Shown: piece after piece, positions 1-64,000 of the stretch
Numbering within the stretch: the stretch's first letter is position 1
Layout of the letters: the number at the start of each line of letters is the position of its first letter
Source of the DNA: Myxococcales bacterium
GTDB taxonomy: Bacteria > Myxococcota_A > Polyangia > Fen-1088
Length of the DNA: 64,000 bases
Assembly: GCA_031423255.1 (NCBI GenBank)
Contig: JANPFD010000022.1
Location: 6,704 to 70,703, forward strand
Direction: 5' to 3'
Notes under the pieces: model-generated
The model's input: the letters and a program-made list of their open reading frames with translations, nothing else
The model's database searches: none
What the model was told of the DNA's origin: nothing
Position numbers and translations under genes: made by a program

Positions 1-156
1 GCGGCCAGTCTCCCGTGCCGTCGATGGGCGGCCCCGCCGTCGGGCCGGTCAGCGGCCCGTCCTCGATGCGGCAGTCGAGCGGCACGGCGGCTTCGAAACG
101 CGGTGCAGGCAGCGGTATCACGGATGACACCGCAAGGCCGCCGTACGAATAGACCA

Positions 157-1308
157 TCACCCATCCCGGCCGTAGCGGCGCGCGAGCTCTCCCACGCGGA
201 CGAGGGCGCTGTCCCGATCGACCACCACACCCGGAAAACGTTCGAGCAGCGCCGTCGCGATCTCGCCGTTGGTCATCCCGGACGACATCGCCGCGAGGAC
301 GTAGGCGTCCACCTGTCCGGCGTCGTTCAACATCACCCGCTGCTCGGGCGACGCTCGTCGCACGCGGGCCAGCGTCAGCTCCAGACCCTCCCAGTTCGAT
401 TGCTCGAACGCGGCCTTCTCCCGGGTCCCGGCGAATACCCGGGTCGCCCAGGCCCAGATGTATCCGCGGCCGACGAGATCCGCCCGCAGCTTCACCTCGA
501 CCCGGTCGCCCGGATCGAGCGGCACCGGATCGAGCCACGGCAGGAAGACCCGGCCGTAGACGGTCGGAGGCTCGGCCGGGTGATTCGAGAACCCGATGTC
601 GTCGGCGAGGACCGCGTCGAACCAGATCAGAAGACCCCGCGCGGTCGCAGCCCTGTCGGCGACGAGATCGAAGCGCGCGGCGACATGCGGGGAGTTGAGA
701 GTCGGGTAGTCGAGGGTCGCCCATCGAACGGGCTGGCTCATGAGCTCACGCGCCTCGATCGACGTGTCCGAGGACTGGTTGAGGAGAAGCCGCTCGGCCG
801 GACGCATGTCGAAGCCGAGGTCGTTGCCTTGCCACGGGCGGCGGGCGTGGGTGTACGCCTCCTCGGCCTCGACCACGGCGGCGAACAGGTGGTCCCGCTG
901 TCCGACAAGCACACCGTCCGGCGCGAGCAGGCGTTTCCGGATGTCGACGATGTCGACCAAATGCGTCCCGTAGAGCGGGACCGCGCCGCGCAGATCCGAC
1001 ACCACGACGTCCGCTTGCTCGGGGAGCACGACCTCGGACGAATGACGCTCGAAGAACGTCACGCGATCGGCGAAGCCGTTGGCCTTGACCACCTCGCGGG
1101 CCATCTGGATGGCGGGCAACGGCTCGATCGCGTACACGCGGCGCGCGCCGAGACGGCACGCGAGCAGAGCCATGACCCCCGTGCCTGTGCCGATGTCGAG
1201 TACGACGCTGTCTGGCCGTACGACGCTATGAAGAGCGCGGGCGAAGGCATCCATGCGGACGCGGTCCGCCATCATGCGACCGAAGCTCCGGACCGTGTAG
1301 TGCGCCAC
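157..1308 (-). CDS. Class I SAM-dependent methyltransferase, PRMT-like (protein arginine N-methyltransferase-like core with ~180 aa C-terminal extension)
   Basis: Motif I VLDIGTGTGVMALLACRLGARRVYAIE and post-I/II acidic residues resemble PRMT/PrmA-type Rossmann MTases. Long ORF in a codon-biased frame. The antisense ORF 103..1515 is Arg-rich junk. Confidence 0.7.
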   Translation of the reverse strand: MAHYTVRSFGRMMADRVRMDAFARALHSVVRPDSVVLDIGTGTGVMALLACRLGARRVYAIEPLPAIQMAREVVKANGFADRVTFFERHSSEVVLPEQADVVVSDLRGAVPLYGTHLVDIVDIRKRLLAPDGVLVGQRDHLFAAVVEAEEAYTHARRPWQGNDLGFDMRPAERLLLNQSSDTSIEARELMSQPVRWATLDYPTLNSPHVAARFDLVADRAATARGLLIWFDAVLADDIGFSNHPAEPPTVYGRVFLPWLDPVPLDPGDRVEVKLRADLVGRGYIWAWATRVFAGTREKAAFEQSNWEGLELTLARVRRASPEQRVMLNDAGQVDAYVLAAMSSGMTNGEIATALLERFPGVVVDRDSALVRVGELARRYGRDG

Positions 1309-1342
1309 CGGTCTCCGGACTCAGCACATCTTCGGGTTCATG

Positions 1343-1370
1343 TCTGGACTGAAACAGTCCGGATTGTTTT
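1343..1370. other. Second hairpin GGACTG-aaa-CAGTCC (extendable to ~9 bp) followed by T-run on + strand, in 5' region of PRMT-like gene
   Basis: Read directly. Would act as an intrinsic terminator only for plus-strand transcription. Confidence 0.25.
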
Positions 1371-1468
1371 CCCGCACGCTCCCAATGCTGCCGGCGACAA
1401 GAGCCGTGGCGCTGCCGAAGTACGTGAGTTTTGGTTTCACGTACGGCTTGCGTCCTCGTTGATCACTC

Positions 1469-1498
1469 GAGAATGGCTGAACCCCCCCAGCCATTCTC
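1469..1498 (-). terminator. 11-bp perfect stem-loop GAGAATGGCTG-(aacccccc)-CAGCCATTCTC immediately 3' of asnB-like stop
   Basis: Read directly. Overlaps the stop codon of the asnB-like gene. No U-tract follows on the minus strand. Confidence 0.3.
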
Positions 1499-3376
1499 AG
1501 TTCCTCGGTCCGTAGTCAGGGGGCGAACCGCGCGCGCGTGCCATGAAGAGGCCGAGCGCCGCCACCACACCGAGAGACTCACGCGTGTCGACGGGCCAGG
1601 TTTCTTGCGAATCGGCATGCCGAATCTGCGCTTCGAGACATGCGACGTCGACGAACGGTGCCACGTGATTTCGGGTGTACTCTAGCACACCGCGTAGCCA
1701 CGCCACATTGAGCTGGAACAGCCTGTCGCGGAATGGCTCGTGCAGCGCGGGTGCCCATCGGCGCCAGCAGACAGGGTGGGGCAAGACCCCCTCCATGCTC
1801 CGGCGCAGGAGGCTCTTGGGCCACCCCTCGCTCTCGAGGTCGGCCCACGACGAACCGACGCAGAATTCCACGACGCGGCGGTCGAGCAGAGGGTGTCGGG
1901 CCTCGACTGACTGGTGCGCGGCCGTGCGGTCGTACCGCTCGACCCCCGCCTGCAGGAAAGACGAGCAGATGAGGGCGCGTTGCACCTCGTCGGCCGAGGA
2001 TCGAATGAGCGGCGCTGGTCGGATCTGCTCCAGCGTATGCCTCAGCCGGCCGGGCACGTCGACCTGGCGTATCAGGTCCGGATGGATGAACCCGTTTGCC
2101 GATGAAGGCTGGTAGCGGGGTACTCCCGCGCGTCCACGCCACTGTCGCAGAGCGCGCCCGGCGCGGGTCTCGAGCGCGGTTTCCCTCAGCAACGACTCGA
2201 GACCGAAGCGCCACAGAACCTGGAGCGGCGTTTCACCCGACCACCGCGCCCGTCCGCTGGCCGCCTTCCAGGCGGCGCGCGCCCGTCCTTGCAGCAAGGC
2301 CTCCGAGAGTCCCTCCCCCTTGCCGAAGATCAGGTCACCGTCGATGCCGTCCAGCACGACGTCGATGCCACGCGCGCGCGCCTCCGCCCAGGCGAGGAAC
2401 TGGATGTCGTGCATTCCGAAGTCGAAGGGTTCCTCGCAGGTGCTGGCCAGGTCGCGGACCGCCGGCACGAATCGCTCGAGCTCCGATGGACGGATGTAGA
2501 CCGCAGACGTGCCGACGTGGTCGGCGACCTGCCGGATGAGCGCCGTCTCGTGACAGCCTTCGTCGTCGGAGATGCCCGACAGGGTGACGAGCGGCCTGGG
2601 CGCCAGCGCGACGATCGACGAAGAATCGATGCCCCCGCTGAGCATCGCCGCGGGGCGAGCGACATCCCGCAGGCGACAAGCGACAGCCTCGGTCAACAGA
2701 TCCCGGACGTGTTCTCGACGGTCGCCGTCGGAGCGGAACCGTAGCCCGGTGTTCACGTCGGGCCACCAGTAGCGCCGGACGGTCACGTCCTCCTCGGTGA
2801 CTGCCAGCCAGTGACCCGCCGGAAGACGGAGGACGCCACGGTAGAACGTATTGGTGGGGTCGCTGCATTCGAAGAAGCCACCCAGCAGGTAGTCCGCGAC
2901 CCGCCCAGGATCGATCGCCCCCAGGAGACCAGCTGCGCTTGCCACCACGCTGGCATCGGACGCGACGATCACGCGCGCGCGATCGACCGCGTAGCTCAGC
3001 GAGCGCACACCGAGTGCGTCCCGAGCGCACAGCAGCAGGCGCTGGTCTGCGTCCCACAGGACGAATGCAAAATCACCGAGGAGCAAGGGCACCGCGTCCC
3101 GGCCCCAGCGCCGGTAGGCGTGCAGGACCAGCGTGGCGTGATCGGGCACCTCGTCGGGCCGCAGATCGAGGCGCGACAGCAGGTCACCCGCGTTGTCGAG
3201 GCGGACGTCGGCATCGATCGCCAGCCCTCCGAGGACTGCCCCGTGACCGAGGCCCACCGGGCCGGCCGACCAGACCTTGCCCGGCCCCATGCCGCGACGG
3301 CGCATCTGCCGCGACATCGCGCCGAGCGCCGCCTCGTCCACGGGGGCGCGATCGCGTCGAAAGAGGCCGCAGACGG
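1497..3376 (-). CDS. Asparagine synthetase (glutamine-hydrolysing) family amidotransferase (AsnB / beta-lactam-synthetase-like)
   Basis: N-terminal nucleophile Cys directly after the start (VCGLF...), GDFAFVLWD glutaminase motif and PP-loop SGGIDSS. Start assigned at GTG ~3376, immediately after the upstream gene's stop. The ORF-track upstream extension is not coding. Confidence 0.8.
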
Positions 3377-3379
3377 CTC

Positions 3380-4570
3380 TCAGGAGAAGAGCCCCTGAAA
3401 CATGGGCATTCGACGCAGCTCGCGGAAAAGCGGCGCCGTGGCGAGGTCCGCAGGAGGTTCCACGCCTTCGCCTTCTAGGAAAAGTCGCAGAGCGCGCAAC
3501 GAAGGCTCGTCGGCTGCCGGCAGGCCGACCACGCTCGGTTCCCAGGCCTGACCGCCTGCCTGAAGCTTGAGCGTCAGCCGGGACAGCTCGTCGACCCACC
3601 GGACGATGGTGTCGGCGGCGGGAGCGGATATGTCGTAAGCGGCGACAAGTTCCAGGATGTGACGGCGGCCGAGCGCGTTCATCAGCAACGCCAGGAAGAA
3701 GCGGTGCCCGGGGTCCGTCACGTTGGCGCGCCGCGAGATGACGTGATCGACCCGGCGGGCCTCGTGGAGAGCCGCCCCGAAGGCATCGGCCAGCTCGGGA
3801 TCTTGCACCCGTCCGACGAGCCGCGCGAGCCGCGCCTGGTCACCGCTGCGGGCGATCCGGCGCAGACCGACGAAGCAGGTCAACGGATCGGCGCGCTCGA
3901 TGAGCGCACCTTCCAGGCTTTCGCGTTCCGGGTGCTCGCCACGTTCGAGCAGCGCGGTCAGCTGCACGATCCGTTCGCGCCACTCCTCGCGGCGCAGCTG
4001 GTTCACCGCCAGACCGGGACGGTAGTAGTTGTACTGCGGGCCGGCGCGCTCGTCGGAGTAGGTGCGCACCACGATGGTGGCGCTCGGGCGTTCCAGATGG
4101 AACAACGAGTGGATGAAGGCTCGTCCGGCGACAATCGGGCGTATGTCCCCGCGCCTCAGCAGCCCGACCTCGCGGCCGAGGAGCGATCCCAGGACCACAT
4201 CCTCGTTGACGCGGCGGCGGGGTTCGAACTCGAAGCGGGCCTGGACGCTGCTCCCCTCGAGCACCTGGAAGGCGCCGGAAAAACTGTGCTGGTGGATGGT
4301 CGTCGTGCCGTCGAGCCAGAACAGCACCATGATCGCGAAGCGGCGCCCGGCGAACACGGTCAGCGGCGGCTGCCCGAAGGTGGCGTCCACGTCGTGCTGC
4401 GCAGGCAGGGCTCGGGTCGTCAGCCCCCACCGCAAGACGTCCGTCGCCGAGACTTGCCCGGGGAGGTTGGCTGCGGCCAGCTGTTCGGCCGCAATCTGGG
4501 TGAACGCGTCCTCGGCGTGGTGTGCACGCTCCCACGCCAGCTCGACGGCGTCACCCAGCTCGACGAAGGG
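3380..4570 (-). CDS. Hypothetical protein, possible cupin-like fold (His-rich IHQHSF...E, ...FIHSLFHLE)
   Basis: Long ORF between E1-alpha and asnB on the same strand. The N-terminal 84 codons of the track ORF overlap the E1-alpha gene in another frame, so the true start is ~4570 (alternative start codon). No confident family assignment. Confidence 0.45.
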   Translation of the reverse strand, partial: PFVELGDAVELAWERAHHAEDAFTQIAAEQLAAANLPGQVSATDVLRWGLTTRALPAQHDVDATFGQPPLTVFAGRRFAIMVLFWLDGTTTIHQHSFSGAFQVLEGSSVQARFEFEPRRRVNEDVVLGSLLGREVGLLRRGDIRPIVAGRAFIHSLFHLERPSATIVVRTYSDERAGPQYNYYRPGLAVNQLRREEWRERIVQLTALLERGEHPERESLEGALIERADPLTCFVGLRRIARSGDQARLARLVGRVQDPELADAFGAALHEARRVDHVISRRANVTDPGHRFFLALLMNALGRRHILELVAAYDISAPAADTIVRWVDELSRLTLKLQAGGQAWEPSVVGLPAADEPSLRALRLFLEGEGVEPPADLATAPLFRELRRMPMFQGLFS

Positions 4571-4572
4571 CT

Positions 4573-5664
4573 TCAAGGTGCTGTCTTGGGGCTGCGCGCC
4601 TCGGCCTCCGCCTGCTGCTCCGCGAGATGCCAGGGGATGTCTGCGTAAACGTCCGAGAACATCGTCGCCAGCGGCGGCGCGGGCGGCACCTGCTCCACTT
4701 CCTTCAGCGTCGCCGTGAACTGCTGCTCGAAATCGGCGCGGAACCTGGTCTCGTCGGCCTCGCTCCAGAGGTTGCGCGACTCGAGGTACTTGCGGAAGCG
4801 GGGCAGGGGATCGTGCGGCTCCCACTCCTTGGGCTCGCTGGGGTCACGGTAGACGGAGGGGTCGTCGGACGAGCTGTGGGCGCCCCGACGATAGGTGCGG
4901 GCCTCGATCAGCGTCGGCCCGTCGCCACGGCGGGCGCGGGCTGCCGCCTCGGCAGTGGCGTGCACCATCGCCAGCGGATCGTTGCCGTCGACCAGCACGC
5001 CGGGCATGCCGTAGGCGATCGCCTTCTGCGCGAAGGTGACGGCGGCCGTCTGCACCGAGCGCGGCACCGAGATCGCCCAGCCGTTGTTGCGGCAGACGAA
5101 GATGCAGGGGGCCTTGCGGACAGCGGCGAAGTTGCAGGCGACGTGGAAGGCGCCTGTCGAGGTGGCGCCGTCGCCGAAGAAGGTCAACGCCACGTCGTCC
5201 TTGCCCGACAGCTGTGCGCCCATGGCGATGCCGACCGCCTGCGGGATCTGCGTGCCGACCGGCGAGCTGATCGACACGAAATTCAGCGATCGAACCGAGT
5301 GGTGCACGGGCATCTGGCGGCCCTTCACCGGATCCTCGGCGTTGCCGAACAGCTGGCACAGGAAGGTGCGCAGCGGGTAACCCCGGTACAGCGCCGACGA
5401 CGTCTCGCGGTACGAGGAGTAGATCCAGTCGCCCGGGCGCAGGGCCGCGGCGGCGCCGACGGCGACCGCCTCCTCGCCAGTGGAGGTCAGGTAGAACCCG
5501 ATGCGGCCCTGGCGCTGTAGCCGCAGAAGACGCTCGTCGAGCAGCCGCGACAGCAGGATGGTCTCGTACATCTTCCGGAGGGTCGCCTCCGGGAGGCCCG
5601 GATCACGGTCCGGGCGCACCACCCGGCCGTCGTCGTCGAGCACCTTGATGACCTCGAGGTTCAC
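4573..5664 (-). CDS. TPP-dependent 2-oxoacid dehydrogenase E1 component, alpha subunit (pyruvate/acetoin/branched-chain E1-alpha family)
   Basis: YLTSTGEEAVAVGAAAAL and GDGATSTGAFHVACNFAAV (GDG-x25-N TPP-binding motif), 363 aa. No E1-beta gene follows. Confidence 0.85.
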   Translation of the reverse strand: MNLEVIKVLDDDGRVVRPDRDPGLPEATLRKMYETILLSRLLDERLLRLQRQGRIGFYLTSTGEEAVAVGAAAALRPGDWIYSSYRETSSALYRGYPLRTFLCQLFGNAEDPVKGRQMPVHHSVRSLNFVSISSPVGTQIPQAVGIAMGAQLSGKDDVALTFFGDGATSTGAFHVACNFAAVRKAPCIFVCRNNGWAISVPRSVQTAAVTFAQKAIAYGMPGVLVDGNDPLAMVHATAEAAARARRGDGPTLIEARTYRRGAHSSSDDPSVYRDPSEPKEWEPHDPLPRFRKYLESRNLWSEADETRFRADFEQQFTATLKEVEQVPPAPPLATMFSDVYADIPWHLAEQQAEAEARSPKTAP

Positions 5665-5685
5665 AGGTAGACCTTACCACTCCAT

Positions 5686-6127
5686 GAAGCTGCGCTTGCG
5701 CGACGTCATCAGTTACGAGGGCAAGGACTACATCGTCGAGGGTCTCTTGACGTACAAGCTGGGCGGCAAGGTGTACCGCCTGGCCCGCGCGGTCGACGGT
5801 GTCGACGTCCGCTGGATCGAGCCGCTGACGGACGACGCCGACGACCGGATCCTCTGGTTCAGCGACGCCAAGGACCTGGACATGGCCACCCCCCCGCCGC
5901 AGACCATCTCGTACCGCGGTAAAAGTTACCTGCCGCGGCTGTCGGGCCAGGCGCAGGTGGCCGTCGAGGGCAAGGTGCCGGAGCGTTTCGCCGGCACGTG
6001 CGAGGTGTGGCGCTACCGCGCCGCTGGCGACCTGTTCCTGCAGATCGAGAAGTGGCCCGACCGCACCGTCACGCTGACCGGCGAGGGGGTTCACAAGAAC
6101 ATGATCGACGTGCTCCCGGGAGCCTAG
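5686..6127 (+). CDS. Small conserved hypothetical protein (~147 aa)
   Basis: ATG at 5686 ([31 protein letters not shown]...). The upstream part of track ORF 5501.. overlaps E1-alpha and is not coding. Confidence 0.5.
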
Positions 6128-6129
6128 CC

Positions 6130-6876
6130 ATGCACAAGCTCGTACTGCTGCGACACGGGGAGAGCGACTGGAACCGCGAGAACCGGTTCACCGGCTGGGC
6201 GGACGTGGATCTGTCCGAGACCGGCCTCGAGGAAGCGAAGGCCGCCGGCGCGTTGCTCAAGCGCGAGGGCTATGTCTTCGACCACAGCTTCACCTCCGTG
6301 CTCAAGCGGGCCATCCGGACGCACTGGCTGGCGCTCGAAGCGCTGGATCAGCTGTGGCTGCCGGTCGAGCGATCGTGGCGGCTGAACGAACGGCACTACG
6401 GCGCCTTGCAAGGGTTGAACAAGGCGGAGACCGCGGCCAAGTACGGCGACGAACAGGTGAAGATCTGGCGGCGCAGCTACGACATCCCGCCGCCGGCGCT
6501 GGACAAGAGCAGCCCGCACTATCCGGGCAACGATTCGCGCTACACGAACCTGTCGCCTTCCGAGTTGCCGACGACCGAGTGCCTGAAGGACACGGTTGCC
6601 CGGTTCCTGCCGCTGTGGCACGAGCGGGTAGCGCCGCTGGTCAAGTCGGGCAAGCGCGTGCTGATCGCTGCCCACGGCAACAGCTTGCGCGCGCTGGTGA
6701 AGTACCTGGACGACATCTCGGAGCAGGAGATCGTCGAGCTGAACATCCCCACCGGCATCCCGCTGGTGTACGAGCTGGACGACCACCTGAAGCCGATCCG
6801 CCATTACTACCTGGGCAATCAGGCCGAGATCGAGGCCAAGATGAAGGCCGTCGCCGCCCAGGGAAAAGCGAAGTAA
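6130..6876 (+). CDS. gpmA: 2,3-bisphosphoglycerate-dependent phosphoglycerate mutase
   Basis: [23 protein letters not shown]..., RHG catalytic motif and full-length dPGM similarity. ATG at 6130. Confidence 0.9.
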
Positions 6877-7347
6877 CTACTTTCGAAGCTGCTTTTCCAG
6901 CAGCTTGTAGGCCGCACCGAGCTTCTGCGAGAGCTCGTTGGCGGCCTTCTGCTTTTCGGGCGTCTGTACGTGGCGGTCGGGGTGGTACTTGCGCATCAGA
7001 GTCCGGTACGACTTGCGCACGGTCTCGAAGTTCGAACCCTGGGGCACCTCGAGTGCGGCGTAGGCGCGACGGATCTCATCGCTGTGGCTTGGGGACGGCG
7101 GCGGGGGCGCGGCGCGACTGGTGGGGCGCGGGCGTTCGGTCCGTGCGGCCTTGGCGGCCGTTTCCCGCGCCTTGCGCCGGCGCTCGAGTTCGGCCTCGAG
7201 TTGCTCGTCCGTCAGCGTGTTCATGCCGTAGCGGCGGTAAAGATCATCGTCGGGATCGTGCGCCTCCGATGAGGAACTCCCCGCACGTTCGAGCAGGTCA
7301 TTGAGCTCGGCCCGCGCGAGGTCGATGAGACGCTTCCCGATGCTCAT
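6877..7347 (-). CDS. J-domain (DnaJ-like) protein with C-terminal J domain
   Basis: C-terminal YRTLMRKYHPDRH... AAYKLLE matches the J-domain HPD motif. Pro/Ala/Arg-rich linker. Convergent with gpmA. Confidence 0.65.
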   Translation of the reverse strand: MSIGKRLIDLARAELNDLLERAGSSSSEAHDPDDDLYRRYGMNTLTDEQLEAELERRRKARETAAKAARTERPRPTSRAAPPPPSPSHSDEIRRAYAALEVPQGSNFETVRKSYRTLMRKYHPDRHVQTPEKQKAANELSQKLGAAYKLLEKQLRK

Positions 7348-7369
7348 GCCGCGTAATTTATCACTTCAG

Positions 7370-7792
7370 CTATTTGTTGTAGGGCTCGCCGCGCAACGAG
7401 GAGATGCAGCGGTAGATCTGCTCGCAGAGCACCACCCTGGCCAGCCGGTGGGGAAGGGTGAGAGGCGAGAGCGACAGGCGACGCTGGGCTTTCGCCACCA
7501 CATCGGCGGGAAGGCCTTCGGCGCCGCCGATGAGGAAGACCACCGCGCGGGACCCACGCAGCATCCGTTCGCCCAGGAAGTCGGTGAACTGCCGCGTGGT
7601 CCAGGCATCGCCGCCGGGCTCGAGCGCGATCACCTCGGCGCCGGCAGGAAGCTGCTTGACCAGCGCGGCCGCGTCGTCGACCTCGGCCACCTCGACGGAA
7701 AGGTGCCGGCGGGCCCGGTCGACGTACTCGCGGCATAGCTCGTCCAGGCGGCGGTCGCGCATCTTGCCGACCGCGCGAACGAGGATTTTCAT
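7370..7792 (-). CDS. rlmH: 23S rRNA (pseudouridine1915-N3)-methyltransferase RlmH (SPOUT)
   Basis: 140-aa SPOUT fold typical of RlmH/YbeA. Immediately downstream of rsfS, as in the conserved rsfS-rlmH arrangement. Confidence 0.85.
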   Translation of the reverse strand: MKILVRAVGKMRDRRLDELCREYVDRARRHLSVEVAEVDDAAALVKQLPAGAEVIALEPGGDAWTTRQFTDFLGERMLRGSRAVVFLIGGAEGLPADVVAKAQRRLSLSPLTLPHRLARVVLCEQIYRCISSLRGEPYNK

Positions 7793-8329
7793 CTAGAGCG
7801 CGTAAAGAGCGTCGCTCTGGTACAGCTGGGCTTCGGGAGGGATGGTCAGCGGCACCCGCGCGGCGTCGATCCACAGCCCCTCGATGTCATACACTTCGCG
7901 CACCGGGTGATAGAAGACGTGCATCACGACGTCGCCGAAGTCGAGCAGCGTCCAGCGGCCGTTGCCGCGGCCCTCCCGGCCGAGCAGGCGCCAGCCACGG
8001 CTCTGCATCGTGGCAATCACGTTCTCGGAGATGGCGTCGACCTGGCGGTCGCTCCGGCCGCTGACCACGCCGATGAAGTCGGTGTAGCTGGCGGTCGCGG
8101 AGACGTCCAGCAGCACCGGCAGCAACGCCTTTTTCTCGAGCGCGGACTCGATCGCAGCCTGCGCCGCGTCACGCGACGCGCGCACACGTGGGCCAGCTGA
8201 CGCGACGACGGGGACCGGGGCCCGGTTGACCGGCTGTTTCCGAGGCTTGGGAGAGGGGGTCTTTTTCTGGCCGGGGCGCGTCTTCGTCACGTACCTCCTC
8301 ATCGTAGCAAAGGCCCGGGGTTGCCTCAA
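7793..8329 (-). CDS. rsfS: Ribosomal silencing factor RsfS (Iojap family), with basic N-terminal extension
   Basis: LLPVLLDVSATASYTDFIGVVSGRSDRQVDAISENV...WTLLDFGDVVMHVF is Iojap/RsfS-like. Confidence 0.8.
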   Translation of the reverse strand: MRQPRAFATMRRYVTKTRPGQKKTPSPKPRKQPVNRAPVPVVASAGPRVRASRDAAQAAIESALEKKALLPVLLDVSATASYTDFIGVVSGRSDRQVDAISENVIATMQSRGWRLLGREGRGNGRWTLLDFGDVVMHVFYHPVREVYDIEGLWIDAARVPLTIPPEAQLYQSDALYAL

Positions 8330-9174
8330 TCACCGGGCGATGCGGGCGGCGCCGCGCCGACAGGCCGGTTGCGCCAATCGGTCTCGAAGCGATCCACCAG
8401 CGCTCCCAGGTAATCCTGGCCCAGGCCGGAAAGACGCTCTTCGACCAGCCGGGTGGCGCGGTCGAGCCAGCGGGCATTGACGGCGCCTTCGGGTCCCGTG
8501 CGCTCGGTCTCGTCGAGGATGACGTCCGGGTTGCCGCCGCTGGCGCCGAATCTCTGGACGGCGGCCGCCATGCGTTCGCCGATCCATCGGGGCGCCTCCA
8601 GAAGCGAACGGCCCAGCACCTTGCCTCCATCGCGGAAGACGTTCACCAGCGCGGTCTTCTCGGAGCGCTCGATGCAGGTGAGGATCAGCTTGTGCAACTG
8701 AGCGGCGTCCGGGCGGGTGATGGCACCACCGACGTGTAGCCGCGCGCAGTAGTGATCGACCAGGGTCGCGAACTGGAAGGTGGTGGCCATCTCCTCGGCG
8801 CCGCGACCGGCCGCCAGCAGCACGAAGACCTTTCGCCAGGCCAGCTTGATGGCGATCAGCGCCGCGGCGGTCAGGGTGACGTTCTTCAACGCCGAGCCCT
8901 CGCGCGGGTCGGCCAGCAGATCGGCGGACGGCTGCGGCAGGTCGACGTGGCGGGTGGCGGCCAGGCGCATGAACAGTCCGGCGCGGATCCGGCCGGCGAC
9001 GATGTCGTCCATCACCGGCAGGGGGACCAGCCCGCCGACCGCGCTGGACATGAGCGATCGACGCACGATCAGCGAGCGGTTCTCGGCAAGATGCGCCAGC
9101 CGCGCGGGATCACGCGGCGTCACGGGCTCGGCACCGATCATGGGGGGCAAGGGTCCATTCGACTGTCCGCTCAT
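8326..9174 (-). CDS. Hypothetical protein
   Basis: ORF in the operon frame. Start ATG 9174 (MSGQSNG...) overlaps the upstream stop (ATGA). The N-terminal 125 codons of the track ORF are rejected as an overlap. No NadD HxGH motif, despite the position usually held by nadD. Confidence 0.45.
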   Translation of the reverse strand: MSGQSNGPLPPMIGAEPVTPRDPARLAHLAENRSLIVRRSLMSSAVGGLVPLPVMDDIVAGRIRAGLFMRLAATRHVDLPQPSADLLADPREGSALKNVTLTAAALIAIKLAWRKVFVLLAAGRGAEEMATTFQFATLVDHYCARLHVGGAITRPDAAQLHKLILTCIERSEKTALVNVFRDGGKVLGRSLLEAPRWIGERMAAAVQRFGASGGNPDVILDETERTGPEGAVNARWLDRATRLVEERLSGLGQDYLGALVDRFETDWRNRPVGAAPPASPGD

Positions 9175-9998
9175 CGCAAGTCCTTCCCCAGAAGCGCTCG
9201 TTCGTCGAGAACCGTGCGTTGTCGCTTGCGCAGCTCTTCCGAGGCCGGGGGCGCGATCGTGGTCGTGCTGCCGATGCCGTCGAGCTGCGCCTTGACCGAG
9301 GTCTCGCCCGCCAGCAGCACGCCCTCGCGCTTGGCGGAGAACACCGACTCGAGCGAGAAGCTGACCAGCGCGCCCGACTGCTCGTCGAAGCGAGCCTCGC
9401 CGGTCAGGCTCTGCACCTCGACGCTGTCGCGCCAGCGGCGCAGGGCGGGCTCGTCGGCGCTGGCCGCCTGTGCCTGGTCGGCCTTGCCGATCTTGTACGC
9501 ACCAGGACCCGACGGCGTCACCGTGGCGAAGCGGCGGACGGTCTCCCACGCCGCCCAGGGTGCGCTGGCTGCTTCCTCCAGGAGGCGCGTCGGTTCCGGT
9601 TCCTGGGCAGGTCGGCGGATCATCCGGCCATAGCGCAGCGCGATCGCCAGCTCGCGGCCGACGAGCACCACCTCGCGCCCGCCATCCTGATCGTTGCTCT
9701 CGACCAGACGAAACTGTCCCTGCGCGTCGAGCCAGAGCTCGGTGTCCGTGGTCACCGAGTCGGGGGCGGCGGGCACCTGATTCGCCCCGGGCGGCGCGGC
9801 CGGACGCACGTGAAACCTGGCCTGACCCTTCAGATGGGCGCCGCGGAGTCCGCGCAGCTTCGCGACCAGGGCAGCGGGCCGCAGCGCGGTGTCCAGCGCC
9901 TCGTAGGGTGCCGTCAGCCGGGACGGCGTCGCCCCGTTCCCTTTGCAGGCCTCACCGGCGAGCGACATCGCGATCATTCCCAGAGCGATCCGCTTCAA
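9171..9998 (-). CDS. Hypothetical lipoprotein
   Basis: N-terminus MKRIALGMIAMSLAGEAC has signal peptide plus lipobox features. Confidence 0.5.
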   Translation of the reverse strand: MKRIALGMIAMSLAGEACKGNGATPSRLTAPYEALDTALRPAALVAKLRGLRGAHLKGQARFHVRPAAPPGANQVPAAPDSVTTDTELWLDAQGQFRLVESNDQDGGREVVLVGRELAIALRYGRMIRRPAQEPEPTRLLEEAASAPWAAWETVRRFATVTPSGPGAYKIGKADQAQAASADEPALRRWRDSVEVQSLTGEARFDEQSGALVSFSLESVFSAKREGVLLAGETSVKAQLDGIGSTTTIAPPASEELRKRQRTVLDERALLGKDLR

Positions 9999-10036
9999 GG
10001 AGCGCGGAATCTACCACTAAATGCTACCGTTGCCGG

Positions 10037-10903
10037 GTGGACGCCAGTGACTGGCTGAACTCGCCTGTCGCGGTGATCACGGCGGGGTTGTTCGGCGCGG
10101 TCTGGGGCAGCTTCTTCAACGTCTGCATCGCCCGGATCCCACTCGGGAAGTCGGTCGTGCATCCGGGGTCGCACTGCTTTGCTTGCAACCAGCCTGTGCG
10201 GGCCTACGACAACGTGCCGCTGCTGTCGTACCTGCTGTTGCGAGGGCGCTGTCGTTCCTGCGGCGTACGCTTCTCGCCGCGCTACCTGCTGGTCGAGGTG
10301 CTGTCGGGTGTGCTGGCGGCGCTGGTATTCTGGCAGTTCGTGGCGGCGGCGCCGGAGGTGCCCACGGCCATCAGGCTGGCGCGGTTTGCCGTCTACTTCG
10401 CGCTGGCCGGGGTGCTGGTCGTGCTGTCCCTCATCGATCTCGACACCAAACGGTTGCCCGACATCATCACCCTGCCGGCGGTGCCGGTGCTGTTCCTCGC
10501 CGCGTTCGGCGCGCAGGACGTGCCCTGGATCGAGCGAGGGATCGGAGCCGTCGCCGGCTACGTGGTGGTGCGGGTGATCGCCGACGGTTACTACTACCTG
10601 ACCGGGCGCGAGGGGCTGGGCCTCGGCGACGGCAAGCTCCTGGCGGTGGTGGGCGCGGTGCTGGGGTGGCGGGCGATCCCGGTGGTGATCTTCGGGGCTT
10701 CGTTCGTCGGCATTGCCGTCAGCGTGCCGCTGCTTCTCGCCCAGCGTCGGAATGCCGTCCCAGAGCCAGCGACCGCCGAGGATGCTCCGCCGGTCCGCCA
10801 CACCGAGGTGCCGTTCGGGCCCTTCCTGTCGCTCAGCGCGCTCGTCTACCTGTTCTGCCGCGACAGGCTGTGGGCGTGGGCGATGCGCCTCGTGGGGGCG
10901 TAG
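10037..10903 (+). CDS. pilD: Type IV prepilin peptidase / N-methyltransferase (A24 family)
   Basis: N-terminal Zn tetracysteine CFACNQPV...CRSCGVRF. Catalytic Asp regions LIDLDTKRLPD and GLGDGKL. Polytopic membrane profile. GTG start at 10037. Confidence 0.8.
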   Translation: MDASDWLNSPVAVITAGLFGAVWGSFFNVCIARIPLGKSVVHPGSHCFACNQPVRAYDNVPLLSYLLLRGRCRSCGVRFSPRYLLVEVLSGVLAALVFWQFVAAAPEVPTAIRLARFAVYFALAGVLVVLSLIDLDTKRLPDIITLPAVPVLFLAAFGAQDVPWIERGIGAVAGYVVVRVIADGYYYLTGREGLGLGDGKLLAVVGAVLGWRAIPVVIFGASFVGIAVSVPLLLAQRRNAVPEPATAEDAPPVRHTEVPFGPFLSLSALVYLFCRDRLWAWAMRLVGA

Positions 10904-10915
10904 TACAATTCGCCG

Positions 10916-13909
10916 GTGCGTGCTGTCGCATCGGGCGGTGCCTTGGCGCTGCTGCTCGTGGCAGGGCCAGCCCAGGCGCTGGATCCGCACAAGCGGGTGT
11001 CCCAGTACACCTACCGGACCTGGGGCGAGGAGACCGGGCTGCCCCAGCCGAGCGTCTACGCGATCGCACAGACGACGGAGGGATATCTGTGGCTGGGCAC
11101 CGAGGCCGGGCTGGCGCGGTTCGACGGCGAGACCTTCACCGCCGTCGTCCCGACGGACGGGATAGGCTCCTCCAACCAGGTAAGAGCCATCCTCATCGCG
11201 CGCGACGGTGCCTTCTGGCTCGGCACGCGCGGGGGCGAGGGTCTGCTGCGCTTCAATGGCAAGACCGTCGGCACGACCTTCGAGTCGTTCCGTGGTCGCA
11301 CCGGCCTCGCCAGCCACGGCACGCTGTCGGCTTTCGAGGACAGCCGCGGGGATCTCTGGCTGGGCGGATGGCGTGGCGTGGTGCGATTTTCGCGCGGGCG
11401 CTTCGATGCCTTCTCCGACAAGGATGGTTTGCCCTTTGGCGGGGTGCTGGCGATCGCCGAGGCCGAGGACAGCACGCTCTGGTTCGCCACGTCGACGGGC
11501 GTGGGGCGGATGCGCGCCGGCGTCTTCGACACCGTGCGCGTCGAGGGCCTGGACGGGCAACGTGTCACGGCGATCCTCGCGGACGGATCGGGCGTCTGGG
11601 CCGGAAGCTCGACCGGACTCTACCGGTTGGACGGGGATGACGGGGGCAAGGTACGGCGACTCGGCCGCGGCGACGGCCTCCCGGGGGACGCGGTCAACGT
11701 GCTGTTCCGCGATCGCGACGGGAACATCTGGGTGGGCACCGACGAAGGCATCGCCCGGATGCGCGACGGCGAGATCCAGGCGCTCACACCTGGAGCGCCG
11801 AACAACGACAGCTTCATCTCCGCGTTCGAGGACCGTGAGGGGAACCTGTGGCTGGGGACGCGCGCCGGCGGGCTGGTGCGGCTGTCGGACGGTAAGTTCT
11901 CGACGCTCACCACGGCGGAGGGACTTCCCTCGAACCTGACGACCGCCGTGCTACAGACGCGCGACGGGGCGCTGTGGATCGGCACCGAAGGCGCGGGGCT
12001 GATCCGCTTCGCCGAGGGCCGTTACAAGACGATCACCACCGCCGACGGGCTGTGCACCAATCTGGTGATCTCGCTGTTCGAGGGCGCCGACGGCAGCCTC
12101 TGGGTCGGCGGCGGCACGGGTGGGCGCTCGGCGCTCTGCCGGCTGCGGAAGGACGGGACGATCCGCTCCTACACCGAGGCGGATGGGATGCCGCGCAACG
12201 AGCACGGCCGCGTGGTGTACGAGAGTCCGAGTGGCAAGACCTACGTCGGTACCGAGCGCGTCTTCGTGTACGAGAACGACCGGATGGTCCTGCTGGATCA
12301 TCCGCGCGCCCATGCGAAGCCAGGCCCCAACGTCTTCAGCCTCCACGAGGACCGCAAGGGTGGCTTGTGGGTCGGCCTCGGCAACGGCCTGTGGCACCGA
12401 AAAAAGGGCGAGACGGCGTGGAAGGAGTACCGGACGCCAGCCGCCTCGCTGTCGGCGCACCTCGTCTATCACATCAGCGAGGATCCAGACGGGACGCTGT
12501 GGATGGGCACCAGCCGGGGGATGACCCGGTACCGCGACGGCGTCTTCCGGCCCTACATGGCCACGCGCGGCCTGTTCGATCACCAGGTATTCCATGTCCA
12601 CGACGACGGCGCGGGACTGCTGTGGCTGGCGACGTCGCGCGGCGTGTTCCGCGTGCGCAAGCAGGACTTCGACGAGTTCGACCAGGGCAAGCTGACGGCG
12701 ATCCCGTTCACCCGCTTCGGTATCGGCGACGGCATGAAGACCGACCAGTGCTCGGGCATGGGACCGTCGGGGGTGGTGCGCGCGCGCGACGGACGGTTGC
12801 TGTTCGCCACCAGCAAGGGTCTGGCGACGGTCGATCCGAACCGCCTGCCCATCAACACAGTACCGCCCAACGTCGTCGTCGAACGGGTGGTGGCTGATGG
12901 GCACGTCCTCGCCAGCGGCGCGGCCGCAACTCCCGGCACGCGATCGCTCGAGGTGCACTACACGGCGCTATCGTTCACTGCGCCCGAGAAGGTGCGCTTC
13001 AAGTACCGCCTGGAGCCCTTCGATCGCGACTGGATCGACGCCGAGGGCCGTCGTACGGCGTACTACACGAACCTGCCGCCGGGGAGCTACCGCTTCAGGG
13101 TCGTGGCCGCCAACAACGACGGGGTCTGGAATCGTCAGGGCGCCTTGATGGCCTTCGCCCTCGCGCCCTATTTCCACGAGACGGTGTTCTTCCGGGTTCT
13201 GGTGGTGCTGGGGATCGGCATCATCGGCTGGGCGATTCACAAGCGGCGCCTGGCGCAGGTGGAGGCGCGCCACGTGGCGGTGCTGGCCGAGCGCACCCGG
13301 ATCGCGCGCGAGATGCACGACACCCTGGCGCAGGGGTTCACCGGGATCTCGCTGCACCTGGAGGCGGCGGTGAAGAAACTGATCGCCGGAGCGCCGGATC
13401 GCGCGCAGTGGTGTCTGGACCAGGCGCGGTTGCAGGTGCGGGCGTCGCTGGCGGAGGCGCGGCGGGCGGTCTGGGGGCTGCGGTCACAGGTGCTCGACAG
13501 CGGCGACCTGTCGACGGCGCTGTCCCAGGTGATCGACAAGCTCCGCGGAGAGACGCCGATGCGCCTGTCGGTGTCGGGCGAGGTTCGGCCACTTCCCGAG
13601 AACCACGAGCAGACGCTGGTGCGGGTGGCGCAGGAGGCGTTGACGAATGCCGTCCGGCACGCGCGCGCCTCGGAGATCTCGGTCGAACTCACGTACGGGC
13701 CGGACGTGGTCGAGCTGCGGGTGCGGGACAACGGGGTGGGTTTCGACGTGGATGCCCAGTTCCCCGGACACTTCGGTCTGGTCGGCATCCGGGAGCGGGT
13801 AGCGGCGCTGGGCGGCGAGCTGTCCGTGCAGAGCGCGCGTGGCGAGGGTACTCTGGTGGCGGTCCGTTTGCCGGTCCCGACCGCCACCGAGCGGCCGCGC
13901 GCGGCCTGA
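10916..13909 (+). CDS. Sensor histidine kinase with periplasmic beta-propeller (two-component regulator propeller repeats + Y_Y_Y), HisKA_3 and HATPase_c domains
   Basis: Signal peptide, then ~12 repeated (D/E)GxLWxGT modules. TM segment, H-box EMHDTLAQGF and ATPase motifs VRDNGVGFD / GLVGIRERV. Confidence 0.85.
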   Translation: MRAVASGGALALLLVAGPAQALDPHKRVSQYTYRTWGEETGLPQPSVYAIAQTTEGYLWLGTEAGLARFDGETFTAVVPTDGIGSSNQVRAILIARDGAFWLGTRGGEGLLRFNGKTVGTTFESFRGRTGLASHGTLSAFEDSRGDLWLGGWRGVVRFSRGRFDAFSDKDGLPFGGVLAIAEAEDSTLWFATSTGVGRMRAGVFDTVRVEGLDGQRVTAILADGSGVWAGSSTGLYRLDGDDGGKVRRLGRGDGLPGDAVNVLFRDRDGNIWVGTDEGIARMRDGEIQALTPGAPNNDSFISAFEDREGNLWLGTRAGGLVRLSDGKFSTLTTAEGLPSNLTTAVLQTRDGALWIGTEGAGLIRFAEGRYKTITTADGLCTNLVISLFEGADGSLWVGGGTGGRSALCRLRKDGTIRSYTEADGMPRNEHGRVVYESPSGKTYVGTERVFVYENDRMVLLDHPRAHAKPGPNVFSLHEDRKGGLWVGLGNGLWHRKKGETAWKEYRTPAASLSAHLVYHISEDPDGTLWMGTSRGMTRYRDGVFRPYMATRGLFDHQVFHVHDDGAGLLWLATSRGVFRVRKQDFDEFDQGKLTAIPFTRFGIGDGMKTDQCSGMGPSGVVRARDGRLLFATSKGLATVDPNRLPINTVPPNVVVERVVADGHVLASGAAATPGTRSLEVHYTALSFTAPEKVRFKYRLEPFDRDWIDAEGRRTAYYTNLPPGSYRFRVVAANNDGVWNRQGALMAFALAPYFHETVFFRVLVVLGIGIIGWAIHKRRLAQVEARHVAVLAERTRIAREMHDTLAQGFTGISLHLEAAVKKLIAGAPDRAQWCLDQARLQVRASLAEARRAVWGLRSQVLDSGDLSTALSQVIDKLRGETPMRLSVSGEVRPLPENHEQTLVRVAQEALTNAVRHARASEISVELTYGPDVVELRVRDNGVGFDVDAQFPGHFGLVGIRERVAALGGELSVQSARGEGTLVAVRLPVPTATERPRAA

Positions 13910-13925
13910 ACCAGGGAGGAACACG

Positions 13926-14555
13926 ATGCCCGAGGCGAACCGGATCCGGGTGATGCTGGTCGACGATCACCCGATCGTCCGGCAGGGCGTGGCGTCTCTC
14001 CTGGCGGACGAGGCGGAGGTCGAGGTGGTGGGTGAGGCCCGCACAGGCGAGGAAGCCGTGGACACTTTCCGGAAGCTGAAGCCTGACGTGACCCTGATGG
14101 ATCTGCGCCTTCCGGGCATGAGCGGCGTGGAGGCGATCCAGAAGATCCGCCAGGAGTTCCCGAACGCGCGCTTCATCGTGCTCACCACCTACGACGGCGA
14201 CGAGGACATCCACCGGGCGCTGCAGGCGGGGGCGAAGGCGTACGTCCTCAAGGACACGTTCCTCGACGAGATCCTCGACACCATCAAGGCGGTGCATGCG
14301 GGCATGCGCCGCATCCCCGAGGCGGTGGCGCGCCGGCTGGAGGAGCGAATGCCCGGCCCCACACTGAGTCCCCGGGAACTGGACGTGCTCCGGCACATCG
14401 CCACGGGCGAAAGCAACAAGGAGATCGCCGCCGCGCTGGGGATCACCGAGGGGACGGTGAAGACGCACGTGGTGAACATCCTGGGCAAGCTGGGCGTGAA
14501 CGACCGGACCGCGGCGGCGACCGCCGCCCTCCAGCGCGGCTTCATCAGGCTCTGA
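13926..14555 (+). CDS. Response regulator, NarL/LuxR family (REC + HTH)
   Basis: IRVMLVDDHPIV...LMDLRLPGMSG receiver, and LuxR HTH LSPRELDVLRHIATGESNKEIAAALGITEGTVKTHV. Directly follows the kinase. Confidence 0.9.
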   Translation: MPEANRIRVMLVDDHPIVRQGVASLLADEAEVEVVGEARTGEEAVDTFRKLKPDVTLMDLRLPGMSGVEAIQKIRQEFPNARFIVLTTYDGDEDIHRALQAGAKAYVLKDTFLDEILDTIKAVHAGMRRIPEAVARRLEERMPGPTLSPRELDVLRHIATGESNKEIAAALGITEGTVKTHVVNILGKLGVNDRTAAATAALQRGFIRL

Positions 14556-14559
14556 CGCC

Positions 14560-14904
14560 TCAGTTCTCGCCGGCCCCGCGGGGATCCACGCCCGTGGCGC
14601 GCGAGCCGAGGGTGATGGCGCGGCGGCGATCGAGGAAGTCCTGCGACGAGGCGATGATGTCGGCGAGGGCGGCGGGATCGACGGGGACGTCGCCGTCGAG
14701 GCATTCGTCGCAGATGGAGACGATCGGGGTGACGTAGACCTCGGGCCGGGACTGCTTGCAGAACCAGCACTCACCCGCCTCGAGGAGTTTCTTCGTGCGC
14801 GCACGTCTCGCAGCATCGAGGCAGAGGATGCACCCGGCGCCGCCGAGTCTGGGGAGCAACTCGCACTCGTCGTCGTGAAGGCCACAGAACAGGCAACGAG
14901 TCAT
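14560..14904 (-). CDS. Small protein with two tandem ClpX-type C4 zinc-finger motifs
   Basis: CLFCG...CILCLD and CWFCKQ...ICDECLD each match the ClpX N-terminal ZnF pattern C-x-F-C...I-C-D-E-C. ATG at 14904 overlaps the PMM stop (ATGA). Confidence 0.55.
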   Translation of the reverse strand: MTRCLFCGLHDDECELLPRLGGAGCILCLDAARRARTKKLLEAGECWFCKQSRPEVYVTPIVSICDECLDGDVPVDPAALADIIASSQDFLDRRRAITLGSRATGVDPRGAGEN

Positions 14905-16268
14905 GGTTGCACCACCTCGGCCGTGATGACCCGCAGCCGTTCCTCGATCTCGCCGCGGATCGCCGCGAGCCGTTCGGCCGAATCCGCCTCGCAGCGGACC
15001 ACCAGCACCGGGCCGGTGTTCGACGCGCGGATCAGGCCCCAGCCACCCGGGAATGAGATGCGCGCGCCGTCCACCTCGACCACCGCCTGTCGTGCCTTGT
15101 AGTACGCGCAGGCGCGACGAACCACCTCGAACTTCACGTCGTCGAGGCAGGGCACGCGGATCTCCGGGGTGTTGTACAGGACGGGCAGGGTGTCCACCAG
15201 CTCGGCCAGTGTGCGGTCGCTCTGTGACAGGAGTTCGACGAGGCGCGCGGCAGCGTAGACCGCGTCGTCGAAACCGAAGTAGCGGTCGGCGAAGAACATG
15301 TGCCCCGACATCTCGCCAGCCAGGACGGCGCCTTCTTCCTTCATCTTGGTCTTGATCAGCGAGTGTCCGACCTTCCACATGATGGCGCGGCCGCCGTGGG
15401 CCGCGATGTCGTCGTACAGCGCCTGGCTGCACTTCACCTCGCTGACGAAGGTGGCGCCGGGGCGGTCCTTCAGGATCTCCCGCGCGAACAGCATCATCAG
15501 CTGGTCGCCCCAGACGATGCGGCCGCGCGGATCGACGACGCCGATGCGGTCGGCGTCTCCGTCGAGGGCAATGCCCAGCTCGGCGCCCGACTGCTGCACC
15601 CGGCCGATCAGATCGGCGAGATTCTCGGGCACGGTGGGATCGGGGTGGTGATTGGGGAAGCGCCCATCGGGCTCGCAGTAAAGCGCCTCGACGTCGAAAC
15701 CGAGGCGGCGCAGGAGCGGAAGGCAGGAGATCCCACCGGTGCCGTTGCCGCCGTCGAGCACCACCTTGAATCGCCGCGGGCCGAGGCGGATGTTGTTTGC
15801 AAGGTGGTCGATGTAGGCGGGAAGGAGATCCACGTCGCGCGCGGTGCCGGCTTCGACGGGCGCACGCATGCCGCGCTCGACCCGCTCGCGTAGCTGCTGG
15901 ATCTCAGCGCCGTAGATGGTGCCGCGGCCGCGCATGATCTTGAAGCCGTTGTCCTCCTGCGGGTTGTGGCTGGCGGTGATCATCACCCCGCCGTCCGTCT
16001 GCAGGTGGAAGACCGAGAAGTAGAGGCCGGGGGAGTGGAGCACGCCCACGTCGTCGATGACCAGCCCGGCGGCCAGCAGCTTCTCCTTCATCGTGCGGTG
16101 AATCCGCGGAGAGGAGAGGCGGCAGTCACGGCCGAGCGTGATGTGGCGGACGCCGGCCTCGCGGAAGTGCGCGCCCAGCGCCTCGCCCAGCGCGCCAATG
16201 AAAGGCTCGGTCAGATCCCGCTCGGCCATACCGCGGATGTCGTACTCGCGGAAGATGCGCGGGTTCAT
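14901..16268 (-). CDS. Phosphomannomutase / phosphoglucomutase
   Basis: MNPRIFREYDIRG..., phosphoserine loop TASHNP. Alpha-D-phosphohexomutase architecture, ~455 aa. Confidence 0.9.
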   Translation of the reverse strand: MNPRIFREYDIRGMAERDLTEPFIGALGEALGAHFREAGVRHITLGRDCRLSSPRIHRTMKEKLLAAGLVIDDVGVLHSPGLYFSVFHLQTDGGVMITASHNPQEDNGFKIMRGRGTIYGAEIQQLRERVERGMRAPVEAGTARDVDLLPAYIDHLANNIRLGPRRFKVVLDGGNGTGGISCLPLLRRLGFDVEALYCEPDGRFPNHHPDPTVPENLADLIGRVQQSGAELGIALDGDADRIGVVDPRGRIVWGDQLMMLFAREILKDRPGATFVSEVKCSQALYDDIAAHGGRAIMWKVGHSLIKTKMKEEGAVLAGEMSGHMFFADRYFGFDDAVYAAARLVELLSQSDRTLAELVDTLPVLYNTPEIRVPCLDDVKFEVVRRACAYYKARQAVVEVDGARISFPGGWGLIRASNTGPVLVVRCEADSAERLAAIRGEIEERLRVITAEVVQP

Positions 16269-16273
16269 GGCGA

Positions 16274-17362
16274 TCAAAGTAGGTCCTTTCGACCGCGGGA
16301 GGCCAGAGCGTCGACGAGCCGTCGCACCTCCTGGGCGCGGTCCTTCGGAACCACCAGGACCGCATCGGGCGTGGCGATCACCACCAGGTTGTCGACACCG
16401 ACCACACCGACCAGAGGCGCCCCCGGCTCGGACATGACCACGCTGCCGCGCGTATCGGCGATGATCGTGTCGCCCGCCAGCACGTTGCCATTGGCGTCGG
16501 CGGCGCGGATCTCGGCGAGTGCGGCCCAGCTGCCGACGTCGCTCCAGCCGAACTCGCCCGCGACGACCCGGATGCCCGAGGCGCGCTCCATGATCCCGTA
16601 GTCGATGGAGATGGCGGGCACGCGCGGGTACAGGTCGCGCATCGTCGAGGCAAGGTCGACGTCTTCGCAGGCGATCAGCCGCTCGAGGGTCTGGGCGAGA
16701 TCGGGCAGGTGACGGCTGGCTTCGGCCAGCAGGCGCTCGGCGGTGAAGAAGAACATGCCCGCGTTCCACAGATAGGTGCCGGCGGCGACGTACGCGGCTG
16801 CCTTGGCGGTGTCGGGTTTTTCGACGAAGCGCGCCACCTCGTACACTTCGTCGGCGATCGAGCGGCCGAGTTCCAGGTAGCCGAAGCCGGTCTCGGGGTG
16901 GGTGGGGCGGATGCCGATGGTGACCATCGCCTCGCCGGCATTGGCCAGGGCCAGCGCCGCGGTGGAAACAAAGCTGGCCTCGTCGCGAATAAAGTGATCC
17001 GACGGCAGGACCGCCAGGCGCGCATTCCGTCCGGCGCGGCGGGCGACCACGGCGGCTCCCAGACCGACGGCGGCGGCGGTGTTGCGGGGCGCGGGCTCGG
17101 CCACCAGGTTCTCGGGAGCCAGTTCGGGCAGGGCGCCGCGCACGGCCTCGGCCTGATCCGCGGCAGTGACGATCAACGTCCGGTCGGCGCCGACCAGACG
17201 GCTCGCGCGGCGGAAGGTTGCCGCGAGCAGTGACTCATCGCCGCCCAGCGCCAGGAGTTGCTTCGGTCGGGCACGCCGGCTCGCTGGCCAAAGCCGCGTC
17301 CCGCCGCCACCGGCGAGGATCAGCACGAACGCGTCAGAGGGGGGCATCGAGCTCGGGAACAT
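16274..17362 (-). CDS. Mannose-1-phosphate guanylyltransferase (GDP-mannose pyrophosphorylase)
   Basis: LAGGGGTRLWP nucleotidyltransferase motif and family-wide similarity. Sits upstream of PMM. Confidence 0.85.
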   Translation of the reverse strand: MFPSSMPPSDAFVLILAGGGGTRLWPASRRARPKQLLALGGDESLLAATFRRASRLVGADRTLIVTAADQAEAVRGALPELAPENLVAEPAPRNTAAAVGLGAAVVARRAGRNARLAVLPSDHFIRDEASFVSTAALALANAGEAMVTIGIRPTHPETGFGYLELGRSIADEVYEVARFVEKPDTAKAAAYVAAGTYLWNAGMFFFTAERLLAEASRHLPDLAQTLERLIACEDVDLASTMRDLYPRVPAISIDYGIMERASGIRVVAGEFGWSDVGSWAALAEIRAADANGNVLAGDTIIADTRGSVVMSEPGAPLVGVVGVDNLVVIATPDAVLVVPKDRAQEVRRLVDALASRGRKDLL

Positions 17363-17404
17363 ACCAAAAGAGCGGTATCCGAGAACTTCGGCGAGAATCA
17401 GCCT

Positions 17405-17596
17405 GTGATCGGGACGCTTCTGGTGATCGCGGGCGCGGTGCTGGTTGTCGTTGGCCTTCGGCTCGCGACGGGGAGACCACGACCTGTCGATCTGGCAGGC
17501 GGCCTGCTGGCGGCCCTGGGTCTATGCGTTGCGCTCCTGGGAGCCGAGCGGCTCGTGTCGAAGCCGGGTGCCGCTGAGCAGCATCTCCGTCGGTGA
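17405..17596 (+). CDS. Possible small membrane protein (~64 aa, two hydrophobic helices)
   Basis: VIGTLLVIAGAVLVVVGLRL...LLAALGLCVALLGA lies in the divergent ManC/ROK intergenic region. Weak. Confidence 0.25.
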   Translation: MIGTLLVIAGAVLVVVGLRLATGRPRPVDLAGGLLAALGLCVALLGAERLVSKPGAAEQHLRR

Positions 17597-17637
17597 TTGG
17601 CGACGGCGACTAAATGAGATATCCAGGAGAGCAGGTA

Positions 17638-18668
17638 TGAACGCTCCGCGCGAGCAGCTCTTCGTAGGCCTCGACATGGGCGGGACCGACATCAAGGCCA
17701 CGGTCAGCAACGGCCTGGGCGAGATCCTGGTGAACGACTGCGAGAAGGTTCTCAGCCTGGCCGCCGAGGGGCCGCGCAAGACGGTCGAGCAGCTGGCCAT
17801 GGCGGCGGACAAGGTGCTGGCGGCCGCGGGCAGCAAATGGGAACACGTGGCGGGCATCGGGCTGGACACGCCCGGCCCGGCGTCCCTGGAGGGTGTGTTG
17901 ACCCGTTCCCCGAACCTGAAGCATCCGGACTGGGAGGGCTTCCCGATCCGCAAGGTGTTCGAGCAGCGCACCGGGCGCCCGACGGTCTACGCGAACGACG
18001 GCAACGCGGCTGCGTACTGGGAGTACTACCGCCTGTTCCGCGACGACCCCGAGAAGATCATGGCCGCGGCGATCCTGGGGACGGGCTTCGGCGGTGCTCT
18101 GGTCTGGGGCGGCGAGGTGCTGACCGGCTCGCGTGGCTTCGGCGCCGAGTTCGGCCACATCCGTCTCCCGACGCACGAGATCGCCAGGGACGGCGACGTG
18201 CCCATCTGCGGCTGCACCAAGGCCGGCTGTGCCGAGGCGTTCGTCAGCGTGGCGGCCCTGGACTACTTCCTTCGCAAGGCGCTCAAGCGGCCCGAGCACA
18301 AGAGCCACCCGTTGCAGAAGGTGGCTGACGCAGGTCGCGAGCGGGCGCTGAAGCTGCTGGGGCTCGCGCAAAAAGGAGACACGCTGGCGCAAGAGCTGTT
18401 CGACGCCCAGGCCGACGCGCTCGGCCTGCTGTTCGTGCAGATCGCCAACTGCTTCGACCCCGACGTCTACATCATCGGCGGCGGGCTGACCGACAGCTCG
18501 ACCGAGTTCCGCGAACGGTACATAGGCCGCGTGCGCGCCATCTTCAAGCGCGAGACGTTCCCCGCCGTGGCGAAAGACGCCTCGATCGAGTTCGCGGCCG
18601 ATCAGGACATGGCCGGCTGTCGAGGCGCGGCGTTGCTGGCCCGACAGGCTGCTCAGAAGTCGCGCTAG
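17638..18668 (+). CDS. ROK-family sugar kinase (glucokinase-like)
   Basis: GLDMGGTDIKA ATP-binding N-terminus. ROK zinc motif GHI...CGCTKAGCAE. Confidence 0.8.
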
Positions 18669-20017
18669 CCGCTTCTGAGGTGCCAGGCCTTGGGCTGCAA
18701 GAAGGCGCGGATGCCCCAGGCCGACAGGGTCGAGCCGATGCCGGAGTGCTTGCGGCCGGTCCAGGGTAGGCGCGGGCTGACGCGGTCGCAGCAGTTCCAG
18801 TACACGCTGCCAGCGTTCGCCTGCCGCAAGATGGTTTGCGCGCGGGCTTGGTCGGGCGTGTAGACGCCAGCCGTGAGGCCGTAGTCCGTGTCGTTCATCA
18901 GCGTGACCGCCTCGTCGTCACCGTCGACGACCTGGATGCCGATGATCGGGCCGAAGCTCTCCTCGCGCATCACGGCCATCTGGTGGGTCACGTCGGTGAG
19001 CACCGTCGGCGCGAAGTAGTAGCCACGGCGATCGATGCGCTTGCCGCCGTGGAGCAGCCGCGCGCCTTTTGCCACGGCGTCCTTCACCTGGGTTTCGAGC
19101 GCGGCCAGCTGATCCTTGCGGGCCAGCGGCCCGATGTACGTGTTCTCGTCGGTCGGCTCGCCGACGACGAAGGCGCGCACCACCTCGACGAACGCCTCGA
19201 TGAAAGCGGGGGCGATCGTGCGGTGGACGTAGATGCGCTCGACGGAGCAGCAGCTCTGTCCGGTGTTGTAGAACGCGCCGTCGGCCAGGCTCTCGGCGGC
19301 GGCGCGTGCGTCGGCGTCGTCGCAGACGTACGTCGGGTCCTTGCCGCCGAGCTCGAGCTGCACCTTCACCATGCGGCCGGCGACGGTCTCGGCGATCTTG
19401 CGGCCGGTGCCATAGCTGCCGGTGAAGAAGACGCCGTTCACGTTCTGCGCCAGCAGCGCGCGCCCGGCCTCGCCTGTGCCGACGACGGCGATGAACGTCT
19501 CTTTCGGGACGCCGGCTTCATGCAGCAACGCCTCGATCCGCAGGCCGGTCATGGCTGCGTGCTCGGACGGCTTGTAGAGGACCGTGTTGCCGGTCAGCAG
19601 CGCCGGCACGAAGACGTTCGAGCCGACGAAGTAGGGGTAGTTCCAGGCCGAGATGTTGGCGATCACGCCCAGCGGTTCGTGGGTGGTCTTCTCCTCGAGC
19701 TTCCCGTCGCGCAGCACGACGTCGTCGGCCATGACCTCGGCGGTTTTCTCGAGGAAATAGTCGATCCGTCCCGCCATGGCCGCGATCTCGTTGCCCGCCT
19801 GCTTGATCGGTTTGCCCATCTCGCGCGTCAGCGTCAGCGCCAGGTCCGCCTTGTGCGTGGCCAGCAGGTCCTTGAAGCGCCGGATGGCGGCCAGGCGATC
19901 GGCCAGCGGAGCGGGACGGGCCTGACGGGCGCGCTCGTACTTCGCCGCTATCGAACCGGCGTCGTCCTCGCGCAAGTCGGCGACCACCTCCTCGGTGGCG
20001 GGATTGACGACCTTCAT
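18665..20017 (-). CDS. NAD(P)-dependent aldehyde dehydrogenase (PuuC-like)
   Basis: ELGGKDP, catalytic GQSCCSVER, ~450 aa ALDH. Start ATG ~20017 overlaps the upstream stop. Confidence 0.9.
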   Translation of the reverse strand: MKVVNPATEEVVADLREDDAGSIAAKYERARQARPAPLADRLAAIRRFKDLLATHKADLALTLTREMGKPIKQAGNEIAAMAGRIDYFLEKTAEVMADDVVLRDGKLEEKTTHEPLGVIANISAWNYPYFVGSNVFVPALLTGNTVLYKPSEHAAMTGLRIEALLHEAGVPKETFIAVVGTGEAGRALLAQNVNGVFFTGSYGTGRKIAETVAGRMVKVQLELGGKDPTYVCDDADARAAAESLADGAFYNTGQSCCSVERIYVHRTIAPAFIEAFVEVVRAFVVGEPTDENTYIGPLARKDQLAALETQVKDAVAKGARLLHGGKRIDRRGYYFAPTVLTDVTHQMAVMREESFGPIIGIQVVDGDDEAVTLMNDTDYGLTAGVYTPDQARAQTILRQANAGSVYWNCCDRVSPRLPWTGRKHSGIGSTLSAWGIRAFLQPKAWHLRSG

Positions 20018-20761
20018 CGGCGCTTCTCCACCTCGGCGAGGAATGCGGTCAGCAGCACCTCGGGATCGAGGAACCCGGGTGCGCCCGGGCTCATGAACTC
20101 GGGGTGCCACTGCACGCCGTAGGCAAACGCGCCGCCGTCGTGGCGTACGGCTTCGACGACCCCGTCGGGAACGGACCGCGCCTCGACGACCAGCCCCTTG
20201 CCCAGCTTGTTGAGGCACTGGTGGTGAACGCTGTTCACGCGGCCCCCGGCGGCATACCACTGGCCCAGCATTGCGCCTGGTTCAAATGCCACCTCGTGCT
20301 CGTGCTGGTCGTAGATCTCCCAGTTGCGGTGCATGCGCTTTTCGGGATGGAGCGTCTCGACGTCCTGGTAGAGCGTGCCTCCGAATGCGACATTCAGCAC
20401 CTGCGCGCCGCGACAGACGCCGAGCACCGGCTTGTTGCGGGCCATCGCCAGGCGAATCAACTCCATCTCGTAGATGTCGCGCGCGGGGTCGCCTTCCCAC
20501 TCGGGGCGCAGCGGCTCTTCGCCGTAATGCCGCGGGGACATGTCGGCTCCGCCCTGGAGCACCAGCCCATCGACGCCTTCGAGGAGATCGGCGGCATCCA
20601 GTTTGCCCGCCGCGCGAGGTAGCAGCACGGGCACCGCGCCGCCGGTCATCAGCCAATGAAGCATCGATTCTTCCGCGAACAGCAGCGTCTTGCCCTTGAA
20701 CAGCGGCCGTTTGGGATCCGCGTGGAGAAAACAGGCCGACACCCCGATGCGCGGGCGGATC
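20014..20761 (-). CDS. Gamma-glutamyl-gamma-aminobutyrate hydrolase family protein (peptidase C26 / class-I glutamine amidotransferase-like; PuuD-like)
   Basis: GVCRGAQVLNVAFGG (Cys nucleophile) and VQWHPE. GTG start ~20761 overlaps the ADH stop. Confidence 0.85.
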
Positions 20762-21923
20762 ACAGCGCCTGCTCGAAGATCCTCTGGAAGTCCGCCTTGG
20801 TGACCGGCTTCGGGTTGTTCGGGTGGCAGGCGTCGCCGACGGCGATGGCGACCAGGCGGTCGAGGTGCTCGCGCTTCACGCCCACCTCGCCCAGCGTTTT
20901 CGGGATGCCGATGGCGACTTTCAGCTCTTCCAGCCAGCGCACGAAGTCGGGCGTCCCGACGATCGCCGCCAGGTCGGCGAACTTCTCGGGCACCGCCGAC
21001 GCGTTGAACGCCATGGCGTACGGGATCATGATGCCGTTGGCGAGCCCGTGGTGCAGGTCGCACACCGTCGAGAGCGCGTGGGCGCACGAGTGCGTCACCC
21101 CGAGCCCTTTTTGGAAGGCGACGCCCCCCATCAGGGCTGCATTCAGCATCAGCCCGCGTGCTTCGCGGTGTGCCTCGTCGGTGAGCAACTCCTTGTCGCC
21201 CCTGTCGATGCGGCGCGCGTAGTCGACGCACTTACCGAGGTTGCGGGCGACGAGCCGCAGCCCGGACAGGGCGATCCCCTCGCACATCGGATGGAAGTCC
21301 TTGGCCAGGTACGCCTCGACCAGGTGGGTCAGCGCGTCCATGCCCGTCCCCGCGGTCACCGACGCCGGCAGGGCCATCGTCAGGTTCGGATCCACGAACA
21401 CCCGCTGCGCCAGGAGCCGCGGCGAGAAGATGATCTTCTTCACGTGCGTCTCGTCATCCGAGACCACGGTGCTGCGCCCGACCTCGCTGCCCGTCCCGGC
21501 CGTCGTGGGGATCGAGACGTAGTACGGCAGCTCCTTGTCGATCGGCCGCGCGTCGGGCTTGCCGTCCTCGTAGTCGAATAGATCGCCCGGGTGATGGGCC
21601 ATGAGAGCGATCGCCTTGGCCACATCGATGGCCGCGCCGCCGCCCAGGGCGACGACGGCATCGGCGCCGTGGTCCTTGAAGACGGCGACCCCGGCGGTCA
21701 CCTGCGACTTCACCGGGTTGCCCCACACGCCGGAGAACATCGCCACCGACAGTCCCGCAGCCTCCAGGATCTTCACGACGTCCCGGGCCGGCGGCAGGAG
21801 CGCCAGCGCCTTGTCGGTCACCACCAGCGGCTTTGCGCGGCCGGCGTCCTTCAGCGCGCCGGGTAAAAGGCCGATCGCGCCGGCACCGTACTGGATCCTC
21901 GTCGGGAAACTGAATTGAATCAT
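20760..21923 (-). CDS. Iron-containing (group III) alcohol dehydrogenase
   Basis: MIQFSFPTRIQYG..., GGGAAIDVAKAIA and metal-binding His-rich C-terminal half. Confidence 0.9.
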   Translation of the reverse strand: MIQFSFPTRIQYGAGAIGLLPGALKDAGRAKPLVVTDKALALLPPARDVVKILEAAGLSVAMFSGVWGNPVKSQVTAGVAVFKDHGADAVVALGGGAAIDVAKAIALMAHHPGDLFDYEDGKPDARPIDKELPYYVSIPTTAGTGSEVGRSTVVSDDETHVKKIIFSPRLLAQRVFVDPNLTMALPASVTAGTGMDALTHLVEAYLAKDFHPMCEGIALSGLRLVARNLGKCVDYARRIDRGDKELLTDEAHREARGLMLNAALMGGVAFQKGLGVTHSCAHALSTVCDLHHGLANGIMIPYAMAFNASAVPEKFADLAAIVGTPDFVRWLEELKVAIGIPKTLGEVGVKREHLDRLVAIAVGDACHPNNPKPVTKADFQRIFEQAL

Positions 21924-23290
21924 ATGATCTCGAAGTAGCGGGCCATCTCCCAGTTCGTGACCGCCTTGCTGAACTGCCGCCACTCCCAGTGACGGCTGGC
22001 GACGAAGTGCTCGACGAACGCCTCGCCGAACAGCTCGCGCGCCACCTGCGACTGTTCGAGCCGCACCGTGGCCTCGTGCAGGTTGCGCGGCAAGATCGGC
22101 GCGCTGGTGTCGGCATAGCCGCTGCCCGCGACCGGACCGCGCGGCAGCTCCAGCTTCTTCTCGATGCCGTAGAGGCCGCTGGCCAGCGCCGCGGCCATCG
22201 CCAGGTAGGGGTTGGTGTCCGAACCGTTGACCCGCGTCTCGAGCCGCGTCGACTTGGCGCTGCCGGGGATCACCCGCATGGCGGTGGTGCGGTTGTCGAT
22301 GCCGTAGTTCGCCCGGGTCGGAGCCCAGGCGCCCTCGACGAGGCGTTTGTAGCTGTTCACCGTCGGAGCGAAGAACGGCAGGATCTCCGGCAGGCACAGC
22401 ATCTGCCCGGCGAGGTAGCTCTTGAAGGTCGCGCTCATCTTGTGGGGATCGCGCTCGTCGAAGAACAGGTTCTTGGCGCCGCTCCTGTCCCACAGGCTCT
22501 GGTGGATGTGGCCGCTGCAACCGGGCAGGTCGGCGCTCCACTTGGCCATGAAGGTGGGCAGGATGCCGAAGCGGTGGCCGATCTCCTTGGCGCCAGTCTT
22601 GAAAAGGACGGCGCGGTCGGCGGCCTCGACAGGATGGTCGTAAAGGATCGCCGCCTCCAGGACGCCCGGGCCCGTCTCGGTGTGCAGTCCCTCGATCGGG
22701 ACACCGAAGGCGAGCATCTCGTCCATGAGCGCGTTCAAGAAAGGGCGGTTCTGGTTCATCCGCACCACCGAGTACCCGAACATGCCGGGCGTCAGCGGAG
22801 CAGGCTTGGCGTAGCCCTTGTCGGCCAGGCTCTGCGAGGTCTCACGGAAGTTGAACCACTCGTACTCCAGCGAGCTCAGCACCGAGAATCCGGCCGCGTC
22901 GAGGCGCGCCACCACCTTCTTGAGCAGCTGCCGGGGGCAGATCTCGAGCGGCGCGCCGCCCGCCCAGAAGTCGCCCAGCAGGAACGGGACCTTGTCGTCC
23001 CAGGGGACCTCTCGATAGGTCGATGTGTCCAGGCGCACTTCGGCGTCGGGGTAGCCGGTGTGCCAGCCGGTGTAGCGGGCGTTGTCGTAAACGACGTCGG
23101 CCGAGTCCCAGCCGAACACCACGTTGCAGAACCCGAGCCCGCCGTCCAGGCCCGACAGGAACTTGTCCTTGTGGATGTACTTGCCGCGCAGGACACCGTC
23201 GATGTCGGTGACCGCCACCTTCACCTTGGCGGCGCCGGCCTTCTCGACCCGCTCGACGATCTCCTTGCCGGTGAGGGCGGCCTTGCGCAT
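21920..23290 (-). CDS. Glutamine synthetase-family gamma-glutamyl-amine ligase (PuuA / gamma-glutamylpolyamine synthetase-like, GS catalytic domain)
   Basis: GS-I-like catalytic region (...HTETGPGVLEAA..., NPYLAMAAALASGLYGI), ~456 aa. First gene of an overlapping four-gene operon. Confidence 0.85.
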   Translation of the reverse strand: MRKAALTGKEIVERVEKAGAAKVKVAVTDIDGVLRGKYIHKDKFLSGLDGGLGFCNVVFGWDSADVVYDNARYTGWHTGYPDAEVRLDTSTYREVPWDDKVPFLLGDFWAGGAPLEICPRQLLKKVVARLDAAGFSVLSSLEYEWFNFRETSQSLADKGYAKPAPLTPGMFGYSVVRMNQNRPFLNALMDEMLAFGVPIEGLHTETGPGVLEAAILYDHPVEAADRAVLFKTGAKEIGHRFGILPTFMAKWSADLPGCSGHIHQSLWDRSGAKNLFFDERDPHKMSATFKSYLAGQMLCLPEILPFFAPTVNSYKRLVEGAWAPTRANYGIDNRTTAMRVIPGSAKSTRLETRVNGSDTNPYLAMAAALASGLYGIEKKLELPRGPVAGSGYADTSAPILPRNLHEATVRLEQSQVARELFGEAFVEHFVASRHWEWRQFSKAVTNWEMARYFEII

Positions 23291-23334
23291 GCACGTCGAG
23301 TATCGGTCCACCCGACGAGGGGTGCAAGGCGGGG

Positions 23335-24822
23335 TCAGCGCAGGTTCAGGCGGGCGCGCGTCGCCCAGAAGTTCCCGGTGTCGGCGATCTCGCCCAGGCC
23401 CGGGGCGGCGCGGGTGTCGATTCCCAGCGCGTCGCCCAGCGTGACCCAGAGTGAATCGATCTTCTGGCCGGCGTACACCGTTCCGGGCAGGCCGCTGCGC
23501 CCGAACAGCTCGGGCGATCCGGCATGGCCGGAGGTGCCGCCCGAGACGCGCAGGTGGCGTCCCGGTGTGATGATGCCGCCGCCACGTCCGGCCACGACGA
23601 TCGGCAGATCATGCACGTCGTGGGTGGCTCCGTGAGACATGGAGCCGGTGTAGACGGCCATGCAATTGTCCAGCAACGTGCCGCCGCCTTCGCCCGGGAG
23701 CGCCTTCAGCTTGCCCACCACACGGGCGTAGCGCTGGGTGTTCCACTCCTCGATGCAGCGCAGAGCGAGGATGCGCTCCTCGGCGGTGGCGGGGCTGTTC
23801 GGCGCCTCGCCGTCGACGGTGCCCTGGCTGTAGTGCGAAAGACCGTTGTGGTATTCGTGCGACCCCAGCACGAACTTCAGCCGGTCGCGCCTGGCAGCGT
23901 CGAGTGGCGTGCCGTCGCCGAGCGTCGCCGGTGGGGTGATGAAGCCGTACTTCATGCGCACCGTCTCGATGTCCGACTGCCAGGTGACCAGGCGGGTGAG
24001 ATCGCACTGGAACGCCAGCACCACCAGGTCGCCGATGAGATCCATCTGCTTCTCGAGGCTGCTGCCCGCCGGATAGGCGAAGGCGGCCTCCTGGTTCTTG
24101 CCACAGGTCGACGGCGGCAAGGCCAGCTGGCGCTGCACCTCCGTCAGACTCTGGAGGTATTCCGCCAGGCGCGCCTGATCCTCGCGGCCAAGCCGGGTGT
24201 TCAGGGACTTCGCCTGCGGCAGCACGAAATCCACCAGACCCTTGCGGTGGCGGATGGCGCGCGCAGCGGCTTCCATCGCCGCCGGGTCGGAGGCGCCGAA
24301 CAGGTCCAGGTACATCGCGTGCGGATCGGGGTTCTGGGGAGTGACGATGTAGTTCGTCGTCGAGGTCCAGGACATGAACATCTTCGACGCCTGGCCGTTG
24401 AGCGTCCGCCGTGTGCTCAGCTCGAGGGACTTGCGCCGTAGGCCCAGCTTGCGCAGGCGCGAGGAGAGGAACTGATCGTACGAAGGGCGGGCGACGATCT
24501 TGTCTTGCGACGTCGGACCGCCAGTCAGCATCTCGGCCTGGGGAGAGTGCGCGTCCTGCCCGGATGCTCGGTCGTGGTTGTCGATGCCCGACAGCACCAG
24601 GAGGTCCGATTTGTACGGATCGAGCGAACGGAGCGTCGGCGCGAGCGAGAACGGCATCTCCGGCACCGACGAGACCATCGATCGGCGGTAAAAGCCGTTC
24701 GGCGTGTTGAAGATCAAGAGCCGCACCGGACGGGCCTGGGCGCGTGCCTCCATGACTTCGAGGAACGGCAGCGCCAGGGACAGGCCGCCGCCGCGGAGCA
24801 TCGTCCGGCGTGAGAGCTTCAT
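23335..24822 (-). CDS. DUF1552 family protein with twin-arginine (Tat) signal - module A partner
   Basis: MKLSRRTMLRGGGLSLALPFL Tat motif. Conserved FQCDLTRLVT and C-terminal HDVHDLPIVVAGRGGG shared with three paralogs in this window. ATG 24822 overlaps the upstream stop. Confidence 0.85.
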   Translation of the reverse strand: MKLSRRTMLRGGGLSLALPFLEVMEARAQARPVRLLIFNTPNGFYRRSMVSSVPEMPFSLAPTLRSLDPYKSDLLVLSGIDNHDRASGQDAHSPQAEMLTGGPTSQDKIVARPSYDQFLSSRLRKLGLRRKSLELSTRRTLNGQASKMFMSWTSTTNYIVTPQNPDPHAMYLDLFGASDPAAMEAAARAIRHRKGLVDFVLPQAKSLNTRLGREDQARLAEYLQSLTEVQRQLALPPSTCGKNQEAAFAYPAGSSLEKQMDLIGDLVVLAFQCDLTRLVTWQSDIETVRMKYGFITPPATLGDGTPLDAARRDRLKFVLGSHEYHNGLSHYSQGTVDGEAPNSPATAEERILALRCIEEWNTQRYARVVGKLKALPGEGGGTLLDNCMAVYTGSMSHGATHDVHDLPIVVAGRGGGIITPGRHLRVSGGTSGHAGSPELFGRSGLPGTVYAGQKIDSLWVTLGDALGIDTRAAPGLGEIADTGNFWATRARLNLR

Positions 24823-26822
24823 GGCGTCCCTCCCCGGCGGGAGCGGAAGCTGCGGCCCGTCACCACCCGCCGCACCAGTTCCTTGAACGGGACGCGGTTG
24901 GCATCGGCAGACACCTGGTGCACGCCGCAGGCCTCCTGACCCGGGACCTGACGCCCGAGCGCGTAGACCATCAGACGTCGGCTGGCGCAGTTTCCGAGCG
25001 CCTGCTTGCCGGCCAGCACCTTCGCCAGCTGGGTGTGGTCCCTGAACGTCTCGCCCGTCGGCAGGTAGCCGCTGGCGTCCACCGGATTGCGCTTTGGCCC
25101 CTCGACGGTGCGGTATTTGCCCTGCGGACCGAAGTGCTCGAGACCGAAGCCGATCGGCTCCATGTTGGCGTGGCAGGAGATGCAGGTGCCCTGAGCGTGC
25201 ATCAACATCTGTTCTTTCTTTGGCAGGTCGAGGTTCCGGACCTTGTCGATGAGGGATTCCACCTCGGGCGGCGGCGGCGGTGGCGCCGAGCAGAGCAGGT
25301 TGTCGAGCACGTAGTGGCCGCGGATGACGGGCGCGGTCTCGATGTCGGGCGAGGACAGGGTGAGGAAGGCGGCCTGGGTCAGGATGCCGCCGACGCGCGC
25401 CGTACCCGCCGTCGGGACCTTGGCGAAAGCGGGGTCGCCCGCCGGCAGGCCGTAGTGCGTCCGCAGGGCGGCATCGACGAAGGTGAAGTCGGCGTCGACG
25501 AGGCGTGCGACCGGAAGCTGTGGGTTCGACAGAAGCTCCTGCATGAACAGCTCTGTCTCCTTCGCCATGCTGGTCCGCAGCGCCGGTGCGACCGTGTCCT
25601 CGTTGTCCAGCTCGCCGAGCCGCAGCCACTCGCGCGCGAATCCGCGCAGAAGCGCGCTCCGGCGCGGGCTGGCGTAGAGCCGGTCGAATTGAGCGGTCAG
25701 CACCTGCGCGTTTTTCAGCTGGCCCATGCCTGCCAGCCGGAACAGCTCGTCGTCGGGCATCGAGCTCCAGAGGAAGTAAGAGAGGCGCGTCGCCAGTTCG
25801 TGGTCGCCGAGGGCGCGTACCCCGGTGGCACCCGCGGGATCCAGCTCCACCTGGTACAGGAAGCTCGGCGTCAGCAGCACCGACTGGAACACCAGCTTCA
25901 TCCGCTCCTCGAAGATGGTGCCGAGAACGGTCTTGTCGTACTGGCCGAGCATCTCGGTCACCTCGGTAGCCGTGGCCGGCCGGCGGTAGGCACGCGGCAG
26001 GAAGCGCTCGAGGATCTCCTGCGCGCAGGCGCGCTCGTTGCCGGCAATCGGGCGCGAGCAGGCCATGGTCCTGGCGTAGGCGGCGTTGGTGGCGGCGCCG
26101 GCGAAGAAGGTGTCGACCGCGCGGATGCTGCCGTCGATCAACCCCTTGGTCAGCGTGTCGTTGATGAGATTCGAGGCCTCGTCGACGCGGGTGAAAGAAT
26201 AGGCGGTGGTCTCCGCGGGCAGCGCGGCGGCAGAGTTGAAGGTGTCGGGCAGGCCGAGCAGATCGCGTACGGTGTTGGCGTATTCGGTGCGCGTCAGGCG
26301 GCGCAGACCGTTCCAGGCGACGTCCGGCTCGCCGGGCAAGGAGTAGATCCACTCGCGGACGATGCGCAGCTCGTCGTTGGTCATGCGCGTGCCCGACGGC
26401 GGCATCTCCAGCGCCATGATCCGCTCGTCCATCCGGACCAGGCGGTCCATCTGTGCGCGCGCCGTGGCCTCATTTGCCAGGAGCTTGTCCATGGCGAACT
26501 TCCCGGACGGCGCCACACCCGAATGGCAGGTCACGCAATTGCGCACGAGGATCGGTTTGACCTGCTGCTCGAAGCTGATGGAGCTGTTGTCGACGCACAG
26601 CTTGGCCGGGACGAGCGTCGGGTTGCTCACCGGGTCGTTCGGGGGCGGAGGCATCCCGGGGCCCGGAGGGTTGAGGGGATTCAGCGGGTTCAGAGGATCG
26701 ACGGGCGGCGTCCCGTCGCTGTCGCCCGGGTCGCCTCCGATGTCGCCCACGCATGACGCAAGGATCGCTGCCAACCCCAAACAACAAAGATGGCGCACGG
26801 GCACGAGGCTCTCGTAAGGCAA
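24819..26822 (-). CDS. DUF1592/DUF1588/DUF1587/DUF1585-family protein with N-terminal CxxCH (Planctomycete cytochrome-c-like, PSCyt) - module A
   Basis: Lipoprotein-like N-terminus. CVTCHSG near the N-terminus, C-terminal CISCHANMEPIGFGLEHFG. Family hallmark ...TRTEYANTVRDLLG... and ...AYRRPATATEV.... Confidence 0.85.
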   Translation of the reverse strand: MPYESLVPVRHLCCLGLAAILASCVGDIGGDPGDSDGTPPVDPLNPLNPLNPPGPGMPPPPNDPVSNPTLVPAKLCVDNSSISFEQQVKPILVRNCVTCHSGVAPSGKFAMDKLLANEATARAQMDRLVRMDERIMALEMPPSGTRMTNDELRIVREWIYSLPGEPDVAWNGLRRLTRTEYANTVRDLLGLPDTFNSAAALPAETTAYSFTRVDEASNLINDTLTKGLIDGSIRAVDTFFAGAATNAAYARTMACSRPIAGNERACAQEILERFLPRAYRRPATATEVTEMLGQYDKTVLGTIFEERMKLVFQSVLLTPSFLYQVELDPAGATGVRALGDHELATRLSYFLWSSMPDDELFRLAGMGQLKNAQVLTAQFDRLYASPRRSALLRGFAREWLRLGELDNEDTVAPALRTSMAKETELFMQELLSNPQLPVARLVDADFTFVDAALRTHYGLPAGDPAFAKVPTAGTARVGGILTQAAFLTLSSPDIETAPVIRGHYVLDNLLCSAPPPPPPEVESLIDKVRNLDLPKKEQMLMHAQGTCISCHANMEPIGFGLEHFGPQGKYRTVEGPKRNPVDASGYLPTGETFRDHTQLAKVLAGKQALGNCASRRLMVYALGRQVPGQEACGVHQVSADANRVPFKELVRRVVTGRSFRSRRGGTP

Positions 26823-26926
26823 TCGGCATGCCCGGGAAGAGCCTGGAGATGTCGCGGATCTACCAGTGACGCCGGGATGATCGCGCCGGGCGCATGCGAT
26901 CTGGTGGATCGCACCCCGTCACCTTC

Positions 26927-27978
26927 TCAGGGAGGGGGCAGAAGCACCCGGAGGTCGGGCGGCATGTCCTTGCCGTCGCGGAGATCGCCCCAGAACACCA
27001 TCCGCCCGTCCATGGTGACTGCCACCGCCGACATGTAGTTCATGAGGACGAACCGCGCCCGCAGCCCGGCTGGCGGGCGCGCGCTGCCTCCGGCGCCCCA
27101 GCAGGTGATGCCATCATCCATCCTGACCGCGCAGGTGGCCGTGTTTCCCGTGGCGATCTCGCGTCCCTTGAGGCCCGCGGGAACGTTGATGGCGCTGCTG
27201 GCCGCGCCCCAGCAGACGACGCTGTCGTCGAGTGTGATCGCGCAAGCGTGGGAGTTGGTGCCGTCGTAGAGGCCACCGACGGCGATCCGCTTCGCCTTCA
27301 GATCGGCGGGTGGGGCCGGCGCCCCGGGGCCCCAGCAGACGACGCGGTCGTCGCTGGCGATCGCGCAGTCGAAGACGAGAGAGGCGATGCGTTTGGCCTG
27401 CAGACCGGCGGGCGGCGTGTGGCCTGCCTCGCCCCAGCAGGTGACACTCCCGGCGCGGCCCAGCGCGCAGGCGTGGACGTTCCCCGAGGTCAGCGCCACC
27501 GGATCGACCACCCGGGGAGGCCGGATCGTACCCATGAAGGCGCCCCAGCAGCGGATAGCCTGATCGGCTGCCGGTGGCTCCTTCAGGATGGAACAGGCGC
27601 CCGTGTGGTGCCCCGTGAGCGCCACTGCGTTCAAGTTCGCCGGGGCCTGATGCCGGGCCCCGCCGTTCGCGACCCCCGCTACCCGTCCGAAGCAAGTGAC
27701 CAGGGACGCGGTGTCCGCGACGCAGACCGCGAATGGACCCAGGCCGATGCTCTGGAACTGAGTGGTCGACGTGCTCGGCGGCGACTCGGGGCGATTGCCG
27801 TCGACGGGAGCCGGCGGGCGGTCGGCGCCGTCACGCCCTGCGCCCGCGCGATCCTGACCGGCGTCGTCGACAGGATCGTCCGCCGAGGCATCCGGCTCGG
27901 CGGGAGACGGGGGATCGGTCGCCCCGTTCGTGGCGCTGCAGCCCGCGATCACCAGGAGAGCCAGCAGCCCGCGCACGC
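26927..27978 (-). CDS. Lipoprotein with RCC1-like (regulator of chromosome condensation) beta-propeller repeats
   Basis: GTG start 27978, 12 bp after the kinase stop. LLALLVIAGCS lipobox. Repeated ...HACA/TCA...DG.V.CWG... units (VTCWG, VVCWG, ITCWG). Confidence 0.6.
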
Positions 27979-27989
27979 CTTCCAGGATA

Positions 27990-29984
27990 CTACTTCGCCA
28001 GCTTGAACACGCCGCTGGATTCGCTGCCCGTCCAGTAGAGAGCCCGGGCATCGACGACCACGCGGATCGGACCCCGCGTGTGGCCCACGGGCAGGTTGAC
28101 GACCTGGCCGCCGCGGCGGCTGACCCTGCTGACGGTGTGTCCCGAACGGCTCGCGAAGTAGATCCAGTCGCTGTCCAGCGCGATGCCGAGCGCCGTGTAC
28201 TGTCCGCGCGCCAGTTCGGTCGGTGGCGACAGCGGAGCGGCGCTCTTGGCGAGCATGTTGATGGTACCACCGTTGAACGTGGTCCAGAAGATCGCTTCCC
28301 GATCGACGGCGATCCCCGAGGGCCGCGATTGATTGGTCGCCAGCACCACGAACCGACCGAGGGGTTCGCGCTTGGACCATCGGCGCACCGTGCCCGCGGT
28401 GCCTCCTTGGCGCTCGGTCCAGTAGACGTTCTCGTCGTCGACGGCGATGGCGCCGGCGTCGGCGCCTGTGGCGATCGTCTCCAGCGATGTTCCGTCCTTG
28501 GTCACGCGCTTGACCGTGCCGTCGGTGCTGCTGCCGAAATAGACGTGGGTGGCGTCGGCTGCGATCTCCCAGGGTTGCGCCTGGTCGCTCACCAGCACGC
28601 GTTGCGCGCCGCCGGACTTGGAGGCGCTCACCACGCGGCCCCTTCCCCACTCGGTCCAGTAGACGTTCGTGTCGTCGAGCGCCAGGAATCTCGGGTCGCC
28701 TTCACCGCCGGAGACTTGCAACCGCGTCTTCGGGTCGCCGTTCTTGGCGATCTTCACCACCGTCTTGGCGCGCAGGTTGGTCCAGTAGACGTGGGCCTCG
28801 TCGACGGCGATGCCGTAAGGGGAACCCTGGTTGGCGGCCAGGAGGATGGGCTGGCACTGTCCACCGACGCAGGCACCTCCCAGGCAAGAGTGGTTGCAGG
28901 CGCCGCAGTGATCGGCGGCGGTCTGCAGGTCCGCCCCGCAGGGTGGAGGCGCCGGCCGCAAGGCGCGCCATCCCGTGAAGGTGGCCATCAGAGCGACGGC
29001 GCCGATCAGCAGGGGCGCTCGCCGGCGGGCGCGCGCCTTCACGCGCAACTCCGCCACGCGCATGCGGCGCTGCTCCAGCGCGGGCGCGGCAAGGTCGGCG
29101 ACGTACTCGGCCACGGCCGAGGGGTCGGCGAGCGGACCGGTCTCGGCGATGCGCCGCCGCAGCTCTTCCGCGGTGGGGCAGCGTGCGTCGACATCCTGGA
29201 TCAGCGCCGAGGCGACCGCCTCCGCGAGGGGCTTCGGTAGCGACGGATCGACGGTGCTCAACAACGGTGGCTTCTCGGTCACGACGCGCAGACCCGTGGC
29301 GATCTCCTCGTCGCCCTCGAACAGCCGCCGGCCGGCGAACACCTCCCAGGCGACGGCGCCAGCGGACCAGACGTCGGCGCGTCGATCCAGGGGAAGGCCG
29401 CGCGCTTGCTCGGGCGACATGTACGCCACCTTGCCCTTGACCGTCCCGGTGCGCGTGACCGTCAACCGGCTCGCCGCCTTGGCGATACCGAAGTCGGTCA
29501 GTCGGCAGACGCCATCGATGCCGACCAGCAGGTTCTGCGGCGAGAAATCCCGGTGCACCACACCCAGCGCGAAGCCGCGATCGTCCTTCAGCTCGTGAGC
29601 GGCGTGGAGTCCGGCCAGGCCGTCGCACAGGATCCGGCGGCCGATGTCCGGCGGGATCTTGCCGCCCGCGGCGGCGAGCAAGCCGGCCAGGCTGTCCCCC
29701 TCGATGTACTCCATGGCCAGGAAGACGCCGGCGGCCTCGTCTCCCACGTCGAGGATCGGCACCACGTTCGGATGGCGGATGCGCGCGGCGAGCTTCGCCT
29801 CCTCGATGAGGTCGGTGATCCATTCCCCCGACTCGCGCAGGTGCGGATGCACCAGCTTCAGGGCCACGTCGCGCTGGAAGCCCGCCGGCCCCGACTGCCG
29901 CGCCAGGTAGACGGTGGCCATGCCGCCCGTCGCGATCGGCAAGAGCAGCTGGTAACGACCGATCCGCTGCGGCACCTCGGGCAA
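27990..29984 (-). CDS. Eukaryotic-like Ser/Thr protein kinase with TM segment, Cys-rich module and extracytoplasmic 7-repeat YWTD (LDL-receptor class B-like) beta-propeller
   Basis: Kinase motifs HRDFSPQN, DFGIAK, YMSPE. TM LLIGAVALMATF. Cys-rich stretch CGADLQTAADHCGACNHSCLGGACVGGQC. Seven ~43-aa repeats ending VYWTN, VYWTE, VYFGS, VYWTE, IFWTT, IYFAS, LYWTG. Confidence 0.8.
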   Translation of the reverse strand: MPEVPQRIGRYQLLLPIATGGMATVYLARQSGPAGFQRDVALKLVHPHLRESGEWITDLIEEAKLAARIRHPNVVPILDVGDEAAGVFLAMEYIEGDSLAGLLAAAGGKIPPDIGRRILCDGLAGLHAAHELKDDRGFALGVVHRDFSPQNLLVGIDGVCRLTDFGIAKAASRLTVTRTGTVKGKVAYMSPEQARGLPLDRRADVWSAGAVAWEVFAGRRLFEGDEEIATGLRVVTEKPPLLSTVDPSLPKPLAEAVASALIQDVDARCPTAEELRRRIAETGPLADPSAVAEYVADLAAPALEQRRMRVAELRVKARARRRAPLLIGAVALMATFTGWRALRPAPPPCGADLQTAADHCGACNHSCLGGACVGGQCQPILLAANQGSPYGIAVDEAHVYWTNLRAKTVVKIAKNGDPKTRLQVSGGEGDPRFLALDDTNVYWTEWGRGRVVSASKSGGAQRVLVSDQAQPWEIAADATHVYFGSSTDGTVKRVTKDGTSLETIATGADAGAIAVDDENVYWTERQGGTAGTVRRWSKREPLGRFVVLATNQSRPSGIAVDREAIFWTTFNGGTINMLAKSAAPLSPPTELARGQYTALGIALDSDWIYFASRSGHTVSRVSRRGGQVVNLPVGHTRGPIRVVVDARALYWTGSESSGVFKLAK

Positions 29985-30007
29985 TCCTATATGATCGAAG
30001 GTTCACG

Positions 30008-31315
30008 ATGACGGACGAGCTGCCCACCGCGGTCGGCCCGCGGCTGGAGACCGCCGACGAGCCCGCCTCCTTCGTTCTGGTGGTCGTGGAAGGTCCCGAG
30101 GCGGGACGCACCTTCGACCTCGCCCCGCGTGCGTTCGTCGGCAAGAGCGAATCGTGCGACATCCGCCTTGGCGATCCGGAGATCTCGCGGCGCCACATCG
30201 TGCTCGACTCGACCGACGGGCGGCTTCGACTGACCGACCTCGGGTCGACGAACGGCACCGTCGTCGGCGGCGTGGCGGTCCTGGACGCTTACCTCGGCGA
30301 GGGACAGGAGGTGCGCATCGGGTCGACGCGCTTCCGTGTCGATCGACGCAGTGGCGGCGAGCCGCAGCGTCCGCCTGCACCGGGGTTCGGCAAGCTGATC
30401 GGCGGCAGTCCGGCGATGCAGAGGATCTACCCGGTCTGCGAGCGGCTGGCAGCGCACAACGTGCTGGTGTTGATCGAGGGTGAGACCGGCACTGGCAAGG
30501 AGGTGCTGGCCGAGGCGCTCCACGAGCAGGGCCCGAGGGCCGCCGGCCCTTTCGTCGTGTTCGACTGCACGGCGGTGCCGCCGAACCTCGTCGAGAGCGA
30601 GCTGTTCGGCCACGAGCGCGGCTCCTTCACCGGCGCGATGAGCTTGCGCAAAGGGCTGTTCGAGCAAGCGCATGGCGGTACGCTGCTCATCGACGAGATC
30701 GGGGATCTGGATCCGGCGCTCCAGCCGAAGCTGCTGCGGGCCATCGAGCGCGGCGAAGTGAGGCGCCTGGGCGGCGCGCAGCCCATCAAGGTCGACGTGC
30801 GGATCCTCGCGGCCACGCGGCGCGATCTGGACCGCGAGGTGCAGGCTGGGCGTTTCCGCGATGATCTGTTTCACCGCCTGGCCGTCGCGCGTATCGAGCT
30901 GCCGCCGCTGCGCCGCCGCAAGGGAGACGTCGACAAGCTGGCGCAGCACTTCTTCGCGCAGCTGGGTGGAGCCGGCAGCGTGTCGACGGCGCTTCTGGCC
31001 CGCTGGCGCGACTACCCGTGGCCGGGGAATGTGCGCGAGCTGAGGAACGCGGTGGCCCGGCAGATCGTGCTCGGCGATCTGGCCGACCAGCCCGTCGAGG
31101 CCGACCTTCCGGCGAAGGCGAGCGATGTCGTCGATCAGGTGCTCGCGATGCGGTTGCCCCTGACGCTCGCGCGGCAGAAGGTGATCGCGGACTTCGAGCG
31201 ACGCTACGTCGAGCGCGTGCTGGAAGAGCACGGCGGCAACGTGGTACGGGCCGCCCAGGCCTCCGGGATCGCGCGGCGCTACCTGCAGAAGCTGAAAGCC
31301 CGGCAGGGCAAGTAA
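30008..31315 (+). CDS. Sigma-54-dependent transcriptional activator with N-terminal FHA domain (FHA-AAA+-Fis HTH)
   Basis: FHA signature (...GRTFDL...IGKSESCDIRL...ISRRHIVLD...LGSTNGTVV). Walker A GETGTGKE, GSFTGA, FRDDLFHRL. C-terminal HTH. Confidence 0.85.
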   Translation: MTDELPTAVGPRLETADEPASFVLVVVEGPEAGRTFDLAPRAFVGKSESCDIRLGDPEISRRHIVLDSTDGRLRLTDLGSTNGTVVGGVAVLDAYLGEGQEVRIGSTRFRVDRRSGGEPQRPPAPGFGKLIGGSPAMQRIYPVCERLAAHNVLVLIEGETGTGKEVLAEALHEQGPRAAGPFVVFDCTAVPPNLVESELFGHERGSFTGAMSLRKGLFEQAHGGTLLIDEIGDLDPALQPKLLRAIERGEVRRLGGAQPIKVDVRILAATRRDLDREVQAGRFRDDLFHRLAVARIELPPLRRRKGDVDKLAQHFFAQLGGAGSVSTALLARWRDYPWPGNVRELRNAVARQIVLGDLADQPVEADLPAKASDVVDQVLAMRLPLTLARQKVIADFERRYVERVLEEHGGNVVRAAQASGIARRYLQKLKARQGK

Positions 31316-32167
31316 CTACCCGCGCGGCTTGCGCGCCGAGAACCGCCCGCCGAACATGCTCACGGGGAAGGCCCGTCCCGCGAAGTAGGTGTCGATCGCC
31401 TCCTTCACTTGCAGGAACGTCTCCTGCATCTCGGAGCCGCTGCCGACCAGATCCTTCCAGCGGGCCAGGGGACCGAACTCGATCACCGGTGCGTAGAAAA
31501 ACTCGCGGCCGCTCCGGAACACCAGCTCCCAGCCCTGCAGTTCGGCATCGACGGGTTTCCAGCCGGCGCCCTCCATGTGCAGCGCCACGGTCTCCGGCGC
31601 CGGCGGCTCGTTCGCCCGGTAGACGTCCAGCTTTGCCAGCGCTTCCTTGCGCCCGTGGCGCACCAGCACCTCTCGCAGCAGATCGAGCGGCTTGGACCAC
31701 GTGCCGCGCAGGAGCGTGGCGATCACCACCTGCGCGCCGCGCTTGGCGACGCGAAAGTAATCCGCCAGCACGGCAGCCGGATCTGGCAGCTCGCCGAACG
31801 GGAGGTTGGCGATGATGAGATCGAAGGTCTCTTCCGCGAAAGGAAGCTTGGCGCCGAGCCCGTGCGCCCGGAAGAAGACCCGACGGCCGACGTGCTCCTG
31901 ATCGTGGACGCGCACCCGCGCCAGGTCGAGCAACGCCTGCGAGGGATCGGTGGCGACGATGCGGCTGTCCCCGTCCACCCGGTGCGCGAGCTCGGCCGTC
32001 AAAGCGCCGGTGGCGCAGCCGACCTCCAGCACCATCGCCCGCGCTGGCACCGTGGCGGTACGCAGCAGCATCTCCGCGAGGCGCTGGCCCACGAGCGGGT
32101 AGACCTCGTCATCGAAGACGCGGACCAGGCGGGAGGGTGACGGCGTCGAGGGCAACGCAGGCGCCAT
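31316..32167 (-). CDS. Class I SAM-dependent methyltransferase
   Basis: VLEVGCATGALTAELA motif I and acidic motif II DLIIAN. Confidence 0.7.
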   Translation of the reverse strand: MAPALPSTPSPSRLVRVFDDEVYPLVGQRLAEMLLRTATVPARAMVLEVGCATGALTAELAHRVDGDSRIVATDPSQALLDLARVRVHDQEHVGRRVFFRAHGLGAKLPFAEETFDLIIANLPFGELPDPAAVLADYFRVAKRGAQVVIATLLRGTWSKPLDLLREVLVRHGRKEALAKLDVYRANEPPAPETVALHMEGAGWKPVDAELQGWELVFRSGREFFYAPVIEFGPLARWKDLVGSGSEMQETFLQVKEAIDTYFAGRAFPVSMFGGRFSARKPRG

Positions 32168-32188
32168 AGTACGCTAGGATGCCGAGCG

Positions 32189-32509
32189 ATGCCGCTGCCG
32201 ATCCAGCGCCTCGACATCCGGCGCTTCGACGCCGAAAAGATGCAGAAGGTGAGCCTGTTCGGCACGGCGCGCTTCTTCTGCGACGTCTATTGCCTCGAGC
32301 CCGGTCAGGCGCAGAAGCCGCACCGGCACGAGGAGGCGGACAAGATCTACGCCGTGCTCGAAGGACAGGTGCTGGCGCGGGTCGGGGCCGACAGCGCCAC
32401 CCTGCACGAGGGGGACGCGGTGCTGGCCCCTGCGGGTCTGGAGCATGGTGTAGAGAATCCGGGGCCGGGGCGCGCGGCGCTGCTGGTGTTCATGACACCG
32501 CGGCCGTAA
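32189..32509 (+). CDS. Cupin-domain protein
   Basis: HRHEEADKIYAVLEG...GDAVLAPAGLEHGVEN matches cupin motifs 1 and 2. Confidence 0.7.
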   Translation: MPLPIQRLDIRRFDAEKMQKVSLFGTARFFCDVYCLEPGQAQKPHRHEEADKIYAVLEGQVLARVGADSATLHEGDAVLAPAGLEHGVENPGPGRAALLVFMTPRP

Positions 32510-32525
32510 TATCCCGGATTCGTCG

Positions 32526-33053
32526 ATGGTCGAGGTGACCCAGCCCGGGCGAGGGCCGAGTCAGGGAAGGCGGATTGCCCTGGTGTTGCTGGGGACGGCC
32601 GCGCTCGTCGTGCTGTCCTGGGGCTCGGTGGCCCTTGGCACCCCGACGGTGATCACCCCCCACAGCGCCGTCATCTCGGTGCCCTACCAGATCGCGGGGC
32701 CCGTGGTCGCCTTCTCGATCATCCCGGCCGTGTTCTTCCTGTGGAATCTGGGCGCGATGCGCGGGCGCCGGCGGTTGCCTCGGCGATCGATGGCGCTGTT
32801 CACGGTCGTCGCCGTGTCCAGCTTGACGCTGCTGCTGATGGACTGGCAGCGGGGGGCGCAGGAGCAGGGGATGCTGCACATGATGGGCATCCTCGCCGAG
32901 AACGCTTTCTTCATCGGCTTTCTCGTGCTGCGAGCGAGCCGCTCCCGGCGGGAGCGTTCGTTCCAGAACACTTACGTTTTCCATCTGGCGCTGTTCGCGT
33001 GGATCGCCTGGTGCGCCTTCCCACACATCGGCAGCGCTCCACTCGCGAACTAG
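32526..33053 (+). CDS. Hypothetical integral membrane protein (4 predicted TM helices)
   Basis: Alternating hydrophobic segments. Stop overlaps the next gene. Confidence 0.45.
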   Translation: MVEVTQPGRGPSQGRRIALVLLGTAALVVLSWGSVALGTPTVITPHSAVISVPYQIAGPVVAFSIIPAVFFLWNLGAMRGRRRLPRRSMALFTVVAVSSLTLLLMDWQRGAQEQGMLHMMGILAENAFFIGFLVLRASRSRRERSFQNTYVFHLALFAWIAWCAFPHIGSAPLAN

Positions 33054-33808
33054 TCGCGGCCGCCGGCGACGGCGACCTTTGCCGGTACGCCGCCGATGGT
33101 CTCGGCGAGGCGGCCGGTGTCCCACGGCTTGTGTAAAGCCTTGTGCGCGCGACCCGATCGCAACGCCAGGTCCAATCGGAACGGACGCAGCTCGTCGGCC
33201 ATCACCACCCGCTGGATGTTCGGATGGTGGGCGCCGAGGAACTCCAGCACGTCGAGTCCCTGACTGGGACCGGGCGAAAGGTCCACCACCACGGTGGCGA
33301 TGCGCGCATCGGGCCGATCGAGCCACGCCAGCGCCTCGAGCGGCGTGGCCACTCCGACGGCCTGGTGGCCCAGCGCGCGCAGGTCCCGCTCGAGCGCCTC
33401 GCGGCAAGAGGCGTCGTGGTCGACGACCAGGATCGTCGCCGAGCGCCGCGTGTTCTCACGCTCGAGCGCGTTCATGATGGCTTCGTGGATGCTGTCCTCG
33501 TCCTCGGCGGACAGGTCGATGAACGAGATCGCGGTGCGGGCGCTCTTCCGGTGATGATCGTCGTTGCGGACGGTGCGCGCTTGGAGGCTGAACGGCGTCT
33601 TGCCGGGAAACTGGAGGAGCACGGTCACCCGCTCGCCACCGGGCGCGGCCATGTCGCCGACCAGGCAGGCGCCACCGGCGGACAGGTCTCGCACCAGATA
33701 CGTCCCGTGGAGGCGGTCTTCCGAGAAGACCACCGCGGTGGCCACCACTTCGCTGCGCGGATACCGGCGACGATCCAGTATGCGCGAGGGGTCGTTCGGG
33801 TTCGTCAC
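33050..33808 (-). CDS. PilZ-domain / receiver-domain response regulator (PixA-like architecture)
   Basis: N-terminal PilZ c-di-GMP motifs RRRYPR ... DLSAGGACL. C-terminal REC domain (ILVVDHDAS...VVVDLSPG...HKP). Confidence 0.7.
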   Translation of the reverse strand: MTNPNDPSRILDRRRYPRSEVVATAVVFSEDRLHGTYLVRDLSAGGACLVGDMAAPGGERVTVLLQFPGKTPFSLQARTVRNDDHHRKSARTAISFIDLSAEDEDSIHEAIMNALERENTRRSATILVVDHDASCREALERDLRALGHQAVGVATPLEALAWLDRPDARIATVVVDLSPGPSQGLDVLEFLGAHHPNIQRVVMADELRPFRLDLALRSGRAHKALHKPWDTGRLAETIGGVPAKVAVAGGRD

Positions 33809-33816
33809 GGTCTGAC

Positions 33817-35046
33817 ATGGTGTTCATCGGCGTTACCGCGGACGCTCTTGAGCGCGGTAGGCTGGGGACCGTGAGCCAGCGCAAGCTGCCCGCCACCGTC
33901 TATGCGCTGGGGGCGACCAGCTTGCTCAATGACGCGGCAAGCGAGATGATCTACCCGCTGCTCCCCGTGTTCCTGTCGGCGACGCTGGGGGCGGGCGCCG
34001 CGACGCTGGGGATCATCGAGGGCACGGCCGACGCACTGTCGAGCGTGCTGAAGCTGGCGTCGGGTTACCTGTCGGACAGGGTGGGGCGGCGCAAGCCGCT
34101 GGTGGTGGCTGGCTACGTGATCGCCTCGGCGGCGCGGCCGCTGGTGGCTTTCGCGCGCACCGGCTGGTTCGTGCTGGGCATCCGGATGGTCGACCGACTC
34201 GGCAAGGGGCTGCGATCGGCGCCGCGGGACGCGCTGATCGCCGACGCGGCGCCGCCCGAGTTGCACGGCCGCGCCTTCGGGGTACACGAGGCGATGGACC
34301 ATGCGGGGGCGGTCATCGGCCCGCTGATGGCGTACGCGCTGCTGGCGGGCGGACTGCAGATGCGGTCGGTGTTCCTGCTGGCCGTGATACCTGGGGTCGC
34401 GGCCTGTCTCGTGGCGGCGCTGGTGGTGCGCGAGGCGCCCCGACCGGTGGCGAAGCGCGTGGAGGAGGCGCCCCGGGTCGCCGGGGGTGCGCAGAATACC
34501 CCGCTGCTGTCCCGGCCCTTCCGCGGGTATCTGGCCGCCGTCGTGCTGTTCTCGCTCGGCAACTCGTCGGACGCATTCTTGCTGCTGCGGGCGCACGATG
34601 CGGGGCTGCCGATCACCGCGGCGCCTCTGCTCTGGGCGCTTCACCATGTGGTGAAGAGCGCCATCGGCGCCTGGGGTGGGGCGCTGGCGGATAGCGTCGG
34701 TCGACGCCGGGCGCTGGCGCTCGGGTGGCTGGTGTACGCGGCGATCTACGCAGGGTTCGCCTTCGTCACCGGCCTCGTCGGCATCGCCGGCCTGTTCGTG
34801 GCCTACGGGCTGCACTTCGCGCTGGTCGGAGGCGCGCAGAAGGCGCTGGTTGCCGAGATTGTCCCCGCCCACGCCCGCGCCCGTGGGTTCGGCGCCTATC
34901 ATCTGTGCGTCGGCCTGGCGGCGCTGCCGGCCAGCGTGCTGTTCGGCGTGCTCTACCAGCGGCTGGGGGCGCCGACCGCATTTCTCACCGGTGCGGCGCT
35001 GGCATTGGCGGCCGTGGCAGCGTTGCCCCTCTCGCGGACGCGATGA
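33817..35046 (+). CDS. MFS transporter
   Basis: 12-TM profile. MFS loop motif DRVGRRKPLV between TM2 and TM3. Confidence 0.8.
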   Translation: MVFIGVTADALERGRLGTVSQRKLPATVYALGATSLLNDAASEMIYPLLPVFLSATLGAGAATLGIIEGTADALSSVLKLASGYLSDRVGRRKPLVVAGYVIASAARPLVAFARTGWFVLGIRMVDRLGKGLRSAPRDALIADAAPPELHGRAFGVHEAMDHAGAVIGPLMAYALLAGGLQMRSVFLLAVIPGVAACLVAALVVREAPRPVAKRVEEAPRVAGGAQNTPLLSRPFRGYLAAVVLFSLGNSSDAFLLLRAHDAGLPITAAPLLWALHHVVKSAIGAWGGALADSVGRRRALALGWLVYAAIYAGFAFVTGLVGIAGLFVAYGLHFALVGGAQKALVAEIVPAHARARGFGAYHLCVGLAALPASVLFGVLYQRLGAPTAFLTGAALALAAVAALPLSRTR

Positions 35047-35630
35047 CCATGCGACGACTCCTTTACCTGGCGCGCCACGGGGAGACCGAATGGAACCGCC
35101 TCGGCCGGTGGCAGGGGCAGACGGACATCGTGCTGTCCGACGTGGGACGAGCGCAGGCGCGCGTGATGGCCGAGCGTCTGCGCGGCGTGGGGTTGTCGCG
35201 GATCGCGGCCAGCCATCTGGCGCGGGCGCGCGAGACGGCCGAGATCGCTGCCGGGGTGCTGGGGCTGGGTCCAGTGGAGCTGGATCCGGATCTGTGCGAG
35301 CGCGCCTTCGGCTGCTTCGAGGGGCTCACGCGCGAGGAATGCGCGGTGCGATTCCCCGAAGCCTGGGCCCGGTACCACGCCGACGCCCGCATCTGCCCGC
35401 CGGGCGGCGAGGCGCAGGAGGCCGTGGTCGCCCGCATGCGCGCGGCGGTCGGCCGCGCCGCGGCCACGCTGGGTGACGGCGAGGCGACCCTGCTGGTGAC
35501 TCACGGCGGGGCGATGCGCGCCTTCATCGCGTCGGTGACCGGCACGGCGCCCCCGCCGGTGGAGAACGGTGCCGTCTTCCGCGTGGTCGCGCTCGCTGAC
35601 GGCTACGGCGAGATCGAGCGGATGGTCTAG
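35043..35630 (+). CDS. Histidine phosphatase (phosphoglycerate mutase superfamily) protein
   Basis: LARHGETEWN...HGG. ATG overlaps the MFS stop (ATGA). Confidence 0.8.
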   Translation: MTMRRLLYLARHGETEWNRLGRWQGQTDIVLSDVGRAQARVMAERLRGVGLSRIAASHLARARETAEIAAGVLGLGPVELDPDLCERAFGCFEGLTREECAVRFPEAWARYHADARICPPGGEAQEAVVARMRAAVGRAAATLGDGEATLLVTHGGAMRAFIASVTGTAPPPVENGAVFRVVALADGYGEIERMV

Positions 35631-36364
35631 GTCGGCTCGTCCACCGGGCGCACGAACAGGCGGCGCACCGCGGGCGGCACCTGGATCCACAGTTCGACGC
35701 GCGCCCCGGTCAACGCCAGGCGCGTGTGCCCGATGGTGAGGCTGTCGGACGGTTCCTCGAAGGGGACTCCGTGGTGCTCGGCGAGCTGTCGGGCCAGCGA
35801 GCGGAACAGGCGGTGGGCATGATCGGCGTTCAGGCCGTCCACCTGACGCAGCAGGCGGCCGTCCTCGCCCTCGGGCAGCTTGGGCGGCACGCCGAGCAGC
35901 AGCAGTTCGAGCAGCCCGACCCGCCCCGGATCTCCCGCGGCCGGCGGCGTTCCGAGCGCGCGCGGGGCCGGCACGGGACGCAGATCGTACTGTGGTTCGA
36001 TGCCCGCGCTTCGCAGCCAGGACAGCGCCTCCTCCAGGAGCGCGGCGCGGTTCCGCGCCTGCCAGCGGACGCGCAGGTCGGGGTAGGCGGCGACGGCCCA
36101 GCGAAACAGGAAGAAGGCATCCTGGTGGTCCAGCGCCAGCGACAGGCGCGCGCGCGCCTCTGCGTCACCGACGGACGCCGTGAAGGACTGCATCAGCAGG
36201 CGGCCGGCGGCCAGATCGCGCTGCGGCACCTCCAGCTGGCGGTCTTCGTCATCCGGCGACAGGTTGATGCGGCCGCTCTCCAGGTCCAGATCGAAGCGGG
36301 CGCCCGGATGGTGAGTATCCATGGCGTCCAGCAGGCCGTCCATGTCCACGTAGGCCGTGCGCAT
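35627..36364 (-). CDS. Hypothetical protein
   Basis: Long ORF with genome-typical codon bias. No recognisable motifs. Confidence 0.4.
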   Translation of the reverse strand: MRTAYVDMDGLLDAMDTHHPGARFDLDLESGRINLSPDDEDRQLEVPQRDLAAGRLLMQSFTASVGDAEARARLSLALDHQDAFFLFRWAVAAYPDLRVRWQARNRAALLEEALSWLRSAGIEPQYDLRPVPAPRALGTPPAAGDPGRVGLLELLLLGVPPKLPEGEDGRLLRQVDGLNADHAHRLFRSLARQLAEHHGVPFEEPSDSLTIGHTRLALTGARVELWIQVPPAVRRLFVRPVDEPT

Positions 36365-36422
36365 GGGCCCATCATAAGGGCCACCGGCACCACGGCGATC
36401 GCTCGGTTATATTAGCGACGGT

Positions 36423-37364
36423 TTGACGATGGAGCCCGCGCCCACACCGTTGGTCGTCCTGACCGGGTTCCTCGGGGCGGGGAAGACCACGTTGCTCAAC
36501 CGGGTGCTCGGCAGCCAGCAGCGGTGGCGGCTGGCCGTCATCGTCAACGAGCTGGGTCGCATCGACATAGACGGCAAACTGCTGCGCGCGCGCGCCGGCG
36601 ACATGGTCGAGTTGACGGGCGGCTGCGTCTGCCACGAGGTGCGCACCATGGAGGAGCTGTGGAGCGGCCTCGACGAGGTGCTGGCGCGTTCGCGGCCCGA
36701 GCGGATCGTGCTCGAGACGACGGGAATCGCCGAGCCGCAGGCGATCCTCGAGGGTCTGGCGGCGCGCCCCGGACGCGTGGTGGTGACGGGCGTGGTGACC
36801 GTGGTCGACGCCGACGCCGGGGTCGACCAGCTCGAACGCCATCCGGAGGCGCGGGCGCAGGTCGAGGTCGCCGATGCGATCCTGCTGACGAAGATGGATC
36901 TGGCGCGGCCCGCGGCCGTGGCGGCGCTGCACCGGGCGCTGGACGCCTTGAACGCGAACGCCCCGCGTGCCGCTTTTCCACCGACGCCCGAGGCGACGGC
37001 CGAGCTCGTCCCGTGGCTGCTGGATCGAGCGGCGACCATGCGACCCGCCCGCGGCAGCCGCCCTCACGCGCACGGCCAGCTCGTGGCTGCTTCGTTCGTG
37101 GATGACGTTCCCCTGCTGGCCGAGCCGCTGGTCGCGCTGTGCGACCGGATGGGGTCGGCGCTGGTGCGGGTCAAAGGGTTCGTCCACCTGGCGGGCGAGG
37201 AGCGGCGCGGGTTCCTGGAGCGCGCCGGGAACCAGACCGGCCTGCGCCTCGGCGATCCCTGGCCGCCCGGCGCGCGTCGCAGCGAGCTGGTGTTCATCGG
37301 CGAGGGGCTCGACCCGGGCGATCTCCGGCGCGCGATCTGGGCCTGCCGTGCGAGGCAGCCGTGA
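36423..37364 (+). CDS. CobW/HypB/UreG-family (COG0523) metallochaperone GTPase
   Basis: Walker A GFLGAGKTTLLN and metal-binding GCVCHE (CxCC-like) motif. C-terminal CobW_C-like region. Confidence 0.8.
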   Translation: MTMEPAPTPLVVLTGFLGAGKTTLLNRVLGSQQRWRLAVIVNELGRIDIDGKLLRARAGDMVELTGGCVCHEVRTMEELWSGLDEVLARSRPERIVLETTGIAEPQAILEGLAARPGRVVVTGVVTVVDADAGVDQLERHPEARAQVEVADAILLTKMDLARPAAVAALHRALDALNANAPRAAFPPTPEATAELVPWLLDRAATMRPARGSRPHAHGQLVAASFVDDVPLLAEPLVALCDRMGSALVRVKGFVHLAGEERRGFLERAGNQTGLRLGDPWPPGARRSELVFIGEGLDPGDLRRAIWACRARQP

Positions 37365-38224
37365 CTGCCATCATCCGGATCTCGCCCGACGGCCAGCAGG
37401 CCGAGGCCTGGGCGTTCGTGCTCGAGGCGGTGGGCGTACCTCACCAGGTGATGTCGATGACCAACGGATGGGCGGTGCTGGTCGATCCGGCCGACGCTGC
37501 GCGTGCCTCGGCCGCGCTCGAGGCCCACGATCGCGAGGCTGCCGAGCCGGCGAGCGACCATCCCCCGCCGGATCACGGCGCCTCGCCCGTGGCGCTTCTG
37601 GTGCCCGCCGCGCTGGTCGCCTTCTTCTTCATCACCGGGCCGCGCGGGCCCGGCCCATGGTTTTCCGCCGGCAGCGCCGTGGCCGATCGCATCGTCGCCG
37701 GCGACCTGGCCCGGGCCGTCACCGCCCTGACCCTGCACGCGGATCTGGCGCACGTCGCGGGGAACGCGCTGTCGCTCGCCATCTTCCTCTCGGCACTCTG
37801 CCGCTGGCTCGGCGCCGGGCTGGCCATGTCGCTGGTGCTTGCCTCCGGCATCGTCGGCAACCTGGTCACCGCGTTCGTCCACGGCGCCCATCACGACTCG
37901 GTCGGCGCCTCGACGGCTGCGTTCGGCGCCATCGGCATCCTGGGCGGGCTGCAGTTCGTACGGCGCTTCCGTGTCACGACCCGCGTCGATCGCCGTCGGC
38001 GCGCGCTGACTGCCATTGCCGCCTGTCTGGGGTTGTTCGCCATGCTGGGCGTGGGCGAGCGCAGCGACGTGCTGGCGCATCTGTTCGGCCTCGGCGCTGG
38101 TCTCGTGCTGGGGCTGGTGGCCGGGCTGGTCGTGCGGCGGCCTCTGACGGCGTGGGCGCAGGTGGCTCTGGGGCTGGGGGCCGCGGGCACCGTCGCCGGC
38201 GCGTGGATCCTGGCGCTGGGTTAG
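37364..38224 (+). CDS. Rhomboid-family intramembrane serine protease
   Basis: GASTAAFGAIG (GxSG) and downstream AHLFGLGAGL (catalytic His). GTG start overlaps the CobW stop. Confidence 0.7.
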   Translation, partial: TAIIRISPDGQQAEAWAFVLEAVGVPHQVMSMTNGWAVLVDPADAARASAALEAHDREAAEPASDHPPPDHGASPVALLVPAALVAFFFITGPRGPGPWFSAGSAVADRIVAGDLARAVTALTLHADLAHVAGNALSLAIFLSALCRWLGAGLAMSLVLASGIVGNLVTAFVHGAHHDSVGASTAAFGAIGILGGLQFVRRFRVTTRVDRRRRALTAIAACLGLFAMLGVGERSDVLAHLFGLGAGLVLGLVAGLVVRRPLTAWAQVALGLGAAGTVAGAWILALG

Positions 38225-38269
38225 CTGCGCCTTTACGCACCCCTCGCCCCCGTTGTAAACCACGGGATC

Positions 38270-38809
38270 ATGCGCGTGCGTCTCCTGGCTTTGTCTGGTC
38301 TGGCCTTCGTTCTTGTCGTCGGTTGCCGGGACGACGGACTCGGCAAGAAGTGTGGGTTCACACGGGACTGCCTTGCGGGCCTGGTGTGTGACCTTTCCGG
38401 GGCGACCGACGGCAGCTTCGGGGTGTGCAAGAAGCCACGGGACGTCACGCCCTTCGACGCCGGCCTGGATCGTCGGACGGTGCCGCAGAAGCCGGATGCG
38501 GCGCCGGATGTGGCCTCCGATGGCGACGAGACCGACTCGGGCGGCACGCCGGCGGACGCCATGCCCGACCGCGCTCCCGACCGCGCCGCCGACATGACTC
38601 CGGCCGACGGGTTTGCTCCCGACATGGAGAGCCCCGAGGACGCAGCGGCCGATTCGTCGGCGCAGCCTGATTCCGCCCCGCCGGCCGACGCCGCCCAGGA
38701 CAGGGCCGTCGATGCGGTGACCTCGCCCGACGTCTCTGCCGACGGCATTCCTCCCGACGCGACTGCCGGCTCGACCGACACGGGGGCCTTCGAGGCCAGC
38801 GTCGACTGA
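38270..38809 (+). CDS. Acidic low-complexity lipoprotein with small N-terminal 4-Cys module
   Basis: LAFVLVVGC lipobox. CGFTRDCLAGLVCDLSG...GVC, then a D/P/A-rich disordered tail. Confidence 0.5.
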   Translation: MRVRLLALSGLAFVLVVGCRDDGLGKKCGFTRDCLAGLVCDLSGATDGSFGVCKKPRDVTPFDAGLDRRTVPQKPDAAPDVASDGDETDSGGTPADAMPDRAPDRAADMTPADGFAPDMESPEDAAADSSAQPDSAPPADAAQDRAVDAVTSPDVSADGIPPDATAGSTDTGAFEASVD

Positions 38810-38865
38810 GCGATTCACCTCCAGAGCCCGCGCGTCCGCTGCTTTCGCGCGGCTTCGTCGCCCTG

Positions 38866-39957
38866 ATGGCGATGCAGCTGGCGTACGGCTTCTCGTTCTC
38901 GGTCTTCCTCCTGTTGCCGAAGTTCATGGCGGTGGCGCTGCACGCCGGGCCGCTGGCGATCGGCGTGGTGTCGGCGATGCTGGGCGTCGGCTGCGTTGCC
39001 GCCGTGCCGCTGCTCGGCACCCACCTCGAGCGACGGGGCGTGCGGGCGCCGATTCTGATCGGCAACCTGATGCTGGCGGTGGGCGCGCTGGGGTTCGCCT
39101 TCGTCGACTCGGTCGGGCCGCTGGCGGCGTTGCTGCGCGGCCTGCACGGCATGTCCTGGACGCTGGTGTTCAACGCGGGGATGACCCTGACGACGATGAT
39201 CGCCCCGCCCGGCAGGATGGCGCAGGCGATTGGCATCTACGGCAGCACGAACCTGATCTCGAACGCGTTGGCGCCCGCCGTGGCGGAACCGCTGATGAAC
39301 GTCGTCGGGTACCGCCCGGTGTTCGCGGGCGCCGCCGCCGTGGCCCTGGTCGCCTGGTGGCTCGGCCTGCGCCTGCAGGTGCCGCCGCGCGAGCCCGGCC
39401 CGCGCCAGCCGGTGTCTCTGGTGGGGCTGCTGCGCCGGCCGCATGTGCGCGCGCTGACCATCGTGGTGGCGCTCTCGGGGGTGGCCCTGGGAGTGATGTT
39501 CACCTTCCATCAACCGTTCGCGCTGCAGCTGGGCATGACCCACGTGAGCGGTTTCTTCATCGGCTACACGGCGGGGGCGCTGCTCGTCCGCATCGGAGGC
39601 GGCCGGCTGGTGGACCGGATCGGGCACCGCCGCGCGATGGTCTGGTCGCTGGTCCTGTATGGCGCGGTCACCGCTGCCATGAGTCTGCTGACGCCGGGCC
39701 GCCTGGCGCCGCTCGGATTCCTGTTCGGGCTCGCGCACGGGACATTTTTCCCGGCCAGCCTCGCGCTGGCCGTCAGCGGGACCGAGCCGGTGGCGCGCGG
39801 CCACGTGCTGGCCCTGCTGAACGGCGCCCTGATGGGCGGGATGATGCTGGTGCCGGCCGTGGGAGCTGCTGCGGGCGCCGTGGGCTACCCGGCGATCTTC
39901 CTGGTCAGCGGGGCGGTCGTTTTGTCGGCGCTGTTGTTCATCCCGCGCGGCCGGTGA
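38866..39957 (+). CDS. MFS transporter
   Basis: 12 hydrophobic helices. The antisense ORFs across it are rejected. Confidence 0.75.
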   Translation: MAMQLAYGFSFSVFLLLPKFMAVALHAGPLAIGVVSAMLGVGCVAAVPLLGTHLERRGVRAPILIGNLMLAVGALGFAFVDSVGPLAALLRGLHGMSWTLVFNAGMTLTTMIAPPGRMAQAIGIYGSTNLISNALAPAVAEPLMNVVGYRPVFAGAAAVALVAWWLGLRLQVPPREPGPRQPVSLVGLLRRPHVRALTIVVALSGVALGVMFTFHQPFALQLGMTHVSGFFIGYTAGALLVRIGGGRLVDRIGHRRAMVWSLVLYGAVTAAMSLLTPGRLAPLGFLFGLAHGTFFPASLALAVSGTEPVARGHVLALLNGALMGGMMLVPAVGAAAGAVGYPAIFLVSGAVVLSALLFIPRGR

Positions 39958-40199
39958 AGCGGAAGTCCCGGACCAGCAGCGCCGGGCAGCGCACCGAGCC
40001 CGGGCCGACGGTCCAGCGCAGAGGTGACGCTGCCAGCTCGCGCCCGACGCCGATGCCGCGCGAGGCATTCCGTTGCAGCCGCTCGATCTCCTCGAAGCGC
40101 ACCGCGCTCGCCTCGCGTTCCAGCTCGACCAGGCGGGCCTCGCCGTGCGACGCCCCCGCGCGCGCCAGCTCGCCCAGCGCAGCCTCCAGCACCCCGAAC

Positions 40200-41225
40200 A
40201 TGACGCAGACATATATACTGCGCCGCATGCGCTCATCAGTGGTGGCCCTGGCGTTCGTCGCCACCGGATGCACCGGCTTGAAATTGCAGATGGTGGACAA
40301 GTCCGTGCAGCGGCCGTCGAACATCGCCGTCTACTTCACCGTCGACACCACGCGCGGCGATCCCGTCCCCGATCTCAAGCCCTCCGACTTCCGCATCTAC
40401 GAGGACCACGGTCCGGTCTCGGTCTTCGAGAGCAAGCAGACGATCCTGCAGCCCGAGGTGGCCGCCGTACACTACACCCTCCTGCTCATGGACATGAGCG
40501 GCAGCGTGGTCAGCTCGCCGGACCTGCCGCGCCTGATCGGCGCCGCCTCTTCGTTTGCCGAACGTGTCGGCAAGCACCAGAAGCTGGCGGTGTACGCCTT
40601 CGATGGCAGCCCCCATCTGACGCCCATGGTCGGCTTCGGCGGCAACGCCCAGGCTGGCATCCAGGGGCTCGGCACCTATCAGCCGCGCGATCCCTCGACG
40701 AACCTGAACGGCGCCATCGTCGAGGCGCTCAAGGCGCTGGATAAGCAGCTCGAGAACGCGTCCGTGCCGCTGCGCTTCGGGACGCTGGTGGTGTTCACCG
40801 ACGGCTCGGACCGCGCCCACCGCGTCTCCACCGAGACGATGCGCAAGGCCATCGCCGACACCGATCTGGACGTCTATGCCATCGCCGTCGGCGGTGAGAT
40901 CAACGACGGCGAGGTGCGCGCCATCGGCCGCTCGGGCACCTTCGCCTCGAAGAACCGCGAGGACATCGCCACGGGCTTCGAGCAGATCGCCCGCCGCATC
41001 GAAGGCTTCTCCAAGCGCTACTACCTGCTGTCCTACTGCAGTCCGGCGCGCGCCGGCCACCACGAGGTGGAGATCGAGGCGGTGCAGGGCAGCAAGCGCG
41101 GCCGCCTGAAGTACGAGTTCAAGGCCGACGGCTTCGGCCCGAACTGCGACCCCAACCAGAAGCCTGCCTTCAACGTCCACCGCCCGCGCATGCGGCCCGC
41201 GCCCACGAAGGCCGGCGGATCCTGA
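40200..41225 (+). CDS. von Willebrand factor A (VWA) domain lipoprotein
   Basis: Signal/lipobox ALAFVATGC. MIDAS LLLMDMSGS (DxSxS) and downstream T/D ligands. In-frame ATG at 40200. Confidence 0.75.
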   Translation: MTQTYILRRMRSSVVALAFVATGCTGLKLQMVDKSVQRPSNIAVYFTVDTTRGDPVPDLKPSDFRIYEDHGPVSVFESKQTILQPEVAAVHYTLLLMDMSGSVVSSPDLPRLIGAASSFAERVGKHQKLAVYAFDGSPHLTPMVGFGGNAQAGIQGLGTYQPRDPSTNLNGAIVEALKALDKQLENASVPLRFGTLVVFTDGSDRAHRVSTETMRKAIADTDLDVYAIAVGGEINDGEVRAIGRSGTFASKNREDIATGFEQIARRIEGFSKRYYLLSYCSPARAGHHEVEIEAVQGSKRGRLKYEFKADGFGPNCDPNQKPAFNVHRPRMRPAPTKAGGS

Positions 41226-41830
41226 GAGCGGCCCTTCTCCTCGTCGCTGCGCTGGCCGCCTGTTCGACCACCCGTGTGCGACCGCTCGGCCGCGGGAACG
41301 CCGTCGCGGACGCCAGCCTCGGTGGCCCGATGCTGCAGGCGCTGGGCCTGACCATCCCCACGCCGATCCTGATGGCCGGGACCGCCTACGGGGTACGTGA
41401 CGATCTGGAAGTCGGCGTGCGCGGTGATGCCACTGCTTCCGCCTACGGGGTCGCGCACGTCGAGCCCGGGGTGGCGTGGCATCCGATCCCGACCGTGACC
41501 CTCGCTGGATCGCTGCACCTGCTGTCGGACTTCCAGGCATTCCGTGCGGCGCCGCTGGTGACGGGGGTTCACGCCTGGAGGCTCGGGCATCATCTGGTCT
41601 ATGCCGGCGCCGACGTGGCCGTCGCCTTCGGCAACCCCACGCGCGTCGTCGCCGGGCCCCTGGCTGGCACCGAGCTGCGCCTTGGCCGCTGGGGCCTGGC
41701 CCTGGAGCTGAAGTGGCTGGCCCCCTACCACGACGTCGAGCCGCTGGCCCCCACCTGGATCTCGCCCGCGCACCACGGTTACCTCTCGGCGATCGTCGGC
41801 GTCAGCCGCTACGTCGGAGAGGTGCGATGA
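41222..41830 (+). CDS. Hypothetical lipoprotein (start codon uncertain)
   Basis: In-frame RAALLLVAALAACST signal/lipobox precedes track ORF 41276... There is no canonical ATG nearby, so a CTG/GTG start is likely. Confidence 0.4.
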   Translation: MRAALLLVAALAACSTTRVRPLGRGNAVADASLGGPMLQALGLTIPTPILMAGTAYGVRDDLEVGVRGDATASAYGVAHVEPGVAWHPIPTVTLAGSLHLLSDFQAFRAAPLVTGVHAWRLGHHLVYAGADVAVAFGNPTRVVAGPLAGTELRLGRWGLALELKWLAPYHDVEPLAPTWISPAHHGYLSAIVGVSRYVGEVR

Positions 41831-42624
41831 GCAGGGTGCTGCTGCTGATTCTGCTCGCCGGGTGCCAGTCGCTGGACGGCTTCCTGTACGATCCGCTCGA
41901 GGCGGACGGTCACGATCTTTCGACGGCGGTGATTCCATCGCACGAGGACCTGACGATTCGAACCCCCGACGGTGAGACCCTGCACGCCGTCTTCGTGCCC
42001 TCGTCGGGACGACGGCCGGAGGTGACGCTGATCTATTTGCACGGCCAGAGTCACCACATCGGGAAGTCCTGGCCTCGCATCGAGTACCTGTACCCGCTCG
42101 GCTACAACATCGTCGCCCTCGACCCGCGCGGCTACGGCAAGTCGACCGGTACCCCGACCGAGAAGGGCTTGCAGATCGATCTTGCGGCGACGCGCGCTTT
42201 CTTGCTCGACCGGCCCGACGTCGACGCCAAGCACCTCGTCTACTACGGTCGGTCCTTCGGCGGCGCCCTGGCCATCGAACTTGCGGCCCAAGCTGCGCCC
42301 GCCGCTCTCATCACGGAGAGCACCTTCACCTCCGTGGCGGCCATGGTGAAGGATGGCGCCTACGTCGACCTGCCGAGGTCGTTCGTGGCCAACGACCGCT
42401 GGGACAGCATCGGCAAGATCCGCGACATCGCCGCGCCGTACCTGGTGCTCCATGGCACCGCGGATCCCTACGTGCAGTTCAAGTACGCAGGCGAGCTGGT
42501 CGCCGCCCACCGCGGTCCGCACCAGCTGGTCGCGGTTTCCGGCGCCGACCACGGCAACCTGCCTGAAGTGATGGGGCAGGTCGAGTACCGGCGGTCGATC
42601 GCTTCCTTCGTCGACGCGTTCTAG
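41827..42624 (+). CDS. Alpha/beta-hydrolase lipoprotein (esterase/peptidase S9-like)
   Basis: MSRVLLLILLAGC lipobox. Nucleophile elbow GRSFGG, downstream D and H. ATG overlaps the upstream stop. Confidence 0.8.
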   Translation: MSRVLLLILLAGCQSLDGFLYDPLEADGHDLSTAVIPSHEDLTIRTPDGETLHAVFVPSSGRRPEVTLIYLHGQSHHIGKSWPRIEYLYPLGYNIVALDPRGYGKSTGTPTEKGLQIDLAATRAFLLDRPDVDAKHLVYYGRSFGGALAIELAAQAAPAALITESTFTSVAAMVKDGAYVDLPRSFVANDRWDSIGKIRDIAAPYLVLHGTADPYVQFKYAGELVAAHRGPHQLVAVSGADHGNLPEVMGQVEYRRSIASFVDAF

Positions 42625-42663
42625 CGTCAACGCCGGGGCAGGGTGGCGTGGTATTGACGGGTC

Positions 42664-43854
42664 ATGCGCGTCCTTCTCATCCTCGTCGCTCTCGCCTCGC
42701 CGGCCGTCGCCCAGGAGCTCACGCCCGTGTCGTTGCACGCAGCGCTTGCCGGCAGGCCGACGGGGCCGGCGGCCACGCAGCTCGCGGAACGGATCCGCAA
42801 GTGGCTGGGCAAGGATCTCGCGGCGGGCACGGCCGCGCGGGTCGAGGGGCTGGACGCCGCCTGGGCGATCGAGGCGCCAGGGGCGAAGCAGGTGGAGGCT
42901 GTGTCCGTCGAGGGCAACTACAAGCTGTCGCTCCAGCCGGTGGGCGACACCGGGGTCTTCGCCAACGCCGCCTCGCTCTCCGACGGTACGGCGATGCGCT
43001 GGACCTTCGAGGTCGACGGACAGAGCCGCGGCGGCGGCAAGCTGGAGGCGTACGCCGTTCACCCGGACAGCCTCGCCCGCGGCGGCGTTCCGCGCGGCGT
43101 CGTCACCCAGCAAAAGCCGTGGAAGTCGACGCGCGTCTTCGCTGGCACCGAGCGCGACTGGTGGATCTACGTGCCAGCGCAGATCAAGGCCGGGACGCCC
43201 GCGGCGCTGATGGTGTTCCAGGACGGCGGCGGCTACGTGAAGTACGTGCCGACGGTATTCGACAACCTGATCGCCAAGGGGGACATGCCGCCGACCGTCG
43301 GTGTGTTCATCAACCCAGGCGCGTTCGCCGACGGCCGCAAGAACCGATCGTTCGAATACGACACGCTCTCCGATCAGTACGTCCGCTTCCTGCTCGAGGA
43401 GATCCTCCCCGAGGTCGGCAAGACGGTGAAGCTGCGCAACGACGCTGCCAGCCGCGCCATCATCGGCGCCTCGTCGGGCGGCATCTGCGCCTTCACGGCG
43501 GCGTGGCAGCGCCCGGATCAGTTCGGCAAGGTGCTGTCGATGATCGGCAGCTTCACCAACATCGCCGCCGGCAAGACGATGCAGGAGGGCGGTCACAACT
43601 ACCCGGCGCTGATCCGGAAGATCCCGCGCAAGGCGATCCGCGTTCTGCTCCAGGACGGTAAAAACGATCTCGACAACGCCCACGGCAACTGGCCGTTGGG
43701 CAACGAGCAGATGGCCAAGGCGTTGGCCTTTGCCGGGTATGATTCTCGCATCATCTGGGGCAATGGGTTCCACAGCCAGAACCACGGCCGGGCCATCCTC
43801 CCCGATGCATTGCGTTGGCTCTGGCGGGACCATACAGGTGTCAGCGCGAGGTAG
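42664..43854 (+). CDS. Secreted esterase (putative esterase / enterochelin-esterase-like family)
   Basis: Signal peptide. N-terminal beta-sandwich followed by an alpha/beta-hydrolase with GASSGG. Confidence 0.7.
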   Translation: MRVLLILVALASPAVAQELTPVSLHAALAGRPTGPAATQLAERIRKWLGKDLAAGTAARVEGLDAAWAIEAPGAKQVEAVSVEGNYKLSLQPVGDTGVFANAASLSDGTAMRWTFEVDGQSRGGGKLEAYAVHPDSLARGGVPRGVVTQQKPWKSTRVFAGTERDWWIYVPAQIKAGTPAALMVFQDGGGYVKYVPTVFDNLIAKGDMPPTVGVFINPGAFADGRKNRSFEYDTLSDQYVRFLLEEILPEVGKTVKLRNDAASRAIIGASSGGICAFTAAWQRPDQFGKVLSMIGSFTNIAAGKTMQEGGHNYPALIRKIPRKAIRVLLQDGKNDLDNAHGNWPLGNEQMAKALAFAGYDSRIIWGNGFHSQNHGRAILPDALRWLWRDHTGVSAR

Positions 43855-44875
43855 ACAGGCGCTCGCGGTCGCCGTCCTCCTGCTGGTGGCCGCTCCCGCC
43901 AGCGCGACCGTCGTGTGGCGGGGCGACTTCGAGACCGGCACCACGAAGCAATGGACCAGCCTCCTCTTCGGTCCGCACATCACGGTCGTCGGCACGCCCG
44001 TGCGCCACGGCAAGTTCGCCGCCCGGTGCGAGGTACACAACGAGGACAAGTGGGGCAACGGCCTGCGCCGGGTCGAACTTTCCTACACGCCCACCGCGGC
44101 CACCTTCGAGAACTCCGAGCGCTACTACGCCTTCAGCGTCATGCAGGCGCCGGACATGCCGCTGTCGCAGACGTACCGGACTCACATCGGATACTGGGAG
44201 TCGTACCCGCTCTACAAGCAGGTGATGGACTTCAGCGTCGACAAGAACCAGCTGGTCTTCAGCGCCTGGCTGAACAAGCCCGACGGCAGGCCGGGCGGCA
44301 CGCTGTTCCGGGGCTCGTTCGCGCCCGGCCGATGGCACGATTTCGTGCTGCACGTGAAGTGGTCGACGGACCCCGGCGTCGGTTTCATCGAGCTCTGGTA
44401 CGACGGCGTCCGCGTGGTCAACAAGATCGCCATCCAGACCATGCACCTCGAGGCGGGCACGAAGTATCCGAGTTTTTTCCACATCGGCGTGCTGCGCGGA
44501 GATTTCGAGGCCGAGCCCGTGGCGGTGTTCGTCGACAGCGTGATGGACGCGACCACCTTCGATGACGTCGCCCTCTTGGCCGTTCCGCCCGACGGGGGCG
44601 CGCCGATGCCCGACGCCGGCGCCTCTCGCGCGGACGCCAGCAGCACACCTCCACGCGACGCTGTTTCCGGCGCCGAGGTCCGCCGCCCACCCGACGGCAG
44701 CAACCCGACCTACAACTTCGACACGGGAGGGACATTCGGCGATGACCCGCTGACCCCGCTCGACGACAAGCCGTACACCATCAAGACCGGCTGTTCCTTC
44801 GGGGCGGGATCGCCCGGCGGGTGGTTGTTCCTGCCCCTGGCCTTCGCGTTGTTGTTGCTACGGCGCCGACGCTGA
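43838..44875 (+). CDS. Secreted protein with C-terminal MYXO-CTERM / GlyGly-CTERM-like sorting tail
   Basis: Signal peptide LAVAVLLLVAAPASA. C-terminus TGCSFGAGSPGGWLFLPLAFALLLLRRRR (Cys, GG, TM helix, Arg cluster). GTG start 43838, in frame with track ORF 43730... Confidence 0.6.
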   Translation: MSARGRQALAVAVLLLVAAPASATVVWRGDFETGTTKQWTSLLFGPHITVVGTPVRHGKFAARCEVHNEDKWGNGLRRVELSYTPTAATFENSERYYAFSVMQAPDMPLSQTYRTHIGYWESYPLYKQVMDFSVDKNQLVFSAWLNKPDGRPGGTLFRGSFAPGRWHDFVLHVKWSTDPGVGFIELWYDGVRVVNKIAIQTMHLEAGTKYPSFFHIGVLRGDFEAEPVAVFVDSVMDATTFDDVALLAVPPDGGAPMPDAGASRADASSTPPRDAVSGAEVRRPPDGSNPTYNFDTGGTFGDDPLTPLDDKPYTIKTGCSFGAGSPGGWLFLPLAFALLLLRRRR

Positions 44876-44914
44876 CACCATCCCGCGGAGCGCGGCCTGC
44901 TACACTTCGCGCGC

Positions 44915-46045
44915 TTGGAAGCGCACCGTCGGTTGCTCGCGGCCCTGCTCACCCCGCCTTCACCCGCGGTGCTGATCGCCTATCAGGAGCCGCTGGCAGT
45001 CCTTGAGCTGCCGGAGGAAGGAACCGGCCTCGTGGTGCTGGACGAAGCCGGCGCGACGCCCGAGGAGTTGCGGCAGCGGCTGGATCGCGTCTTCGCCGCG
45101 CACCAGGGCGGCGTACTCATCGCCGTGGTCACCGGCGGAGGACCCGAGCTTCGCCCCGTGCTCGAGCAGGCGGACAGGGAGGCCCACAACCGGAACCGCC
45201 TCGGCCTTTATCACCTCGACCGTCTGGCCCAGCTGACCCGGGTCGCGGGCCGACGCCTGAAGCTGCTGGAGAAGGCGAACCTCGCGGGCGTCGCTCCGTT
45301 CTCCGCGGCCGACGCTGCCGCTCTCATCGAGCGCGGTCGAAAAGAGCGCGAGGAGGCCGCCGCGTTCGCACAAAGGCTGCACGCTCGCTTTCCGCACGTG
45401 ACCACGATCCTGCTCGCCGCCTGCGTGGTGATGTACGGGCTGACGTTGCACTGGCGGGCAGGTGGGGAGGCCATGGGCGCGAACAGCGCCTCCCTCGTGC
45501 GCGAGGGACAGGTCTGGCGCCTCCTGTCTCACGCCTTCCTGCACGGCAACAACGCCCACCTGATCATGAACATGATCGGGCTCCACAGCTTCGGCGGGTT
45601 TCTCGAACGCATGCTCGGTTGGCGGCGTTACCTGGTGCTGTATGGCCTGTCGGCGCTCGGTGGCGGCATCGCCAGCGCGCTCGTCGCCAACAATCCGGCA
45701 TCGGTCGGCGCCTCGGGTGCGCTGTGGGGGCTGATGCTGGCAGGGTTTGCGGTGGCGCGTCAGCGGCAGAGCGCCATCCCTGCGCGCATCGCCGCGGGCC
45801 TGCGACAGCGGTTGCTGGTCGTGCTGGGGATAAACACGCTGCTGTCATTCATCCCCGGCATCGATTTTTCCGCCCACTTCGGTGGCGGCATCGTCGGGTA
45901 CCTGCTGGTCCGGACGGGGCTACCCCCGGAGGGAATCGCCCTGCGGCTGGCTGCCCCCGTGGTGGCCTTGATGCTCGCCGGCTCCGTGTTTCTGGCCCTG
46001 GCAACGGGTCAACCTTGGGCTCAAGGTTCTCACCCGTTCGGGTGA
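44915..46045 (+). CDS. Rhomboid-family intramembrane protease with ~150-aa N-terminal cytoplasmic domain
   Basis: GASGALWGLM (GxSG) and FSAHFGGGIVG (His). TTG start. Begins 39 bp after the sorting-tail protein. Confidence 0.7.
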   Translation: MEAHRRLLAALLTPPSPAVLIAYQEPLAVLELPEEGTGLVVLDEAGATPEELRQRLDRVFAAHQGGVLIAVVTGGGPELRPVLEQADREAHNRNRLGLYHLDRLAQLTRVAGRRLKLLEKANLAGVAPFSAADAAALIERGRKEREEAAAFAQRLHARFPHVTTILLAACVVMYGLTLHWRAGGEAMGANSASLVREGQVWRLLSHAFLHGNNAHLIMNMIGLHSFGGFLERMLGWRRYLVLYGLSALGGGIASALVANNPASVGASGALWGLMLAGFAVARQRQSAIPARIAAGLRQRLLVVLGINTLLSFIPGIDFSAHFGGGIVGYLLVRTGLPPEGIALRLAAPVVALMLAGSVFLALATGQPWAQGSHPFG

Positions 46046-46163
46046 TGTAAGGGGGTAGCGTGCAGCTGTCTCATCGTGCCGGACACTTTTGTGTCATAAA
46101 AACGTTCTCACATTGGGGTTTTCGCGGGCTTACGGCTTGCATCCCTGAGCCCGCGGAGGCGCC

Positions 46164-47885
46164 ATGACAGTACGTACCTTCTGTCTCGGAGTTCTGGCGC
46201 TGGCCGCTGGCTGCACCGGCGTGGTCGGCGGCGGTGGCGGAGGTGATGAACCAGGGGGCGATGTAACGAATCCTCCTCCCGGGGGTGGTGGCAGCGGCGG
46301 CAGCGGTCCCGATGGCGTCAAGCCGCCCGACGTCGTCAACCTGTGCAAGGGCGTGACCACGCAGGCTGCGCCCGCTCCGGTTCGACGCTTGACCCGCCGC
46401 GAGTACAACAACGCCATTCGCGACCTCCTGAACGACACCGCGGTCCCGACCCCGGCCCGCGACTTCGCGCTGGATGACCACCTCGGCCTGTTCGAGAACA
46501 ACGCCGGCTCTCCCGCGACGGTCCTCACCACCACCCAGTACGCCGAGACGGCCGAGACGCTGGCGCGCAACGCCGTGACGAGGAAGCTCGCCATGATCGT
46601 GCCGTGCGCGAACGCCGCCGGCGACGACACCTGCGCCCGCGACTTCATCAAGAACTTCGGCAAGCGCACTTACCGCAGGCCATTGACCGACGTCGAGGTG
46701 AACCGCCTGTTCAACGTGTACAACGTCGCCAAGGGCACCGGCGGCTATGCGAACGGTGTGCGCCTGGCGCTGCAGACGATGCTGCAATCCCCCGTCTTCC
46801 TGAACCACATCGAGAAGGGCGTCGCGCCTGCGGTGGGCGCCACGGTGGCGGCGCTCACCCCCTACGAGATGGCCTCGCGGCTGTCGTTCTTCCTGTGGAG
46901 CACGATCCCGGATACGGCGCTGATGACCGCGGCGGACGCCAACCAGCTCGGCACCCCGGCCGAGATCGAGGCTCAGGTCACGCGCATGCTCGCCTCCGAC
47001 AAGGCCAGGTCGGGCGTCTACACCTTCTTCTCGCAGTGGCTGGAACTGGACAAGCTGGGAGCCGCTGACCGCAATGCCACGATGTTCCCGATGTGGACCA
47101 ACGCCCGGAAGTTCGTCCGCGCCGAGACCGACATGTTCATCAACGAGACCATCTGGAAGGGCGACGGCAAGCTGACGACGATGCTGCTGGCCCCGTACTC
47201 GTACGTGAACAGCACGCTGGCGGCGCTCTATGGCGTCCAGGGCGTCACCGGCGATCCGCTGGTCAAGACCGATCTCAACCCGATGCAGCGGGCCGGTCTG
47301 TTGACGCAGTCGTCGGTCCTCGCGACCACCGCCGCCTTCGACAGCACCTCGCCGGTGCATCGCGGCCTCCTCGTTCGCGAGCGCTTCCTGTGTCAAGTGA
47401 CGCCGTCGCCGCCGCCGGACGTCGACGTGAACATCCCGCGCGCCGATCCGAAGATGACCACGCGCGAGCGGTACGCCAGGCACCAGAGCGAGCCGTACTG
47501 CGCGGGCTGCCACAGGCTGATGGACTCGATCGGCCTCGGCTTCGAGAGCTACGATGCGATCGGCAAGTTCCGGACGATCGAAAATGGGAAGACCATCGAC
47601 GCCACCGGTGAGGTCGTGGCCTCTCGCGACGTGGACGGCCCGTTCAACGGCGCCGTCGAGCTGGCGAACAAGGTGGCGAAGAGCAGCGAGGTCCGCGAGT
47701 GCATGACCCAGATCTGGCTGTCCTACGCCACGGCGAATCTCACCTCGGACCTCGCCTGCACGGTGGCGCGTCTCACCACGGACTTCAACAACGCAGGCTC
47801 CGACTTCCGCAAGCTGATCCTGGCCATCGCGAAGAGTGACGCCTTTCGCAGCCGGCGAGCCCTCTCGAAGGAGGTGTGCCAATGA
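46164..47885 (+). CDS. DUF1592/DUF1588/DUF1587-family lipoprotein (short form, no N-terminal CxxCH) - module B
   Basis: LALAAGC lipobox, Gly-rich linker. RRLTRREYNNAIRDLL, KRTYRRPLTDVEV. C-terminal CAGCHRLMDSIGLGFESYD. Confidence 0.8.
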   Translation: MTVRTFCLGVLALAAGCTGVVGGGGGGDEPGGDVTNPPPGGGGSGGSGPDGVKPPDVVNLCKGVTTQAAPAPVRRLTRREYNNAIRDLLNDTAVPTPARDFALDDHLGLFENNAGSPATVLTTTQYAETAETLARNAVTRKLAMIVPCANAAGDDTCARDFIKNFGKRTYRRPLTDVEVNRLFNVYNVAKGTGGYANGVRLALQTMLQSPVFLNHIEKGVAPAVGATVAALTPYEMASRLSFFLWSTIPDTALMTAADANQLGTPAEIEAQVTRMLASDKARSGVYTFFSQWLELDKLGAADRNATMFPMWTNARKFVRAETDMFINETIWKGDGKLTTMLLAPYSYVNSTLAALYGVQGVTGDPLVKTDLNPMQRAGLLTQSSVLATTAAFDSTSPVHRGLLVRERFLCQVTPSPPPDVDVNIPRADPKMTTRERYARHQSEPYCAGCHRLMDSIGLGFESYDAIGKFRTIENGKTIDATGEVVASRDVDGPFNGAVELANKVAKSSEVRECMTQIWLSYATANLTSDLACTVARLTTDFNNAGSDFRKLILAIAKSDAFRSRRALSKEVCQ

Positions 47886-49156
47886 AAATGGTCCGTCGCT
47901 ATTCGCCCCGACGTGAGTTTCTCCAGGGCGTGGGCCTCGGCGCCTTCGCGTTGCCGTTCCTGCGCGCGACCGAGGGGCGCGCCCAGACGCAGCCCAAGCG
48001 CCTGGTGGTGTTCTCCAGCCCGAACGGCACGGTGATGAACGACTTCTTCCCGGTGACGGGGAACGTGTACGGACGCATCCTCAAGCCTCTGGAGCCGCTC
48101 AAGAGCAAGATCGCCGTCCTGCGCGGCATCAACATGGAGACGGCCTACAAGACGCCGATCCCCAAGGACCACAACCCGGATTACCGGAACATGCTCACGG
48201 CGCGCCAGCCGACGGGTGATGGCACCAATTTCCGGGTCGAGGGCATCTCCATCGATCAGCACATCGCCAACGCCATCGGCACGAGGACCAAGTTCGCCTC
48301 GCAGCAACTGGGGGTGCTGGCCGTCTCGTATCAGATCTCCAGCCGTGGGGTCGGCCAGCCGATCAGCCCCGAGAACAGCCCGTACAAGGCGTTCACCCGC
48401 CTGTTCGCGGGAGTGACCGCATCGCCCACCGAGCTGGATCGCCTCCGCCGCGAGAAGAAGAGCGTCATCGACGCGCTGATTGGCGAGACGACCGACCTGC
48501 GCTGCGCGCTCGGCCGCGAAGAGAAGCCGAAGTTCGACCTCCACCTCGAGTCGCTGCGCGAGCTGGAGCGTAGCCTGGACATCCCCGTGGGTGCCGGCTG
48601 CCGCGCACCGGATCAGGGCGCGCCCGTCCCCGTCGACACCGCCAATGCCCAGCAGATCATGAAGCTGCAGATTGACATCCTGGCAGCGGCCATCGCCTGT
48701 GATCTCACCCGGGTCTTGACGCTCCAGCACGGTCAGGGCCGCCTGCCATACAGCTGGCTCGGCATCAATCAGAGCCATCACGGCATCTCGCACGGCAGCG
48801 AGGGGGTCACCGCGACCCAGGCGCAGCGCACCGAGTGGCTGGTCCTGATCGAGACCTGGATAGCGTCGCAGTTCTTCTATCTGCTGCAGAAACTGGACGC
48901 CATTCCCGATCCGCGCGGCACCGCGCTCGACAACACCGCGGTGCTATGGGCCCACGAGCAGTCGAACGGCGGCAGCCACCAGCGCAAGGACATGCCGTAC
49001 GTGCTGGCCGGTGGCCTCTTCCAGGGCGGACGCGCCGTCAACTTCGGCGGCAAGGCCCACAACGGCCTGCTCATCAGCCTGGCCAACGCCGTCGGCGTCC
49101 CCACGGCGGAGTTCGGCGACCCGGACTTCTCCCGGGGGCCACTGGCCGGGCTCTAA
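47876..49156 (+). CDS. DUF1552 family Tat-signal protein - module B partner
   Basis: SPRREFLQGVGLGAFALPFL Tat motif. IACDLTRVLTLQ. Start overlaps the upstream gene by 10 bp. Confidence 0.85.
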   Translation: MPMKMVRRYSPRREFLQGVGLGAFALPFLRATEGRAQTQPKRLVVFSSPNGTVMNDFFPVTGNVYGRILKPLEPLKSKIAVLRGINMETAYKTPIPKDHNPDYRNMLTARQPTGDGTNFRVEGISIDQHIANAIGTRTKFASQQLGVLAVSYQISSRGVGQPISPENSPYKAFTRLFAGVTASPTELDRLRREKKSVIDALIGETTDLRCALGREEKPKFDLHLESLRELERSLDIPVGAGCRAPDQGAPVPVDTANAQQIMKLQIDILAAAIACDLTRVLTLQHGQGRLPYSWLGINQSHHGISHGSEGVTATQAQRTEWLVLIETWIASQFFYLLQKLDAIPDPRGTALDNTAVLWAHEQSNGGSHQRKDMPYVLAGGLFQGGRAVNFGGKAHNGLLISLANAVGVPTAEFGDPDFSRGPLAGL

Positions 49157-49158
49157 CC

Positions 49159-50454
49159 TTAGACCAGCCCCGCCAGCCGGCCGGTGCTGTCGCCGAACGT
49201 ATCCACCGGCACACCGATCCGGTCCAGCAGGGAGACGTACAGGTTGTTCAGCGGGAGCTTCTCGTACCTGAGATGGCGGCCCGGCTTGACGGTGCCGCCG
49301 CCGCGCCCGGCCAGGACCACGGGCAGGTCGTCGTGGTTGTGGCGGTCGCCGTCGCCGATGCCGCTGCCGTAGACGATCATCGAGTTGTCCAGCAGCGTGC
49401 CGTCCCCCTCGCCGATCGACTTCAACTTCTCCAGCAGGTAGGCCAGTTGCGTGGCGTGGAAGCGGTTGATGCGCGAGATCTTCTGCAGCTTCTCGGGGTT
49501 GCGGCCGTGGTGGGACAGCTCGTGGTGCCCCTCGGGGATCTCCAGGTGCGGGTAGCTCTTGTTGCTGCCGGCGTTCGCTACCAGGAAGGTGGCGATGCGG
49601 GTGATGTCGCTCTGGAACGCCACCACCAGCAGATCGCACATCAGGCGGATGTGTTCCTGGTTGTCGCTCGGGATCTCCTCCGGCCGCCCGAAGGCAGGCG
49701 CGTCGACGGGCGGCATCTGCCCGAAGCGCGCGATTCGCTGCTCGATCTCGCGCACCGCCGTCAGGTACTCGTCCATCTTGCGGTTGTCGGTCTTGCCCAG
49801 CCGAGGCTTGAGGGACTCGAGATCCCGGGCCACGAAGTCGAGGATGCTGCGCTTCTGGCGATCGCGCTTGGGGTCCACACCCATGCCGAACAGGCGGTCG
49901 AACACCAGCGACGGGTCCACCTCCTTCGCCAGCGGCATCGTGTCTGACTTCCATGCCAGGTTCGACGAGTAGGCGCAGGAGTAGCCCGAGTCGCAGTTCC
50001 CGGACTGCGCGCCGCGATCGACGCCCAGCTCCAGAGACGGCAGGCGCGTCAGATGGCCCAGCTTCTGCGCCGCCACCTGGTCCGCCGAGATCCCGTTCTT
50101 GATGTTCGCGCCGTTGGTCTTGTGGGGGTGCGCGCCGGTCAGGAACGCGCCCAGAGCCCGCGCGTGGTCGCCCGGTCCGTCGCCGAGCGCGAAGGCATTC
50201 CGTTGCTCGAGGCCCGTGAGGACGGTGATCTCGTCCCGGACACTGCGCAGCGGCTCCAGGATCGACGGCAACGTGAAGTCCGTCCCCGCCTTGCTGGGCG
50301 TCCAGTCCGGCATGTGCACGCCATTCGGGACGTAGAGGACGGCGAAACGCAGCGGCGCCCTGGGACGCTTCGGCGCTGCCATCGCCTCGAGCCACGGCAA
50401 CGAGACCCCGATTCCCACCCCACGCAGCAATGTCCGTCGGGATAGCGACTTCAT
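49159..50454 (-). CDS. DUF1552 family Tat-signal protein - module C partner
   Basis: MKSLSRRTLLRGVGIGVSLPWL. FQSDITRIATFL. HDDLPVVLAGRGGG. ATG 50454 overlaps the upstream stop. The N-terminal 171 codons of the track ORF are rejected. Confidence 0.85.
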   Translation of the reverse strand: MKSLSRRTLLRGVGIGVSLPWLEAMAAPKRPRAPLRFAVLYVPNGVHMPDWTPSKAGTDFTLPSILEPLRSVRDEITVLTGLEQRNAFALGDGPGDHARALGAFLTGAHPHKTNGANIKNGISADQVAAQKLGHLTRLPSLELGVDRGAQSGNCDSGYSCAYSSNLAWKSDTMPLAKEVDPSLVFDRLFGMGVDPKRDRQKRSILDFVARDLESLKPRLGKTDNRKMDEYLTAVREIEQRIARFGQMPPVDAPAFGRPEEIPSDNQEHIRLMCDLLVVAFQSDITRIATFLVANAGSNKSYPHLEIPEGHHELSHHGRNPEKLQKISRINRFHATQLAYLLEKLKSIGEGDGTLLDNSMIVYGSGIGDGDRHNHDDLPVVLAGRGGGTVKPGRHLRYEKLPLNNLYVSLLDRIGVPVDTFGDSTGRLAGLV

Positions 50455-52709
50455 GGTGTGACCTCTCCGCGCCTCTTCAAGAATGGATCGCTGGTGACGA
50501 TCGCCAGCACCAGGCTGGAGAAGCTGTCCCCAGCCTCGAGCGTGCGATCCGCGATGTCGTCGATGGCCGCCCGGTCGAACGGCTCGGTGCCGCGGCCCGT
50601 GGCGTAGGTCAGCATCTTCTGCGCGAACGAGCGCCGGAACGCCGCCTCCTTGGTCTTCAGGACCGCCTTCAGCTCGGTCGGGCCGCGGAACGACTGGCCG
50701 TTTGGCAGCACCCCCGACGAATCGACCGGTGTGCCGCTCTCGTCCTCTTCCGTGCGCCACCCGCCGACGGCGTCGAAGTTCTCGAGACCGAAGCCGAGGG
50801 GATCCATCTTGCGGTGGCAGACGGCGCAGTTCGGGTCGGCGCGGTGCTGCTCCAGTTGCTGGCGCATCGTTCCCGCCAGCTGCTTCTTCTTCGTGTCCTC
50901 GATCAGGTCCGGGACGCCGGGTGGCGGTGGCGGTGGTGGCGTCCCGAACAGTTGCTCCAGCACCCACTTGCCCCGTTTCACCGGCGACGTCCGCGTCGGG
51001 TTCGACGTCACCGTCAGCACGCTGGCCTGGGTCAGCACGCCGCCGCGGGGCGTTCCCGCCGTGGAGACGCGACGGAACTCCGATCCCTCGACACCGTCGA
51101 TGCCGTAGTGGCGCGCCAGGCGCTCGTTCAGATAGGTGAAGTCCGCCTCGAGGAACGTGCCGAGGGGCAAGTCCTCGCGCATCACCGCTTCAAAGAAGAG
51201 CTCGGTCTCCTTCATCATCGACGCTCGCAGGTTGTCGTCGAACCCGGGGAAGCGCCGCCGCGACGGCCTGATGCTCGACAGGTTCCGGACCTGCAGCCAC
51301 TGGGTGGCAAAGTTCTCGACCAGGGCGTGGGCCTTCCGGTCCTGCAGCATCCGCTTGACCTGCGCACCCAGCACCTCGGGCTGGTGCAGGCTGCCGTCGG
51401 CGGCCTGCCGGAAAAGTTCGTCGTCCGGCATTCCGCTCCACAGGAAATACGACAGCCGTGAAGCCAGCTCCCAGTCGTTGATCGGGTGCGCTTCGCCGGC
51501 CGGATCGCCCGGATCCAGCTCGACCCGGAAGACGAAGTGCGGCGAGACGAGGATGGCCCGCAGCGCCACCTGCATCCCGCGCTCGAAGGTGTCGCCCTCC
51601 TCGACCGCCTGCTCGACGAACGTCACCAGCCGGTCCAGTTCCGGGCGGGCGACGGGACGCCGGTAGGCGCGCGTCGCCAGGGTCGCCAGGAATTCCCGCG
51701 CGTCGTCGCGGTAAGTCTCGGCGCCGGGGTGTCGAGGGATGATCCGGGTGTGACTGTCGGGCAGCGCGCGCGCCTTCACCCTCAGTGGCCCCTCGATGCG
51801 CAAAAAATCGATCGAAACCTGGCGCTTGGGCGCCGGATTCGCGAACGCCAGCTCGATCCGGTGCCGCCCCCCGTCGACGGCGAACTTGGTCGTGTACACC
51901 GACGAGCCGCGCACCTCGATGGTCTTTTTCTCCTGGCCATCCACCTTCAGGACAAGCCGCGCCCCGCGCCCCGCGGCCTTCACCTTGAACATGTACTCGG
52001 CCTGGGTCGGGAACTCGTGATGCGCGCGCACCGAGCCGGCGGCACTCATCACCAGCTTGCCGTTCTTGATCGCGCTGCCGGCGGGGGTTGGCGCCAGCTT
52101 CTCCACCTCGATCGTGTCGCCCCGGAACTTCGGGTCGATATCGGCGACGATCACCTTCTCGGCGATCCGGTCGGCGGCCGCGAGATAGCGCTCGACGAGC
52201 AGCGGCGGCATCGATAGCACGTCGCCGATGTTGTCGAAGCCGTAGCCGACGTCGTCGGAGGGAAACTGGTTCGCGGGCTTGAGGTCGACGCCCAGCAGAT
52301 CGCGGATGGTGTTGTTGTACTCGGCGCGGTTCAGCCGCCGGATGGTCACCCGACCCGGGTCGCGCTTGCCGTCCGCCGCGGCGCGGCTCTGCGCCCAGTC
52401 GATCCAGGCCATCAGGCTTTGGACCTCGGCCGCGGTCGGTTGCGGCTTCTCCTCGGGCGGCATCTCGCGTGCCTCCAGCCGCTCGGCCACGGTCTGCCAG
52501 ACGTGGATGTTCTTGAGCAACGCCGTCTCGTCCGCCCCGCGGAACGCCTCGAAGCTCAGGTCCCCTTTCTTTTGGTCACCCCCGTGGCAGGACCCGCAGT
52601 ACTTGTCGAGCAGGGGGACCATCTCGCGACCGAAGTCGGCCGCCTGGGCACTGCCACCGGCGAGCACCACAGACGCTACGCGGCACAAAGAAGCAGCCAG
52701 GCGAATCAC
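50451..52709 (-). CDS. DUF1592/DUF1588/DUF1587/DUF1585-family protein with N-terminal CxxCH (PSCyt-like) - module C
   Basis: Signal peptide. CGSCHGG at the N-terminus. RRLNRAEYNNTIRDLLG, AYRRPVARPELDRL. C-terminal CAVCHRKMDPLGFGLENFD. Confidence 0.85.
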   Translation of the reverse strand: MIRLAASLCRVASVVLAGGSAQAADFGREMVPLLDKYCGSCHGGDQKKGDLSFEAFRGADETALLKNIHVWQTVAERLEAREMPPEEKPQPTAAEVQSLMAWIDWAQSRAAADGKRDPGRVTIRRLNRAEYNNTIRDLLGVDLKPANQFPSDDVGYGFDNIGDVLSMPPLLVERYLAAADRIAEKVIVADIDPKFRGDTIEVEKLAPTPAGSAIKNGKLVMSAAGSVRAHHEFPTQAEYMFKVKAAGRGARLVLKVDGQEKKTIEVRGSSVYTTKFAVDGGRHRIELAFANPAPKRQVSIDFLRIEGPLRVKARALPDSHTRIIPRHPGAETYRDDAREFLATLATRAYRRPVARPELDRLVTFVEQAVEEGDTFERGMQVALRAILVSPHFVFRVELDPGDPAGEAHPINDWELASRLSYFLWSGMPDDELFRQAADGSLHQPEVLGAQVKRMLQDRKAHALVENFATQWLQVRNLSSIRPSRRRFPGFDDNLRASMMKETELFFEAVMREDLPLGTFLEADFTYLNERLARHYGIDGVEGSEFRRVSTAGTPRGGVLTQASVLTVTSNPTRTSPVKRGKWVLEQLFGTPPPPPPPGVPDLIEDTKKKQLAGTMRQQLEQHRADPNCAVCHRKMDPLGFGLENFDAVGGWRTEEDESGTPVDSSGVLPNGQSFRGPTELKAVLKTKEAAFRRSFAQKMLTYATGRGTEPFDRAAIDDIADRTLEAGDSFSSLVLAIVTSDPFLKRRGEVTP

Positions 52710-52752
52710 GCAATCTTACTACCGGCCCGGGCGATCCGCCGCTGAACCTCTT

Positions 52753-54036
52753 CTAAAGAGGCCGCTCGACCAGCCGGTACAGCCCTGGCGGGGCGTCCAG
52801 AATGACAATCGTCGTGACCTGGACGGCGAAAGCCGATATCCCATCCTTGACGACCTCGTACGGTTGTCCCTCCTCCCTCGTCGCTTCGACGGCGTAACGC
52901 TTGCCCGGGACCAGGACCGTTCGCAGCGTGAGCGTACCGTCCGTATACGTGAAGCTCGATCCCCACGGCTGGGCCAGAGGTTCGCCGATGAACAACCCTT
53001 CACCGGGCCAGAGCACCGTCTTCCAGTACGCTTCGACGATGGTCGCTCCGCGCAAATAGTGCGACAGCAGCACGCCGGCGTTGGGAAACTTCGTCGGGAA
53101 AGCACAAGGCTCCACGACCGTTCCGTAGCTGGCCGTGACGCCCGCCTCCAGCCAGCGCACCGCGCTCATCTGAGAGCTACTCGGCACGCGTCCACCGAAA
53201 GAGGTCATGTGATCCGCGACGGCACCCGGCAGATAGCTGTTCGTGCCGATGGCGTCGACGCTGGCCAGTGAGGTGAAATAGAAGAGCACGTCCGTCTTGT
53301 CACGAACATGGTTGGCTCCGTTTCCCATGGAGTTGTCGATGTAGTCCAGACTGAGCGACATCTGGCCGTTCCACGTCGTGACGGTCTGCTTGAACTCCGG
53401 CCACCGGGCGCTGCGGGCTGCATCGTTGGTCCTGATGAAGTACCCGTTCCCTCCCGGATAGGTCGCATCGGCCGCGACCCCCTTGTCGACGAGGCGCCGG
53501 GCGTCGTCGACGGACGCGGCCGCCAGCATCATCGCAGGGCGAATCCCGAGGTCGTCATGCGGACGCGTCGAGCTCGAGTCGTAGTAGGCCACCGGGGCCG
53601 TCGCGCTGCAGGTCCCTGTGCCTACCTTGCAATATTTGGCGTCGAAGCCCAGCGCCACCGCGGAGGTCATGGACATGCAATCGACCCGGTAGGGAGTGGT
53701 CCAGGTGATCGCATAGGCCTGAACCTCGGGCGGAGTGGCCGCGTCGATCTGGGCCTTGAGGGGAGCGAAACCATCTCGCGCAAGTACGGCGCCCGAAGGG
53801 TCGAACGCCAGGCGGATCACATTCTGTGGAGGAATTCTTCGCTTCTCCTGGTAGTACGCCGCCACCGCCACGGATTGCGGGTCGTTCGTGTTGACGAGGA
53901 TCGCAAGCTCTGCCGAGGTCACCGCCTGGCGTGGGAAGAGCACCCGCACCGACCCCGCAGCGCCATCGCTTTCGCTTTCGCGCACGCATCCCCCGAGGAG
54001 GAGGAGAACCATGATGGGCGTTCGCAAGCCGGTCAC
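52753..54036 (-). CDS. Hypothetical secreted lipoprotein
   Basis: MVLLLLGGC lipobox. 427 aa, no assignable catalytic motifs. Confidence 0.5.
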   Translation of the reverse strand: MTGLRTPIMVLLLLGGCVRESESDGAAGSVRVLFPRQAVTSAELAILVNTNDPQSVAVAAYYQEKRRIPPQNVIRLAFDPSGAVLARDGFAPLKAQIDAATPPEVQAYAITWTTPYRVDCMSMTSAVALGFDAKYCKVGTGTCSATAPVAYYDSSSTRPHDDLGIRPAMMLAAASVDDARRLVDKGVAADATYPGGNGYFIRTNDAARSARWPEFKQTVTTWNGQMSLSLDYIDNSMGNGANHVRDKTDVLFYFTSLASVDAIGTNSYLPGAVADHMTSFGGRVPSSSQMSAVRWLEAGVTASYGTVVEPCAFPTKFPNAGVLLSHYLRGATIVEAYWKTVLWPGEGLFIGEPLAQPWGSSFTYTDGTLTLRTVLVPGKRYAVEATREEGQPYEVVKDGISAFAVQVTTIVILDAPPGLYRLVERPL

Positions 54037-54039
54037 CTG

Positions 54040-56796
54040 CTACTCCCGGATGAGCTCCACAGGTCCTATCAGGCCAGCGGGCGGCGGGTCTTTGGTGACT
54101 TTCTTCTCCTGCGGGTCGGGAAACCGATTTCCGTAGGCAGCGCGGAGAGGACGGAGGTCCTCGTCGGGCAGGCCGAGGAGACGATTGAGCATCAGGTTGC
54201 CCACGGTCACTTTCACCGTGTTTTTGCCCTGTTTCAGCAGCGGACCTATCTCCACGTCGTAAGGAGGCAGCCAGACTCCGCCGGCCAGCTTGTCGTTCAC
54301 CCAGACCTCGCCCGCTTCCCGCACCTCGTGGAAACGAAGCTTGATAGACCCTCCCGCCGGCTCGTCCCAGGCGAAGGTCGTCTCGTAGGTCGCCTGGCCC
54401 GAGAAGGCTTTCCCGCCGGGCCATTGAATCCAGGACACCAGGTCGCCCGTCAGCACGGGGCGCGGCGCATCGGGGCCACTGAAGGTGACCTTCCACTCCG
54501 CGCCGTCCCATTTGCGGACCGATTCGCGGGACGACACGTCGGTTGCATCGAGGCGAACAAGTCTCGACCGAGATTCTGCTGTCGCACGTCGAGGGTAGAG
54601 CAAGAACGTGGAGCCGCGCGCGGCCAGATGGACTGGCAAGGGCCTGGCCGTCCCCCCGGGAGCAAGCCTCACACGGTGTTCGCCCGTTGCGGGATCGAGC
54701 TGGAGCACCGGCGTCTTCTGATGACCGAAGGTGAAATCGGCGGGGACGTCGGCGGTGTTGGCGACGAAGACGATGTCGTAGTCGGAGGTCCTTCGTTGCA
54801 CCGAGGCAACGCTCGGCTCCGATCTCAGCGGCGCAATGTGCGCGTTGCGGGCCCCCTCGGTGAAAACTGCGGAGGACGTGACGTCCGTTGCTGCGCCAAC
54901 GAAGGCGGTCTTCCCGCGTCCGACGTATGAGCCGCCAAAGAGTTCCCGGGAAAGTTGCTTCAGCCGAAGATCACGCGCCCGGTTCCCCGAAGCGCCACCG
55001 AACGATCTGTCCGGCGTGCGGCCCGTGGCGATGAGCGTGCCGCCTTGCCTCACGAACTCCGCGAGCTTCTCCAGAGCCTCCAGTTCCATCCCCTCCACGT
55101 CCGGCAGGATGACGACGGAATAGGCCCCGTCGCCACAGATCAGCTTGCCGCCCTTGATACTCGCCTGCCGGATGAGCGTCCAGAAGTCGATTCCGTCGAA
55201 GTTGTAGCCCCGAGTCACCAGCGTGTGGATGAGATCGGAGCGGTGCTTGCGGGCATTGACCAGGCTGAACTCACCGGTCTTCTCGCCGGTCACGAAATGG
55301 TCGCGCAGGAGAAAGTCGAGGGGCATCTGGGCCACGGGGCCGCGCGCAAACGCCTGCTCGACCGGAAGGTAGAGCGCGATCTGCGCGATGGGCTTGCCCT
55401 GTCGAAGCAGCCACTGGCTCCGGTTGACGTACTGAACGAGATACTTGAAGAAGGGCCACTGCGGGTTGTTCTGGTTCATCACCGGGCCGAAGTAGGGCAG
55501 CCAGCCGGGCGGCGCGACGCTTGGCGGAGAGTATGAGAAACCCACTCCGGTCAGGTCGTTGATGCCTGCAAGGAAATGAAAGTCCGAGGCGAGTTTCAGG
55601 TCGCGCAGGCTATCGACGAGACGGTTCGGGATCCCGGTCCAGGTCCACGCCTCCGCCCCGATGACGCGCTTTGCGGCGAGGTGTCCGCCCGAGGATGCGT
55701 AACGCGAGAAGGAGAAGCCCATCCACTCGTACTGCTCTCCGGTCGGGACGTCGATGTGGCGGAACGAGGTGAGAGGGCTGGGTGGCGTGCCGTAGGCCTC
55801 CATTTCCAACTTCACGCCGTGCTTGCCGGACCACGCGCCGAGCGGCTTCGTGAAGCGTTCCTCGTTCAACTCGGCCAGGGTGCGCCAGAAGTCGAAACGG
55901 AGGTCGGGTGACGTCACGCCTTTGTCGTCGAACAGTTCGACAAGGCGAGAGACAAGGTCGTAACCACGGCGCTTCAGGAACACCTGAGGCAGGTCGTGGG
56001 TCCAATTCGCGTTGTAGACCTCAAGGCTGTCGCAGAAGATCGACTCCACCAGCCCCGGCGCGGCCCGGAGCAGTGGGCTCACGTTCGCCTCCAGCCATCG
56101 CTCGAGCGCGGGCGTGTTGTAGTGATCGAGCACGTAACCGTCCGCCCCGAGGGCTGCGCGCTTGACCTTCATATAGGTCGGGCCCGTCACGAAAAGCGTG
56201 AGTGGTTCGTTGCCATGTGGCCGTTCATCCCCGATGGCGGGCAGGTCGATCCGTCGCTGCTGACGCCACGCCGCCAGGATCCGCTCGCCCTCCTGAAGCG
56301 TCGGCATCGCATACGCGGTGCCATCGGCTGTGGGAGGCACCGCCACCCGGCGGATACGCTGGGCGGCGTCCTGCAATCTGACGGTCGGTCCGCCGAACGG
56401 CCACCCGGTCCCGCCTTCCACACTGAATCGCAGTCCCAATGACTTCGCCTTCTTCGCGGCATACGCGAAGTTGTCCAGGAATTCCCTCGATAGAAAAGCC
56501 TGGTTCTTGATTCCCCTCGCCGGATCGTCGATTGCGACGGGATAGAACGGTATGAGCGTCACGCCACCCACACCGGCCTGCCTCAGCAACGTCAGTTGAT
56601 GGTCGATGCCCTCATGGTTCCACGCCGGTCCGAATACGTGCCAGTACATGCGCATCCGCGCCTCGGGCGGCGGGTTCAGGAAGCCCTCGAGCAGGGGATC
56701 GGCCTTCTGCTGCGCGTGTGCGTTCGGCTGGGCGGCCTGGGTGGCCAGCCATGCGGTCAGGAGAAGACCCCGACGACCGGCGTTTGATGTTGTCAC
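54040..56796 (-). CDS. Large secreted glycoside-hydrolase-like protein with C-terminal galactose-binding-like (GH2 sugar-binding type) domain
   Basis: Signal peptide. N-terminal (beta/alpha)-barrel-like region (MRMYWHVFGP...GVGGVTLIPFYP). C-terminal ...LKQGKNTVKVTVGNLMLNRL... resembles GH2 N-terminal jelly-roll. Family assignment is tentative. Confidence 0.55.
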   Translation of the reverse strand: MTTSNAGRRGLLLTAWLATQAAQPNAHAQQKADPLLEGFLNPPPEARMRMYWHVFGPAWNHEGIDHQLTLLRQAGVGGVTLIPFYPVAIDDPARGIKNQAFLSREFLDNFAYAAKKAKSLGLRFSVEGGTGWPFGGPTVRLQDAAQRIRRVAVPPTADGTAYAMPTLQEGERILAAWRQQRRIDLPAIGDERPHGNEPLTLFVTGPTYMKVKRAALGADGYVLDHYNTPALERWLEANVSPLLRAAPGLVESIFCDSLEVYNANWTHDLPQVFLKRRGYDLVSRLVELFDDKGVTSPDLRFDFWRTLAELNEERFTKPLGAWSGKHGVKLEMEAYGTPPSPLTSFRHIDVPTGEQYEWMGFSFSRYASSGGHLAAKRVIGAEAWTWTGIPNRLVDSLRDLKLASDFHFLAGINDLTGVGFSYSPPSVAPPGWLPYFGPVMNQNNPQWPFFKYLVQYVNRSQWLLRQGKPIAQIALYLPVEQAFARGPVAQMPLDFLLRDHFVTGEKTGEFSLVNARKHRSDLIHTLVTRGYNFDGIDFWTLIRQASIKGGKLICGDGAYSVVILPDVEGMELEALEKLAEFVRQGGTLIATGRTPDRSFGGASGNRARDLRLKQLSRELFGGSYVGRGKTAFVGAATDVTSSAVFTEGARNAHIAPLRSEPSVASVQRRTSDYDIVFVANTADVPADFTFGHQKTPVLQLDPATGEHRVRLAPGGTARPLPVHLAARGSTFLLYPRRATAESRSRLVRLDATDVSSRESVRKWDGAEWKVTFSGPDAPRPVLTGDLVSWIQWPGGKAFSGQATYETTFAWDEPAGGSIKLRFHEVREAGEVWVNDKLAGGVWLPPYDVEIGPLLKQGKNTVKVTVGNLMLNRLLGLPDEDLRPLRAAYGNRFPDPQEKKVTKDPPPAGLIGPVELIRE

Positions 56797-56804
56797 GTGT
56801 AAAT
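56788..56804. promoter_or_regulatory. Related imperfect palindrome TGTTGTCACGTGTAAAT overlapping the start of the glycoside-hydrolase gene
   Basis: Shares the CACGTGTAAA core with the 58695 site. Overlaps the GTG start at 56796. Confidence 0.3.
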
Positions 56805-56818
56805 CCCCGGCGGCACAG

Positions 56819-57874
56819 TCACGGCCGCGGGCGGCGCCGAGGCCGCTCGACCGGGGCGCCGGTCGACTCGCGCTCCACCAGCTCGACGGGCAGGATCTGG
56901 TGCCGGGGACGGAAGGGGACCTGACTGGAGGCCTGCTCGAGCACGCGCAGCACCGCCTGCGCGCCCAGCTGGGCTTTCGGCTGGCGTACGGTCGTCAAGG
57001 AGGGGGACAGGAACGGCGCGAATGAATCGTCGTCGTAGCCCACCAGCAAGACGTCGCGCCCCACCTGAAGGCCGCGCTCGGCGAACGCCCGCATCGCGCC
57101 GAGCGCGTGCAGATCGTTGGTGCAGAAAAGTCCGCGCGGGGCAGGGTGAGTCTCGAGGTACGCAAGCACGGCGGCATGGCCGTAGGCCTCGGGACGGGCG
57201 TGCAGGGTGCGATCGCCAGGGATGAAGCACGGGCGCCGCTTGTGCCGTTGGATGGCGCGGATGTAGCCCGCGCGGCGGGCTGCTACCGCGCTGTGGTCCG
57301 GCGAGGCCGACGCCTCCAGCAGGGCGGCGTCTACGCCGCGCGCCAGCAGATGATCGGTGGCGGCTGAAGCTCCCGCTTCGTGGTCCGCGATGACGAAGGT
57401 GTCTCGCGTCGTGAAGTGGTGGTCGACGAAAACCACCGGTCGCCGATCGGACACCCGGCGCCATAGCGCGAGATTCAGCCGGGTCACCACCGGTGTGGCG
57501 ACCACGCCGACGACGTCCAGACTGATCAGGTGTCGCAACATCTGCGCCTCGAGTCCCGGGTCGTCCCCGGAGCAGCGGTAGACGAGATCGTGATCGTGAC
57601 GTAGGGCCTCGCGCTCGGCCGCCTCCACGATCTCGGCGTAGAAGGCATTCGTCAGCGACGAGACCAGGAGGCCGATGGTGCGGCTGCGGCCCGATACCAG
57701 CTTGCGTGCGTAAAGGTTGGGAACGTAGTCGAGCCGCTCGCACGCCGCCTCGATGCGCCGGCGCACCCCAGGCGAGCCCGCCGATGGATCGTTGAGCACC
57801 TTGGAAGCCGTGACACGCGACACGCGCGCGAGGCGCGCCACGTCGGACATGGTGACGCGGGCGGAGCGGATCAT
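56819..57874 (-). CDS. LacI-family transcriptional regulator
   Basis: HTH VTMSDVARLARVSRVTASKVLN and periplasmic-binding-protein-like sugar-binding core. Confidence 0.85.
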   Translation of the reverse strand: MIRSARVTMSDVARLARVSRVTASKVLNDPSAGSPGVRRRIEAACERLDYVPNLYARKLVSGRSRTIGLLVSSLTNAFYAEIVEAAEREALRHDHDLVYRCSGDDPGLEAQMLRHLISLDVVGVVATPVVTRLNLALWRRVSDRRPVVFVDHHFTTRDTFVIADHEAGASAATDHLLARGVDAALLEASASPDHSAVAARRAGYIRAIQRHKRRPCFIPGDRTLHARPEAYGHAAVLAYLETHPAPRGLFCTNDLHALGAMRAFAERGLQVGRDVLLVGYDDDSFAPFLSPSLTTVRQPKAQLGAQAVLRVLEQASSQVPFRPRHQILPVELVERESTGAPVERPRRRPRP

Positions 57875-57916
57875 GACCCGAGCATCTTACAAGAGCGCCT
57901 GTCGTCGCCCCCAGTT

Positions 57917-58693
57917 TCATCGGGCGCAGTAGCCTCCATCGACCAGCAGCGACGCTCCGGTGATATAGGACGCCTCGTCGGATGCCAGGAACAGGGCCGC
58001 AGCGGCGATTTCCTCCGGCTCGCCTATGCGACCGAGCAGGATCTTCGGGCATTCCTCGGCGAGGAAGGCGTCATGATCGATGCCGTTGTCGGCGATCACC
58101 TTGCGCAGCGCCGGCGTCCACACTGCGCCGGGGCACAAGCAATTGGCGCGGATCCGGTGGGGCGCGAGGTCCATCGCCATGTTGCGGGTCATCTGGACCA
58201 CCGCCGCCTTGGTCGCGCTGTACGTCGTGAGCCGGGGTTGCGCGACGAAGGCCGAGATGGAGCCCAGGTTGACGATGGCCCCCCCGCCTCGCCGCTTCAT
58301 CTGGCGAACCGCGTGCTTGCTGGTCAAGGCCGTGCCCGTCACGTTGACCACCAGCGAGCGATGCCAGTCGTCCGCCGTCGCTTCCAGATCCTTCATGACG
58401 AACACGGCGGCGCAGTTGACCAGCACATCGATGCCGCCATATCGTGCGGCCGCCGCGTTACAGGCGCGCTCCACCGAGGTCTCGTCGGCGACATCGATGC
58501 TGGCGAAGGACGCCTCGCCGCCGGCGGCAGCGATCGCATTGCACACGCGCTCGCCGTCTGCGTCGTTGCGGTCTGTCACCAGCACCCGCGCCCCTTCACG
58601 GGCGAATCGTCGGGCTATGGACTCGCCGATCCCTGAAGCCGCGCCGGTGACGAGAGCGATCTTGCCTTCGAGGCGTCGTGTGAGTTCTTGCAT
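57917..58693 (-). CDS. Short-chain dehydrogenase/reductase (SDR) family oxidoreductase
   Basis: TGAASGIG cofactor motif, NCAAV, catalytic YSATKAAV (YxxxK). Confidence 0.9.
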   Translation of the reverse strand: MQELTRRLEGKIALVTGAASGIGESIARRFAREGARVLVTDRNDADGERVCNAIAAAGGEASFASIDVADETSVERACNAAAARYGGIDVLVNCAAVFVMKDLEATADDWHRSLVVNVTGTALTSKHAVRQMKRRGGGAIVNLGSISAFVAQPRLTTYSATKAAVVQMTRNMAMDLAPHRIRANCLCPGAVWTPALRKVIADNGIDHDAFLAEECPKILLGRIGEPEEIAAAALFLASDEASYITGASLLVDGGYCAR

Positions 58694-58694
58694 C

Positions 58695-58710
58695 CCGGAA
58701 GGTACTTTAC
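58695..58710. promoter_or_regulatory. Perfect 16-bp palindrome CTTTACACGTGTAAAG in divergent SDR / DUF1592-module-D intergenic region; candidate LacI-family operator
   Basis: Read directly. Left half CTTTACAC is the exact reverse complement of GTGTAAAG. It sits 0-50 bp from both start codons, with the LacI gene adjacent. Confidence 0.4.
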
Positions 58711-58740
58711 ACGTGTAAAGCCACCGAGTATAGTGGCTCG

Positions 58741-60375
58741 ATGGTCAGCAGTCGTCTCGCGCTCCTGATCCCCGCCTTGTTCCTGTCGGCGGCATCGTGC
58801 ATGGGCCAGATCGCCGGCGGCGATGACGGTGAAACCAGCGTCGAGCGAGCGACGCCCGGATCGATCCGTGTCTGGCGTCTCACGACCCAGCAGTACGACA
58901 ACACCGTTCGCGATCTTTTGGGGGACACCAGCAGGCCGGCTCGCCTTTTCACGCCGGACATCGGCGGCACCGGCTTCACGAACAACGCCGATCTGCTCGG
59001 AGTCAATCCGGCGCAGGCGGCCGAGTTCGCGGCAAGCGCGGCGCGACTCGCTTTCGATGCGGTCACCTCCAGGCTCGGCCGCATCTTCCCTTGCCCCGCC
59101 TCCCAGCTGACCGATGCCGGGTGTGCGCGCCAGTTCATCGAGACCTTCGGCCTTCGCGCTTTCCGGCGCCCGCTGGGCGCGGACGAGGTGGCCGCTTACC
59201 TCGGGCTCTACGCCCAGGGTTCACAGACGATCGACGCGACAGCGGGGCTGTCGCTGGTCATCGAAACGATGCTGCAGTCCCCGCACTTCCTCTACCGGAG
59301 CGAGATTGGCGATGGCCGCCCGGACTCTGGCGGTGAAGTGCGTCTCACCCCCCACGAGCTCGCCAGCGCTCTGTCGTATCACTTCGTGGGCAGCATGCCC
59401 GACGAGATCCTGTTCGCGGCGGCCAGCAGTGGCAGCCTGAGCACACCGGCGGGCCTGGGCGCGGAGGTCGAACGGCTGGCGGCCAGGGACGATGCACGCG
59501 CCCCGATGCTCGACTTTTACCGACAGCTCCTGGACTACGACGACGTCGGAAGTGTCACCCGCGACCCGAAGCTGTTCCCGAAGTTCGACTCGGTTCTGGC
59601 GAGCATGCAGCGTGAGACGCAAACGTTCATCGAGAAGAACGTCTTCGAGGGTGATGCTCGACTCGATACGTTGCTGACGGCGCCGCACAGCTACATCGAC
59701 GCCAACCTCGCTCCCATCTACCGGCTGCCCAAGCCGAACGGAACGACGATGGTGCGGGTCGACCTCGATCCCGGCCAGCGCGCCGGACTGCTCACCCAGC
59801 CCGGTTTCTTGACCATCCACTCCCTGCCCGACGAGACGTCGCCGCCGCGCCGGGGCAAGTCAGTGCTGGAGAAGATTCTCTGCCTGCACATCCCGCCACC
59901 GATCGACAACATTCCCGATCCGCCGTCTCCCGCGGGCAAGGAGAGCACCCGGCAGAAGTTCGAGCGCCTCACCGGTCCTCCTGTGTGCATGGGGTGCCAT
60001 CGGCTACTCAACCCCGCCGGCTTCTCCTTCGAAGCTTATGACGTCGTCGGGGCGTGGAGGACGGTCGACAACACGCTCCCCGTCGACACCCGGGTCGACC
60101 TGACTGGCATTCCCGGTGTCGACGGCCCGGTGGCCGGCGCCGTGGACCTGGTCAGGAAGATCGCCCAAAGCCGCGAGGCGGGGGAGTGCCTTGCGCGCCA
60201 GACGGTGCGGCATGCCTTCGGCCGCGAAACGGGCAGTGACGACGACGGACTCGTCTCAAAGATGTTAGCGCGCTTTCAAGCGACTGGCGGCAATGTGCGC
60301 GAACTGTTCGCGTCCGTGGCCGGCACCCGGGCCTTTACCCACCGGCGTATGGGGTTTTCGGCAGGTGTGCAATGA
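58741..60375 (+). CDS. DUF1592/DUF1588/DUF1587-family protein (short form) - module D
   Basis: Signal/lipobox LFLSAASC. WRLTTQQYDNTVRDLLG, AFRRPLGADEV. C-terminal CMGCHRLLNPAGFSFEAYD. Confidence 0.8.
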   Translation: MVSSRLALLIPALFLSAASCMGQIAGGDDGETSVERATPGSIRVWRLTTQQYDNTVRDLLGDTSRPARLFTPDIGGTGFTNNADLLGVNPAQAAEFAASAARLAFDAVTSRLGRIFPCPASQLTDAGCARQFIETFGLRAFRRPLGADEVAAYLGLYAQGSQTIDATAGLSLVIETMLQSPHFLYRSEIGDGRPDSGGEVRLTPHELASALSYHFVGSMPDEILFAAASSGSLSTPAGLGAEVERLAARDDARAPMLDFYRQLLDYDDVGSVTRDPKLFPKFDSVLASMQRETQTFIEKNVFEGDARLDTLLTAPHSYIDANLAPIYRLPKPNGTTMVRVDLDPGQRAGLLTQPGFLTIHSLPDETSPPRRGKSVLEKILCLHIPPPIDNIPDPPSPAGKESTRQKFERLTGPPVCMGCHRLLNPAGFSFEAYDVVGAWRTVDNTLPVDTRVDLTGIPGVDGPVAGAVDLVRKIAQSREAGECLARQTVRHAFGRETGSDDDGLVSKMLARFQATGGNVRELFASVAGTRAFTHRRMGFSAGVQ

Positions 60376-61808
60376 CCACCAGCCGTCGTGCCTTCTCGAG
60401 AATCCTGGGTACGGGCGCCTTCGCCGTGCCCCTGCTCTGGCGCTATGGCCGAACGATCGCCGCCGGTCCCTCCCCGTCGGGTCCCAGGCGGCTGCTGATC
60501 TTCTGGAACCCGCAAGGGAACTGCTCCGGTCTGCCCGTGAATGGCGTCGACGCATTCTGGCCCACCGGTACCGAGAAGGACTTCAAGCTCAGCCGGATCC
60601 TCGCTCCGCTCGAGCGCCACAAGAAGGATTTGCTGCTGCTCAAGGGGTTCAACGACTGGGCGACCATGGCCAGGCCGTTGTGCTCACCGATCGTGAGCGA
60701 TGGCGAGCACGGGTTTGGCACCATGTGCCGCCTGACGAACACGTGCCCGACGACGGCGAGCGTTGGTGGAGCGGCACCTCGCCAGTGGGGAGGCGGCATC
60801 TCCATCGACCAGGCGATCAGCCAGACCGTGGGTGCGGATACGCCCAGGCCGTCGCTCGAACTGATCGGCAGTGCCAACAAGAACTCCAACCACCGCGGGT
60901 TCATCAGCTACTCGGGCGCGGGCCGCCCCGTCATTCCGCAGGCGAGTCCGCTCGGCGCCTACGATTCTCTCTTCGGCGGCAGCACCGGGCTGGCCGGCGA
61001 TCCCGCGAGGGTGAAGGCATTGCGGGCGATGCGCAAAAGCTCCCTCGACCACATTCTCTCGGAGATCGCGCGCGTGCGCAGCCGGTTGCCCGCCTCCGAA
61101 CGAGCGAAGATGGACGGCCATTTCGAGGCCGTCCGCGTCCTCGAGCGCGACCTCGACGACCGGGCGCCGACCGTCTCCTGTGACCGCCAGCGGCCGCCTT
61201 TCCCGGCCGATCCCATCCCAACCTTCCCCACCCGGCATGAGTTGCACTTCCGAACCATCGCCGCTGCCTTCGCCTGCGATCTCACGCGTGTGGCCACGTT
61301 CATGGCCGCGTCCGGGGGAGGAGACACAGCCCCGGACCTCCGGGCGTTCATGCCGGACTGGCAGACGAACTATCACTCCACCGGACACGCGTCGGGCGGC
61401 AACTCCGACGGCGGCGGGAACAACGCTGCGGTTCGCGACCGCGCGCTCGAGGTGATGATCCGGGTCAGCACCTACTACGCCGACCAGCTGGCAAAATTCG
61501 TCGACGCATTGAAGGCCATTCCAGAAGGCGCCGGTACGGTGTTCGACAACACCGTGATCCTATGGTGCAGCGAAATGTCGCACGGGAACCACGGCAACAG
61601 CTCCGTGCCCTACGTCGTCATCGGCGGCGGCTGGCACCTCCGCACCGGGCGCTTCTTGGACCTGCCCACGTACAGCAAGTACGACTTCAGCAACAAATCC
61701 GGCACGCCGCTGGTGTTGATGGCGAACGCCATGGGGCTGCCAATCAGCAGCTTCGGGCGCGCCGACTGGTGCGACGGTCCCGACAAACTGACTGCAATCC
61801 GCGGCTAG
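60372..61808 (+). CDS. DUF1552 family Tat-signal protein - module D partner
   Basis: MTTSRRAFSRILGTGAFAVPLL Tat motif. FACDLTRVATFM. ATGA overlap with the upstream gene. Confidence 0.85.
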   Translation: MTTSRRAFSRILGTGAFAVPLLWRYGRTIAAGPSPSGPRRLLIFWNPQGNCSGLPVNGVDAFWPTGTEKDFKLSRILAPLERHKKDLLLLKGFNDWATMARPLCSPIVSDGEHGFGTMCRLTNTCPTTASVGGAAPRQWGGGISIDQAISQTVGADTPRPSLELIGSANKNSNHRGFISYSGAGRPVIPQASPLGAYDSLFGGSTGLAGDPARVKALRAMRKSSLDHILSEIARVRSRLPASERAKMDGHFEAVRVLERDLDDRAPTVSCDRQRPPFPADPIPTFPTRHELHFRTIAAAFACDLTRVATFMAASGGGDTAPDLRAFMPDWQTNYHSTGHASGGNSDGGGNNAAVRDRALEVMIRVSTYYADQLAKFVDALKAIPEGAGTVFDNTVILWCSEMSHGNHGNSSVPYVVIGGGWHLRTGRFLDLPTYSKYDFSNKSGTPLVLMANAMGLPISSFGRADWCDGPDKLTAIRG

Positions 61809-61825
61809 AGAAGGAGGCCTCACCA

Positions 61826-64000
61826 TGAACCGACTGTTTGTGTTCCATGCCGCTCTGGTCACGATGACAATCGGGGGTTGCGACGCGCAACGACCAGAAG
61901 ATCTCACCACGCTCCTGAGCCACGCAACCGCAGCGCCCGTCATCTATCAGCTCTCGCGCTATGATTTCAACTACGCGTTCAGTTACCCGGTCACCATCAG
62001 AGGCGCCAATCTGACGGGAACATCCACGGTGACCGCGGACGGCCATGCGTGCACCGGTCTGGTCGTTGTCGACGACTCCACCGTCACGTGTCAATCGCCG
62101 CTGAACCCCAACTACAGGATCTTCGACCTGGTCGACCTCATTCTGACGACGCCGAATGGGCAGTTCAATCTGGCAAAATCCGTCTACTGGTACGGCCAAA
62201 GTGGGGCCGGAGTCACGGCAGTCGCGAAGGACTATTCCGTCCCCATCGAGGTGTCAGTAACGACGAGTCCGCCGTCCACCGCCCTGACGTGGCCATCGGA
62301 AGGCGCGGCCACTAGCTACGAAATTTCCCGAAAAGCGCGCGCGAGTCATACATGGACTCCGCTTGCGACAATCGACGCTGCCAATGCTCCAAGGGCAACG
62401 TCATGGCAAGACACCAACGTCGTCGTCGGCGCCGCCTATGAATACAGGGTCAAGCGGACCTCGACGATCCTGGCGGCATTCATCGATCCAGTCATTCCAC
62501 AAAAACCCGCGCCGGTCACGAGCTACGGCTACGTTTATGCGGGCATCAACGTCTCACCCGTGGACCACCGCGGCACGGTCGTTCTCATCGTCGATCAGAA
62601 CATGGCTCCCGCCCTCGGTCCCGAACTCACGATGCTCAAAAGCGATCTCGAGGGTGACGGTTGGTCCGTCATCCGGCACGACGTTCGGCGAGGCAGCGTC
62701 ACCAATGAGAAGGGACCGGTTCCGTACGACCCCACGGGCGCATTGGCTGTGAAACAACTCATTGTGGCCGATTATCGCAAAAACCCGAAGGAAGTTAAGG
62801 CGGTGCTCCTCGTCGGACATGTCCCGGTGCCGTACTCGGGAAATTTCTTCCCGGCTGGGCATTCGAATGAACACCAGGGCGCCATGCCGGCCGACGTCTT
62901 CTATGGCGACATGGACGGCGTCTGGACCGATAGCGTGGTGAATGAGCAGACACCACACAAGATCTGGTTCTCGGCCTGGAACGTCCCGGGCGACGGAAAG
63001 TTCGACCAATCGAAGGTGCCGACGGAGGTCGAGCTCGAAGTGGGACGCGTTGACCTATGGGCGTTCAAAGGAGCCGGGGAAATCGCGTTGCTGAAACAAT
63101 ACTTCGCCAAGAACCACAATCATCGCCACGCTCTGACAGTCTTGCCGCGACGAGCTCTCATGGAAGAGGGAAGAGAGTCCGTCAAGGATGGAAGGGTCCA
63201 GAGCGGGCGTCGTTCATGGGCTCCGTTGGTCGGCGCCGCAAACATCGTCGGTGATACCTTCGCAAATGCCATAGGACAAAGGAAAGAGTCGTATCTCGGC
63301 TTCTGTATCTGGCATACGGGTTCCAATCAATATACCGGTAGCGTCAGCACCTACGGCTCTGTCGATCCCGATGGGGCGGGCCCCCGCCGCGGAAGTGACG
63401 GCCTGATATGGCCGAATGCGGCGGACGAGCCGAACATTGCCTTCTTCATGACATACGGAAGTCATCACGGCGATTGGGATCATGAATCGAACTTTCTGAG
63501 AGCTCCTCTCGCGACCAAGACCTATGGTTTGACCAACACCTATGGAAGCACCTACCTACACACCCTCGGCGTCGGTGGAACTTTTGGGGAGTCGATTCGA
63601 CTGAAACAGAACAACTCGACGACCTATGCCCCCTATGACGCAATCAACGGCGGCGGCGTTCATGAGGTGTTGATGGGTGATCCGACCCTTCGCATGTTTG
63701 CGGTCAAGCCGCCATCGGGGTTGGCGTCGAGCCTTGCCGGCAGTCACCCCAGTTTGACCTGGCAGGCCTCCCAGGACAGTTCCCTCCTTGGGTACTACGT
63801 CTATCGATCGACGAACCCAAGCGGTCCGTTCACCCGTTTGACGGCCGATCCCGTCACGCAGACGACGTGGACCGACAGCAGCGTTTCGTCGGGAACATTC
63901 ACCTATCAGGTCAAGGCGGCAAAGCTGGAGACGACGGCCAGCGGAACCTACGTCAATACCAGCCAGGCGATTACAGATACCGTGGCCATCGCCGCGAATG
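61826..64000 (+). CDS. Large secreted lipoprotein, 5' partial (continues beyond window), lower-GC composition
   Basis: ATG 61826. MTIGGCDA lipobox. My manual translation found no stop through position 64000, which would explain its absence from the ORF track. Frequent A/T-ending codons, unlike the rest of the window. Confidence 0.5.

Follow-up and report, generated by a model that had tools for sequence, protein, structure and literature searches.

Operators of LacI-family regulators are expected to be palindromes of even length, 16-22 nt, that are centred on CG. An even palindrome with CG at its centre has been found for 1173 of 1303 TFs of the family, and 72% of those TFs are autoregulated (PMC4052901). 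More than 75% of the LacI-family sites are located 30-140 nt upstream (PMC4052901). Members of this family that regulate rhamnose or rhamnoside utilisation are RhaR in Actinomycetales, RhmR in Chloroflexus and RhiR in Rhizobiales and Erwinia, among which RhmR governs a small rhamnosidase operon (PMC3870299). In Verrucomicrobia, PSCyt3 genes adjoin a conserved gene of unknown function; fusions with CBM hint at carbohydrates, and according to a study from 2017 nothing was known on the functions of the DUF1592-type and DUF1552 families (PMC5615132).

Both kinds of genes are found side by side in the window, i.e., the whole stretch of 64 kb that was analysed here, in which one of four DUF1592/DUF1552 modules, module D, is divergently oriented to genes that include a LacI-family repressor (Table 1). 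It is likely that the operator O1 and this repressor together control a small, local regulon directed at a glycan or glycoside that contains rhamnose, with which module D is probably co-induced. The source organism is uncultured, and the contigs are derived from metagenomes.

Table 1. Features of the locus, with positions counted from the first letter of the window
Feature	Position	Strand	Remarks
Module C	49159..52709	-	cytochrome-c DUF1592 (50451-52709), then DUF1552 ending at 49159
TIGR03790-family lipoprotein	52753..54036	-	2.5e-65; lipobox; begins 3 nt past the GH106 stop
GH106-family alpha-L-rhamnosidase-like enzyme, exported	54040..56796	-	Pfam Glyco_hydro_106 1.1e-49; signal peptide
Predicted operator O2, TTGTCACGTGTAAA	56790..56803	.	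12/14 to the O1 core
LacI-family repressor	56819..57874	-	HTH and sugar-binding domain
Classical SDR oxidoreductase, cytoplasmic, glucose-1-dehydrogenase-like subfamily	57917..58693	-	Pfam adh_short_C2 1.6e-67
Predicted operator O1, CTTTACACGTGTAAAG	58705..58720	.	perfect 16-bp palindrome, central CG
Predicted sigma70-type promoter	58706..58734	+	TTTACA-17 nt-TATAGT; 10/12 match
DUF1592-D lipoprotein	58741..60375	+	PSD3-PSD5-PSD4-PSCyt3-PSD2; lipobox LSAASC
DUF1552-D (HXXSHH family, PF07586)	60372..61808	+	Tat-type signal SRRAFS; start overlaps the DUF1592-D stop

The predicted operator sites and their probable repressor

O1 is contained in the 47 bp that separate the divergently oriented SDR and DUF1592-D genes. 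It is 11 nt away from the ATG of the SDR gene (58693 on the minus strand) and 20 nt away from that of DUF1592-D (58741 on the plus strand). The original prediction had described a palindrome between these two genes and a LacI-family gene between it and a second site, which agrees with our results, except that the palindrome had been positioned at 58695-58710 instead of 58705-58720. The second site, claimed as a half-site at 56788-56804, indeed overlaps the start of the GH106-like gene, but it is more than a half-site, because the 14-mer O2 at 56790-56803 matches 12 of the 14 core positions. O2 is positioned where lacI ends and GH106 begins, at a gap of 22 bp; it contains the GTG start codon (56796-56794) and includes CACGTGTAAA at 56794-56803.

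As a class, perfect 16-bp palindromes are not unusual in the window with its 68% GC (two of at least 16 bp were seen compared to 3.3 expected from Markov shuffles); what is unusual is the A/T-rich sequence of this one. The chance expectation for the exact 14-mer core is 9e-6 per 64 kb, and two core sites with at most two mismatches were observed versus 0.003 expected per 64 kb. Further core sites with up to three mismatches were not detected in the 64-kb window and the 3.9 kb beyond it, and the two sites with four mismatches are both situated within coding sequence. No Rfam family matched the O1 region.

The footprint comparison covered three loci, namely the window, L002 and L037, which represent the orthologue lineages with upstream DNA available. 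The LacI orthologues share only 58-62% identity with one another, yet each of the three loci has exactly the same 14-bp core, TTTACACGTGTAAA, next to the regulator (110-123 in L002; 4960-4973 in L037, where the palindrome comprises 18 bp centred on CG). In alignment A2 the core is the sole conserved intergenic block and the flanks are unalignable; its occurrence in both L002 and L037 has a chance expectation of 1.5e-6. The 11-mer ACACGTGTAAA is absent from the 36 other loci compared. The locus of the next-nearest LacI relative, L040 (40% identity), shows the same divergent layout of SDR and LacI genes and has a different palindrome, TAGAATCGATTCTA; hence, the motif tracks the orthologue group. 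Judged from these sequence comparisons, the LacI-type repressor encoded nearby very probably binds to the 16-bp palindrome. The half-site sequence of this operator is previously undescribed.

The repressor, whose gene is located 0.8 kb from O1, matches PF00356 (LacI, 8.2e-13), PF00532 (Peripla_BP_1, 7.6e-18) and PF13377 (Peripla_BP_3, 9.6e-28) and aligns end-to-end with RbsR, LacI and PurR, the leucine of the hinge helix included. Its true start is probably Met9 at 57850, because the orthologues begin with MSDVAR. The hinge reads YVPNLYARKL compared to YIPNRVAQQL in LacI; Leu59, which corresponds to LacI Leu56, is invariant across the three orthologues, and the recognition helix VSRVTASKVLN is kept in them as well. 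In the structures of LacI and PurR, the central CpG of the operator is where the hinge-helix leucine inserts. Outside the three metagenomic lineages no relative of the regulator exceeds 41% identity, and its named homologues are all at most 36% identical and represent generic 'LacI family' entries.

Leftward genes and the possible signal

The SDR gene is the first one leftward of O1, and its product reaches 258 bits with NCBIfam NF005559 (cutoff 215). The glycoside hydrolase that had been noticed at the locus can be specified as GH106 here and GH78 in L037, both of which are alpha-L-rhamnosidase families. The GH106-like protein of 918 aa also matches the BT4145-type alpha-L-rhamnosidase of NCBIfam (4.7e-93), a score under the equivalog cutoff. 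GH106 and GH78 are unrelated families with the same activity. Taking the three loci together, the targets beside the sites are the SDR gene (window and L002), the GH106 gene (window, at O2) and the GH78 gene (L037). The operator lies beside the SDR gene in L002, 15 nt from the ATG of this enzyme gene, and 7 nt from the alpha-L-rhamnosidase gene in L037. Overall the sites are found 0-15 nt from start codons, which would fit only with leaderless or very short-leader transcripts, and the scan detected no consensus promoter in L002 or L037.

Further leftward, the TIGR03790-family lipoprotein is a possible additional member of the operon; between 48900 and 56900, neither a promoter-like site nor a convincing intergenic terminator-like site was detected. 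Module C runs co-directional with the leftward genes. The 43 nt in front of it contain a weak hairpin, with a TAAGAT hexamer just before its GTG; hence, it may have its own promoter. Read-through from O1 into module C is possible but unproven.

The regulon is probably an ordinary local one of the LacI type that responds to a rhamnoside, since non-homologous rhamnosidases of GH106 and GH78 are found directly at operator sites in different lineages and LacI-family rhamnoside regulators are established elsewhere (RhaR, RhmR, RhiR; PMC3870299). However, it is possible, if not the case that we would expect, that the regulon is real while its signal is a compound which the SDR converts or forms, or another sugar from a complex glycan, the rhamnosidases being accessory targets. 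SDR and LacI genes are paired at the window locus, in L002 and again in L040, the 40% relative, and the SDR has no specific assignment, whereas a rhamnosidase occurs in two of the three orthologue loci, its absence from the 1.8 kb of L002 being uninformative. Moreover, rhaABD, LRA2-4 or a rhamnose transporter were not seen, and those promoters of the window, L001, L002 and L037 that have an operator are not linked to genes for rhamnose catabolism or for a rhamnose or rhamno-oligosaccharide transporter, so that rhamnose as the effector is a guess.

Module D and its putative promoter

DUF1592-D has a single CxxCH haem-c motif (CMGCH, residue 416), and module D is without the N-terminal PSCyt1 cytochrome domain, whereas modules A and C have it. 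DUF1552-D models as an alkaline-phosphatase-superfamily (sulfatase/phosphodiesterase-like) fold; the model has the core alpha/beta fold common to sulfatases, NPPs and phosphoethanolamine transferases, and H113, S144, D146, H335, H339 and H407 are invariant. With such a fold, ester hydrolysis or transfer is more to be expected than oxidation, and a role of the module in glycan oxidation, as had been suggested originally, has no direct support.

The predicted promoter in front of module D uses the left half of O1 as its -35 element, and its predicted +1 at 58741 is the A of the DUF1592-D ATG. It is the only sigma70-like match of at least 10/12 on both strands of the 64-kb window, compared to 0.15 expected. 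A Shine-Dalgarno sequence was not found upstream of the DUF1592-D ATG, in which several modules elsewhere differ, and the transcript is predicted to be leaderless. Since the operator overlaps the -35 of a predicted promoter reading into DUF1592-D, co-repression of the module is mechanistically plausible.

We regard it as unlikely that O1 controls the leftward SDR-lacI-GH106 operon only and that module D is an unrelated neighbour, which is constitutive or separately controlled. With a gap of 47 bp, a dimer bound 20 nt from the DUF1592-D ATG would be hard to ignore, and the left half of O1 coincides with the -35 of a promoter-like site that has no equally strong counterpart in the window and places +1 on this ATG. 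The comparative data nevertheless favour a leftward function: L002 and L037 keep the operator near the ATG of the enzyme genes and not on the other side, and four modules within 64 kb make the adjacency to a LacI locus cheap and likely by chance. The DUF1592-type and DUF1552 pairing also occurs in L038, L039, L042 and L043; the contexts of the five closest homologues of module D are unrelated to one another, with reversed gene order in two, and none of the five contains LacI, an SDR-LacI pair or a GH gene. Likewise, no module is present in the short loci L002 and L037 or at the other LacI-relative loci compared. Hence, from the single regulon of the original prediction, the LacI-type operator tied to a carbohydrate locus is supported, given the identical core at the L002 and L037 orthologues, while membership of such modules as a rule and their general association with LacI sugar loci are not. 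The operator on the predicted module D promoter in one genome represents a testable, unconserved clue to the function of the module.

Finally, it is very improbable that the palindrome is no LacI site at all but a product of chance, part of a PmlI-type CACGTG restriction site, two -35 hexamers that face each other or a target of another regulator, because, despite the chance frequency of such palindromes in the window and the resemblance of TTTACA to a -35 hexamer, 14-16 bp are conserved beside LacI orthologues in three lineages with diverged flanks and are absent from the other loci compared, L002 and L037 have no -10 at 17 nt from the core, and an Rfam match is missing.

Proposed mechanism and comparison with known systems

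In the local rhamnoside regulon that we favour, a repressor dimer would occupy O1 when the inducer is absent, with each HTH in contact with one half-site, TGTAAA(G), and the leucines of the hinge helices inserted at the central CpG. The SDR start codon follows 11 nt after O1, which would also span -36 to -21 of the opposite promoter; hence, one bound dimer would occlude both divergent promoters. O2 might serve as a weaker second site on the GH106 start codon downstream of lacI, acting as a roadblock or blocking an internal promoter. The repressor would be autoregulated, because lacI is situated inside the leftward operon. We infer that the exported rhamnosidase would release a rhamnose-derived sugar in the periplasm, the uptake of which would release the repressor. 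The rightward promoter would then drive DUF1592-D and DUF1552-D in the source genome, where module D, as a lineage-specific recruitment and not by a general property of such modules, is probably co-induced with the rhamnosidase. It appears doubtful that module D belongs to the regulon with its periplasmic haem-c lipoprotein and Tat-exported alkaline-phosphatase-superfamily esterase acting on a decorated, e.g. sulfated or phosphorylated, rhamnose glycan; the pair would then act before or alongside the exported rhamnosidase. Ulvan-type loci pair rhamnosidases with sulfatases, for example the GH78/S1_25 enzyme of Formosa agariphila (PDB 6hr5).

The locus adds one more local sugar regulon of the LacI type, with a new operator sequence, from a poorly sampled, uncultured Myxococcota-like lineage. 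Genomes of Planctomycetes, Verrucomicrobia and Myxococcota each have numerous DUF1592-type/DUF1552 pairs. A copy that is connected to a defined repressor and to a sugar which can be named would offer an experimental handle on the module, for which the modelled fold of DUF1552-D, the Tat export and the CxxCH partner narrow the candidate activities. If module D is part of the regulon and acts in this way, the very abundant PSCyt3/PSD-DUF1552 modules in Myxococcota and PVC bacteria would receive their first physiological role defined by an inducer.

The sites of PurR, RbsR and GalR share the common core AA(N)CG(N)TT, whereas the operator described here reads TTTACA-CG-TGTAAA, with TGTAAA pointing outward from the centre, and its sites are found 0-15 nt from start codons instead of 30-140 nt. 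In domain architecture, hinge leucine and even palindrome with a central CG, the system is like the LacI/GalR systems LacI, RbsR, PurR and GalR (PMC4052901), as it is in having an operator beside the gene of the regulator, a few target genes for sugar utilisation and, probably, autoregulation. With RhaR, RhmR and RhiR it shares a LacI-type repressor, a palindromic operator and a (here predicted) alpha-L-rhamnosidase gene at the operator; given the divergence, it is unlikely to be orthologous to them. It differs from these regulators in that the visible regulon has no transporter and no rhaABD or LRA pathway, in its Myxococcota-like lineage, and in that one putative target operon is an orphan cytochrome/AP-superfamily pair. 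Module D shares its canonical domain string and the DUF1552 gene beside it with the PSCyt3/PSD and DUF1552 modules known from Planctomycetes, Verrucomicrobia and Myxococcota; unlike its five nearest homologues, it is located on the predicted operator of a sugar repressor.

The palindrome and its surroundings

The 47-bp gap between the divergent SDR and DUF1592-D genes houses the palindrome CTTTACACGTGTAAAG (site O1), which occurs as a single copy in the window and lies 10 nt to the right of where the original prediction had placed it, although between the two genes as claimed. The second site, O2 (TTGTCACGTGTAAA), had been described as a half-site at the start of the glycoside hydrolase gene. 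It does overlap this start, the GTG codon of the GH106 gene falling inside the 14-mer, and it is more than a half-site, with 12 of its 14 positions agreeing with the palindrome core.

Features of the locus and the DUF1592-type/DUF1552 modules of the window
Feature	Position	Strand	Remark
Module A	23335-26822	-	DUF1592-type/DUF1552
Module B	46164-49156	+	DUF1592-type/DUF1552
Module C	49159-52709	-	DUF1592-type/DUF1552
TIGR03790-family lipoprotein	52753-54036	-	gap of 3 nt from GH106 gene
GH106-family alpha-L-rhamnosidase-like protein	54040-56796	-	918 aa; gap of 22 nt from LacI gene
O2	56790-56803		14-mer
LacI-family regulator	56819-57874	-	leftward of SDR gene, gap of 42 nt
SDR, classical short-chain dehydrogenase	57917-58693	-	left side of O1 gap
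O1	58705-58720		16-bp palindrome
Module D	58741-61808	+	DUF1592-type/DUF1552
DUF1592-type protein (DUF1592-D)	58741-60375	+	right side of O1 gap
DUF1552 protein (DUF1552-D)	60372-61808	+	start overlaps DUF1592-D stop

Palindromy was dropped as an argument for an operator and alone is no evidence, because perfect palindromes of at least 16 bp occur at chance frequency (2 observed in the window versus 3.3 expected in composition-matched random sequence). The specific core sequence, unlike palindromy, is evidence of more than chance. For the exact 14-mer core, 9e-6 occurrences are expected per 64 kb of 68% GC DNA, and core sites with at most two mismatches were found twice versus 0.003 expected per 64 kb, both flanking the LacI gene, which sits between them as predicted. 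Neither the window nor the 3.9 kb past its end holds a further core site with up to three mismatches, and the two four-mismatch sites of the window are both within coding sequence. DNA looping between O1 and O2, which are 1.9 kb apart, was considered and set aside, the regulator showing no sign of a tetramerisation tail.

The region 48000-64000 gave no match to Rfam families. The GH106 and TIGR03790 genes (52753-56796) have a GC content of 64% and a GC3 of 0.80, the GC3 of their neighbours being higher (0.83-0.89), which hints at an origin other than that of the regulator and the modules.

Conservation of the site and its regulator

The comparative footprint is based on three lineages, the window and the loci L002 and L037, which carry LacI orthologues with upstream DNA; it is limited to these because broader searches gave no further close orthologues, and the contig of a third orthologue (L003) is uninformative with 18 nt upstream only. 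At L002, which belongs to assembly GCA_034690465.1 and whose regulator is 62% identical, CTTTACACGTGTAAAC is placed 15 nt before the start of a divergent SDR-like gene and 88 nt before that of the LacI gene. L037 belongs to the JGI assembly 3300038379, and its regulator is 61% identical (the L002 and L037 regulators share 58% identity). Here the perfect 18-mer CCTTTACACGTGTAAAGG sits upstream of both the LacI gene, at a distance of 103 nt, and a divergent gene for a GH78 alpha-L-rhamnosidase, at 7 nt. In the intergenic alignment of the orthologue loci the palindrome is the sole conserved block, and the 11-mer ACACGTGTAAA is absent from all 36 other loci compared. The phylogenetic footprint is clean, though it comprises three lineages only.

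Two distant LacI relatives were ruled out as additions to the footprint. At L040 (P0244, 40% identity) the divergent SDR/LacI layout is kept with another CG-centred palindrome (TAGAATCGATTCTA, 5905-5918), in keeping with operators that differ between orthologue groups, and no recognisable palindrome was found at L041 (P0245). The pairing of SDR and LacI genes may predate the link to rhamnosidases. The SDR gene of L040 is frameshift-fragmented in that assembly, and a PfkB sugar kinase gene follows the LacI relative. Synteny of the window locus with L037 based on CotH genes was rejected, since these are merely 25% identical and hence not orthologous; likewise, SDR orthology between the loci was not retained, the similarity being generic and the L002 fragment too short. 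Convergent with the LacI orthologue of L002, a gene at 1252-1740 (minus strand) encodes a c-type cytochrome domain (CLKCH) that is not DUF1592-type, so that a haem-c protein adjoins this regulator in a second lineage too.

The regulator carries LacI HTH and sugar-binding domains and can be aligned over its full length with RbsR, LacI and PurR, the hinge-helix Leu59 taking the position of LacI Leu56, and its recognition helix is conserved across the three orthologues. It is isolated in phylogenetic terms. A word-indexed search across 5.8 billion proteins gave no more than two clusters with over 41% identity (at 61-62%), and among 1.84 billion representatives scanned in full with HMMER a single cluster exceeded 50% (at 61%). 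In the reference genomes and JGI metagenomes scanned there was no full-length relative above 33% identity, besides two partial fragments at 38-40%.

A predicted promoter and a possible link to module D

The left half-site of O1, TTTACA, together with a 17-nt spacer and TATAGT forms a predicted sigma70-type promoter (10 of 12 positions matching); counting either strand, the window has a single match this good versus 0.15 expected. Its predicted +1 at 58741 is the A of the DUF1592-D ATG, and this gene has no preceding Shine-Dalgarno sequence, in contrast to several other modules. A repressor sitting on O1 would cover positions -36 to -21 of this promoter. That the promoter is native to the module was rejected, because TTTACA-17-TATAGT is found upstream of none of the other modules. 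No promoter like that of the window satisfied the scan criteria in L002 or L037. As an observation given no weight here, hand reading shows TTGACA or TTGACG there on the enzyme-gene strand exactly 8 nt upstream of the core (L002 132-137 and L037 4984-4989, minus strand), so that any -10 element would fall within the operator; the window locus is without this hexamer and has an opposite-strand TATAGT at that position instead.

Co-regulation of module D with the LacI locus in this genome is plausible, with about an even chance of being real. As a clue to the general function of the module family the LacI link is weak. The closest homologues of DUF1592-D (44-47% identity) and DUF1552-D (44-56%) are found in five unrelated contexts with neighbours including sigma54 activators, LysR, kinases, GerE-type regulators and aconitase. 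LacI or GH genes lie beside the module in none of the five; one module has a pectate-lyase-like gene at a distance of ~10 kb. Two of the five show the reverse gene order. Modules are absent from the compared loci of the other LacI relatives and from the 8.9 kb of L037, and with four modules in the window a module beside any given locus is unsurprising. That the regulon extends to module D, as originally proposed, can be put forward as a reasonable and testable hypothesis for this genome only.

All four DUF1592-type copies of the window have CxxCH in the PSCyt3 domain, which in DUF1592-D is the single such motif and is accompanied by the lipoprotein signal LSAASC; copies A and C contain an additional N-terminal cytochrome-c domain. 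DUF1552-D has a Tat-type signal (SRRAFS), and its AlphaFold model, built with a 69-sequence alignment, is confident (pLDDT 85.7, pTM 0.81). The model favours ester hydrolysis or transfer as the putative activity of this subunit over the glycan oxidation suggested initially. More speculatively, the pairing of a rhamnosidase with an esterase would loosely resemble ulvan degradation.

Modules B and C are convergent, with stop codons 2 nt apart (49156/49159). The leftward gene string runs co-directionally into module C, and no promoter-like or intergenic terminator-like site was predicted along it. TAAGAT hexamers precede the annotated lacI ATG by 9 nt (57884-57889, minus strand) and the DUF1592-C GTG by 3 nt (52713-52718, minus strand). 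Either may serve as an internal -10 element, its short-leader geometry being that seen at O1, or the latter may be the own promoter of module C. Downstream of module D, at 61825-64000 and beyond (locus L001, 146-6050), a 1300-aa TIG/Calx-beta protein is followed by a CotH-family protein. The TIG/Calx-beta gene has a strong Shine-Dalgarno sequence and a GC content of 58.9% versus 68% for the window; this segment may be horizontally acquired or part of the rightward transcription unit of module D.

Rhamnosides as likely signal and the LacI family

Operator sites adjoin enzymes of GH106 (window) and GH78 (L037), two unrelated families both containing alpha-L-rhamnosidases, and LacI-family regulators of rhamnose or rhamnosides are known, such as RhaR of Actinomycetales, RhmR of Chloroflexus, and RhiR (PMC3870299). 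Taken together, the system reads as a putative rhamnoside-responsive local regulon. This reading calls for caution on three counts. The GH106 match is far under the equivalog cutoff (313 versus 1300 bits). The SDR assignment is generic ('glucose-1-dehydrogenase-like'), no specific substrate emerging from PDB or NCBIfam comparison; it may act as a sugar 1-dehydrogenase, e.g. L-rhamnose 1-dehydrogenase. Transporter or downstream catabolic genes are not visible in the putative regulon. The original view of the palindrome as the LacI operator of a sugar locus is well supported by the three-lineage footprint and the family fit, and can be sharpened to rhamnosides.

In a RegPrecise study, 1251 of 1303 LacI-family motifs were even palindromes of 16-22 nt and 1173 had a central CG, the sites mostly lying 30-140 nt upstream; 72% of the regulators were autoregulated and ~90% were local sugar regulators (PMC4052901). 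O1 agrees with these motifs as an even palindrome of suitable length with a central CG. The position differs, however, because the four sites (O1, O2, L002, L037) are 0-15 nt from start codons instead of the usual 30-140, which fits only if the transcripts are leaderless or have very short leaders. The system represents a further case of a known LacI-type class, and its value is mostly that it offers experiments a way into an abundant orphan module.
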